The translations under genes were made by a program, and so were the position numbers. A stretch of 64,000 nt of DNA, from NCBI GenBank assembly GCA_903813345.2, contig CAIIXF020000001.1, positions 15,624,001 to 15,688,000 of the forward strand, written 5' to 3'. Shown here piece after piece: positions 1 to 64,000 of the stretch; position 1 is the first letter of the stretch, and each line of letters starts with the position of its first letter. The notes below the pieces were generated by a model. That model worked only from the letters and a program-made list of their open reading frames with translations, made no database searches and was not told where the DNA came from. This stretch comes from Owenia fusiformis (lineage: Eukaryota).

Positions 1-1889
1 AGTTGCCGGGAATATTCTATCTTTCTGACATCAGTTGCTGGGAATATTCTATCTTTCTGGGATGTCGTAAATATTCTAAGTTTCTCAGCCTCTTAGTCCC
101 TCGTCTGTAGATGAGACACTGGCATAGGAGCTCCTTCCTCTTCAAAAGTGGTGTACGTGTCTGCTAGGAGCGATCAGTGCTCTGCTTTTATACCCCAGAC
201 ATGTATGTAGCATGTACTAGGCACATGGCTTTCACGTGACTAATGGGCTGATGCAAGACCTAGTCAGTCCACTAGAATCCCAGGCAGGATATCACTAGTG
301 CAAAATAAACAACCATGGTGCAATGAGGAAATAACTTTTGCAAAATAAATGGCTTTGCTTAGCAATCACGATTTCTGCTGTTTAACACAAAACGAACACA
401 TATCTTGTAATGTATTAGCTAGATTAAGATATAAACTAGATAAATATAACAAAAACCAATCATCATTAGCTCTAATTATGGTGAAATTGCAAGGAAAAAC
501 GAGTAAGTGAATGTAGGTCAGCAGAGTTCTTCTACAGGAAGTGAGAAAAATGTACAGATAAAAACAAAAATAAATCTCACAGAAAATAGCAGTTAAAACG
601 ACTCCCTGTACATCTAAAGTGTTCCATACCTTAATGTAAGTATAACACAACCTTGACTGGGAAACACTTTCCTACTGTAAAAACTGTCTGAACTGCTAGA
701 AAATGGTATTTGACTCCAAAAATAAAAAATTGAAAAATTAAAAATTTGTTACAGTATGTAAGAATCATATACACGTCGAATTATTAGCATAAATGTCTCA
801 GTTTGAACGATAAATGGAAATATAACACTTCCGGGAAATTTTGTCACAAACGCCTTATGGACTTTTCTCTATTATATTCCCTATATTTTTAGAATATACC
901 ATTGATAGTGCTGACTGTGCTTCCGGGTTACTTGTGGGACTGAATATTTCCTAAAATTCCATTGGATGCCAAAAAGTTATGGGCGACTTCCGGTGGACAA
1001 AGTTGTTTTGAAAATATATGTATTTTGGACAATATCTCCATCAGTTGACTTTTAATTACGGTAAGTAGCATACCAAATTTTCCTGCTATAAGAGGCCTTC
1101 ACTATAGATATACATATTAGCACACGCAACACTAACATATCCCAAATATGAAGTAGAACTAGATATCTAATTTTGGACTTTTGAACGGAGATCAGAGATG
1201 GAATTTGCACATATTTCACTGATTTTGTTCACGGAGTCAAGATTGATTGTAGAAGTATCAGCACCTCACGAAAAGTTCCCCATACAACAGAAAATTTCAA
1301 GGACCACCCTCAGGAACGCCTATCGGTACACCATAAAGAATTACAAAAGCTATGGAAATTACTTGCTGTCGCACATGTAATAAATTCTTAACTCAGTGTA
1401 TTCAGTGCTCGATTTTCTCCGTCCTAGAAAGTCCAGATAAAGTGGAATTCGTGTCCATAATGACAAATAAGAACTTAAAAATTTGAAGTGGAATTCACAT
1501 TGCCGATGTGGATTGGCTCCCAGAATGCTGCAACATGACACGTGTCAGCTTTCAAAATGCTGTTCCGCCATTTTGAAATCTGTCATGAGTAAATAAGGTT
1601 ACTTGATGTTGCATTCTGGGAGTCAATCCTCCTTGGATCACAAATTCATGAAAACATTCGTTAGATTTGGTAGGGATTCATCCATCATTTGCAGGTATGA
1701 AGCTTTGGATTCATTTATTGTGCTACTTAAAGTCAATGGGAATTATTTTTCTACCACTTGGGAGAGTTTGAGACACGAAACTTAGAATTTAGCTCATTGT
1801 GACAACTTTTGAGGGTTGAGATTTATTTTTGCACCCCACTTTAGTGGAGTTGTCCTTGTTGTTGTTGGTATCCTGATGGCAGTATGGTG

Positions 1890-2473
1890 TAGAGGTGTCA
1901 AGTATTAACCGGTTAACCGGTTAACCGCCGATAATGCCTTGACCGGTCTGAGTTTTTATGGGCGGTTAGTTGACCGTGTATAATTCTGTTATTTCCCGCG
2001 CTTATTTTGCATGCTAATCCGTAAGGTTTTATGGTGTCAGTTTCACGTAAGCTACTCATACATGTCATAAGTCCCATAACTCCTTACAAACATCCAATCA
2101 GCAACTTTAATCCCTGCCACATTGCTTTCCCGCGCTTACTTTGCATTTTAATCTGTTTGTTTTTCAAGCGTCAGTTTCATGTGAGCTACTCATACATGTG
2201 ATAGGTCCGATAATTCCTTACAAACATCTAATCAGCAACTTTAATCCCTGCCACAATGCTTTCCCGCGCTTACTTAGATAGAATAGCGTAAAGCTTGACG
2301 AACGTAAAAAATAAACGCCGATATATCATTTTTCCATTTTTTCAACTTTCAAGATCGAAGATGAAGATTTCATTTGAAATTATAAGTTCAAATTTCCCGC
2401 CGGTTAACCGACTTTAACCGGTAAAAACCCCCGGTTAACCGGTTAATGCTCAAGCGGTTAATTGACACCACTA
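1890..2473. mobile_element. hAT-like MITE
   Basis: TIRs TAGAGGTGTCAA / TTGACACCACTA; perfect 8-bp TSD GTATGGTG (1882-1889, 2474-2481); subterminal CCGGTTAA repeats; internal ~130-bp direct repeats. Confidence 0.85.
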
Positions 2474-2495
2474 GTATGGTGCTATTATGGAGACC

Positions 2496-3204
2496 CTATC
2501 TGTTACAAGACTTATGCCTGGCACAACCGTCACCATGTTATTAAGTGTTTTTAAGTTTCGCAAGGATCCTGCCATGACCGTGGTAGTGTTATTGTGATAG
2601 CCTGATATAAACGTGACAATGCTATATTATATTGCATGGCCTGTCATGACTGTGGTAATGTTAAAGCCTGATATGACCGTAACAATGCTATACTATATTG
2701 CAAGGCCTGACATGACCGTGGTGGTAATGTTAAAGCCTGATATGACCGTGACAATGGTTGCAAGGCCTGTCATGACCGTGGTAATGTTAAAGCCTGATAT
2801 GACTGTGACAATGGTTGCAAGGCCTGTCATGACTGTGGTAATGTTAAAGGACAATATGACCATGACAATGGTTATATTAATTGACATTTAGTAGCATGAG
2901 AATACTGTAATGAAAAATTTCATAGTTTATCTTCCTTAATATGTAAATCTAGAATTATATATAATTCTAATCTCATTCAAGAACGTGAACATTGTTACGG
3001 TCATATCAGGGTTTGCCACAGTCATATAAGGCTTTAACATCACCACGGTCATGACAGGCCTTGTAATATAATATAGCATTGTCATGGTTATACCAGGCTT
3101 TCACGATAACAAAACCACGGTTATGGCAGGATCCTTGCGAAACTTAAAAACACTTAATAACATGGTGACGGTTGTGCCAGGCATATAAGTCTTGCAATAG
3201 ATAG
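2496..3204. mobile_element. Foldback-type element with long inverted arms containing a ~60-bp minisatellite
   Basis: Left arm ctatctgttacaagacttatgcctggcacaaccgtcaccatgttattaag... is the reverse complement of 3115-3204; the tandem unit gcaaggcctgtcatgaccgtggtaatgttaaagcctgatatgac repeats at 2630-2870 and recurs inverted at about 2990-3115. Confidence 0.75.
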
Positions 3205-3480
3205 CATGTGCTATTAATATTATGTCATCTATTAGTCTCTGTGCTGGTTAATCACTAGATTGCCATAACGCTGTGCCATTCTGATACTCATAGCATTTTT
3301 TCTGTTTCACCTGAAACATGCTCTGATATTATGAGGCACATTCTGTGATCTGAGCACATCAGATGGGAAGAATTACAACTGTCAATAAGTGTGATAGTTA
3401 TCATGTAATCATTTACCTTAATGCCAATATATGTAATTCATCATAAACTAAGATTTAATAAACTAAAATCTTTAAAATTG

Positions 3481-3801
3481 AACCCTTCAAAGACTGTATC
3501 GTGTCCAACGTACGTGGGTAGGTGGGTATGAGGTAGGAGGTTTTTTATACAAAGCCCTCCATAAGTTTGACAACCTTTTTCCCATAGGCTTAAAGCCCCT
3601 CCATCATGTCTATGTTTATATTTTTATTTTCATAACCTGCAATGAAAAAACTGATAATGAAGGCAGTGATGTAATTTGACTTTATATCCCATACGTCCAA
3701 ATTTTTTCAATTTTTTCCTCAATAACAATAGTTTGAAAATGGCTTTGTATAAAAAACCTTATAACCACTTGTGTGGGTTGTAATACAGTCTTTGAAGGGT
3801 T
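3481..3801. mobile_element. MITE-like inverted-repeat element
   Basis: 19-bp TIR aacccttcaaagactgtat / atacagtctttgaagggtt, plus an inner inverted pair ttttttatacaaagcc / ggctttgtataaaaaa. No clean TSD. Confidence 0.55.
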
Positions 3802-3880
3802 TAATTACACTCAAATTATTTGTACTGTAAAATTTGTCAAGTCAAAGATTAAATTAGTTTTGAATATGTAAGTGTAATTG

Positions 3881-4337
3881 TGTGATGACCTTCGATAGCA
3901 AGCCGCTACTACAGTATTGTAGTGGCTAGCCCTTATGGCTCAGGGGTAGAGCATCTGACTCGAGAGCGGGAGGTCCTGGGTTCGATTCCTGTATGGGGCA
4001 TTGAGTTTAGCACATTCTCTTTCGAGTCTAGTATCTGGCTCGGTACACTACAGCTCCCCGACGAGTGTGCCCAAGGGTCGTTACATTGGTGTCAGAAGTG
4101 GGATTGCCCTTGTGAATCAGTTACGACGGGACGTCATCTTCTAGGGGGGGATGGTGTGATGACCTTCGATAGCAAGTCGCTACTACAGTCTCAGCTGTAG
4201 TGGCTAGCCCTTATGGCTCAGGGGTATAGAGTCTGACTCGAGAGCGGGAGGTCCTCGGTTAGCACATTCTCTATCGAGTCTAGTATCTGGCTCGGTACAC
4301 TACAGCTTCCCGACGAGCGTGCCCAAGGGTCGTTACA
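3881..4337 (+). mobile_element. Non-autonomous LTR retrotransposon in miniature (TRIM) with tRNA-containing LTRs
   Basis: 5' LTR 3881-4085 and 3' LTR 4155-4337, both TGT...ACA; PBS TGGTGTCAGAAGTGGGAT at 4087-4104; PPT AGGGGGGGATGG at 4143-4154; flanks ATTG / TTTG (3 of 4 match). Confidence 0.92.
3929..4000 (+). pseudogene. tRNA-derived sequence (Pol III A/B boxes) inside the TRIM 5' LTR
   Basis: GCCCTTATGGCTCAGGGGTAGAGCATCTGACTCGAGAGCGGGAGGTCCTGGGTTCGATTCCTGTATGGGGCA: A box TGGCTCAGGGG, D stem GCTC/GAGC, B box GGTTCGATTCC; acceptor, anticodon and T stems are mismatched. The scaffold resembles tRNA-Lys(TTT). Confidence 0.75.
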
Positions 4338-5281
4338 TTTGCTTAACTTTGGATGATAATTCACTATCGATTCCAAATCGAAAATTGATGACTTTGATGA
4401 ACATTTGAAAATGGTCATTCCAATGTAAACCAACAATGAGAAAAAGTGGGCTTGGGGCAAATCAGATTTCAGGATATCTATTCAAGAAAGATTAAACCAA
4501 AAAATTATTTTATATACAAAATTAAATTGCCTAACTTTTTGCATGCTAAGTATTCAGTAAAATTTTGTGTTAATAAATGTGTTAGATAAAGTGAGCAAAT
4601 TCAATTGTCTACTTAACTTGTATTTTTTTGTTAGATGGTAAGATATTTTATCATATGATTTGCAGCAAACCTACCATTTCCCATTGGTTTACTTGGGAAT
4701 ACTAGTATCGATTTTCAAAAATTCATCAATTTTCAACTTATTGTAATTGAGGAAAAAATTAGAAAATATGAATAAAGTTACATATAAAAAATCAAACACA
4801 GAGTGAGACTTTGACAGATAAACCTATGGGGAAAAAGGTTGCCAAACTTATGGAGGGGAGTGTACCTGTAATAAGAGATTCTTCTTTACTTAGAGATGTC
4901 TGAATTGACTTTATTGCTGTATTAGATTTCACACTTTTATATGCTATTGACAATGCAGTTTAAGAAGTTGCTCTTTCAGTTAAGCACCCATGGGCATTTA
5001 AATGGGAGGGTCTGCTTGCGATCTAGTGAAAAATGTAGGGTGACTTATAAGGATGAAATATACTGAATACACAATATATAGTGAGTGATGTACCAGTCTC
5101 ATGGTTTATATTCATTGGGTTTTCTCAGTTTCTTTTTTGTATATGAGTTTCTTACAATCCTCAGTCCTTCTTACAATGTGTCCTCTTTAGATAAACCATG
5201 GCAATTGCTATATGCATTTGTGAAATAAATGTTACTCTCTCTTTTCCAGTAGAATCCTGATCTTCTAAGAAAACATACAGC

Positions 5282-5578
5282 ATGTCTGAGAAAGAATGGT
5301 GGCGTGAAAAGGCAGAAGAGGTTGTGATTTACGCAGGGACACACCCGTATGAATTCATTTACTATGTACTGCTGTGCCTCTCCCCTTTCTTCTTCATATC
5401 TGCACTGTTATCATGGCAACTAGCAAAGCAAATAGAGCAAAAAGAAAGAGCAGAGAAAAAACAGCGCAGGAGAGACGCTAACATAGCAAAAGTAAAAAGT
5501 AAACAAAAAGCCTCAGCAGATAAAGCAGTAGCATCATCTGAAAAGGCGGCCAAGGAGAAAGGCTCAAAGGCAGACTAG
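5282..5578 (+). CDS. SMIM15: Small integral membrane protein 15 (98 aa)
   Basis: YAGTHPYEFIYYVLLCLSPFFFISALLSWQLAKQIEQKERAEKKQRRRDANIAK matches the SMIM15 pattern (human [54 protein letters not shown]). A splice acceptor ttttccag ends at 5249, implying an upstream 5'UTR exon that I could not locate. Confidence 0.92.
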   Translation: MSEKEWWREKAEEVVIYAGTHPYEFIYYVLLCLSPFFFISALLSWQLAKQIEQKERAEKKQRRRDANIAKVKSKQKASADKAVASSEKAAKEKGSKAD

Positions 5579-6052
5579 AATGTTACAAAATCTAGGATGA
5601 CATTTTAATTCAGGTTGAAATAATCTTGAGATGCAAGGATTTAAGATGCAAAGATTTACATGTATTGTACACTCAACAGAAACCAGGCTCTTGTGATCGT
5701 CATTATGGATTATATTATTGTGCCACAGAATGATACATGACATGATGTATATAGAGTCTCCAGACTATAAAGAGAGTGAAATTTATTGCAAACCTTTACA
5801 ATTCAGCATGCAAGACATAACAGATTTGGTGAAATGACACATTAAACACACAAAATCTTCCATGTTTACAGTATATCAATGCCAATAGATTTCCTTTCCT
5901 TGGACAATATTTCATCATTGTTAATGTTAGTGAACATTCCATCTTGTTCAATGAATACATTAACCTTATCAGATGTAAAATTGTATGTGGGCAGAGCAGT
6001 GATGTCAGTTTACATGTTTGAGCAGTGGATCATCTGTTGAAGTATTCTAGAT

Positions 6053-6370
6053 GCTTCCTGGTCATCTCAACCCCAAGTCAACTCAACCCCTGTAAAACTC
6101 AACTCTTTCGTTTTGTTCCAATTTTTTCCATGCCTTGTATAGTTAATAATGAGCATGATCTCAGTTTAACTGTCTGTCAAATATTTTAACAAAGTATCAT
6201 TTAAAATATGCAAAATGCTAGATTTTTAACGTAAATGAACCAGAGAATTAAAGGCATTACAGAAATGATTGGGGCTGAGTTTTACAGGGTTGTGTTGACT
6301 TGAGGTTGAGTTTTACCGGGGTTGAGTTTTACTGGGGTTGAGGTGACTGTGGGTTGAGATGACCTGTCAC
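6053..6370. mobile_element. Mutator-like MITE downstream of the SMIM15 stop
   Basis: 9-bp TSD ATTCTAGAT (6044-6052, 6371-6379); G...C termini; inverted ggtcatctcaacc / ggttgagatgacc with short subterminal tandem units. Confidence 0.7.
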
Positions 6371-6911
6371 ATTCTAGATGAATAATATTATGTCCACTGC
6401 TATTGTAATTGGCTCAATCTCCATTCCAATAAAATGAAAAATATCAACATCGAAAATATGTAACTTAATCTCTGATGTTTAACCTATCATTTACTCGTCT
6501 CCTCATCAAAATACACAAATTTAAACTTTATTTCAGAAACAATTTATTTTCAACTTTCAAACAGTTCATGAATTCATGATAATACAGGTTATAGTGCAGT
6601 TTACTATGAAACAGCTTAATGTGTAACCTACATAAATTCTTAATTTATCAATTTAGTTGAACTTAATTTGCATTAGACCTTTATCTGCAAGTTACCCAAT
6701 TTAATCTGATAAAATAACTTGAACAAATGTATTCCCTGTCAATCATGAGTTTATATGCACATTTATATGTTGTATTCAGCTTACATTTTTTACTTGTAAA
6801 GGTCTCAATCATTCATTAATCATTGTCATCATTTTAATAAAATGTAAACTATTATTACGAAGTAGTAATAAAGATTATGAATAAATAAAATTCTTGTTAT
6901 TTACACCATAT

Positions 6912-7208
6912 CATGGGGACTATCCAGGCCCCGCTGACATCGCGAGCAATGAGTTCATGTTCGAAGCGGGGCTTAGAGAGATAAAATAAAATTGAAATAA
7001 AACATTTTCTATGAAACTTTTAGTAAGTGAAACTCAGTACAACTTTATTTCATAGTACAATTGCTATTTTAATGGCAGGGCAACAACGTTCTTCAACTAC
7101 AACTATATTTCATCATATCTCTCAAGGCCCTGCTTCTAGCATGAGCTCATTGCTCGCAATGTCAGTGGGAACTTGCTCGCGATTTACGGGACCTGGATAG
7201 TCACCGTG
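6912..7208. mobile_element. MITE-like inverted-repeat element
   Basis: catggggactatccagg...gacatcgcgagcaatgagttcatg is mirrored by catgagctcattgctcgcaatgtc...cctggatagtcaccgtg. No clear TSD. Confidence 0.6.
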
Positions 7209-7402
7209 CTTACATTGGATATGATCATTCATATTAATTAATGAAATTCAACAGGGACACTATATATGGCGAGAGCAACTTGATGTGGCATTGCCATTGA
7301 TTGTCACACTTTGTTTAATACAGTACACTGATGAGCTCAGGCAGTTTATTCAATTGTTCATTGTTATTAATATGTATTTCTTAATCAGTGACATATCCTG
7401 CG

Positions 7403-10400
7403 TCACCTGTTATTGCTGCTATTTTGCTTGGTCTCTCCAGGACTAATTTCATATTCTTCATAAGTTGGATATTTTTCTGGAATTAAATGAACATTCGCAT
7501 AAGGTTAGTTGATAGAGCATTTTACATATTTTGGGCTCGTACAAAATCATGGAGGATCAGATCCCAGGGTTTACAACACAATATTTTAATCTCCAAGCTT
7601 TCGTTCAATCCTGATTTCTACAGCACAAATGAACTGCAAGCAGAATGGCTGATGTTCTTGTGAAATCAATGACAACAATGAAAATGCTATTGTCTGACAT
7701 TTATAACTGGCTATAAATTCATAATCGGTGATCCAAAAGATTTGAACTGATATCTTGATCATTTCTTGTATTTTGAAATTTTTTGTTTGAACAAAAAACC
7801 AAAAGTCACCATATAGGACAGAATATCAAGTTGGGAACCAATCCTCCTAGTACAAAGAATATTAGACGGTTAGATCCTCTATGAAATGAACACTCATCTA
7901 CAACGAAGAGTTTCGGAAAGTAAATAGAACATTCCCTCTACACAGGTTTCACTGTATTTGCTGAATTATCTTAAGTTTATAACTTACTATTGTTAGAATG
8001 TCAGAAATTTTGTGATACCAACATGCACATCCGATCCTTCAAAAAATTGGGCTGTTTTATGATTATGATACTTTTTAACATGCCTTGTGCAGATATGCAG
8101 GTAAAAAATGGCCAATACATTGATAATTAAAAAAACTACTGAATTCCTGCATAGGAAAAATATAACTTAAACGAAAGTAGGCATATTCTCTCTAATGAGC
8201 GCATAATGCAGTTTCCAAATTAAAAATTAAAAGGGTAACAAGATATTGAGAGATTTCAATAAGCGTTCATACAAAAAATTCAGAAAAATATGGCCAATAA
8301 TCTTTAGTTGTTATCACTAAAGTTTACAGACCCTACAGCTTCTGTATTGCTTTCTCTGCATTAAATATAACCATCAATTTATATCTTGTTGTGTAATAAT
8401 CAAAACTTATGCACTTCACGTTTTCTTGAGGCCTTAAGTATTAAAGTTGGGCTCATTGGAACTGTTCGCTTATGAGAGAGAATTAACAGTGGGTCATCAT
8501 TTTAAGAAAATTGTTTAGGCTACTTACTTTGTTGCTCTAGTCTGGCCTCAGGTGTCTCACTTTCTCTGTGAATTTCTCCAGTTTCTGCCATCTCATCAGA
8601 CACCTGCAAATAACATTGATCACATTCACAATTTTTAAGTTGATTCTAATTTATAATTGATTTTTGAATAAACTGGACATCTCCTTTCAATCGCTGCCAC
8701 TTCTTATTTAATCATATTTTCAGGCCCTAATCCATATATTTGAATGATGATGTTAGATGCTTACTCTTTTATATTCTGCTTCTAGTCTCTTCCCTTTCTG
8801 CTGCTTCATCATCATAATTGCTGTGTTTCTTGAAATCTCCTGAAAAATAATGAACAATTAGGCCTATCATAATTTAAATACATTGAAGCCTCATTGGGGG
8901 AAGGTTTGAGTACACTATGACTATAACACATATCATGAGATTTGACCTTACGGTGAACTTAGTAGTCAAATACCGGACTAGACAGGTTTGAGGCAATTTT
9001 TCAAAAGAGCAAAAAATGATATTTGAGGTTTTCCAATATATTCCATATATTACAGTATAACATAACCAATGGATTTAGCTATTTCGCTTTATTTGTACAG
9101 TGAAACCTATGAAGTGGAACACCTCTAGAAATGGAACACCTCCTAGTGGAGCATTTTTCAGAGTCCCAAACATGTTGAATAAACCTGTCCTCTAGAAGTG
9201 GAACACCTCCCAAGTGGAACACTTTTTAGGGGTAGGGGTACCAAAGGTGTTCCACTAAGACAGGTTTTACTGTATAATATATCACAAACAAACAGACATT
9301 TTAACCTGGAGTAGGGATCCACCACCAATCAAATTATTTTAAAAGCTACGCATATCTAAATGAGAATGTTCATTTCATCCTAGTTGAGGGTCGTAAAACT
9401 AATTGAGAGAATACCACTTGAGACAGAATAGCAGTGACAATAGAATATAATGTAACACTTTGTAATGTTTTAGCATCAACGCTTTGTAATGTTTCAACAT
9501 CAATATATATCACAATTAAAATCATGTACCCTCCAAACTGATAATATCAGATCACAAAATGTAACCAAAATCCATCATCTGCCAAACACCAAACGTCAAA
9601 CACCATCCACAAAAAATAGAGACTATAACAATATGTCACCACTTGTGTTGGTTACATTAAAACAGAAAGATATGAGAGTATCCGAACAATGAAGTGTGGA
9701 TGAAGAGATAATTTAACAAACCTCCACTGAAGGTGGCTCACTTCGCCTGTTCTGTAACCAAGCTGCAACGATATAAAAAGCTGCTGTTAGAGTATTATTT
9801 ACCAACAGATGCGTCAATGAACATGTGCATAAAAATAAAATAGGTTCATTTGTGTTTTCCTCAGCATTGTCCTGTTAGGTGAAAACATTATGTAGTAATG
9901 TAGGGTCATAAAACATTTTTATCTTCCAGTCAATGTGGGAATCAAACTACTGGGATCAAAATCGTTTCATGAGCACCAAATCTGCATGAATATTGTGACT
10001 GTAAAAACGTATCAATTGCTCTTTTCTTCAATATACATTCTTAGATTAATTTCCTTTACCTGTCCATTCTGTTGGCATCTCTGGATTGTCCCACTCATCG
10101 CCACTTGCAGGCTCAACCCAGCGAATATCTTTTCTTGCACTTGATGCATCTAAAAACACATGTACATGAAGAGCATCTTTGAACATGCCCTAAGCATGAG
10201 TACATGCATCTGTGATTACATGTATGCTTGGAATCTTTATCCATCACATGAATATATTTCCATGTTAATATGTAAATAAAACAAAGTGACCCGGGCTCAG
10301 TGACTGACAATGAACTCACCAAGAGGAAGAAAAAAAACACAGGCCCGTAGCCAGAGGGAGAGCTGAGGGAGCGGAAGCTCCCCCCCCTGGCCAGAAATTC

Positions 10401-10915
10401 TTTTAAAATCATGCAGTTTTTCACCATTCTGAGAATTTTTCGCATGATTTTTTGCCAAAATTTTGAAAAAGCTCCCCCTTGGAAAAAAGCTCCCCCTCCT
10501 GATAAAAGCTGGCTACGGGCAAGGTTGTGATGCTTTAATCGATGTAAGCATATTCCTTACATTTTTCTTTATCTTGATGTGAAATAACAACAAAATATGA
10601 TATTGGTTAACCCCGGAAAATAACATAATATTGTATTTGAAGTGATATTAGAAAATTGTGAATCCACCATTTTTGTATATCGATTTTGGACCAATCAGAG
10701 ACGCGTGTCATCTCAATACAGGTTTACATCATAAGCATACTACATCTTGGAACCCTGTGGTAAATCCTCCCCTGGAACTCACCTTTCAATTTTTCGAAGT
10801 ACTTATTTCCTAAATGATCTTGGCCAATGAATCTAGTTTTCTTCAGTCCAGTTGCCGGTGTCAAACTTTTGGCAAGATTTTGAATAGCTTTTCTGAAGTA
10901 ACCAGCTTTTGCCAT
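7403..10915 (-). CDS. NDUFAF2: Complex I assembly factor NDUFAF2 / mimitin (NDUFA12 family), about 162 aa
   Basis: Six GT-AG exons 10915-10783, 10149-10060, 9762-9722, 8839-8765, 8603-8528, 7476-7403 join in frame (489 nt). Motifs IGQDHLGNKYFE, RWVEP, PTEWTAWLQNRRSEPPSVEEI, YPTYEEYEISPG. Confidence 0.9.
9098..9272. mobile_element. Tc1/mariner-pogo-type MITE in an NDUFAF2 intron
   Basis: TA|CAGTGAAACCT ... AGGTTTTACTG|TA, with internal gtggaacacctc repeats. Confidence 0.75.
10343..10520. mobile_element. Short GC-rich MITE
   Basis: TIR gcccgtagccag / ctggctacgggc; a related terminus gggcgtagccagggg lies near 53483. Confidence 0.55.
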
Positions 10916-11263
10916 TTCAAATATTGTCAATAATCAGACAGAAATGTGAGTTATGTAACTGTGTCAGCAAAATATGCTTAACATTGTCGTTGGGATCATG
11001 AATTTCCACAGTTTCAAATAAATTTCTCTAGATTTTAACTCCTCGTCGACATCCGGGCTACTTGAACAGACTCAAACCAAAAAATTTCCTGTCCTAGCTT
11101 CTGATTCGTCAATTAATTGCACGATTTAGAATCTTGACCAATCAAATCTACCGTTGTGTACACATTCGGTACGGAAACAAAATATTGAAATTTTTGTTAA
11201 AAAATATTTTGCCACAAATGTCTTGAAAGACGGGTGTTTTAGACAAATCGAATATTGAACAAG
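10916..11263. promoter_or_regulatory. Probable bidirectional promoter NDUFAF2 / TRIR
   Basis: Only 348 bp separate the divergent ATGs; CCAAT motif (gaccaatc) near 11136. Confidence 0.65.
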
Positions 11264-13558
11264 ATGGAGAATAAGTTTGTTAATGATGGGAGTTTCATGG
11301 CGATGTTTAAAAAACGAATGGAACAGGAACAGATGGCAAAATCAACAACTTCAAATGGAAATCTTCCTGAAAATGAAAAAAATCAGAAGCTTGAATTGCA
11401 AGCAGACTTTAAATCAACAAAGTCACATGCAGATAGTATACACTGCCATGTAAAACAGACTCAACAAAATACTGAAGACATGAAGCCATCTATGGCATTT
11501 TATCAACAAGTACAGGATGTCCCTTCAAGAACTTCGTTACATGGATCTACTGCGACGCATAGCGATGGAAAGTGTAACGACAATGGGCACAATGAGACAG
11601 GAACTGTGTCTACATTACTTGATGAACAAGCTAAAAAGAAATATGCATATCCCATTGTAAGATTTCAATAACCTTATCCCAGAGTATCATTATACAATAT
11701 TGTTATCGATGGCATCGTATGCTTGATCAAAGATGTTCATGTGTACACTGATCATATTTTTCAAGGGGTTACATGTGTATATGCTAACTATTAAATATGT
11801 ACTGGCTACTTGGCAACTTTTCTACATGTAGTCTGGTATATGGTATATATAGCACTGTTTAGATTTTTCACATACATGTAATGAGTTTGAACTTTTCTAT
11901 GTTATATTTTAATTATGTGCCTAAACATTGAACTCGAGAACTCAATATGTAAAGTGAATATTGCAGGTTGGTAAAAGAAGAGGTAAGACACCAGCATTGA
12001 AAACTGGAGCTGTAAAGAAAATTAAAACTGGAGAGGAAAAGGTGAGTTTAAAATAATACCATAATTTTAATTTATGACATGAGTGCATGGTGTATTTCAT
12101 GTGCTCAGGACCAAAGAGCTTCTTAGAGGACAATGAAATCACTTACAGTCAGATGTTTAATTCCGTTGATAACTGTGGTCCTGATGAATAAAAGAATTAC
12201 TAGTATACACGATATTCACCACATGTGTATGAAAATGACTGTGTGAAAGGTCCTTTGGCGGCCTGGGTTACGTTGTGAAACTCTGTCAAACAGGAAAATG
12301 AAGATGATTTTTCTCAGGAAAGAAAATAAATCGAAAAAATCATTTCATTTGTCAATTTCCAATATTGCACAAATGTTTCAATTTTGTTTGTTGTTCTTCA
12401 CAACTTTTTGTTTACCATTTTAATTAGAGGGCCGGTTTTGTTTCAGTGCATCATTTCAGTGCATTTTGTTTTCATGTGATACCTACATGTCAATGTCAAA
12501 GGGAATAGGAAAGTTGAGATGTGATTTGTATTTTAAGAAAAACCTGTCTTAGTGAACACCTCTCTCCACATCCTCCGATCACAGGGCTTCAAAATCATGA
12601 ATATCTTCTTTCTTTTTACCCCCTGCTATAAGCAGTTAAACATTTCCCCGATTAAGAACTCACAATTTGATTCGCTATCGCAACACTGCGACAGCAATCA
12701 TGTATACATCATCGGCGCATAATATCCCAGATGCGAGTAGAAATAATCTTGATTTACGTCATTAAAAATTCACAATTCAGTGAAACTGATGTCATATTTG
12801 AAATCTACACGTAAAATTACATTTAGAAATGTGGTTTTGAAAAGAGTTAATCAACTTTGAAAATTTAATTTTCTTTGAAAATGTGACTTCTAGGTCGGGG
12901 AGATTCCCCATAGAGCCCATGTTGTAAAACCACAAAAAGTGAAATATCTTTTCTTGTTTTGGGCAGATACTATTTTCTTTTACTGGACATATTTTAATTT
13001 GTATAACTATCAGATACATAAAGGTAATATGAAAAGTGAACCATTCAAACTGATGCATATTCAAGTTTAAGGGAATTTTGTAATACCCTGCCATGTTAAT
13101 TCCCCCGAATCAGCCACCTGGTGGCAAAACTGGTAACCACCTACTCGCATCTGAGTAATTAGATCACATGATTCAGTTTAATCGGGCGCTTCCAATTTGG
13201 TTATAGCAGGGGGAAGAAGGAGGTGCTGATTCTGGACACCTGCCTAGGAGGATGCTCTCTCCAGTGAACACTACATATAATGTATAAATTACTCTCTGTA
13301 GGGAACACCTACCAACACTGAACATCGTTTCTTGGCAAAAAAATGTTCAATATACACAGGCTTCTGTAGTGCCACATCATGGGTTTTCTGCTCGTGTAGA
13401 ATTGCCACCATCTAATGTAATCTTTATAGAACATTGAGTGTTTGTTGCAGGTGGACAACAGTGCTGAAGGAGATGCTTGGTCCAAATACATGGCAGAAGT
13501 GAAGAAATACAGCACTGGTATATCAAATGAAGACAAAACAAGACCCTTGGTGAAATAA
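11264..13558 (+). CDS. TRIR: Telomerase RNA component interacting RNase homologue (C19orf43), about 191 aa
   Basis: Exons 11264-11656, 11967-12041, 13451-13558, all phase 0. Motifs NKFVNDGSFMAMFKKRMEQE, VGKRRG..ALKTG, GDAWSKYMAEVKKY and C-terminal DKTRPLVK*. Confidence 0.93.
12569..13254. mobile_element. Non-autonomous DNA transposon with 9-bp TSD, containing a nested MITE
   Basis: Termini CATCCTCC / GGAGGATG; TSD CTCTCTCCA (12560-12568, 13255-13263); inner inverted pair cccctgctataa / ttatagcagggg. Confidence 0.65.
12728..13153. mobile_element. MITE, with a second inverted copy at 31313-31726
   Basis: 13-bp TIR CAGATGCGAGTAG / CTACTCGCATCTG; the internal sequence aligns by eye with the reverse complement of 31313-31726. 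Confidence 0.8.
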
Positions 13559-14069
13559 AAGTTGACAGACATTACATTGGCCAGTTTTTAGATAAAATCA
13601 AATATTGTTTAAGAAAATGTAAATGCAAAAACTAAAGTACATTGCACTAGAGGATCATGAAAGGTTTGGTAAGAACTTAGGGAATCTTTCTCATTTGGAC
13701 TATTCTGATTTTAAACTTAAAGTCATGAAATGTTTTTTTGAAAGCTGAATGACTTATTAACCCTGAATCAACAACCATGCTGTTGTTGCACTTTGAGATT
13801 TCAGCTTGAGATTGGAAATCTGAAACTAGTTTTTCATATGTATACTTCAAATTTATTTTCATTCATTAGCCTATCATATATGTTCCTTGGTACAAACATA
13901 TTTTTGATGCACAAAACTGGAATTTGGAAAGTGCATTTTGAACTCATAAGTTTGATATAAAACTCTATTTTCTCTGATTTATGAATCATTAATGATTATT
14001 GATCAGAATAGGATAAACTGGAGATACAGATTCTCAAAGTCTTCGAAAATTGAAAAAATAACTGTTCCA

Positions 14070-14597
14070 GTACCACACCGGTATATCCTGACTACGGTAA
14101 AGTCAGATACTGTTGTCACAAATGGCGGACATAACCGTCGCTTCAACTGTTTAATCACTTGGTCCTCATTTCATGGGATTTTATCGTCGCTAATTCTGTG
14201 CATGCATTAAGCTCTTGTGATAATGTATCATATGAAATCCCATTTTCAATCAAATTGGGTCGTGAATCGCCACAATATAGCGTCTTCAATATAGTCAATG
14301 ACAACATAATCTGAATTTGAGTAATTTAGAAAGACAACGGCATATGGCAATTACAGTGTCCGTTGTCCCATATCTCATTTTCGGTTAAATTAAAGACTGA
14401 TTTCGATGGTAGAACTTTATTAACGTACAATGAGTATTAATACACTTTGATTGATTGTTATTCCAAAGAAAGTCTTTAGTCTAGGTGCTCTATTAAACAT
14501 ACAGTTCATGAAAATCTAATTGAAGTGACGGTTATGTCCGCCATTTGTGATAACGGTATCTGACTTTAAAGTTGTCAGGCTATTCCGGGGTGAGTAC
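14070..14597. mobile_element. MITE with ~75-bp TIRs
   Basis: aaagtcagatactgttgtcacaaatggcggacataaccgtcgcttcaa mirrors ttgaagtgacggttatgtccgccatttgtgataacggtatctgacttt. Confidence 0.75.
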
Positions 14598-14707
14598 AGG
14601 GTGAACTTGCTACATTTTTATTGAAATGGACTAGTGTTCAACTACAACAAGTATATTTGACCATCTTGCATTGTTATGTTATTTAGTACACTGAATCAAA
14701 GAACATT

Positions 14708-14936
14708 CAGGGCTCTCGCCAGGCTTTTAGACTGTGGCGCAGCACCACACTCTATTTAGCTCCCTCCACACCCTATTGGCAAATCATGACTGTTTCCACA
14801 GTCTAAACTTGACTGAATATTCAATAATAGCATGTAAAACGGAAAAAAACATAACATGAATATGATTTATCACGATTGAACGGTTATTCTGAAGATGTTA
14901 GCACCACACCCTAAATATTTCCTGGTGAGAGCCCTG
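14708..14936. mobile_element. hAT-like MITE with 5-bp TSD
   Basis: TIR CAGGGCTCTCGCCAGG / CCTGGTGAGAGCCCTG; ACATT on both sides. Confidence 0.7.
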
Positions 14937-15902
14937 ACATTACATATTTGTTTAAACATTCTTATGAAAAAAGTTCAGTTAGTTATTAGTAGATACAGAG
15001 TGTGATCAAGTCACTGTGATCAGAAATACAAAAAAAACAGTTAAAGCTGTATGCAGTTTACATGACTTACATGTACATGTATATGTTAACAACATGGGCA
15101 ATATGTTACAGGCCTTTATTTGTTTATAAGCAGTATGAACAGAATATTAACTGAATAAAGTAATCAATTAATTTTAAACAAGATTATTGAAATGTTTTTT
15201 TGTTCTTGGGAATTCAAAATATTTTTACCATGACAAAAATTTTCTGGAAGGTCTTGAAAATTATTGTGACCCATGAAATACTATACAAATATTTCATTCT
15301 ATTTTTCAGTCACATTTTTGGGTCGGGTTGGGCCAGAAAAAAGTGTGCGGGTCAGGTAATTTCAGGTCGAAACAAAAATATGAATTTAGCACTAGCAACT
15401 AAAATGACTGGACACATTATACGCCTGTTTACGCCTGCATTACTGCATATTATGCTTTGATAAAGGAAAATGATAGAAACTTAGAAAAAAACTTAAATTA
15501 TTTTCTGTTTGTAATTTATGCATATACAAGAAATAATCTAGCAAGAAGTTTGAGCATTTTATGATAATTTATAATCTTCCCGATTGTTCTGACCTGACCT
15601 GAATTGGTAAGTAGTTGTTCGTGACCCAACCCGAGATTCAGGTCGACTTCTGAGGTCGGTGTGACAACTCTACTATTGAAGTGAATACCTGTAGGTAGTA
15701 TCAAATCTAGTGAGTGACCTTTACAAAGATGTTTCAGTTTCAGAACATTCTCAGCTCATATCATTCTTTGTCATGGCCGTTTTCTAAAAATTCCCACAGT
15801 GCATACATCATTTGAATAAACTAAACTAAAGGTTACAATAATGTTATCAACATGTCGCCTCTGATATATTGTTATAATCCCCCATGAAGGCTCCAAGTCA
15901 AA

Positions 15903-16040
15903 AATGAAAGCTAGAGGTCAAATGAAGGCTCAAGGTCAAATGAAAGCTAAAGGTCAAATGAAGGCTCGAGGTCAAACGAAAGCTTAAGGTCAAATGAAGG
16001 CTCAAGGTCAAATGAAAGCTAAAGGTCAAATGAAGGTCAA
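15903..16040. repeat. Minisatellite with alternating 18/19-bp units (aaggtcaaatgaaggctc / aaggtcaaatgaaagcta)
   Basis: About seven tandem units are visible. Confidence 0.85.
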
Positions 16041-18606
16041 CATAAGCGAAATGATTATGGGAATCTTAAGTCCACAAAGCAACACATTTTTCAATTTGAA
16101 ATATTGACATTAACAAACAGAATTAATTAATGTTTCATTTATTTATTTTTTATCGTAAAATAATAGACATTTACATTTCAGATATACATTTAATTATATC
16201 CTCAATTTAATACAGATTTGTAGTACTATATCATGTATATGGAAGTTAACCCATACCTCTGCCATCAATTATGATTCCATAGTGTGTGTAGTAAGCTTGG
16301 CAATAAGGCTAACTACAAACTCTTGAATAATGTTAGACCCACAATAATCAACAATTGAACAAATAATGAGCATTTTTGGGAACCCTTTAATTTATTTAGC
16401 AATTGGGCAATAATTTATTCTTGATTTTAAATGAATATACAATGCCACTATATAACAGCATTACTATGTGTTTATGTACACAAATAAAATACCAATTATG
16501 CTAAGATGCCCTTTCTGCAGCTTTAATCCTGAATGATGATAAAACCCCTCAGAATGCCTACAATCACATTTTTGGATAAGGCAATATCCAGGTATTCCTA
16601 AATCACAAAAAGGAAAGTAGACAAGTTCATTAATATTTATTGCTGTAGTGCAGTAAAGATCAGAGAGATGAATGTATGGTTACCATGGTAGCATTATTCT
16701 TGTCTGTAGGAACGAGAACTTCACTACGTTACTATAATAGATCTACTACGCTGCATTTCTGGTGATTACTGATAATGAACATACAACTGAAATAATTAAG
16801 TAGTTAACAATAGTACATGCGTTTAGCATGACATAACTTGAAACAAACTCCCCGGAGTAGCAGATCCCACCAAACAAAACATATGTTATCAAAATCACAG
16901 ACATTTTGAACATTTCTCCTGGCAAAATCTACACCAGTACCCATTATGTGACATTCCATCCTGTGGCCATTTTTATTTTGAACTAAGAAGCCCTATTGAA
17001 TATTCTTTCTCAAGCAGATGTCCTATGGTCATCCCTAGCATTGAACCAAATTCCTCCAAAGGACATGAAGGAATAGTAGTTATTCTCTGGACAAAAGTAC
17101 AGATGGACAAGTGGTAGGATGGCTTCTGTACTATATATCATGTATATCCCTACTCGAATTTTGTTCAGTGGGATAACAGCAGCTAGTTATAGACGAAACA
17201 TAATTAATAAACAAAACATGTTCATTTAGCATGAAAACAGCAGCTGAATGATAAACATGTTCTTATAGCTCTGACGAACGGTAAAATACGTTGCAAATTC
17301 AATAGATGTATGAAACCAGAGGATTTTTTGTGTATCTATCTACATTATGCTCAATTGAGTGGGTCTTGATAATGAAATATAAATACATCCATTCATACAT
17401 CTATTTTTATTGTTTAAGTTATCTAACAAATTGAATGACAGCCTAACATCAACTTATCCATTAAGAACTTTATAACTAACAATTTAATACAGGGTGTTCC
17501 AAGATAAATGCTCCACCTGGATACTTATTTAAAAAGTTGTAGTTGCACTGATCTTCAGACATCCTGTATGTAGTACATATAACTTTTTAATGTGGCATAG
17601 TATATAATATTTTATTGCACAAGTATTCACTACTAGAGTCTATCAACACAATTCACAGTGCTCTAGCCATCTACAACGAGTTTACATCCCAAATAAAAAC
17701 TGAAATGAAAAGCAAACTGCCCTATGGAGTACTCAGTAATAAATAATACCACATAAGTCCTTACTATATTTCACAAAGAGCCCTCATTGGCCAAAGGAGT
17801 CATATTGTTTTACACATTACTTTCAATGCTGAATGCTTTAGATATGTGATAATGCATTACTAACAATTTGAAGGCTTTGACATTATCTATCTATGTTGTA
17901 CCAACTAGCCTAGGCACTTCATAATAGACCTACATTACAGTGCTATCCTATTTTGCAAGTTGAACAAGATTGGTATCCCTACTCCTCATACCTAAATCTA
18001 TGATAATCTATTCAAGTTTACAGATTTTAATCAAATTCTTCATGATTTCTATTTCATTATTTACTTAAAAACAGTGTTTCAAGGTTGAAAACTTGAAAAC
18101 ACTGGTATAGGCTACTGATATAGAGAATAAGAAAATATATTCAATTGAAATTTATTAGCTTTGAAAGCCATTGTTGAATTCACAACCTTTAAACAAAGAT
18201 AGAAGATTATATCAAATTTTTCTTCCAAGATTATCTTAGCCTATACTGATAGTTAGTATTTAGGTTAGGATTTTCATTATAGCACAAAAATCATGATCCT
18301 ACATCCCTGTTGACATCTAAATGGGATTCAACCAAATTCAAGTAGGGCCTAGGCTACAACTGTACAATTATAGCGGTTGCCCCCAGTGAGCCTATTGACA
18401 ATAAATGACTTGAGGGTATATGTCAGTCTGTATTAAATGGGGATGCCAAGACCCATTTGGGTTGAAACATTGCAGTTTTATGAAACCAGAGCATTGCTCA
18501 ACATAGTAAATTGCAAATATGGTCCATTAGACTAACAGGATGCAGAGCTGTACATGGCAGTATATACTATAGTGACTGGTATTGTTCTAGTCAGGTACTG
18601 TCTGCT

Positions 18607-21600
18607 CTATGATGAATTAGATTGAGTAGTTAGAGTAGTTTTAATATCGTCTATTATATTGGAAAGTAAACTAGAGTCTGTGCTTTTACCATCTACGCTA
18701 ATTCCTTGATTTGCCTGAAACACAACAAAATATAGAATTACGCAGGTTCATCATATCTTGCTCATAGCAGGCCAATTGTACATTATTTGGAAAACTTTTA
18801 CACTGAAAAAAAGAAAAATTCCCAGAGTGCTTCATGTTTGATTCTCAAATGTTTACTTGAAAGTTATGGGAAGGGCTGTAAAAGACCAATGCTCATATTT
18901 AAATAAAGCATTATTTGGTAAATACATGTAGTGTGAATTAGTGATTTTGAGCAATCTTGAAGATGTTGTACTATATATACATGGCGTCAGCCAGAAGGCA
19001 ATTGTAAACTCACCAATTGTTTGACTAGCAGGCAGACATGGTGGCCTTGGATGGATCTACTGTATAATGATGCACTGTGGTCTATCTGCTCAACAACTAA
19101 AAGAAAAAACAATTAATTTTTTTTATCTAATAGTCTACATTTAACATGATTCAAGTGTTTTCATACAATTTTTCAACTGCCTGGATGAAATAGCTCATTT
19201 TCCATATTCTGACTAGGAAATGTTCAAAATCATTTATCGAAGGCCTCATTTCAAAATTTCAAACAAAATGACACTTTCTACTGCTTCAATTCTGAGGAGG
19301 TCAATGACAATTCTACCACTGTTTTTTTACCTCATGTGAAAGAATAAATGATTCAATTAATCATATCACAAAAAAGTAAAATATAAAATATTCTTCAACT
19401 TTAAAAAGCATACATTTATAATGTTGAACAGTACAGACTGTAATAGTGACTCACTTGTAAAATGATTATGAAAACATAGTTTGGCGATGACATGTGAGAA
19501 TTCACTGTCTACTGCATTAAATGTGCTGGAATATTTTTCATTTAAATCTCCACTACTAAGCAGTTCTGCAAAGGCATCACTGAAAGATAAAAAAACAAAA
19601 TATTTGTGGGAGTGCAATGTAATGTAATAACAATGCAAAACATGCAAAATATCACCACCAGCCATTTGTTACAGGTGTCGAACTCTGAACGCCAACCGCT
19701 GAATGCCATCACAAAAAAAGTTGGAGACCATAATACTATGTCACCACTTGTGGTGGTGTCACATAAAAAAGTCTCCAACACATTCCTGGAAGTTTTCAAC
19801 ATTCTTTGTGAAAAAGGACATTAATGTGACAATTTTGTACAATATTTTAAAAATTCCAGCTTACATTTTGAATTTCAATTTTTTATCAATGAAACAAAAT
19901 AATCTTAATGGTGGAATGAATACCTGACATACTGTTACATTCACTTTGGTCAGAGCAGTCTGCTCAGTAGATAAGGAATTATGTGATCGATTGATTTTGA
20001 TCATTTAAAATCCAGCATGAGAGTAGCTTTCACCTACCTATTACAGGGAGTTGCCAGGAGATATGAGCTACACGGTAGGGGAAGTTTGAAATCTAACTTC
20101 TCATGTGTCGATCCCTCTTCAGTCTGAAATAGAACAGTGAGAATAATTATAACCTAATGGAGTAATGCCTCTTCAATGGTACAGGGTACAGATTTCTGGT
20201 GTATGTGGACATTACACCGAATACAAGAAGCAGTTTTAGCAGATTAAAAATATTCAATCAAATGAAGTTACACAAAATATTGAAAATATGCATATATGTT
20301 GTATAATGTATACTCTCATAATGTGAATAAATCTGGCTTACCTTGACCATGTATGTGAGTGTACCCTTGAGTCTCTGTGGCATAGTAATGCTCTGCACAG
20401 TGAAGGCAAACTGACCCTCATTTTGTGAAGATGGAAGAAGTATAAATGGGACCTTGACTGGATCATGTGAACTTGCACCCACCTGGAAAATTAAGATTTT
20501 ACAATACAAAAATTTTACAATACGCATTTAACATGTGTACCTGACCCTCAATTGAACTTAGTCGTAATTTTGTTAGTTGTAGATGAGAATTTAAATAACA
20601 ATGCTCTATTTTACATGAATCAAGAAGTTTATAAGTTACTTGGCCAGACTGTTCATCATTTTGTTTATCTGCAAGTGCAACTGACAATGGATGGCACTTG
20701 CTATAAATAATAAAAAATCAGCTGAAGTCATAATAGACTATGATTAAGTTAGTCGAATTAGGACCTAACGCCTCTTGCTAGATGCACATTATAACCATAA
20801 GTTACTCACCCCCCTGACCAGTTTAGTGTTCATGGAGTCTAATACATTGAACTCCAGTTCTTTGATGTGATTGCAACTGAGGTTTGAAAGAATCACTGAG
20901 ACCACAACTTGGTTGGATTGTGCTTGGCTAACTCGCGTCTCATATGTCTGAAATACAAGAAATAAACATGTCACTGAGATGAATTAATTGTAAAAAGGAA
21001 CTGGGGGTTTATTAGACTCCTAAAGCTGTAGAGAATGAATAGCCTAGATGTTGTGTTTTAACTATGTCTGCCCCCCCCCCCCCACACCCATTTCTGTATT
21101 ACTTCTGGAGGTCATATTTTCATACAGGTAGTAGAAATTGGAATAAGTACATGAGTTCACAAATCAAGACGGGAGACTTTGATTTAACTTACCAGTTGAA
21201 CTGCATCATTCTTGCTAAGTAATTTGTAGTTTGTCATAGGCTGCAAATACAAGATTGAATTTTGTTTAACACATACAAAAGCATTCATATTCAACAACAT
21301 ATTCACGTTTTATGCTATGCTGAATCAAAACCAATTGGTTATCTAAAACATGATCAAATCATATTATAAGGGCTGATGTGAAAAAGTCATTCCACATCAT
21401 TGCTTTAAAATTCAGATCTCAAAAAAAAGTGACGGAAAATAGTCTGGAAATTGAGCAAAATGGTACCACTAGAAAGTTTGCATGCTTCATAGAATGTGAA
21501 GATCTAAATAGTACTGGGTCGATCTAGACTTACTGGAAGTGCTTGTTCTGGTTGTGGGGATGCTGCATTGGCATGTTCCTTAGATGGTGTAGTGATCCCT

Positions 21601-24600
21601 TCTGCTATCTCATAGTCACTCCTGTTCTTCTTTCGTTTCTTCTCCTTTTTGTGCTTTTTCTCCTTCTTCTTTTTACTTTTCTACAAGAAACAATGTGATG
21701 CTCTACATGTGTAGCAATAACTATAAGTGCTCACACCTGAAGATAAAGGTTAACAATGTAACAAAATCACAGACAACAGAACTCATCACTTTCATTTAAG
21801 GTTGTGAACTCCAGCTCAACCCAAATTGATTCCAGGCCCAAACTTGACCAGAATTGGAATTTTTTCGACCCATCTCACCTCTACTTAATTGGTAAAATAA
21901 ATTTCAGAAAAAAAGATTTGCAGACCAAATTCAGTAATTTAATAACAGGTTAATAATTATCAGAAGTTTCTTTATTCGATACTCCTTTTCATCATGTAAT
22001 TGAAATTATATTGTATGAATCTTTTGACAAATCTTGCTGTATTATTCTGTATACACGACTCAATACATCTTTATGATAGGACAAACCTCTTCTGGCTGTT
22101 CAGTATCAGCATCTGATCCATGCGTATTATTAACTGGTTCTTTAATGATTGGGATATCCTTTACTGGACTTTCAGCATCCTTCCCTGACAACCAGAAGTC
22201 TAGGTCATCCTCCTGAAAGAACATTTTATTCAGTATTGCTTCACTGTCATTTAATATACCTATTCCTCCTGAAATAATATTTTATTCATTGTTTTCTTCA
22301 CTGCCATTTAATATAGTATTCTCAACTGTTCACCAGTAGCCTGAGAACCTTGCTATCAAGTCTGATTACCTCACTTTAAAATGTGATTATTTCCTAATAC
22401 CCTTTTCAAAATCCTAACTTCAGGCTCATAATAAAGATCTTCGATAGTACTATGTATGATTAGATGATATAATAAAAAGATTAAAGCCCTTGATAGATGT
22501 AATTGTTTTGGTTAGATTTGATAACAAAATCTAGTTACCTTTTTACTGCCATTTATATCCCCATTGACTTGAGGTACTTCTGGTGTAATGCCATTGGTTT
22601 CTATGTGAGGCTCCCCTGGGGTTTCCTCAACTGCAGACACTAGCAGGCTGGGACTTTCTTCTGGTTCTTCACTGTCAATGCGCTTTTTCTTTTTCTCTTT
22701 GCTCTGGTATTCATAAATAATATGATTAAAGAATTATAGTCTTGCTCAAAGACTGTATCCACCCCCCCTCTGTCACCTTAAGGATAAAGGGGTCTTAAAC
22801 AGGGTCTTTTAAGCAAGACTAAAAGAATTATATTGGTTCAGATATTGTTCATCTTGATTTATTGGAGGCCTACAATTTATCAGGTATATCTTTGATTGTC
22901 CAATTTTAGGGAAATATAAAGAGGTACATCTGAAGAGCAGCATACTTGATCAATGGGCAGAAATTTTATGGTAAATATGTTTTTCAAGTAAACAAAACAC
23001 TGTATTCTCACCTTCTCTTTCTTTTCTTTTTTCTTCTTTTCTTTTTTATGTTTCTTTTTAGGTTTATCTTCAAGTGTAGCTTCATCTTCCCTTGGTTCCA
23101 GACCAACTACCCGATGCTGTCTCACTGGCAACCTTTCATCATCTCGCAATGGCCTGAATAAGTGAAATAATTTTCTCAATTGAAAAAGATAACAGTAGAA
23201 GTACCTTTAAAGTATCAAATTTATCTTAATTGCCTTGTTACTTATTTTCTCCACAAGATCTTTTAAATCACTGATTTGAATTTGAAAATTGTAGTATCAA
23301 ACTGATCGTTTAATCTTTGTCATTCTGAAGTCTACTTACTCATCAAGGTTCATATCTAACATGGCATATTGATCATTTCCTCTGTCAGTCTTGTCTTCTT
23401 TATCAGAGTCACCACCCTCTGGTTCATCTAGTACTGCACTAACATGGTGGACCACTGGGATATCATCTTCCTCCTCAGACTCTACAACCTAAACAATGCA
23501 TTTTGGGATATCATCTACCTCCTTTGACTTTACAAGCTAAACAATGAATTCTGGGATATCATCTACCACGTCTGACTTTACATTTGGGTGATTGGTGCAA
23601 TAACGGTCTTGAATAATCATGTTGGCTCCAGTGTCAATAGTCACAACTTGCTAATGACTGTTTCAAGGTGTTTTAGTTGTAACAATGAGAAAAATACAAA
23701 ATTTCACCTAGTGTTATGTTGAATAATGATAAATGGAGCTCTTTGTTTAAAGATAATATCAACAATATGACCTCATATAAACCTTTTGGTTAAAGCATTT
23801 ATTTTGGAAGGAGATTCATGAACCTTTCTTCATTATTTATAAGAAACGAAGACATCAAAATTCTGACTCGGTTTTTCATAATAAAGTTGAGATAAGTTTT
23901 CTTTGCTACTTGCAAGCACTATAAAATGCACAAAAATTTGTTTATTTACATGGCCCTTCTTGCTCCTTTTCTTCTTTTTCTTCTTGTCTTTCTTCTTCCT
24001 ACTTGCTGCATTCATTTGTTCACGTTGCATCTTTATGTACTTGTCAGAAGATGGCAGACCTACAACAATCAGAAAGTGAACACAAACCTTTACAGTAACT
24101 AATTGATTGAATTTACATCTTCAATTTTTTGGAATTCAATGGAATATTATATTTCTATCTCAACTTTAATTTCTTTACATGATAATAATTTAGTTCTAGA
24201 TATGGATGAGAATAATTTTGAAACAAAATTCAAAAAATTCTAGGCCACCCCCTCCTGCAAGGGTTGTTCCTATGGGGCAATTTTTGGGCATAGTTACTTT
24301 ATTTAAAGAGTATTCTGTGATAATTTAGGGAATTTTCAAGATCTGTTTCACAAGCAGCGATTACTTTACACTATTTATCCTGCTATTTAACATGTTTAAC
24401 TGAGAGGATGCCAAATAACAATTTTTTTATTATTTATTAAAATAGTTTATTATAGTGTCACTGGTTTACATTTGGTACAAATAAATACATATTCTAAAAA
24501 CCACCAGCCGATGTCGGCTTATGAGACACTGGACTTTAAAGGTCAATAATAACAGTGTATAGATATGACATTCAACAATAAAACTACAATTCATCTACGT

Positions 24601-27600
24601 TAATGCATAGATTGATAAATATTAATAATTCCATCTATAAGTGATGATAAATGATTTACATCTTGTGAGATAATGACTAGATTCTTGACTACAAAATGGT
24701 GTGGAGGTTAGGCCCTCACTGCAATAAATACAATACATAGGAATAATATGGCAAATTATTATACTGCAGTCAACCGTTCCAGGTCAAATTGCCTTTTCAT
24801 GAACATTTTGTACAACAGAGCAGCCCACTGTCTCTGAATTGATCTTGAATGCATTAGGCTTATAAATAAAAGTAACTCATTGTCAGTGTTTGTTCTTATA
24901 TGTGGTGTTAAAATATCAGTTACAGTTCTATAAAAATATGTTCTCAAGTTGGAATAATGTTTACATTGGACAGCAAAATGAATTTCATCTTCAACAAAGT
25001 TACCATCACATAATTTACATGTACGATCATTTAGTGCTGTATTTGACCAACGACCTGTCTCAATGTGAAGTGGGAGGCTACCTGTTCTCAGTCTAGCAAG
25101 AATGGTTCTGTGATGCCTTGGAATGTATTCAGACACATATGGTCAATGCACTAAATTGGATTAGCTTGTAGCCTCGATAATAGATGTTCCACTTACCAGG
25201 AATATGTAATGGCACCTCTAATGCTAATTCTGCTACTTCTGGTACATCTTCATAAGCACCTCTGCTATTGACTAGTGTCTGCAAGTAAAACAGTGGATAA
25301 TTATGACCAACAAGATACCTTGATAGTCTTCTGCTTAAGACATTTATTGTACAATTATCATTATCTTAAGTTTTTTATTGGATAATAAATCTCTATTTTG
25401 AAGTAGAAGATGAAACAACCAATGTCAGCTCATTCTGAGAAAATCTCCAACAAAATAATTTTTAATAACTAGAAAACAGCAACTCCACAGAGTAGCAAAT
25501 TCCACTTAACAAAACATTTTGATAATAAGTGGCCATCTTGAAAGTTTCTTCTTGAACAGAACATATAAAATTACCAAATCCAGCCCACTGATACTTGAGT
25601 ATCAAAGATTATGTTTTTTCTGAAAAATGGCAGCCGTTTTGATATTCAGCACCATCTTGAAAATTCTTTCTCAAACAGAGCTTCTGTGTCCCTGGGCATC
25701 AGCATATAAAATTTGACCCGAATTCGTTCACTGGTATTTGAGTTATCATTACGTTTTATTTTTACTAAAAATGGCCACCATTTTGAAATGTATCAGCCAT
25801 CTTGAAAATCTCTTTGGACAGATTGCTTTCCTATATCCCTCTCGCACCTCGTTCGGTGGGATAAAAAGATAAGATTCCAGAGAATTAGCTGAAAATGTAC
25901 CTTAGGTCTACTGGGCCCCTTCAGGTAGTTAGGATTGTTCTCTTGCTCCATTTTCCGTGCTTCCCTTTGCTAGAAACAACAAAAGTGTAAATACAGAAAT
26001 AACTCCAAGAACCAGTCATGACAGAAATTAGAGAATACAGAGGACAAATTTATCATTATGCCCCCGTGTCTCATTATTAAAAGTCTTTGTTAAAAAAATC
26101 TGCAAGAATTTGTTTTCCCAAAATTGTATGTCAAGAAATAAAGTCAACAAACACAAGGCATTGGTTCTTTACAAGATTCTAAAATTAACTACATGGTATT
26201 TTCAGATACCCTGTATGAAGATTGGGATATGGCCCCTTACCTTAGATAATTCCTCTGCAGTAGGTTGATAAGACTTCTTCTCTTCAGACTGGAAGTTGGA
26301 CCTGTGTTCATCTGATGGCATGAATATATTGGGAGTTGGCCCCTCATCTTCTGAGCTTTCTGAGGGCGGATCATTAATCCATTTGTCTAAATTTAACCTA
26401 AAAGTTCAAAACAATTCATTGGTTAAATCTACCATAAGACTGCCTGCAAATATGGTAAAATATATATAGGGCTTTCAAGCACTAATAGCAAGAGGACATT
26501 TATTGTGGACAGCTCATAATCATTTTGTTGTTTACAATAGGACTTCTTGCATATTCCTCACTGAACTATAATTTATTGAAATTTATGGGAGATTATTCAA
26601 TGCATTCACAATGGCTAGAATAACAAGGCATTAACATGCAAAATGTCACCATCTGCCATTTATTACATACACCAAACACCAACCGCTGTTCACAAAAAGT
26701 TCGAGACCGACTATAACTTGATGGTAGTGGTAGTGACATAAAAATCTGAGAGTTAACAATGCCAAACCATACATTGATATCTTACCCTTCAGGGACTGGC
26801 ACTTTCTTCTGTGCTTTTGCAGCTACGGGGTTTAGTTCCCCTGCAAAGAGTGCAGATACCTCTTCCCCTACAGCTACTCCCTTGTCTTGAAGCTTCACCA
26901 CATACTTCATTAGTTGTAATATACAGCAAGCCTAAAACAGAAGTTCAAGTAAAATATGTGAACCAGCCAGTAAAATTGAAGCCACAAACAATGTATGAAA
27001 ACAAACACAATCTTTTTTGTTCAGTTCCAGCTAGTCAAAGGAAATGATGGTCTGGCCCAGGGAAGTCTAGCTGACCTAGATGGGTGAATCAGATGTTTTT
27101 GAATGTCCTACTAATTTCAGAACCAATGGCATCTCAAATGTACATATTCCAGTCCACCCTGATCTATTTATAGTCATAATAGATTAAGACTCACCCTCTC
27201 CTGCACTTCTAAATCAGCACTCTGAACAAACAGGGGTAGTTTCTCTATAATAAGTTGTGCTGCCTCTTTAGAGTCATCGAGGTTCTCATCAGCTTCCCCC
27301 TTCACCAGGATGCTGGAGTATAGCTTGATGAGGTTCTGGACATAGATGCTCTGTATGTGACCTGGTAGCTGAGTCACCTTGGGCCGCAGCATGGATTCTA
27401 GTGTCTGCTTGGAGTTGGGCAGATGCCTGTTATGTAATGTTCACATATTACTGTCCTTGGAAATGATATTTCTAGTGGCTTCAAGTGAACACTTTAATCA
27501 TTTGGGGTTCGAAATGGTAGTGTTCACAGAATATTCAAGATAACATTAAATTGAAGCTTGTCAGAATTTAACATAATAATGTCTTATGGTGCAACTATAT

Positions 27601-30600
27601 TCTCTGAATTTGGCGCAAAATGATAATCTCATCTTTCATGATCATTCTAATTTCAACTGTTTCCAAATGACTTAAATTTGAAACTCTCAATTGATGTGCT
27701 CTGATCATATAGTATATAATCCCAGTACTTACTCTGAGAACTCTCCGCAGATCCAAGCTGCAGCATATAGAACTTCACATATACCATTCCTCTGGGAGTT
27801 GTTGGTCAGCAAGTGAGCATTGTCTAACAGTGTAGCCTGGAAGCAATGTAACTCTCATCAAAACAAGACAAAAACTGTATGCTAACATATTCAGCATGAG
27901 AAAGTTGATTCGGTGTAAATAAATGTGGACAATATACATCTACATGTAGTATATTGCACATCTTCATTGCTGTGATAAGGTCAATAGAAAGTACAATGTA
28001 CTAAGTACTCAAGAACAGCTATCATTTATTGTATATAACTTGTGGTTGAATAAGCTAGGCTAATGGACATACCATTTGTGCAACAGCAAAGGGTCTGATG
28101 GCTTGTACACGTATGGCCACATCTAACATTTGTGAGGCTATGATCTTCCCATGTCTCGTACCTTCTAGTCTGGTTAGTTCTACCAACACACTCACATACC
28201 TATAAGTAATTACAGCAGAAGTTTTCAAAGAAATTAATGTCAATGTTGTGGTCGATGCTTACACTGTAACTCAGTGCACAACAAGAACAACTAAAATTGA
28301 AAAGATACAAACTTCCAAGTATTTCTCGTGTCAATTTGCCATATTTCAGAAAGTACAGGAGACTAATGCAGCATAGCAAACAACAATATTTAAATATTTT
28401 TCCAAATCCAAATTCCAAAAAATCTGAACAATTTAACTATTCCAGTTAAATACTCATGTGGCCACTCTGTAAACAACATATAATGTAACCTACCATTCGA
28501 AATTTGTTATAAACTGGTAGTTAGACTGACTGCATATCTCTATGATCTTAGCCAGCAGTTCATCTCTATAGTTAGAGCCCTCTGCTTTGTCCATATGGAC
28601 CATCAACTTCTTCACTATTTCCATGAGGTTCTTCTTGGACACCTGAGCAAAACAAGAAATATTTTTTAGTACTGATACCTAGCGAAGCATTTGTATGGAA
28701 GTCAATGGAGCTGAAGGTCGGCTATGTATTCCTGTATGGCCACCAAACATTTTACCATGACAATCTTATGACGTCATGTTTCATTTCTTCCAAATTTCCC
28801 TCGCACACAGGCGTGTGACGTCATTGATATAATGTAGCCATGGAAATAAAAGGTATTCAGTCTGTTGTAATATATTGATGACAGACCTCAGGCATATATT
28901 CAATGATAGGGACAATCAACTGCTAAATTAATATGTTACTTCTGAAACTATAGTTCTCCACTAAATAGTTTAGAAGCTATTTTAAAGAGAAATGACTTCA
29001 TATCTAATTCTTTATTTTGTTAAATAAATGAATTCAAGGACCCCTTTAGTAAAAATGTTACAGACCACAATTCCTGAATTTCAGGTAGTTCTCAAATATC
29101 AAAAGATACAATAGTCACAGTATTGCTGAGAAATGGCCACTATTGTAGCACTGTTGTGAGAAACATTTCAATTCATGATCTAAATTTGGTTTTTAACAAA
29201 CATGAGTTTACGTCTACGTGAACTTACCATGCCATACAGAAGATCCAGGGCACGGAGGCGTATTGACTCATCTTTGTCATCAAGACATTGTAGGACTAGG
29301 TCTTTGTGAGCCTGAACACTCTTAGGATGAGTCTTCAGGATACGGGACATGGCCAGTAAACCAAGATACTTCACTATAATGTAACAATAATACATGTGGT
29401 TTTAAGGTGGGCTGGAAAGACAATGTGAGATGTAAGCTATTTACCAAGATTAATTAATTAACTTTGCCTCAGGCTGAAGAGTTGGATAACACAAATATTC
29501 ATTTTGATTGAACACCCCCTCTCATTATTTCAGGAACATCTACATTACATGCAAGACAACTTCATCATTTTGATGGAACACAATTTTGATGCAACTGTCA
29601 AGGATGCTCTGTAGACTAATGTTGTCGCGATTTATCGATACATGTGATACTCATCGCCAAAAGTAATTCTGGCGATGCATCGATGTCTCAAACAAAACAT
29701 CAATGTTTTTACTAAAAAATAAATCTGCTAAAATCACCTTTTCCTATCTCATTTTCATGCAAATGTCATACCTTTTTCATTCTTTAGTTCATCTTCCAAT
29801 ACTCTCTCACATGCTTTCACTTTAAAAATGTTTTAGCTTAGATTGAAATGAAACAATAACCTTCATTTTTACATTTATTTACACACGTGACCAACCCGAA
29901 GTATCGTACTATTATTTATTTGTTGTATTCAGAATTTCATTTATTTTATAATGCAGTAAATTTGGTCAGATTTTTCCCGATGTACATCGCAATGTGCATC
30001 GATCTTTACTATTGAAGTCGCGACAACACTTATGTTGACTGCAGACATGTGGAGATATAGTAAGGGAACATGGAGCAAAGCGGCCCTGTGGGGCAAAAAG
30101 GCCCATTGAAATATAATTCGAATGATTAAAAGATGGCTCTTCAAAAGTCACGTGATTGACCTTGAAAATTTGAGCCTCCTTTTCAACCGCCATTTTTAAA
30201 CATAGGAGCATCTAGCCTTACGTAAGAGGTAATTATATTTTTTAACACTCTTTTTTGAAAATTACCCCTCCCACAAAAATCTCTGAAAAATTGTGCAACA
30301 ATGGAGAATCATTTTAAATCAAGATTTAACATAGAGTATGTATATTTATTCCTTATTTGTCAAAATCTCAATATCCAAATCTTAGGGTAGTTAAAATGGC
30401 GTCTATTTGAAAAATCACGTGACAGTGGCCCTGTGGGCCGTTTTGCCCCACAGGGACGTTTTGGTATGAAAGAGGTATTTGAAATTCTTTGTTTAAACAT
30501 GGGGTACATGGTTGTTTTTGAACTCGGAAGCAATTATTGACAAGAATTCATGTTTGCATTGTTGATTATACCATAGTCGATATTCACTTTTATTCAGACG

Positions 30601-33600
30601 TTATCAACCAGATTGTCTACAGCCGCTCCTTATAATATAATTGGACCATGTGACTAAATTCCATATACTGATATATCAGATCAGGAAAGTGTTTAAAGGG
30701 TGACGCATATCGTTTAGCAAATCGAACGCTCGTTTCTGGTGTTGCTCACCGTTTAGTATAAAAGGCCCGATCCCGGAATAATACTCAAGGGTTCACAGGT
30801 TCGAGCTCGTTGTGTCAACACCTCTAACTGTTATATAGCATAAGTATATTATAGATCGTCACACATTTATAAAAGGGTGATTTTTATTTTGACAAATCAA
30901 TTCCACATTTATGGGTGAAGTTTCAGGATCTTCTATTTGTGTACAATAAGGAAAAATTGGCATCTAAATTTCCCCATAACGTAATAGCACACAGCTTGGC
31001 ATATGAAATATCCTACAAATGAAACAAAGCAAGACAAACCGGTTTCTAATACAAGGATTTATATTGGCTGTTGTACATGTATTCTTTGAACGCAATCACT
31101 TTTTGGATAACGTTTTCAAAATCATTAAAAACGGATTACTTTATCTCAAAGACAATTTCAATAAACTGGATTTTACAGAACTCCCCTTATTTCTTAAAAA
31201 TGGACTGATCCAGTTGATTCGCCTGGAGCCGCCATATTGTTTTTATACGGGATGCTAATCGGAACCCTTTAAGGAGTAAATAATAAACATTTATAACACA
31301 TTTGCAATAACGCACATGCGAGTAGGTAGTTACCAGTTTCACCACTAGGTGGCTCGCTCGGGTCAGATAGCATGGCGGGTAAAGTAGAAAGTTCCCTTTA
31401 ACTTAAATTAAATCTGTTTTAGTGGTTTGATTTTCATATCACCCTTATGTATCTAATAGTTATGCAAATTAAAATATCTCCAATAAAGGAAAATGATATC
31501 CGTCTAATACAAGAAAAATTATTTCAGTTTTTGTGATTTTGTAACATGGGGTCTATGGGGAATCAACCCGAACTAGAAAAAAAAATTAAATTTTCAAAGT
31601 TGATAAACAATTTTCGAAACCATATTTCTAGATGTACTTTTACATGTAGATTCCAAATATGACATCAATTTGACTGAATTTCGAATATTTAATGATGTAA
31701 GTAAAGATTATTTCTACTCACATCTACTCTATTGCTTATAGGGCTAGAGATGGTACATGAGTACAAAAGAAAAACAAATATAGGAGACCACGGGATAACC
31801 TTGCTAGAGCAGTACGGGCAATGAGACAAGGAATGGCAAGTCGTGTAGCATCACAAACCTTTAACATCCCAAGGATGACATTGAGAAGGTAACTATTTTA
31901 TTCCATATTATCTGTTGTATTCCATACCTACTGTGGTTCTAGGTACATAATAACGAGCGGGAATATTTAGGGTAAGCCATCTTGGGAGCTATCGCCAAGG
32001 TCTGAACCAGGATGGACACAGGCTTTATCCATCCCAGTCCAGCTCCTGAAAGGTGAACTCTGTTTACGTTTTACTCAATTTAAAAACTATATTTCAAACT
32101 AATGCTACTTTTTCATGAAGTTCAAAAATTAAAAAAACGTACTTTCGCCTTGGGTACGCATTTTCTTAGTCTTAAAAAGTAGATTTTAAGTTTGTGAAAT
32201 TTTCACAATCTTATATTGCTGGAGCAGATTAATGAATTGATATTTTCCCTGGAGATATAGAGATTATCCTATATGAGGTTCAGTATATTTCGATTATCCC
32301 GAGGACAATATAATATATCTGCCCGAGGGGCGTATGTACCTGAAACAAAATATGGGATAAGTAGATTTATCCCATACTTGGACGTGTTACAGGTACATAA
32401 AGCCGGTTTGTAAAAACTTATATTTTCATCAGCGGGCAGATATAGCTTTACGTCCCGCTCTGAGCAGGCAGATATAGTATATCTGCCTGCTACGTCATAA
32501 TCACTGCTCGCATATTTGTTCATAATTTGTAACCTTCGTGTAATGACTGTAAACGACAATCTGGAGAAAACAAAGACAATAGAGATCTGTTTTATTGTTT
32601 AAGGAGCATCCACTTAATCAATCAAAAATTATAAAAATAATATGGGAATATTTGACAGAACAGGAAAATCCACCCACGGCCAAGAAAACAAAATTGGACA
32701 TGAATATTCTAAAATATTTCCACGATTGAACAATGTGAACCAGATGACCAAGATTGGTATGGGATAAACATATTATCCTATAGTCGGTTCAGGATATTGG
32801 GATTATCCCTTGGCCAATATAATATATTTTCCCTCGGGACCTGCGACCCTCGGGCAAATATATTATATTTGCCTCTGTATAATCCCAATATCCTGAACCT
32901 CATATAGGATAATCTCTATATATCCCCAGGATAAACTCTATATCCAAAACCTCTTAAAAAATAACTCTTATATATTGCATACTAGGCCCTAGTATGCAAT
33001 ATATAAAAGTTATTTTCTAAGAGGTTTTGGATACAGAGGTTTTTCTGGGGATATATTTACTTATAGGGTAATTATTTGTAGCATAGACTTATCATTGAAA
33101 ATACATTGTCACGTTATAAAGTGACATTTTGTATTAATTAGGGACTTTGTATCTTTCTATTTTCAGGCACAAAGCCTTGAATGTATCGACTCCTGGCTCA
33201 GTGACATCAGGGCGATTTATACCAGTGTTTCATCAATGATTTGAAGCTCAACTAGCGACCAATATCATAACTCTTCAACGACATCTCCATGGGATAACCC
33301 CTGTCCAGACGAGGGCGTTAGCCTTCGATTTGGCTGAACACAAGGGAATCCAACACCCGTTCAATAAAGAAAATAAGATGGCCGGGAGAGACTTGCTGGC
33401 GCGCTTTCTTTCACGCACCTCTCTGAGTATAAGGAAACCGCAGCCTACTTCTTTTAACAGAGCAAACGGGTTTACCAAGGAAGCTGTAAAGAACTTCTTC
33501 CAAATATATGAGGAAGAACTTCATGAACATCCAGAAATTCGCGCCGACCCTACACGAATCTATAACATGGATGAGAGTGGTATATCTATTGTACATCGGC

Positions 33601-36600
33601 CAGAATGTGTTCCCATGATGGGGTCACGGCAAGTGGAAAAGCTAACTTCTGGCGAGCAAGGCAGAACGGTTACTACAAGTGTTTATGAATGCCGCTGCAC
33701 TGATTTACGGTCAGCGCAAAGCCATTCCACCAAGAATGATGATTGGTGCGCCAGCGAATACTCTGTTTTTGTGTAATGACAGTGGGTGGATGACAAAGGA
33801 TTTGTTCCCTTTGGTGTTGGAGCAACACGCTCAGTACGCTAAGTCTACACCAGCGAGGAAAACAATCCTTATATGAGATGGACATGATCTCATATCAGTT
33901 TAGCGTCAATTCTGAAAGCCAGGGAATTGGGAATAGTGATGATAATGCTACCTCCACACACTACCCATAAAATGCAGCCTCTTGATCGAGTTTTCTTCGG
34001 GCCATTGAAAGCAAGATTAGACACCGAATGCGATAGGTTTATGGCAGACAATCCAGGCGTTCCAATTACACCTTATGAACTTGCTGCACTCTTTGGACAA
34101 GCTTACAGGAGAGTATCGACCCCCGATAAAGGCCCGAGCGGATTCCATGTAACAGGACTGTATCCCTACAATCCCAATATTTTTGAAGATGACAATTTTG
34201 CATACAACGATGATGCATATGTAGATGGCAATACCCCCCCCCCCCTAAAAAAACTTTCTACGGTGAAAGGTGTAATGCCTCCTGCTAAAGATGATAACGT
34301 TAGTGTCCACCAACATGATCTGTCATCAGTGAAAGGCGTAGTGTCTCCCGGAGCATCAAATGCATCCCCCTATCTAATTCTTTGCCCTGAGTTCCGGAGC
34401 CCCTGACAACAGCAATGATCAACACCATGCCTTCTATTGAAGAGAACTAACGTCACGCTACAAACAGAATCACTCCTTCAAATACGAGTCTGTCAGATGG
34501 CAAACAGCCGCATCAGTTTTCCTTCTTTAGAAACACCAGTCAAGAGAGCAATTCTTCCGGGATAAATACAAACGTGTTTTACAAGAAGGCCAACACCAAC
34601 AAAGATGAAAACATCCATTTTGCAAGTGTTCTTGCTGATTTGTCACCTATACCGGCAAAACGAAAGCAATCTAAATACAGCGATAGGAGGGGAAAGGCGT
34701 TAATTGTCACGAGTTCGCCATTCAAAAAACAACGGGAAGAAAAGAAAGAAAAGAAAAAGTACAAGAAATGAACAAAGAACAAAGCGCAAAGAAGAAGCTT
34801 ATGCTGAGCTCTAGCATAACGGATAAAGCTAGCACAACAGGGCACTGAGAAATACAGTGACCCACCAACTGAAGATTGAGTGCAGTGTCCCTCCTGTAAA
34901 GAATGGATGCATGAAGCATGCAAAGATCCAGACTCAATCTGTTGTGACTTTTGCAAAGTCTAGTTTGTGAGACTCAACCATGCATGATCAGCAGCATCGA
35001 TACAATTCCATTACAAATTTGTTACAATAAATAATGTTTTGAATCCTGAACTGAAGTTTTAGTTGCTGGTTTGAAACACTCAGAATAGAACGAGGAGGTG
35101 ACAGTTTAAAACCCCTGCAACATCTGACAACATTTCACTTATAAAATACTTTGCATCAAGGAGTGAAAAAACATATAATGGTAGTAATTCCTGGAAATAT
35201 ATAAGAACAAGTGATTTTCAAATACAAGGATTTAAACATTTGGTTTGTAGCTTATTCCCCTCCAACACGTATCATGACTAGTATTGTTGTTATGGTTAAG
35301 AATTCACTGCCTGTACGTTTAACTGTTTAGAAGTTAAGATAAGATTTGTGTGGACGAGTCGTATAATTGATTAATCTTGATTTTAAAACCCACGTATGAA
35401 AGGTGGGCCGTTTTGGCCCAACCATGGGCCTTTTTGCCCCACTCTCTAAATTATCTTTGATCGCTGAAATATTCAAGAAGTCTTAGACTCGTCTAGAACA
35501 CTCGAAAAATGTAAAATACAACACAATGATAAAATGAGACATCAAGGAGCGCGATGACTGACGAATAAGAAATGCCTCTGAACGGAAGAAATTCGAATTT
35601 TATTTTGAGGGCAGCTTTGCCCCATGTTCCCTTACAGTGTAGTTAAGTTCAGGTACTTACAATTCTGGTCCGAGTCTTCAATGAGAATTCTCAACTTCTG
35701 AACACACAGCTAAAAGAAAACATAAAAATACTACTATAAACAATGGGGCACATCTCTGGCTCAATTAATGTACTTATACAAATATGTAATATATTTTGTA
35801 ATTATCAATTTGAAAATCATGTATTTTGAATTCTTAAAAGAAGAAGTCATATTACAACTACTATTCTTAAGTTAACTATAATGTGCAAAATAAAGTCTAG
35901 TAAATACAACATATTGTTCAATATAGACTGCGGACTATTCTGTAGAAGTGCTCTAGAAATGGATCTCGCTTTTCATGGAAGGTCACACATTCCAACATAT
36001 TTCAAACAATTTGTATGATTATAATAGACACTTTCTGGGTAGTTGGACTTTATGTAGGGGTGGCAGAAGGCCCTCAGGCCAATTTATACCCCTACCACAA
36101 CAAAACCTTGGGGGTACTTTAATACCACCCAATAAAAATAATACTAATGCATATCAGATATTCATCGTTTTATAGTGGGTAGGGCATGCCATGGTTAGTC
36201 AGTGCCAGAAATTTCCAATCTCTGACTTATATGGTTACCATGGAAACAGTATTTATATCTCACAATCTTCTCAATTTGACCCCGTCCCAAATGTGTCCTT
36301 AAGTTCTCAAAGTGAAATATTTGCAAATCTGTTTGGATTTTGTGGCTGCAACTTTGTCAAAATTTGAATTAATATGTATGTATTCACACTATAGCACTAA
36401 AAACTTGATATAATGATCTCATAAATTATAATATTTATCAAATGTAGTCACACACAACTGCTTTTAGGGAAAAGTGGGCGTGGCACTTTTTGGTACCTGT
36501 GTAATTGTTGCAGCATTAAATGAAAAATACTTATTACACTAACAACAATTGACATTTAATTAGCATCTACTAACATTGTGTAACATTGTAGTATGTTCAT

Positions 36601-39600
36601 TATCATTATTAGATACTTTAAATATTTTATATAAGTGTTATCATGACCCTTCCCTATCATAGGTCATTAAAACAAGGCATTAACATGACAAAATGTCACC
36701 ACCTAAAACAATTTGGTCAATTTAAAGCAAGTTGGAAAATACCTTTTGACCTTAAGAAGGTTTGATTTGAACTTCTTAGAACATGTAGATGATTTTGAAA
36801 AAAAAATTCGTCAATTTGAAGCAAGTTGAAAAAATACCTCTTTGACTTTTTTTGACATTGAGAAGGTCATTGAAGGTCAAATGTAAAGTCAGATTTGAAC
36901 TTCTGAGAACATTTAGATGATTTTGAAAAAAAAATTAAGTAAATTTGAATCAAGTTGAAAAAAGACTTTTTTGACCTTGAAAAGGTCATTGAAGGTCAAA
37001 TGTCAAATCTAAAGTCAGATTTGAACTTCTGAGAACATGTAGATGATTTTGAAAAAAAATTAGTCAATCTGAAGCAAGTTGAAAAAAGACCTTTTTGACC
37101 TTGAGAAGGTCATTGAAGGTCAAAGGTCAAATCTAAAGTCAGATTTGAACTTCTGAGAACTTGTAAAGTCAAATTTGAACTTCTGAAAAGATGTAGATGA
37201 TTTTGGAAAAAAAATTTGGTCAATTTGAAGCAAGTTGAAAACAGACCTTTTTGACCTTTTTTGACCTTGAGAAGGTCATTAAAGGTCAAATGTCAAACCT
37301 AAAGTCAGATTTGAAGTTCTGAGAACATGTAGATGATTTTGAAAAAAAAATTAGTCAATTTGAAGCAAGTTGAAAAAAGACCTTTTTGACCTTTTTTGAC
37401 CTTGAGAAGGTCATTGAAGGTCAAATGTCAAATCTAAAGTCATATTTGAATTTCTGAGAACATGTAGATGATTTTGAAAAAAAATTTAGTCAATTTGAAG
37501 CAAGATGAAAAAATACCTTTTTGACCTTTTTTGACATTGAGAAGGTCATTGAAGGTCAAATGTCAAATCTAAAGTCAGATTTGAATTCCTGAGAACACGT
37601 AGATGATTTTGAAAAAATTTTTAGTCAATTTGAAGCAAGTTGAAAACAGACCTTTTTTGACCTTGAGAAGGTCATTGAAGGTCAAATGTCAAATCTTAAG
37701 TCAGATTTGAATTTCTGAGAACACGTAGATGATTTTGAAAAAAAATTTAGTCAATTTGAAGCAAGTTGAAAACAGACCTTTTTGACCTTTTTTGACCTTG
37801 AGAAGGTCATTAAAGGTCAAATGTCAAATCTAAAGTCAGATTTGAATTTCTGAGAACATGTAGATGATTTTGAAAAAAAGAATTAGTCAATTTAAAGCAA
37901 GTTGAAAAAAGACCTTTTTGACTTTTTTTTACCTTGAGAAGGTCATTGAAGGTCAAATGTCAAATCTTAAGTCAAATCTAAAGTCATATTTGAATTTCTG
38001 AGAACATGTAGATGATTTTGAAAAAAAAATTTAGTCAATTTGAAGCAAGATGAAAAAATACCTTTTTGACCTTTTTTGACATTGAGAAGGTCATTGAAGG
38101 TCAAATGTCAAATCTAAAGTCAGATTTGAATTTCTGAGAACATGTAGATGATTTTGAAAAAAAATTTTAGTCAATTTGAAGCAAGTTGAAAACAGACCTT
38201 TTTGACCTTTTTTGACCTTGAGAAGGTCATTGAAGGTCAAATGTCAAATCTAAAGTCAGATTTGAAGGTCAAATGTCAAATCTAAAGTCAGATTTGAATT
38301 TCTGAGAACATGTAGATGATTTTGAAAAAAAATTTAGTCAATGTGAAGCAAGTTGAAAAAAGACCTTTTTGACCTTGAGAAGGTCATTGAAGGTCAAATG
38401 TCAAATCTAAAGTCAGATTTGAACTTCTGAGAACATGTAGATGATTTAGAAAAAAATTGAAGTCAGTCTAAACAGTATTTGTTAAGTTATAGGAAGTTGT
38501 AAGAAATTGTTACAGACGCCAACCGCCGGACGCCAACCTCCAACCTCCAACCGCCGGACGCCGTCGCAAAAAAACGGAGACCATAACAATATGTCACCAC
38601 TTTTGGTGGTGACATAATTAACTCTTAAGTCCTAGAGGTCCTTAGTCTTTTTAGCTTGTCAAAGTTGTATTCATTGACTTGAAGCTAGAATATAAATAGT
38701 TTCATTGATCAAGAGCTATGAGTTAAAATTGATTAATACATTTGTCAGGGTTAGAGCCATTTTATGCAATTGAAAAGTAATGGACCAACACTGATCAGTA
38801 CCAAGTGAAGGTAACGGCCGTAACCTTCGCATCTAAGATGGCGGACAGTAATTGTCGATTTTGATATTTTTAATTTTCATTGAATTAAACTATTTTAGAG
38901 TTGATGTTATGCTTTGACATTTGCACCAAATCAGGCTTAAATGACATTGGAACCATAGATGTAGTAAACATGAATAAACGATATGTGAAATGTTATGCCC
39001 TGCCTTAATACATAACTAATATTTTCTCGGATAAATGGTGTCTTACAATTGACTAACTGATTCTATTATCAACATCAGGTAATGCATGATCTATCCAATG
39101 GATTAACGAAAATACTTGATTCCAATATGGCAAAATAAATTATTCCATATATGAATTGCATAGTGCATCATTTTGCAGATATTACATAATGCATTCATTG
39201 ACTCATGGTCAACAAGGTACGGGTAAAACTCCTTTTAGTATTTCACAAAATAATGAAATATAAACAATTTACATATTTCTGAAATGATGTACCTTTAGTG
39301 ATTCCTTCGACCTGGAAAGTGGTTTGTTATGTTAAAACTTAAAATAATATCTAAACAAATCTGTTTAGTGTATAAAAACAATAAAAGTTAATATTAAATA
39401 TTATTAGACACATGAATATAACCTAAAATAAGAAATCTTGTTCTCGTATTCCATTTTAAAATTGGTTGAATGATTTTGGCACAGTAGAAATGATGGTCAT
39501 GATTAAATATTATATGTAATATGCCCTGATGCTGTAACATCAATGGTCCTTTATAATCAGGTATGACTGAAATACTGGACAAGATCTTATAAGGTTACAG

Positions 39601-42600
39601 TTTCCATATAACGTATGTTCCATATTACTACCCCAAATCTCCATTGTGTAAGTTTATGAGTCATTATCCCTCATAGTTTATTATGGCAAATGCCTATCCT
39701 TGTCTAGAATATGTCATTTTATCAATTTTATAAACAAGTATACAATTACACGCCCCCCCCCCCCCTCCCACACCAAAATTCCATTTTCTTTATCAAATCT
39801 TTCTACCTCTATCTGTTATGATTCTCTGTCAGGCTTCCCCAATTTTCCATACTGTCAAGTAAACATCTAAATAGGATAGTTCTAGCTATTGCTGTTGTTT
39901 TGAAATGTTGACTTTTCTTGGGGAAATATTTTTTCAATTCTGACAGAAGTTTTTAGCCAATATCATTCAATTTATCAATATCCAAACGCAGGGTTTCAGA
40001 AAGTATGCATTTTGTTTGTGCCTGTATTTTCATCATGTGTACTTATTAAGACAGCTATATTTAAACGTAAATACATTAAAACATGATACATATAATCTTT
40101 TGACAATTTCTTCAGTAAAGTGGCCATTTTGAGAAATGATATATAGCTTGTACCTTTGTTTGATGCTCAACAAGATGTTCGACTGGATTTGCCTTTGTCT
40201 AATTCATATATGTACCAAATACGAGAATCTTAGAATCTTATTCTACAAAACGGGTGTTCATGGAAGTAGCACTAATTATTGCATCATTGCTATAAATCGT
40301 GTGATTTGATTGGCTAATTCAGAACCATGTGACTAAAAATACCAGCGTATTTCACAGCTCACTGAATTAATTCCATATTTAAAAGACGTATTGTCCAGCG
40401 TATTGCCCGCCTGGGGATTCTGACAACTGCACTTTCAATGATTTTTGCAACATGTATTACCATCGCCCTACGGGCTGCGGGCAATACATATTGCAAAAAT
40501 CATTGAAAGATGAACAGGTATTGCCCTCCATAGAATGAAATATTTGCTTAACATTTCTTACTGTTTCGGGCTTAATATCAATTTTGTTATAAACTGAACA
40601 AAGCGGCACCTTTAACATGCAGCTAATTCTCCCATCTAACCAAGAGAGCCTCTTTTAATATATCGAAATTTAAAAATTGCCTCTGATTCAATTTGTTCAA
40701 TCAAATCTAAAATGGTAATACCTTTTTACTGCTTCGAACTTCCTTATATTTTATACCATTGGGGTAGGATGTTTGTCTCTTTCAATTAATGCTTTCACCA
40801 GAAACATGGATATCACTAATTTTGATTCATATTTAAAATGGTGTGCATGAATAGACCTGTGTATTCTATACCAAATAGAGACACTTCCCTGGAGAGTTCT
40901 AAATCTCTATATGTTAACAGCCTAGTTCCAGCCTAGTTAACTATAAGTTAACAGGCTAAATTCTCATTGAGATAATTTTAAAGAATCTTAAACATTGACT
41001 TATTGTTTCAGTGGTCCTATTAAAGTTCATGTGTACACAATCTGAACAACATCAAGTTTCAAACACTTCTGATTATCATCAAGTTTCAAACACAATCTGA
41101 ACATCATCAAATTCAATGCAAATGCAGTTTTACTTTAATCCAACAGAACGAATATGGTAAATCAATAGACTAAGTGACACATGTCAAGTCAATGGTAAAT
41201 ACTTGTATCTAGCCCAACTAGCACAAGTGCTGCCATCTACCGACTAGTATCAATCCATCTATCCATATACATAGCACCTAATGAGGTCACGACTTCAAGT
41301 AAAGCTTTTTCCCTTGTCTATGGTAAAAAATAAGTTAAACAGAAAAGTTAGTTTGACACCAATGGTGATGCCCACCTTGTATGGTATAGGGATAAAAGGA
41401 AAGTTCATGATAACACTTACATAAAATAATTTAAGTATCTAATAATGATAATGAACATATTACAATGTTACACAATGTTAGTAAATGATAATTAAATGTC
41501 AATTATTGTTAGTGTAATATGTATTTTTTGCTTAATGCTGCAACAATTACACAAGTTCCAAAAAGTGCCACGCCCACTTTCCCTAAAAGTAGTTGTGTGT
41601 GACTATATTTGATAGATATTATTGATTTATTGGAGCATTATATCAACTTTTTAGTGCTTTAGTGTGAATATATACATATTTATACAACTTTTGACAAAGT
41701 TGCAGCCACAAAATCCAAACAAATTTGCAAATATTTCACTTTGAGGGCGAAGGGACATATTTTGGAGGAGGTCAAATTGAGACGATTTTGAGATATAAAT
41801 ACTGTTTCCATGGTAACCATATAAGTTAGAGATTGGACATTTCTGGCACTGACTAACTATGGTATGCTCTGCCTACTATAAAACTATGAATATATGACAT
41901 GCATTAGTATTCTTTTTATCAGGTGGTATTAAAGTACCCCCAAGGTTTTCTTAGGGTGGGGGTATGAATTGGCCTGAGGGCCGTCTGCCACCCCTACATG
42001 AAGTCCAACTACCCAGAAAGTGCCTAGCATAATCATACAGACTGTTTGAAATATGTTGGAATGTGTGACCTTCCATGAAAAATGGAAGTTGCAATTATCA
42101 GAGTAGTCCACAGTCTAATATTTAAGTTATATGTTTATTGAATCTGAAAGGTAATTATATTATAACAATTTTTAGTACAGCAGGGTGTTTATGTCATATA
42201 AGGACTTAACCCCTCCTCAAGCCAATGTATGAGTGCATGTGAAATCAAGTGTACTGAAGTTTTTAATGAATTTATGGTGATATGTTAAAGATGTTATTTT
42301 CAAAGTTATTTTCGACTGTAGACAAAATATCTTTAGAATATTAGAATGCATCAGTTTAGAAAGTTCACTTCATAAAGTTTTCCCTAAACATAAATTAAGA
42401 ACAATAACAGATATTTGAAGAAGCATAATGCAGACTTGCTTGTTAACAATTCAGATTACGAGTTATTCAGTTGTTGGCTTGCTTTATGTTGATATTTGTT
42501 AGATAGAATTGAGCTTTTAGAAGGCATTTGATGAAACAAATGTAGTTCTATGACCAAGTTTAAAGTCTAATATCATATGACACTTAACTTTAGTTGAAGA

Positions 42601-45600
42601 TTGACTTTGTTGACATCTGGTTGACCTATAGCTAATTAAGAAGAATTATGACTTTGCTAATTAAGAAGAATATTTGTAACATAAACACCCCGTCTTGTAC
42701 ATTTTTAAATATGACACGCTGTACAAATAAGCATATTTTGACATCGATTCAAATTTTGGTGCGATTTGTAGATATTAAGATTAGAACACATCATTTCAAA
42801 GTCTCACCATAAAGTTATAATTAATGAACTCATTAAGGGCAACCAAATCTAGTGAGAATAAAAATGTCAAAATATACATCATTCACAATGTGCCTGATAT
42901 AATATCATAGTGCAATACTGCAGCTCAACAAAACTACCTTGGGTAAACTAATATCAAACAGACACAATATCATTCATACATGAGCCTTCAGTGGTTTTCA
43001 ATATGAAGTCTACAATATCGCAAACTGATCTGTAAATGAGTCATTCTAAAATAAATAGAAGTGCCAAATAATAAAACTTAAAGAAATCATGTTCATCTTA
43101 TTAATGGTTGAAATTTGTTTGAACGTAGAGCCCAAGGTAGGTGCTTAGTTATGTACTATGATGACAGTTCTGTATGGTTTTTCTGACTAAACCCCAGCCT
43201 ACTCCACTTCAAAGGATTTAACCCCAGGATAGCTGAAGGAGGGGGGATGTAAAGTGGTACTTAAACTTAGTTCTATACATTTCATTACTTATAAATCATC
43301 TTCGGAATGGGCAAACAGGCAAATAATGCAAATGCTATAAATGAAGGAGAACTAATGACTTATGTAAGGACTTCGAGGTCTTATCACTAAACAGAGTCAG
43401 GATTGGTGCATGAGGCTCCTATATTGTGGAGAGGGCTTGGTCAGTGTAAACCATATACAAAATTGCTGTTGTTGACCAGCTAATATACCTGAATGGATGC
43501 GGAGTGACTGGGCACGCCTGAAGATATAGAAACAAGAACTGTAAGTGAAAGAGAAAACATGTGTCAGCTTATAGTGCATGGAATACTAGTACATTGTAGG
43601 GAGCTGGATGGGGAGGGCTTGTATACATAGAGCTATGGGAGGGCAACTTATAAGGTACAGCTCTGGCTAGCTTTACGAGGATCTTTCATTGAAGCTAAAT
43701 CAAGATAACAACTGTCACAGCTGAGGATTCAGATCCAGATGGAAAGTCTTTTGTCTAAATGTCATCAGATATGGTAAGAAAAATTTTTTTTTTGATTTTA
43801 CCGATCCCATTCCAAAAAAAAAAAAAAAGTTGAAAACATTCTCTAACCCTCCCCCTCTAACCCTCCCCCTTTCTACAAAAGTCAATACTTAATCAGTGAC
43901 ACACTAAAATTCATAAACTTCTGGATCAGCCCATAACTGTGACAGCATATAATAATAATGTTCATGCAGTGCTTGGTGATGTTCAACTATAATTCAAATT
44001 ATCAAAGCCCCTAAAACACAATATAATGCAATTGATAAATGCTTATCATGGCTGACTTGCAGTGCTGCAATCCAATTGACTCAGCAACTACTGTTACATT
44101 AAGCTAATCGAAGCGTGGAATGAATACAACAATGGCCTAACAAATAACCTGAATGGTATATCGTATGTACTGTAAAAGCTTTCTAAGGTGTGAACATATA
44201 TATTGGGAGTTTGAACAATGATTTCAATTGTGCAGTGATTCACTATTTGCATGGCCAACATGATCTTTCATGGACCAAACACAATCATGAGGGCCTAGAG
44301 CCTAGATCATTATATATTTACCATGGCACATATACCTCTGTCGGAGCCCTGAGCTAATGGTAAAGCAACTGAGCATGCCAAAAGAAAAGGAGTTAATAAC
44401 TTTGAGCACAGAAACTGAATATGTGTGAGGTGTGTTAGTACAAGCACATTGATGTCGTACAAGGGGTCTTGATGTGTACAATAGCATTAATGAATTGTAC
44501 AAGGGATTTGATAAAAAAACATCAATGTAGTAATAAGACATTTATATATCATACAAAAGCTTTGATGAAGTACAAGGGCATTGATACCTTGACAACACAT
44601 TGATGATGTACAAAAGCATTGATGTAGTACATAAGCATTAATATTATATGAGGGAATGACTACTAAATGAGGGGAGGATAGGACTTCAACTTAATTTAAA
44701 GACCCATAAACCTGCCATTGAATGAATCATGACATTGTTGGTACAGAGAACAGTAAATATGCTGCTTGAACAAGCTATAATAGCAATATGATTTTTGTAG
44801 GTTAAAAGCACTTTATGATAAACTGAAGTGGCCTGAAGCATACCAAAGGTCAATATTAAGTTGAAATGTACATGTCTGTATATTGTTAGAGTACACACAG
44901 TTCATTATGTTAAAAAGGAAACAAACATACACGTACTTATTTATACTTAAATAGACAACAAATATCAACCAGTTGTATCGTCAACATGCATCAACCATAA
45001 TACTTTCCAAAATAGTTGCAATTGATAATTAAGAAATTCTCTTTTACAGTATTGCTTAATATTAAATACACTTCTTAGTAAATCTCATAATATTGTTAAA
45101 CGATTCCAGACTTCTGAACTATGAATTAGTTGACAGGTTAATGTATTATTTACCTGCAATGACTGTGTTGATGCATTCATACAGCAGAGACATGGCAGAT
45201 GTGCTGCAAATAGAAGAGTGAATATTTATACACTAGTTTCTTGACATGGTTCTAGCCAGGATGATGCGCACTACTTTAATTATGCAACATTTTGTTCACT
45301 TATTTCAAGTATTTGTTGGTTCCTTCTCATCAAACTTCTGAGGACTATACAGTTTTCAAATATATTACGTATTCCTAATTTAACAGATAGATATTTTATA
45401 ATAAATATTAATTTTGTTATATAGTATACCTGTGGATAAGATTAGTGAGAGGTTCAATCAGTTTCTTCCCTAATCTTGGCTCAAGAGGGGTGAGGGCACC
45501 AAACTGAAGAAAAACAAGACACACAGTGATAAATATTGCACTTTCAAGAGCAAAACGCCCACCATGTAATTCATATCACCCAACATACCAAAAACCTGAT

Positions 45601-48600
45601 CAGATCGTGGCAAGTCTGCTCTTGCATGTGTAAAAAATTCAAGTTGAACAGGTTAGAAAATTTTCTGGAATTTTAAAGACAAGATTTGATTTATGTGGTG
45701 CCTGCCCATCTGCCTGCCAACCCATCCACCCACCAATTCGCACGAAGGCAATTTAGCACTTTTTGAAAGTGCAATAAAAATTATAAGAAATATATCCTGC
45801 AATGTAATTAAAGGTTAAAATCACAACATCAATATTTGTAACACAAAAATAATTTAATTTGGAGTGAGTCCATTCATAAGGGCTATTAAAATACTAATTT
45901 ATTACCATTAATAAACTAAGTATATTTGTATTGATACTTACCAGTTTTATAATCTTTATAAGCACCCAGTTATTGCTGGAGGTTGTCATCAGTTTGAAGA
46001 ATAGAGGAGCTAGTGACAGGTAATTCTTTGGGTTTTTCCTAGCAAGTTCACATATCACATTTACAACTGCTGATTGTACACCTAGGAAACACAGGGTAAG
46101 GTACTTCAGCATATATTGTGATAATCATTGTTTTTGACATAAAGCTGCAATAGATTGCATGTCAGTTTCGACTCCTTTAATTTGTGATCTTGAAGCTCAA
46201 TTATTTATTCAGTACAGCTAAATTGCAAGTGTCACATCAAGAATTTTAATTTACACAAATGCCATACATGTAACAATTTTCCTTCTGGTTTTACATGAAA
46301 AAAATACCTGGATCTCCGTCTTCTAGTTTCTCCTTCAATCTTGGGAATGCTGGTCTGAGAGCCTCAGGGAATGCGAGGAACACTTTGTACATGATAAGGA
46401 CAGCTTTCTTCCGAAGATATGGCTTCGTTGATGTCATCTGAATATAAATAATTTCACCATTTACTTTTATTATTCTATGTAATTTTTTGACTAATTAACG
46501 TAATACATCTTTGGGCTCTAATAAGTGCTTCTGTCAAGTCTTATCTCCATAATACTTTCATTTGTCAAAACCTTTTCCACTCTTACGAACATAAAAAAAA
46601 AAAAAAGTTCTTGACACCCAATGCTGATTTTAATAAAAATGTACCATAATTTCATTTACTCAAAAACAAAATTCTTTAAAAATGTATCAATGTCTTACAA
46701 TGTTAGCCAAATCCTGTGCCAAATCTGACACAATTATTTAAACTTACAAGTGTCATAATATCATTGGCTAAGTCCCGAGCCAAGTCAGGTGTGATGAAGT
46801 TAGAGAGACCATTCAGTGCAACACCAGCATCATATAAATTCTGACTGTTCAAGTCCTGGAAGAAAAAACAAGTTTAACATAGAAGAAGTGAATGTATGAG
46901 CATACGTATATTGGCTTTATAAGCAAGAAAGACAGTCAAAAGGATATAAAACCATGGTATTGTTTAAAAAAAACATTTTACAGAACAATGGATGTAAATT
47001 GTATCTGCTATTTTATTTTTTTTATTCTATGCACTTGAAATTACAAAAAATCCTACAAAATAGGTCTCAAAGTTTGAGAGGTTTTTGTGCTAAACACACT
47101 TACTGATCGAAAAATTGCTTATTTTTTTATTAGTAATTTTAATTAATGACCCATGGGCCATATAAGGAAGAGATGTCATATTACGAGATAATCTTATACA
47201 AATTATTATGCTGTCCTCACTATATGATCCAATATTAGTTAATTATAAATGTATCTACTATATTTATATTGTTTGATAATTTGATCCATGAAACCATGCT
47301 AGGGAACTCTATATTTTCTGTATATCTATTACATACTCCCTTTAGGTCAGAACAAATAGGAAAACATAATTCATGTTTTTAATTGTGTGAACAAAAAATA
47401 AAAAATGTGTTTGATTGAGGAATGATGTTTCCTTACCTTTCTTATCATGTTAGTTGTAAGCATAATCACATCTGTGTCGTCATGGAAACACTGGGAAGCA
47501 GCAAGGTAGCCAATACGCTGCAATTAATAGAAATAGTGAAATACTGAAAATATTCAGTGTTCTCCACGAAATATTTGGGTGCCAAGTTCTCATTAGTTTC
47601 TGCTTCAGCTAAAGGGAAGATTGCTTCAGCATGAAGTTCACCAAATAAAATTGACAAAAGTATATGTAATACATTACAACTTGAAATAAATAAAAGACAT
47701 TGTAATATGTTAAGATGTATTACTGTGAAAAGAGGGAAGATCGAGGACTACTTACTTTATGTGTGAACTTTGTAGAGCTCATAACTTCAATCATGTTGAA
47801 TGCAGCCCAGCTAATGTCATAGCCCAACATTTGAATCTGAAAACAGCATAATACATGTCTGGATGGTTGGTATTTTTAAAAATCCAAAATCTGCTTGGAA
47901 CTGTACCATTGGATTTCTATGGGAAATTCTAGGGATTAAGGAAGGTGTACCGTTACCATAATTTGAGAAATTATTGGCATACATGAAACCTATTTAAAAC
48001 AGCTTTTATATTATTCAAAAGCATTGATTATCAATATCAATGATTCCCAGCCCTCTGAAGTTTGAAAAATAAAAACACTTGGGTGTTAATCCAGAGATAA
48101 TCCTTGAAAATAAGAAATATTTTTGGAGATTATATGGTGCGATCTTATTGTCAATAAAATGTTTTACAGTGTATTGATGTTTTTTAGATGAAAAACATAA
48201 AGCGAAATGTATGAAAAAACTCCCCCGATTCATGCGACAAACAACTCTCCCTCCTTTAATTGAGTAAATATTGTTGAATAACAAAAACCATTCAGTTAAC
48301 TGATCAACACTGACATAATCTTACTTTTGCATGATTCTGTACATGTATTTTAAGTGTAAACTTTGTCACATTTGTTTGGCCATTTATCAAAGTTTAAATA
48401 ATTTCTCAAAAGTATTTTTCAATTCTATAATTTAATGATTATTGGGGGAGGGGAGAAGATGAGTGATAAAAGAACTTACATAAGTTAATTTTTGCACAGC
48501 ATTAGCCTTGACAGCAACATTGTCTTGTCTCAGCTCTTCCTTGATCTCATCAATGCATTCTGCTATGTACTTGGCCTGGAACATAATAAGGTATTACAGT

Positions 48601-51600
48601 ATAAAGATGGTGTGCTTGATCTATTCTATGCAGTTTTGAATGCATTTAGCCTGAAATGACAATATCAGGTGTTTTATTAGCAGTAGGCAACAGGCGATTT
48701 TCACCAGTTGTTTTCAGAAAATCATCTGTTGTTTTAGGGACTTTTCAACGTTTCCATAATTTATGTTTTCCATTAATTTTGCCTGTTGTTTTTATTTATT
48801 TAGCCTGTCGTGAGAAATTCTAGTGAAGCTCCTGTAACATATAAGCGCGGCCTACAGCATTCTTTCACTGACCTGACAACCATTTGTAGTTATATAAGGT
48901 TCAAATGGCTTTAATGTATAATGGTGAAATCTAAAAGTTAAAGCGTAATAAATGAATCTAAAAGATCATTGACAATGACGAAATTATAATATAATCAACA
49001 AGCTAAACAAAAGACAATTTTCAAACTAAGGTGGATTATATAAAGAGATGTCACGGTTTCCCAATATTAGACCGTGTTTTGGTCAAGATGGTTCAGTTTG
49101 CGATAATGGACAGAAAGGGTTAATATCAGGACTGTTAATATCAGAGCTGTCTTGGGATAAGCTGTCTTAGGGATGAGTTGTCTTAGGTATGAGTTGTCCT
49201 GTTACCATTATCAGTATGGTGTCCTGTCCTGTAAGCGCTATGTCCCGAGATCATTTGTACTGTTCCATCCCGTGACACGTCTAGGATCATATATAATTAC
49301 TTTTGTGAATCTGCCACTGCTAAACTCAACATCATATTTTACATTGTTTATTTTACTATAGAATATGATGATCATTTCAGTAAAAATTGTGACCTTACCC
49401 TACGAAAATGGAAATAATGTTTCACAGCTAGTTTGGTACGCAATACTACATTACAGAGTCTCTAGGAAATTGATTATACTTTGTAAAGAAGACAATTATA
49501 CACCTGTGGATAGAAGAGTTAAAAAGCCTTGGTGAACTAACCTCCTTTGTTTATCTTCGCCAAAATTATAAATTAAAGTAAAAAAGTTCATAACTTTCTA
49601 AAACTTCAATAATTAGGACTGATTAAACTTATTGGCTATGGGTATTATATTCTAACTTGTACACTAACTGACCAAGTCAGTGTCGTTCATTCGTAATTAG
49701 TGTTGTCTCGATTAATCGATACATCGCGATGTACATCGCCAAAGCTGATTCTGGCGATGCATCGATGTCTGAAACAAAACATCAATGTTTTTTTTTAAAA
49801 ATTAATTTGCTAAAAATCACCCTTTCTTATCTTATTTTGACGCAAATCGCTTACCTTTCTCATGTCTTATTTCATTTTCCTTGATGTTTTCTGATAATCT
49901 TTCGCTTTAAAACTGTTTTAGCTAGTCGAAATGAACCATTAATCTAAAAAAAATAACTTACTTTCATTTCACCGTTACTAGAAGTTCCAGGATGTACCAG
50001 CGTACTCTTATTAATTTGTTATGTTCGGTATTTTAGTGCATTAGCGTTTCGGTATTTCAGTGCACTTTTCTCGGACATTTTCCAGCGATGTACATCGCGA
50101 TGTACATCGATGTTTACTACTAAAAATTGCCGATACATTGCGACAACACTATTCGTAATAACCTTATTCACCAGTAAAAGACATTTAATCCAAAGCCACA
50201 TGTTACCAAGAAATGCCTCATGCATAAGATATCTCCGTGGATGAGCCATTCTGTGGTAATTCAAATAAAGGACCCACAGTGCTGTGCTCACACAGTGTTT
50301 GTGCAGCCGATGATGATTGACTTTATACATGAGAAAGTTCCCTGAAAATGACAGTCCTACTTTTTGTCAAATTTTATAGAGTAAACATGAAAAACTGTAA
50401 CAAAGTGTATAGTTATTACAGAAAATTTGACTTTTTGACGTCAAAATCAGCAATATCTCGGAAACTGGGCGAACTTGGGAAATGGCGATAATAGGTCAAA
50501 TATGCATTAGAATGTGGATATGACTAAAACCTAATGTTGACGGACGGTCCAACGGACCGATAGACGCCTGTTCGATCCCATAGGCTCACAAACCATTAAA
50601 AAAAAGGGCTCCATTACAAGCGTATTAAAGGCCACACTGTGGCCAAAGAATAAGGTAACATGTACCCTACATCCCTATTCCATACAAGCCTGACATAACA
50701 CATATTAGATAAATTTCTAGAGTAATTGGAGGAATATGCGTGGAAGTTAAACCTATCACAGGTCACAAGATATGTCAGATAATAAATAAGGTGCAGACAT
50801 AGATCCCGGCCAGATTCTTTTGTAGTAGAATCAGTAGCTCAATAATATTTCCTCAAGATGAGACACCTCAGAAAATTTCAAATTTTAAAATGACGATTCT
50901 GGAGCCATTTCTGAAAAATATGAGACAAATCATACCTCATTCGAAGGGTCTTGTTATTCTTTACCTTTATTATCACCAATGGCCGTTATTCAAGCAATAC
51001 TGCGTTGATAAGAGGCCAAAACAGTGATATTTTATCGCCGGACTCTTGTCTGTCCAAATCTGAATGTTGCTCCCATGGTTCTAGAAATGTGACGTCATCA
51101 TTACAATGATATTTGGACACACAAGAGTCCGGATTTCGTGAAAAATATTCACCGTATTGAAAGTCAAATAACTGCATCCATAGGTAATTTACTCGAACCA
51201 AACAAGTAGAAATAGAAAGATGAAGATCTCAGCTATAAAATAAGTGCAAAATCTGTCACAGGGAAACAGGTACCATTTTGTATAAGGAACGTTTTGAAAG
51301 GTAGTCAGTTTTTTTTCGAAATTTTCCAATTTAGTGTCGTATCTTCTGTATTATTCTTTGAGCCTATGATCCTACTACAAAACGATCTGGCCAATATCTG
51401 TGGGTGCAGACTAGGTTTACTTGTTGAACTGCTGTAGACTTCCTGCTCAGTCTCAGTCTCACACACTTATTTTCCATTTTAATTTTTGACATAACCGGAC
51501 ATAATGAGATTTGGAGTATTATGGTAAGATCCATAAGCCCAAACTATATAGACACCAATCTACAACATGCAACACCTAACGGTTTTGGCTATCGAGTTTA

Positions 51601-51745
51601 CATACAGTTTCAACAATTCAATCGAAGTCATATTGAAAAATTGCCCCACCTCAGATTCTCTGTGGTTTCTGATCCCGCGAACCAGATCTTGAAGGTTCTT
51701 GTCCAGGACACGCTCCAAAGTTCCTTTCACTTTTTTCAGTGCCAT
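18607..51745 (-). CDS. AP3D1: AP-3 complex subunit delta-1 (delta-adaptin, garnet orthologue), 33 exons, 3735 nt, about 1244 aa
   Basis: In-frame GT-AG exons: 51745-51650, 48575-48480, 47836-47756, 47517-47437, 46855-46748, 46437-46308, 46081-45942, 45503-45430, 45203-45154, 43538-43489, 35709-35661, 29373-29228, 28642-28494, 28199-28073, 27836-27733, 27426-27195, 26931-26786, 26397-26241, 25969-25901, 25278-25197, 24059-23950, 23488-23340, 23153-23012, 22703-22539, 22212-22087, 21680-21534, 21240-21193, 20947-20810, 20482-20342, 20123-20038, 19579-19455, 19096-19014, 18714-18607. Diagnostic peptides DKNLQDLVRGIRNH, GVQSAVVNVICELARKNPKNYLSLAP, CLDDKDESIRLRALDLLYGM, KAQKKVPVPEG, DLDFWLS, GSTHEKLDFKL. 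Low-complexity hinge exons are less certain. Confidence 0.95.
24422..25140 (-). mobile_element. 5'-truncated non-LTR retrotransposon (CR1/L2-group-like) 3' end
   Basis: ORF 24759-25136 has LARLRTGSLPLHIETGRW...RTCKLC...VEDEIHFAVQCKHY, the Cys/His C-terminus typical of such ORF2 proteins; it is followed by a 3'UTR with hairpin agccgacatcggct and an AATAAA/A-rich tail. Confidence 0.8.
29617..30031. mobile_element. hAT-like MITE (same family as 49698-50151)
   Basis: TIR taatgttgtcgcga / tcgcgacaacact; shared internal ttctggcgatgcatcgatgtct..aaacaaaacatcaatgtttt. Confidence 0.75.
32256..32920. mobile_element. MITE nested in the transposase intron
   Basis: TIR tatagagattatcctatatgaggttcag / ctgaacctcatataggataatctctata. 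Confidence 0.75.
32918..33056. repeat. Near-perfect ~140-bp palindrome
   Basis: atatatccccag...tatattgcatactagg-c-cctagtatgcaatata...ctggggatatat, centre near 32987. Confidence 0.85.
36669..38617 (-). mobile_element. Helentron-like non-autonomous element (HINE/DINE-1-type) carrying a satellite array
   Basis: On the minus strand: TT + subTIR ATGTCACC with nearby inverted partner GGTGACAT, short GC-rich repeats, central tandem array, 3' subTIR GGTGACAT, small palindrome, then T-run. Shorter relatives near 9480-9660, 19625-19765, 26620-26740 and 60545-60670. Confidence 0.65.
36712..38460. repeat. Satellite array, ~125-135-bp unit, about 13-14 copies
   Basis: Unit gaaggtcattgaaggtcaaatgtcaaatctaaagtcagatttgaatttctgagaacatgtagatgattttgaaaaaaaattagtcaatttgaagcaagttgaaaaaagacctttttgaccttga repeated head-to-tail. 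Confidence 0.95.
49698..50151. mobile_element. hAT-like MITE
   Basis: TIR TAGTGTTGTC / GACAACACTA; perfect 8-bp TSD TTCGTAAT; subterminal cgatgtacatcg motifs. Confidence 0.85.
50792..51407. mobile_element. MITE-like inverted-repeat element
   Basis: ggccagattcttttgtagtagaatcagtagctcaa mirrors ttgagcctatgatcctactacaaaacgatctggcc. Confidence 0.55.
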
Positions 51746-51856
51746 CACTTCTTCTAACTAATGGGATTATGTATGTCACCTACACATCGATGAGACAGTA
51801 GTCAAATAATCATACTTTGACGTAAAGGTTGACAAATTTTCACAGCTTTCAAAACC

Positions 51857-51900
51857 AATATGGCTGCCAAAATTGTATGGTCATGTGACCTGACGTGTGG
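51857..51900 (-). promoter_or_regulatory. AP3D1 proximal promoter motifs (YY1-like, CLEAR/M-box, CRE/UPRE-like)
   Basis: aatatggctgcc (51857-51868), GTCATGTGAC (51880-51889) and TGACGTG (51891-51897), 110-155 bp upstream of the ATG. Confidence 0.45.
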
Positions 51901-53622
51901 CACTATAGGTTTACACTGACATCTATTATTCTTTCTTCACTTCATTCTGCGTTCCGATACTCATCGCTTCTGTTCTCCCGTTTCCCTCCTGCCGGTGTGA
52001 AAGAAATTATGGTCCCCCAGGGATTATGGTCCCCCTTTTAAAGGCCCTTATTGGCCCTGATTGTGTATATGATAATAAGGGAAAGAGCACAAAGAGGTCA
52101 CCATATAAATCAATGGAGAGTAGGACCATAAATTAATAGGACCTCCTACCCTTTTACACCTCGGTTAATGGTATCGGGGCTCTAATAATATTATCACTGG
52201 CGGATCCAGAGAGGCCCATGGGGCCACCCCCCCCCCCCCATCCCTGGGAGGGCCCAGAATGTTTTTGCATTACTCGGCCTTTTTTGGGCGTTTTTAGGTC
52301 GGTGAAAATATTTTTGACAAAAAATTAGGGGCTCGGAAATTGTTTAGGACCCCTTGTTAGCGTCTGGACCCACCAGAGATTATGCCCTATATTCTAGGCT
52401 AGTAACCAAAATCCTAGGCGGGGCTACCAGGGCACGCCTTAAGCGTCGGACAGCTGGTCATTATCTGGTTACTTTTGATACTGACCAGTTGATTTTTTCA
52501 CTAGGTATAGGAAAATAACATTGCAACTGGTCAGTAATGCCTTTTTGACCAGCAGCTCTGGAATCCTTAGGGCATACACTGGGGGCTACCCTCCCCTATA
52601 ATGACTTTGACTATATCGTAGTTTTAATAGTCCTGGGGCAATGACAAATCTCAGATATAAAGCCCCCAGAGACGCAATGCACATGCACACCAAAACCCCA
52701 GAAAACATGTCATGTTGAAGAAGCAAGGGGCAAGTCAAGAATTATTTGAGAGTACTTTTAAAGAAACAATCACCGAATCAAATTTATCATCATTATAGCC
52801 TACGAATGTCAGAATAAAATAAAATAAAGGGTGCCTAGTATTGTAATCATCATGTTACTGTTAGACAATAAACTCGATTTTAGTAGACCTAGCCTAGTTT
52901 TCTTTTTTTATGAACTTTCTCAGTATTGCACTTTTTTTATCTGGTTATCATCACATTTTTTCTAGTAGGGAAAATCAAAAGCAACTTTTCACCTTAAATA
53001 GATAGGCCAAATGTTTTCGTTCATTGTTTTAACAACTAAATGATATCTAATTATTGTCAAGATTACAATACCTGTTTTACCTATGGAAAGTGAGTCGTGT
53101 TCCACAAACATAGGCCTAATCAGTCAGTGGAACGATTTCCAATATCGATTTCTAATCACAAGTCAAACCGACCAAACATGACCTTTTTGGGGCAATGACC
53201 TTGTCAATCAATCGGATGTTCAAATGGAACTCCAATAATACCGATTTCTGATTAGAATAAGTCATAACGACCCAAACAAGGACATGATTTAACCAGTGTG
53301 AACCATAGTGTGTGTCAATCAGTATTGTAAATATGAGTCCAATTATTGGGAATATGTCTCTCAAGTCGATGGTTTCATAGCATCCTAAGGTTGCAGTGAC
53401 CGTGAATTCTTATTTCCACATCTCACGCGTGTATCTGTCAGTTTGAAACACCGCAGTATTCAACCGGCACGTAAACATGCATGGGCGTAGCCAGGGGGGG
53501 GGGACCCATTGCCCCCCCCCCCACCCACACCAAAAAGAATACGGCAATTTTGTAAAATTTGTCGAAAAAAACAAGTTGACAAATTAAAGTTTGAAATGCT
53601 TAAAAATAAAATGCACCATATA

Positions 53623-54373
53623 CACCCTATGCAGACAGAGCCTGTGGGAAATATTGGGTGCGGCGCAAATGAGCGGGGGTGCGGAGCTAACAGTCATTTT
53701 TGAATTTAAAATTGGGATATTTCTGAAACTAAGCCGTTTTGGGACTTCAAATATACCAAGATAGGTTTATTTGACACCAAATATCAATAAAATTGTGAAA
53801 ATAGTAGTGCAATTCATTTTATAGCGACGCAGATGCAAATTATTTTTGCATCTTGGAAGCCAGGCAGTATCTATGTGATTTTATAAAAATTCGGAAATGT
53901 TCTTCAGATATGAGCCCCCTCTAAATATTGGGTGCGGAGGTACGTTTATGGAGCTCCTCCGCACCCAATATTTAGAGGGGGCTCATATCTGAAAAACATT
54001 TCCGAATTTTTATAAAATCACACAGATACTGCCTGGCTTCCAAGATGCAAAAATAATTTGTATAGATAGTGTACCTTGAACACCATTTTTTATGAATGCT
54101 GGGGACTCAGTATTAAAAGGATAATTTCAAAATATATAGGTCTGGAAAAGGTTTAAGGCACACTGCGTCGCTATAGAATGAATTGCGCTACTATTTTCAC
54201 AATTGTATTGGTATTTGGTGTCAAATACACATATCTTGGTATATTTGAAGTCCCAAAACGGCTTAGTTTCAGAAATATCCCAAATTTAAATTCAAAAATG
54301 ACCGTTAGCTCCGCACCCTCCGCTCATTTGCTCCGCACCCAATATTTCCCACAGGCTCTGTCTGCATAGGGTG
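53623..54373. mobile_element. Palindromic (foldback) non-autonomous element
   Basis: Arms 53623-53940 and 53956-54373 are near-perfect reverse complements around a 15-nt loop; the right arm has a ~100-bp insertion; CAC...GTG ends; ATATA on both flanks; partial copy near 60700-60965. Confidence 0.8.
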
Positions 54374-56593
54374 ATATACAACACCGTCGGATCCAGAAGC
54401 TAACAAGGGGCACATTTCAAATAGATCAGAAAATAATTTTTGGGTCCCTAAATCCAAAATTGGAGCTAAATTTTGAAAATTTGAGGCCAATTCTTGATGA
54501 TATAGCCTAAAAGTTATGTCCAAAAAAGCCCACTAAGGCCTAATTGAGTTTGACGTCCTATAAAAATTTCGGCCATGCCATGGATCCGCCAGTGTAAAAT
54601 GTAAATTCCCGGAATGAACACCGTACCCGGGACTCCTACCCCTTTTGGGGGACTCGCTTCACTTGCATTGCACACCCCTAAAATCGGCACCCCTTGACAT
54701 TTGCTGGCCATATTTTTGTGAGTTACTTCAGTTTTTTGGTGCAATATATACATGGTAGATGAATATACTTTAATGTCAACAAGATATATGCAATTCCTAG
54801 TTGTATATATTTGTACTTGGCGAGAATTCGAAATGATCGAGAAAGTGGTATCGAATTGATTTTTCTTGGACAATATACAATAAACTATATATTGGCATAA
54901 AGGCATTGTTGTAACCGGAGACTCTTTCAGACTGAGAGAGTAAAAAAAACATTGGGAATCATTCCCCTATTTGATTTATATTCACAAGTGCTGTTGCATT
55001 AATAAGAATCGTTAATTATTTCCATAATTTTCTAGCTCGTAAAACCTAATGGATTTTCATTTGAAATGAGTAAATACATGAAATAAAAGATCAACTTGCA
55101 GGATTTATATGCATTTCCTTTTATTTGTTTCTAGTTCTCAATCGAGCTCTCCATAATTTCCCGAGTTTTGTTTTGTTATTGAATATTGTAGTTTTAACAT
55201 AAGTTCAATGGGACCCTTTGCTGATCAGCGTAATTCAATTCCACAATGTTTCCTTTTGCAGTTCCTTTTGCCAGATTTGTACGTACATCTTTATAGAAAT
55301 CCCATCAAACCAATTGTATGGTCTTTCTACAGGGTAGGCCTAGTCCAAAAAATCGGAACATTTGTTAATTGTTTGCATCGAACATTTATTTCTCCTCAAA
55401 AATGCATCAAAATTTTACTATGCATTGTTAAGTCAATTTTTATATGCGATAAAGTTTATAGCTCCTATCCACAAAGTGTTAATGTTCCAATTTAAGGACC
55501 GCCCTGTTTAAAGATGGTTGACGATACTTGTTTTCAATCTAAATCGATTGGTTGTTCATTAATGAATTCCATTTTCTTTGTACAAATGTCATATGAACAA
55601 AAATATTTTCCTACCCAAAAATCGAAGTAATGAATGGATTTCTAAACGTAACAAAAAGGTCGGTCACCATCTTTGATTCTTTATCAATTAAGTAGATGTT
55701 GGCCATGGGAAATATGGTCAATTCCCTCGGGCCAAAGATCAGATTATTGAATGTTCTTGTCAACATTGGACGGATACGCCATTTCCCCATTTTTAGAAAA
55801 AAATTCTGATACCAATTCCACAAAACACTTTCTTTTGTACTAGAATTAAAAATATGGAAGATCTTAGGCTGCATTTTTTTATTGATACGTTCCATTTCAC
55901 TTCACCTTTCCTGACTAATTACATTTATTTAAACGAATTTCCGCCTTACACTGTATTAGCTTTAAGTGACAGCTTCAAACTCTCAGGGGATGGTAAATCA
56001 TGTAATGCGATCCTAAGTTAATACAGTCAGACAATCATCAACCCAATTTTTTTTAATTGCTTTTGGATGACAAAAAGAAATCTTCATTGCATCGAAAACT
56101 ACAAAATATCACATGCGACTACCAGATCATTGTCGTTGAAAACATTAACAAGAATAGAGCGTTAAAGGAGGAACAAATTAGTTCTTTAACGTTCGGTTTC
56201 CAACCATTATCAATAAATGGATTAATTGGGCAACGGACAACTGTAGAGACGGAGTCGAAGGAATAAGAATATCAAACTTGGGTGCAATTGATTTAAAATA
56301 GATAAATGCATACTCCGATAGTCAATACTACATAAGCAAACAATGTCATTGGAATTAATGTATCGTATGATTAACGTATTTTACATCTATTCAGTCAATA
56401 GAGGAGTTCATTAATTGGTTTAGTTTCGGCGTGTAAGGACGTTGGTTTTACACGTTTGATGCCATTTGCGTTCTGACATAAGCAACAGAGGACTTAGCTA
56501 GAGCTGTCGCACGGATCATCGCACGTAGAAAAAAGCCTTGAAACTCTGAAATTAATTAAGCGATGACAATCTAATTTATTTAGATATTAAGCC

Positions 56594-58938
56594 ATGACAG
56601 ACGCCAAAGTGACACTCGGTTTAATGTTCGTCATGATCTTGTCCAAATCTACCAGAGGAAACGAGGTGAGAGAATCTGTGACACCCATGGTGACATACGA
56701 AGACCCAGTCGGGATTACTTTATGGCAGGCTAAAGTAATTATGATATTACCCGAGACAATATCAAATTGGAAAATGGTGATCTATATGACTGAAAGAATC
56801 AGAGACATAAGAATTGTGAGTATATATTCTACTAACTTTAAGCTAAAAAAATTTCAAAAACATATACTCTTGGGAAAAATGATTACTTGATTTATTTCTT
56901 ATTGGATAAAGGTTTTACGAGATTACTGAAACATTTGAATCTCATTTGGATCGATTAGAAATATTTTAAAAAGTACAGTTGAATTAATATCATCCTAGCA
57001 ACAAGGGTATATAGTATTTTATATATTTTTTATTTTGAATTTAAGCATATTAATGAAGTCCTTTGAAGGAGAAAGAGTAAACATGATACCTCATTACTTA
57101 GTGAACAGAGCACTGGATTTCAAAATTTGACAGGTTTATAATATCGCTGCCAGCCTGACATCATGTTCTTGAACTGAAAATCTAAAACTGTCATTTTGAA
57201 TTCTGACGCCTGCGCGCTTTTGATCATTTTCGCTCTTCTTGCAATGTCAAGTTCATGTAATCTAACAGCAATGTTTGGCCTCATGTGTCCCAACAGCAAC
57301 GATTTACGCTCGTGTATTTGGACGCAAAGTTCACACCCCCTGTATCAACAGCAAAGGTTTACGTTCGTGTATTTGGACAGCAAAGGATTCATGCCTTCCT
57401 GTGTATCAACAGCAACGGTTTACGCTCGTGAATTTGGACAGCAAAGTTCATGCCCCCCTGTGTATCAACAGCAAAGGTTTACGCTAATGTATTTGGACAG
57501 CAAAGTTTGAAAGGTTGACACTAATGCATTTGGACAGCAAAGTTCATGCCCTCCCGTGTTTCTACAGCGAAGTTCAACACTATCCCTGCTCAGCTTCTTT
57601 TAGTTAAGCACGATTATCAGATTGAATATTATTAATAATATCGCTATATTTCAGGTGAACTATGCTGGTAAGGCAGGGGAAGTATGTAACAGCACTGTAA
57701 ATGGGACTGCAGATCACTTTGTTCTTGAGCCCTACAACATTCACGTGGCCGCTCTAAACACTGGTAGTACATTACAGTTGGATTTTACCGTAGCTCTGGT
57801 GGGTACTCTTACACCCAGTGCAGAGGCAGTTCTAGTGCCTAATCCGATGTCTGCTAGTTTGTGCAATAATGTATCTTTGACTGAATCAACAGTTAGTGTT
57901 ATGTCGACAAATTCAGTTATAATGTCAACTGCAAGTGCTGCTTCATCAGCTATAACTTTATCAAATACGATAACTTCAGAATTGTCAACAGTTATACTAT
58001 CAACATCAACTCTTTCAATCCCAATAACGTCACAACCTTCAACAGATTCTGTTGTTATAACAAGTACAATCGTACCAATGGGTACCTTATCAAGTACACT
58101 TGCAACACAAACTCCAGAAACTGTACAAACCACGAGCACAATAGAATCAACGAATACCCTTTCAACCACCGCACAAACCTCAACAACTGTACTAACTGGG
58201 AGCACAATAGAACCGACGAGTACCGTATCAAGTAACACCAACGCTTCAGCAACAGTACCGACTGCGATATTACCAACGAGTACACTATCAGGTACAATCA
58301 TTGTACAAACTTCAACTATAGTACCGACTGTGAGCGCAATAGTACAAACGAGTACACTATCAGGTACAATCAGTGTACAGACTTCAACAACAGTACCGAC
58401 TGCGAGCGCAATAGTACCAACGAGTACCCTATCAGGTACAACCATCGCACAAACTTCAACAACAGTACCGACTGCGAGCACAATAGTACCAACAAGTACA
58501 TTATCAAGAACAACTACCGCACAATCTTTAGAAACTGTACCAACTGCAAGCAGAACAGTACCAATGAGTTCCTTAATCACCACAAACCCCTCAACAATTG
58601 CAACGGTGCAAAGATCTACGACACTTTCCCGAACAAGTATACACTATTTCAGCAGTACAACAATTTCTTATAAATACAAACGTCCGAAACCTCGACATTT
58701 CGCTCCTTCGGAAGCTAAATTGGCATATCTGCTTGGTAGTATGGCAACATTACTCATGGTGGCAGCACTTGTATTCATAGTTGTACTTGACTCAAGACGC
58801 CTTTTTCGGAACACTCGCTGGGGGTGCTATAACTTAAGATATGGAATACGACGTTTGCTCAAATACGAATTAGATGATATAGATATAAAGTGGTACAAAA
58901 AATTATCGACACGAAGAATAAAAAAGGAACTTCATTAA
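56594..58938 (+). CDS. Type-I membrane mucin-like protein (signal peptide, beta-rich N-domain, Ser/Thr stalk, TM, basic tail), about 501 aa
   Basis: Exon 1 56594-56815 (gccATG, donor gtgagt) and exon 2 57655-58938 (acceptor tttcag) join in phase 0; hydrophobic N-terminus; 24-aa repeats QTSTTVPTASAIVPTSTLSGTTIA; TM LAYLLGSMATLLMVAALVFIVVL. Confidence 0.8.
57280..57570. repeat. Intronic minisatellite, ~60-bp unit, about 5 copies
   Basis: tgtatcaacagcaaaggtttacgctcgtgtatttggacagcaaagttcatgccccc repeated in tandem. Confidence 0.85.
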
Positions 58939-58994
58939 ATAAATTCACGTGTAGGTAGACAAGGCTCAAAGCCAATAGAAACACTTACACGTCG

Positions 58995-60010
58995 CACGAA
59001 ACTGGGGACAATTAGCGTAACATATGGCGTCAAAAAACCAAGACAAAACAATGAGCAGCATCGCATAGGGCGCAAACAGCCTTACAACGTCAAAAACGAC
59101 AAGCGTCACATTTTTGTCAAGTTTAGTCAACCTAAAAATAAAATACTTTATCCTTATCTAATCATAACAAAATTCACAGGGTAGCAAGATCTCGAGGACA
59201 GTATTTCTAAAATGTTTTTGAATTTTGAAAAACGGTCAAGAAATCCACTTGGGGTGTTTGTAAAAATTGATATGTATGGAATTTGTGGTAGAAAATCGAT
59301 GCGTCACATTTTTTTCAAGTCTCGAAAACCAGCTCTTATTTTAATATTATTTGCAAAATAAACAAACTGGTTATTAGAAACAAGTCAAATTCTTTACTTC
59401 AGAGAATATTTTTAATTTATTGAGACTTTCGACTAATATCCCTTAGTCTTTTTCAAAATATAATAGCATGTATACATTTATGTGACGTCATAAACAGAAA
59501 AACTGGTTTTTGTTTTGTAAATTTCGCCATGACAATATTGTGCAGTTAATTTTTCTTTCAAATCAGACTTGAATTGGAAGGTTAAATGAAGGTAAACTTA
59601 TTGCTCGTCCCATTCGCCTTCAAAACCTTACACAATTTTGAAAATTTTAAAAGCGTTCATATACGATAATTTGAACTGTAGCCGTTAAGCAATTGTGACG
59701 TCATAAATGAACAAGTTCCATTGAATAAATTGTGAAAGTTTAGTGGGATTTTGATCATTATTTCAAAAGTTATCCCAATTTCAACGAGCCCTGTAAGTGT
59801 AAAGTGTTACGTCTTACAGCGTATTTGACGATTTTGGGATATGTTTAACTTTAAAAATATGTTGGATCCCATCAAAATTTTGAAGAAAAAATAATTTCAC
59901 TGAAATGCGAATAAAAAATACTTCAAAATGATATATAAAACACATAGCTAGCTTTTTAAATAAGGCAGAGATTATCAGCCCGTATTTCCCGAATTGTCCC
60001 CAGGTCCGTG
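58995..60010. mobile_element. ~1-kb non-autonomous TIR element just after the mucin-like gene stop
   Basis: cacgaaactggggacaatt / aattgtccccaggtccgtg; flanks CACGTCG / CACGTCA (imperfect 7-bp TSD). Confidence 0.55.
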
Positions 60011-62195
60011 CACGTCATAACTACATATGGCACACGTGGTGGAGCTGCCGCATGGATGATGCTCTATAATGAAGTATAATTGCAATTCAGTCACAAACCA
60101 CTGACTGTATATTGAATGACCCTTCATTTAAGTAAGTTTTCTAGATGAAATGAACAAACTATATGAACCACAGTTGGTATGCAGTGCAAGCCCAAATCAT
60201 TAGTCTATCATTCTTCTTTCCACTTGCAAAGAAGAAAGTATAGATCATGATTGGGGCTTGCCAACTGTGGTATGAACTAAGAATTCACTCTTCAATATTG
60301 GAGGCAAAAAGATACAATTAAGTACAATACAATACAATACAAAACATTTCACAAAAACAGATACTATTATGTCTTTCACATATATTTCAACTTCGATGAT
60401 TGTTCTTGTTCTATCTTGTCGGTGTAACAATTTTCTTCAGTCTTACTTTGGTAACTTCTCGGGGATGACGCCCGGAGATGACGATGCTTTATTCACTCAT
60501 AAATGGATTATTCAATAACTTCTTTTAATTTTTCGTTACATTTTCATGTCACCACAAGAAGTGGTTATGGTCTCCAACTTTTTTTGTGGACGGCGTCCGG
60601 CGGTTGGAATTGGGCGTTCGGCGTCTATAACAAATGGCAGGTATTGACATTTTGCATGTTAATGCCTTGTAACGTACAGAGTGTCTGTGTCAGACATGCA
60701 CGAGCCCCCTCTAAATATTTGGTGCGGCAAAGCTCGATAAACATAAAAACTTTGTCGTTCGATGATATTATGATAGTTTGTGTTGTGTTGTGTTGTCACT
60801 TTTTTCTCAATTTTATTGATATTAGGTGTCAACTTCACAAATATGAATAGGCCTAGTTAACCAAAATGGTTAGTTTCAGAAATGTCAAAAATGACCGTTA
60901 AATCCGCACCATCCGCTCATTCATGCCGCACCCAATATTTCTCATAGGCTCCGTCTGCATAGTGTAATCTAGTCTATTATGGGAACGATACTCAAGTCGT
61001 GTGGTAATGCCAAAAACACGATACAAAGATAATACTAAAATGTGTGATTATTAAAATGCTATAACTTTTTTAATTTTTGATAGTAAATCATAATTTGCAT
61101 ACCAAATGAAACTTGAGGTTGTTATCTAGCCATTGATCATGAATTATACACTTTTACTTGAATAAAATATGTCAACTAAAGCTGGCAATTAAGACAGGTT
61201 GAAAAAAACTTAGCTAACAATTCACTGATACTGCAATATCAGCAAGGCGACTAAAGCTAAAATTTATCATCAATTAGGGTGGCGGACCAATTGAACTCCC
61301 CTTTTCGATCAAATATAATCCAAGTTGAAGGACTTGTTACATTATATTATTACTAAGAACCCTTGGCACTATATAACAAAAGGGGTATGTAGGTTGGAAA
61401 ATAAAAAGTTGTAGTGTCTTGAAAAAAAAGTGGCGATTTTTTTGGCCCACCCTGTATAGTTACCATCCCTTAAGCGGTGGAAGATATCGTTGAACTAGGG
61501 CGCCTATGCATGATATATGAACAAATGATCGTACTCCAGAGTTTCCATGTCATATAAGTCGGATTGAGTTCAAATATCAAAGCAATTTGTCAACTATATA
61601 GTAGTCTAATTCGATGAAAACTAAAAATATCGAAATCGATATCCGTCCGTCATCTTTGATGCGTAGGTGACGGCCGTTACCTTCGCTTGATACTGACCAG
61701 TGAATAAATGGAAGACCCCCTAATGGGAGTTTAGAAAATGAAAGAAATTACAAAATGTCCACATCACTGCAACGTACAAATCGAAGGGAAAATAATAGAG
61801 ATGTTAATAGATGGCAACATTGGTCGTTGAACCAAGTTCTGTATTAAACGCCCATAAAAAGTACAATGGTAATACTTCATGTTAATTTAATAATTCATCA
61901 CCATGCTTTGAGCACTAAAAGCCAAGGAATCATATGTAAATAGTTATCTGTGGTGAATACGTGGATAATATGATTGGAATATTTGGCTAAAGGCAGCCAT
62001 TTAAGAAAATTACGGCCATCATATATGTGTTATTTTACGTTTCGCTTGGAAAGTAGTGGAGCGATTAAGATTTTATATATGAATATTTAGAAGAGTATAC
62101 ACTGTCTCGTGACAGTTTCAAAACAGATTCCTGGCATTTTCAAAAATGGTAGCCAAAAGGTAGCAGTTCGATGGGACTTGCTACGTCTTGGCGTT

Positions 62196-62781
62196 GCTGT
62201 TATCTATTTGCAAATTCGTTCTTACTGAATATTTTGACTTTTTGAGGTGGCAATGAATTCAACATAATATGACACCATAAACCTAGTATTTAGAGCAACT
62301 TGTTATAGGATATCTCCATTTCCAGTGAATAATCCATGCCTTGATTCGATTTTGTTTTAACTGGATGTACAGCACTACATGTAAATACATTCAGATTAGA
62401 ACACCTGAAAGATATCGAACCAAAGCATGCACATGTACATGCATAGATCATTTAATGGAGACCCGCTTCCCACGTTCTACTTACCTTTTTTATTGTATTT
62501 GTATTCTTATTCATGGATGAGTTAATAGTCACTTCCTTTTCTTTTTATTAACTTAAGTCAAGAGTCATTAAATACTCTTTGAGCTCCACTTAGGTAGCAA
62601 CACAGTAGAATGAACATTGGTTCATTTGAAAGAATATACAGCTGTAACAAAGAAGAGTGTATTCTTTTTCTATTATTTTTTATAATTGACATTTTGCGTC
62701 ATATTAAGTAGAATTCATTGCCACCTCAAAAAGTCAAAATATTCAGTATGAGTAAGAACGGATTTGCAACTAGATAACAGC
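62196..62781. repeat. ~65-bp inverted repeat pair (probable MITE)
   Basis: gctgttatcta...tactgaatattttgactttttgaggtggcaatgaattc mirrored at 62711-62781. Confidence 0.7.
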
Positions 62782-64000
62782 GTCAACGTCACATTTGTGT
62801 TTTATGATTCTTTTTCCTGATCATATTATCATTTTGTTTGGCACTCCATCATCTGTTCCTATTACACATAAGCATACATTCTTGGTGGATCTAGATCTTG
62901 ACCAGAGATACAAAGTCGACCTAATAAAACCGTTGCTGTCCATCTCTTAGATTGCTGATAGCATTGACTTCCAGCCGAGTCTCATCTCTATTGTATGTTG
63001 AACTTCCAACAAAGATTGTTTTCATGTGTTCATTAAGGTAGAAGTGTCAAGGGCTTTATCAGGTGAATGTGGGATGTTGTACACTGAAAAGGTTTAGTGT
63101 CAAGACACTCCATGCCATTGTAAAATTTGTTTTCTTTGCTTTGTGAATAGGTGCATCGTGGAGGTGCAATATTGAATTTCCTATTAATCCAGCGACTTTT
63201 TTCTAAGCTGTTGTATAATATATGTCTTTGATTACGGTTAGTGACATTACTGTACATAGTTCTGATTTGTACCAAGGACACTGTGAATGGCATAATTATA
63301 CAAAAGAGAATACTGTGGAAAAATAATTCAATATTGGACAAAGAAAGACATTGATAGAAAATACAATAAGAAACACTGTTTTTTATTTGAAATTTATTAA
63401 ATGGATACATTTTAGCAATTTATGACATTTTAGCAATGATCTGGAACTGCTCCGCATACCTCTCACCACTGTTACCATGACAACGTAACTTTAACACCTT
63501 TAAACTTTATGTGATGAAAAGTCGGAGATATATTGTAAAATGTGTGTGCTCTATAAGGGGTGATATGAGAAATAAATGAATTAATTAATTGAACAAATAT
63601 CTACCTTACTCAATATTATATTCTCATCTAAAATATTCCATATTCCATATACTGATTTTCGGTACTGAAAAGTTAACTATTTTCCATAGTGATCGGCCAT
63701 TTTTCAATTTTTATTATTGTCATTTTTGAAATCTACATATTCATATTATGATAGTCAGGTATGATTCATGCGGTTGCAATCTATCTTAATTAAGGTCAAC
63801 AAATAAGGGCTTTTTGCTGGATCTCCCATTCGCCTATAGTAAAGTAAATTGATAAAAGTTTAAAGGCTACAGGAGGGAATCACTTATTAATTGTAGATCT
63901 GATTCAAGTTTTGGGTTTTTGGTTGTCATAATCTCAAGCAGATTATTTTCATTTTTCTGGACAACATCATGATTATTCATCAAGGAGTCCCCCGTCAATG

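What the first reader, a model, noticed from the sequence alone, without database searches (positions are those of the whole stretch)
3881..4337. Miniature LTR retrotransposon whose LTRs carry a tRNA-derived Pol III promoter (SINE-LTR hybrid)
Seen: two TGT...ACA direct repeats (205 and 183 bp) separated by only 69 bp. That spacer begins with TGGTGTCAGAAGTGGGAT and ends with a polypurine tract. Each LTR has a short hairpin (ctacag...(c/t)tgtag) followed by a tRNA-like segment, with intact A and B boxes in the 5' LTR. Known: this PBS is complementary to the 3' end of eukaryotic tRNA-Leu (...ATCCCACTTCTGACACCA); plant Cassandra TRIMs carry 5S rRNA in their LTRs; from memory, tRNA-in-LTR TRIMs have been described as Helenus, with 4-bp TSDs in animals, which fits ATTG/TTTG here. 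Inference: a non-coding element that uses one tRNA as promoter (Lys-like scaffold) and a different one as RT primer (Leu), mobilised in trans by a Gypsy-type partner. The class may be known; this family and host may not be.
Basis: partly seen in the sequence, partly recalled or inferred. Interest (0 to 1): 0.85.

Follow-up and report, generated by a model that had tools for sequence, protein, structure and literature searches.

The report
Miniature LTR retrotransposon with tRNA-like LTRs
This is a 457-base non-coding LTR retrotransposon whose terminal repeats carry a tRNA-derived promoter-like segment, a kind of element described in 2024 as Helenus, here found at high copy number in an annelid worm, a phylum where it had not been reported.

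Summary
Window 3881-4337 is LTR (205 bp), 69-bp internal region, LTR (183 bp). The LTRs are TG..CA-bounded and 170/179 identical, with two indels. [quoted passage not shown] It ends in a polypurine tract. The 5' LTR holds a tRNA-like segment (Rfam tRNA 32.1 bits, cutoff 29) with box A and box B. The 3' LTR has lost box B through a 26-bp deletion. Contigs of three public runs show a high-copy family. In each run, 22-37 contigs lose likeness to the window exactly at the LTR's last base and 32-36 at its first, with unrelated flanks. This fits Helenus, the tRNA-bearing TRIM of Kojima 2024. Host genes point to the annelid Owenia fusiformis. Annelids are absent from Kojima's host list, and my literature searches found no annelid report. 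Not shown: Pol III transcription, the Gypsy partner, a clean 4-bp TSD (3 of 4 here), the Lys-like origin.

The parts
3877..3880 (+). left flanking tetramer ATTG (putative 4-bp target site duplication, left copy)
   Evidence: Read directly. It matches the right tetramer at 3 of 4 positions. The LTR start at the next base is fixed by the loose ends, which were laid at the equivalent base 4155.
3881..4085 (+). 5' LTR, 205 bp, TG..CA, with imperfect 12-13-nt terminal inverted repeats
   Evidence: In one search the contigs of 3 runs lose likeness exactly behind 4085 (31, 37 and 22 contigs; flank agreement 0.42). The whole LTR folds with z -3.54 and its two ends pair with each other.
3901..3927 (+). 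hairpin just upstream of the tRNA-like segment (9-bp stem); the 3' LTR counterpart is 4179-4204 (11-bp stem)
   Evidence: -14.5 kcal/mol, z -3.17 for the 5' LTR; -17.0 kcal/mol, z -4.29 for the 3' LTR. The two LTRs differ in the loop only.
3929..4000 (+). tRNA-derived segment (degenerate, probably not a working tRNA)
   Evidence: ARAGORN calls it with anticodon cga and labels it Ser, but there is no long variable arm. Rfam RF00005 scores 32.1 bits against a cutoff of 29, with mismatched pairs in the stems. The MFE fold is not a cloverleaf, z -0.13.
3936..3946 (+). box A-like motif TGGCTCAGGGG (also at 4214-4224 in the 3' LTR)
   Evidence: Regex scan, using a consensus recalled from memory. The TRGCY part agrees with the Helenus box A description.
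3979..3989 (+). box B-like motif GGTTCGATTCC (5' LTR only)
   Evidence: GGTTC is the conserved Helenus box B core.
4087..4105 (+). primer binding site, 19 nt complementary to the 3' end (with CCA) of tRNA-Leu(CAA)
   Evidence: Identical to the first 19 nt of the mouse tRNA-Leu(CAA) probe printed in PMC7997516. Unique in the window.
4143..4154 (+). polypurine tract AGGGGGGGATGG, abutting the 3' LTR
   Evidence: Read. The 3' LTR start at 4155 is fixed by the loose ends (32, 33 and 36 contigs).
4155..4337 (+). 3' LTR, 183 bp, with a 26-bp deletion (between 4258 and 4259) that removes the T-arm and box B
   Evidence: Alignment and counts. In one search, joints from 4226-4245 back to 3972-3973 show that other copies keep the deleted stretch.
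4338..4341 (+). right flanking tetramer TTTG (putative TSD, right copy)
   Evidence: It matches ATTG at 3 of 4 positions.

Best explanation
The element is a decayed copy of a high-copy, non-coding terminal-repeat retrotransposon in miniature (TRIM) of the Helenus type, sitting in the genome of the annelid Owenia fusiformis. Each LTR has three parts: a 48-bp leader with a hairpin, a 72-bp tRNA-derived segment, and an 85-bp tail.

Shown here:
- the LTR-PBS-PPT-LTR anatomy;
- the tRNA-like segment with boxes A and B;
- a PBS matching tRNA-Leu(CAA);
- many genomic copies that share the same LTR ends.

Inferred:
- The element is copied by the reverse transcriptase and integrase of an autonomous LTR retrotransposon. 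For animal Helenus the literature suggests Gypsy.
- First-strand synthesis is primed by tRNA-Leu(CAA) at the PBS, and second-strand synthesis starts at the PPT.
- The template RNA is probably made by RNA polymerase III from the internal box A/box B promoter of the 5' LTR. That would explain how an LTR with only about 48 bp upstream of the start, no TATA box and no poly(A) signal can still be transcribed.
- Because the sense strand has no run of four or more T, such a transcript could run through the whole 3' LTR. That would supply the terminal redundancy needed for strand transfer.

This copy is old: the LTRs are 5% diverged, with two indels. Its locus was not detectably transcribed in the one RNA run examined.
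For: Anatomy: searches give LTRs of 205 and 183 bp, TG..CA ends, and a 69-bp internal region.

PBS: 19 of 19 nt equal the start of the printed tRNA-Leu(CAA) probe, 1 nt after the LTR. The PPT abuts the 3' LTR.

tRNA-like segment: Rfam tRNA scores 32.1 bits against a cutoff of 29, and ARAGORN calls it too. Box A and box B start 43 nt apart.

Family:
- Summed contig depth in LTR bins is 8e4 to 2.5e5 in the DNA runs X1 and X2, against 45-160 in the unique flank bins 3822-3895 and 4340-4376. The tool warns that this is not a copy number.
- 58-92 contigs per run cover single LTR positions, for example 80/86/82 at 4005, against 1/1/3 at flank position 3839.
- Loose ends lie exactly behind 4085 (31/37/22 contigs) and before 4155 (32/33/36), with flank agreement of 0.42-0.43.
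- The internal region is also multi-copy, with depth 9e3 to 4e4 in X1 and X2 and 20/24/15 contigs at 4136.

Fit to a Pol III reading: there is no T run of 4 or more on the sense strand, whereas 84% of composition-matched shuffles have one. There is no TATA box and no AATAAA or ATTAAA.

Literature: the Helenus definition, the 311-1263 bp size range, the 4-bp TSDs in animals and PBS sharing with Gypsy come from PMC10886601.

Host: the AP3D1 exon is 77 of 77 identical to a protein named Owenia fusiformis, on a contig of the same length as the window's own.
Against: No Pol III evidence was found. In RNA run X21, 0 of 556 laid reads are 99% or more alike to this copy, 84% of what was laid runs on into unlike sequence, both strands are covered, and no start or end pile-up appears. 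That pattern suggests passive read-through of other copies, and a cDNA RNA-Seq library may in any case miss Pol III products.

The absence of T4 runs is only weakly unusual, since 16% of shuffles also lack one.

The flanking tetramers match at 3 of 4 positions only, and TSDs of other copies could not be tabulated because no genome is held.

Box A reads GGG where Kojima describes YGG.

The tRNA-like RNA does not fold as a cloverleaf on its own.

No autonomous partner with this PBS is present in the window.

Confidence: 0.8

Rival explanations
1. This is an ordinary TRIM in which the tRNA-like segment is only a fossil of an old SINE insertion into the LTR. Transcription would come from Pol II or from host read-through, and boxes A and B would play no part. 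By Kojima's structural definition the element would still be called Helenus, but it would not work as a Pol III element.
For: There is no evidence of a Pol III start. RNA reads cover both strands and mostly continue into unlike sequence. The tRNA segment is degenerate. Kojima himself says the Pol III function of Helenus is not validated.
Against: Only 48 bp lie upstream of the tRNA-like segment. There is no TATA box, no poly(A) signal and no T4 run on the sense strand. Boxes A and B are intact in the 5' LTR at the normal tRNA spacing. None of the 40 best-supported variant positions listed (80 more were not shown) falls in box A or box B. That last point is weak: 4 listed positions fall in the 72-nt segment.
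Confidence: 0.17
2. This is a non-autonomous KolobokP-type DNA transposon. Such elements have long terminal direct repeats, each with its own terminal inverted repeats. They form LTDR-INT-LTDR monomers, solo repeats and multimers, and they are reported from Owenia fusiformis.
For: KolobokP is listed for Owenia fusiformis, and it mimics the LTR/solo/multimer patterns with TSDs of 3-5 bp (PMC9587614). The LTR here does have imperfect 12-13-nt inverted ends.
Against: Kolobok termini are 5'-RR..YY-3', whereas these are TG..CA. A 19-nt exact complement of a tRNA 3' end placed 1 nt after the first repeat, and a purine tract abutting the second repeat, are the hallmarks of reverse transcription. A DNA transposon gives no reason to expect either.
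Confidence: 0.02
3. This is a chance local tandem duplication of a tRNA-derived SINE and not a transposable unit with LTRs.
For: Only one copy is present in the 64-kb window, and the TSD is imperfect.
Against: Many contigs in three runs lose likeness exactly at the two LTR ends with unrelated flanks. Likeness does not start at the tRNA head, and no A-rich tail is present. The PBS and PPT are in the canonical places.
Confidence: 0.01

Closest known systems
Helenus (tRNA-bearing TRIM; TRIMp3 of Kojima 2024, PMC10886601)
   Same: Two short LTRs each hold a tRNA-derived segment with box A (TRGCY) and box B (GGTTC). A tiny non-coding internal region has a PBS complementary to a tRNA 3' end and a PPT. 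Total length is 457 bp, within the published 311-1263 bp range. The flanks are compatible with the 4-bp TSD of animal Helenus. The PBS tRNA differs from the tRNA-like segment in the LTR. The family is high-copy, with more LTR than internal sequence.
   Different: The host is an annelid. [quoted passage not shown] The tRNA-Leu primer is reported for hymenopteran and vertebrate Helenus but not for bivalve Helenus. Sequence relatedness to any named family could not be tested, because Repbase and the supplements were not available.
Cassandra (plants) and Ajax (nemerteans): TRIMs with a 5S rRNA-derived Pol III promoter in the LTR
   Same: The design is the same: a small-RNA-gene-derived internal promoter inside each LTR of a TRIM. 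Ajax also uses a tRNA-Leu PBS. Cassandra is the only one with transcription shown to start in the 5' LTR promoter and end in the 3' LTR.
   Different: There is no 5S rRNA match in the element or anywhere in the window. The captured gene here is a tRNA. No Pol III terminator (T4 run) is present in the LTR, whereas Cassandra keeps the 5S terminator.
tRNA-derived SINEs (SINE2)
   Same: It has a tRNA-derived head with boxes A and B followed by an unrelated body. Kojima proposes that Helenus arose when a SINE2 inserted into a TRIM LTR.
   Different: There is no A-rich or LINE-derived tail. The unit is bounded by TG..CA, is duplicated as LTRs, and carries a PBS and PPT. It therefore depends on LTR-retrotransposon enzymes, not LINE enzymes.
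Retrozymes (non-autonomous LTR elements with hammerhead ribozymes)
   Same: Both are small non-coding LTR elements with a functional-RNA-like motif inside the LTRs (mentioned).
   Different: No hammerhead or other ribozyme match at E up to 1 in 3500-4800, or at E up to 5 in the whole window.
KolobokP non-autonomous DNA transposons
   Same: Both have direct terminal repeats with short inverted ends around a short internal part, and KolobokP is present in the same host species.
   Different: The termini are TG..CA rather than RR..YY, and a PBS and PPT are present.

Membership tests
Helenus (TRIM with tRNA-derived sequence in its LTRs) | Two direct LTRs bounding a short non-coding element (TRIM size; the screen used under 1000 bp, and the published range is 311-1263 bp) | tested here: met
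   LTRs of 205 and 183 bp, internal region of 69 bp, 457 bp in total. Size criteria.
Helenus (TRIM with tRNA-derived sequence in its LTRs) | tRNA-derived sequence inside the LTR | tested here: met
   Rfam tRNA 32.1 bits against a gathering score of 29 at 3929-4000. ARAGORN call at the same coordinates. The 3' LTR copy is truncated by a 26-bp deletion.
Helenus (TRIM with tRNA-derived sequence in its LTRs) | Conserved box A (TRGCY ... YGG) and box B (GGTTC) | tested here: met
   TGGCT and GGTTC are present in the 5' LTR. The second half of box A reads GGG, not YGG, so the match there is partial. Box B is missing from the 3' LTR.
Helenus (TRIM with tRNA-derived sequence in its LTRs) | PBS complementary to a tRNA just downstream of the 5' LTR, and a PPT just upstream of the 3' LTR | tested here: met
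   19 nt equal the tRNA-Leu(CAA) probe start, 1 nt after the LTR. AGGGGGGGATGG abuts the 3' LTR.
Helenus (TRIM with tRNA-derived sequence in its LTRs) | 4-bp target site duplication in animals | tested here: inconclusive
   ATTG and TTTG match at 3 of 4 positions. With LTRs 5% diverged, one decayed site is plausible. Other copies could not be tabulated.
Helenus (TRIM with tRNA-derived sequence in its LTRs) | Dispersed repeat family with the same LTR ends (solo LTRs and full copies) | tested here: met
   loose ends at 4085 (31/37/22 contigs) and at 4155 (32/33/36) with unrelated flanks. LTR depth exceeds internal-region depth, which in turn far exceeds the unique flanks.
Helenus (TRIM with tRNA-derived sequence in its LTRs) | Sequence relatedness to a named Helenus family in Repbase | not testable with these tools
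   Repbase is not available and the supplementary tables of PMC10886601 are closed. Paper searches for a 16-nt part of the PBS and for a 24-nt stretch of the tRNA-like head found no TE paper.
TRIMp3 (TRIM transcribed by RNA polymerase III) | Transcription from the internal small-RNA promoter by Pol III | not testable with these tools
   Only a cDNA RNA-Seq run could be laid. It showed no start pile-up and no reads 99% or more alike to this copy. Sequence features are compatible with Pol III, but compatibility is not a test.
Animal Helenus dependence on Gypsy | An autonomous Gypsy element in the same genome sharing the PBS region | not tested
   No genome is held, and no second PBS match exists in the window.
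Cassandra / Ajax | 5S rRNA-derived sequence in the LTR | tested here: not met
   No 5S rRNA match.
KolobokP non-autonomous transposon | Termini 5'-RR..YY-3' on each terminal direct repeat | tested here: not met
   The repeats start TG and end CA. Criterion.
tRNA-derived SINE (SINE2) | A single unit with a tRNA head at its 5' end and an A-rich or LINE-like 3' tail, with no PBS or PPT | tested here: not met
   There is no A run of 3 or more anywhere in the element. Copies start 48 bp upstream of the tRNA head at TG. A PBS and PPT are present.

The most novel reading that the evidence does not exclude
This could be the first Pol III-type TRIM (TRIMp3) lineage of Annelida. On this reading it arose independently when a tRNA-derived SINE was captured in a TRIM LTR in the oweniid lineage, and it amplified to something like a thousand LTR copies. 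It would use a terminator-less LTR, so that the Pol III transcript reads from the tRNA-like +1 of the 5' LTR through the whole 3' LTR. The terminal redundancy would then be about 157 nt (tRNA-like segment plus tail), against the 18 nt described for Cassandra. The conserved hairpin just upstream of the tRNA-like segment could be a family-specific signal that lies in the RNA only at its 3' end.
Probability: 0.35. Interest if true: 0.45.

Novelty: new member of a known kind. Interest (0 to 1): 0.3.

Why it matters
Helenus-type elements were named only in 2024, and their Pol III transcription has never been shown. An abundant family in Owenia fusiformis would add a seventh animal phylum to the host range and support repeated SINE capture by TRIM LTRs. 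Owenia is a laboratory annelid with a chromosome-scale genome and published chromatin-accessibility data. That makes it a tractable animal in which to ask whether the tRNA-like boxes recruit Pol III/TFIIIC.

There is also a practical side. Copies like this one are called as tRNA genes by ARAGORN and Rfam, so the family will inflate tRNA gene counts in annelid annotations. LTR_finder/RepeatModeler pipelines such as the one used for this genome may misfile it as a SINE or as unknown.

Tried and rejected
- **Whole-genome search and genome file.** Copy census, TSD table, solo-LTR counts and a partner search were therefore impossible.
- **Exact-pattern scans for other copies.** A 28-nt LTR-start pattern gave 0 hits in metagenome contigs and 0 in viral contigs. 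A 22-nt LTR-middle pattern gave 0 in metagenome contigs and 0 in genome contigs (one search did not complete because the machine was busy). These collections are not expected to hold annelid DNA, so the blanks say nothing.
- **Earlier findings of this scan.** Searches by place, by sequence and by words found nothing relevant.
- **Protein search with the stop-free pseudo-ORF across LTR-PBS-PPT-LTR (3889-4197).** Meant to catch miscalled ORFs on other copies; no candidate was found.
- **RNA holders.** No RNA holder was listed by the look-up of sequencing runs for this stretch. The three rows marked as guessed RNA are Logan contigs and may be DNA.
- **Paper searches with typed stretches.** A 24-nt stretch of the tRNA-like head gave 0 papers.
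- **Isotype of the tRNA-like segment (Lys-like).** ARAGORN's 'Ser(cga)' label does not fit a tRNA with no long variable arm.
- **Whole-window Rfam at E up to 5.** No second tRNA-like copy, no 5S and no hammerhead.
- **Pfam on six long ORFs for host identification.** Only weak DDE_1 and MPS-4 hits. The host came instead.
- **Sharing of the insertion between samples.** Only X1 record 1 (3731-3946, 0 differences) bridges the 5' junction with 31 or more letters on both sides. X4 records 17 and 24 reach only 29 and 17 letters into the LTR, so they do not count.
Full report
**1. The observation**

Reading 3600-4700 and running the repeat finder confirm two direct repeats, 3881-4085 (205 bp) and 4155-4337 (183 bp). 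Both begin TGTGATG and end GTTACA, and 69 bp separate them. A global alignment gives 170 identical positions out of 179 aligned (K2P 0.052). It also shows two indels:
- four extra bases in a hairpin loop of the 3' LTR;
- a 26-bp deletion in the 3' LTR that removes the T-arm of the tRNA-like segment.

Blastn of the element against the window finds no further copy.

The internal region reads T, then TGGTGTCAGAAGTGGGATT (4087-4105), and ends AGGGGGGGATGG (4143-4154), directly abutting the 3' LTR. The 18-nt PBS motif occurs once in the window even with 3 mismatches allowed.

**2. The tRNA-related parts**

ARAGORN and Rfam (RF00005, 32.1 bits, gathering score 29) both call 3929-4000 as tRNA-like. 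It is the only such hit in the window, even at E up to 5.

The segment has TGGCTCAGGGG at tRNA positions 8-18 and GGTTCGATTCC 43 nt further on. These correspond to box A and box B; the consensus patterns I used are recalled, and their cores agree with the description. Several stem pairs are mismatched. The anticodon label does not fit the arm structure. Alone, the RNA does not fold as a cloverleaf (z -0.13). It is therefore a tRNA-derived relic and not a tRNA gene.

Just upstream lies a hairpin that is kept in both LTRs, with differences in the loop only (z -3.2 and -4.3). The whole LTR folds better than all 200 shuffles (z -3.5), with its two ends paired. I have no tested function for either structure.

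The PBS assignment rests on print. The methods of PMC7997516 list a probe for mouse tRNA-Leu(CAA) whose first 19 letters equal window 4087-4105 (I saw that passage only). Since the probe is the complement of the tRNA's 3' end including CCA, the PBS is complementary to tRNA-Leu(CAA).

**3. Is it a family with these boundaries?**

No genome is held for the window. I therefore laid Logan contigs of two DNA runs (X1, X2), one run of guessed kind (X4) and raw reads of one RNA run (X21) on 3600-4700 at 85% likeness.

| Region | X1 / X2 / X4 |
|---|---|
| Unique flank bin 3822-3858, summed depth | 159 / 108 / 35 |
| Unique flank bin 3859-3895, summed depth | 140 / 154 / 14 |
| Unique flank bin 4340-4376, summed depth | 82 / 45 / 16 |
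| LTR bins, summed depth | about 8e4 to 2.5e5 in X1 and X2; up to 6e4 in X4 |
| Internal bin 4081-4117, summed depth | 26,933 / 39,101 / 9,759 |
| Internal bin 4118-4154, summed depth | 8,715 / 15,680 / 2,752 |
| Contigs at LTR position 4005 | 80 / 86 / 82 |
| Contigs at internal position 4136 | 20 / 24 / 15 |
| Contigs at flank position 3839 | 1 / 1 / 3 |

The tool warns that summed depth is not a copy number, so I read it only as "hundreds to thousands of copies".

Most telling are the best-supported loose ends. They lie exactly behind 4085, the last A of the LTR (31/37/22 contigs), and exactly before 4155, the first T of the LTR (32/33/36 contigs). The loose parts have median lengths of 96-170 nt and only 0.42-0.43 agreement, which means unrelated, AT-rich flanks. 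So many copies share the TG and CA ends. No comparable loose end is listed at the start of the tRNA head, which speaks against a free SINE family of the same sequence. Only the best-supported loose ends are printed, though, and 1075 are not shown.

Joints from 4226-4245 back to 3972-3973 show that other copies retain the 26 bp missing from this 3' LTR. Insertions CTGC or CAGC behind 3917 in some contigs show that the longer hairpin loop exists elsewhere.

LTR depth exceeds internal depth by more than 2:1. That is what solo LTRs, or divergent internal regions, would give.

**4. Expression**

In X21, of which about 6% was read, 556 reads were laid. None is 99% or more alike, and 35 are 95-99% alike. 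Of what was laid, 84% continues into unlike sequence. Both orientations are covered, and no start or end pile-up is reported. The unique flanks have depth 0-1.

This copy is therefore not detectably transcribed there, and the reads from other copies look like parts of longer host transcripts. This neither supports nor excludes Pol III transcripts, which such libraries capture poorly.

**5. What it is**

The anatomy is that of a TRIM: two LTRs, a tRNA-complementary PBS one base after the 5' LTR, a PPT abutting the 3' LTR, and no coding capacity. The tRNA-derived segment inside the LTR puts it in the group that Kojima (2024, PMC10886601; I read the abstract, Results, Discussion, tables and legends) named Helenus and, together with Cassandra and Ajax, TRIMp3. 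Three points agree with that paper:
- the size (457 bp against 311-1263 bp);
- the box A/B cores;
- a PBS tRNA unrelated to the LTR's own tRNA-like segment.

The flanking tetramers ATTG and TTTG are compatible with the 4-bp TSD of animal Helenus but match at only 3 of 4 positions. With LTRs 5% diverged, one decayed position is unsurprising. By my own rough estimate a 3-of-4 match would also arise by chance in roughly 8% of AT-rich pairs, so I count the TSD as inconclusive.

**6. How it most likely works**

Shown: the cis signals for reverse transcription and integration (PBS, PPT, TG..CA), and multi-copy dispersal.

Inferred from the established LTR-retrotransposon cycle and from Kojima's comparison: an autonomous element, Gypsy in other animals, supplies RT, RNase H and integrase, with tRNA-Leu(CAA) as primer.

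Inferred, at about 55-60%: the RNA is made by Pol III from the box A/B promoter. One search gives four arguments:
- only 48 bp of LTR lie upstream of the tRNA-like +1;
- there is no TATA box and no AATAAA or ATTAAA;
- there is no run of four or more T on the sense strand in 457 bp, whereas 84% of composition-matched shuffles have one;
- the first T4 run downstream at this locus is at 4508.

A transcript starting at the tRNA-like +1 of the 5' LTR and reading through the 3' LTR would carry about 157 nt of terminal redundancy for the first strand transfer. The 48-nt leader would then be restored from the 3' LTR. All of this is compatible with the data but untested.

**7. Rivals**

(a) Ordinary TRIM with a fossil SINE, transcribed by Pol II or by host read-through. 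This cannot be excluded (0.17). It differs from the main reading only in how the element is transcribed.

(b) KolobokP. A literature search turned up DNA transposons with long terminal direct repeats that occur in Owenia fusiformis and mimic LTR, solo and multimer patterns (PMC9587614; passages). Their termini are RR..YY, and they have no reason to carry a PBS or PPT, so I reject this (0.02).

(c) Chance duplication of a SINE. This is contradicted and by the PBS and PPT (0.01).

(d) Cassandra or Ajax, and retrozymes. There is no 5S and no hammerhead match.

**8. Host and novelty**

The SMIM15-like ORF at 5282-5575 lies on a contig of 62,201,769 bp in the protein collection. The AP3D1 exon at 27177-27440 (minus strand) is 77 of 77 identical to a protein on a contig of the same length that NCBI names Owenia fusiformis. 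The host is thus the annelid Owenia fusiformis or something nearly identical to it.

Kojima's host list has six animal phyla without Annelida, and the text has no occurrence of annelid, Owenia, Capitella or polychaet. Three searches found no annelid TRIM or Helenus report:
- 'Helenus' or 'TRIMp3' from 2024 on (24 papers, of which 20 were listed, and among the listed ones only the original, a meeting report, a sugar-beet paper and an rDNA review concern TEs);
- 'retrotransposons in miniature' with 'annelid' (2 papers, neither on this topic);
- 'non-autonomous LTR' with 'annelid' (3 papers, none on this topic).

The Owenia genome paper annotated repeats with RepeatModeler, RepeatMasker and LTR_finder. 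The passages I saw do not mention TRIMs, and its supplementary tables and repository were not visible. Repbase may hold annelid entries that I cannot see.

On this basis the element is a new member of a known kind. The class, design and proposed mechanism are published, while the host phylum and probably the family are new.

**9. Verdict**

Confidence is 0.8 for a Helenus-type TRIM, and about 0.55-0.6 within that for Pol III use. Interest is 0.3. A specialist would not be surprised, but the family widens the host range. It sits in an experimentally tractable annelid where the untested Pol III claim could be examined. It also matters for tRNA and repeat annotation.

Noticed in passing
window 3555-3592 vs 4819-4857, and 3701-3740 vs 4729-4769; also 3674-3747 and 4562-4700: The TRIM sits between two pairs of roughly 40-bp inverted segments (92% and 88% identical). 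The flanks at 3674-3747 and 4562-4700 are themselves very high-copy repeats, with summed depth up to 5e5. It probably landed inside or between MITE-like or foldback repeats.
   Followed up: partly
window 3663 to 4381: One contig each in X1 and X2 joins 3663 to 4381, skipping 717 bp that include the whole TRIM (depth 60-66, shorter side 31 letters). This could be a paralogue of the flanking repeat or an allele lacking the segment. It is too weakly supported to interpret.
   Followed up: no
window 5282-5575 (+): A small ORF encodes a small integral membrane protein 15 homologue (PF15086; 29 hits, the best non-self at 65-70% identity). It lies about 0.95 kb downstream of the TRIM on the same strand.
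   Followed up: partly
window about 19000-27500 (-), e.g. 27177-27440: Exons of an AP-3 complex delta subunit gene. One exon is 77 of 77 identical to an Owenia fusiformis protein.
   Followed up: partly
window 33240-34403 (+): Two adjacent stop-free frames of 178 and 172 aa look like remnants of a pogo/Tigger-type transposase. The Pfam DDE_1 hit is weak (E 0.0012, 18.9 bits, below the cutoff of 22).
   Followed up: partly
window 24762-25142 (-): A 127-aa frame with a Cys/His-rich tail looks by eye like the C-terminal end of a non-LTR (LINE) ORF2. It was not searched.
   Followed up: no
window 57604-58938 (+): A 444-aa stop-free frame, very rich in Ser/Thr with tandem-like repeats, followed by a hydrophobic stretch and a basic tail. 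It looks like a mucin-like membrane protein exon and has no Pfam hit.
   Followed up: partly
window 53889-54007, 51029-51141, 32798-33038: Near-perfect palindromic hairpins match miRNA precursor models on both strands but score far below the gathering thresholds, for example mir-3158 at 57.8 bits against 97. They are most likely MITE hairpins and not conserved miRNAs.
   Followed up: no
window 3889-4197 (+): A 103-codon stop-free frame runs from the 5' LTR through the PBS and PPT into the 3' LTR. A protein search found nothing. It is probably a by-product of the GC-rich sequence, which lacks runs of three or more A and has few T runs.
   Followed up: yes
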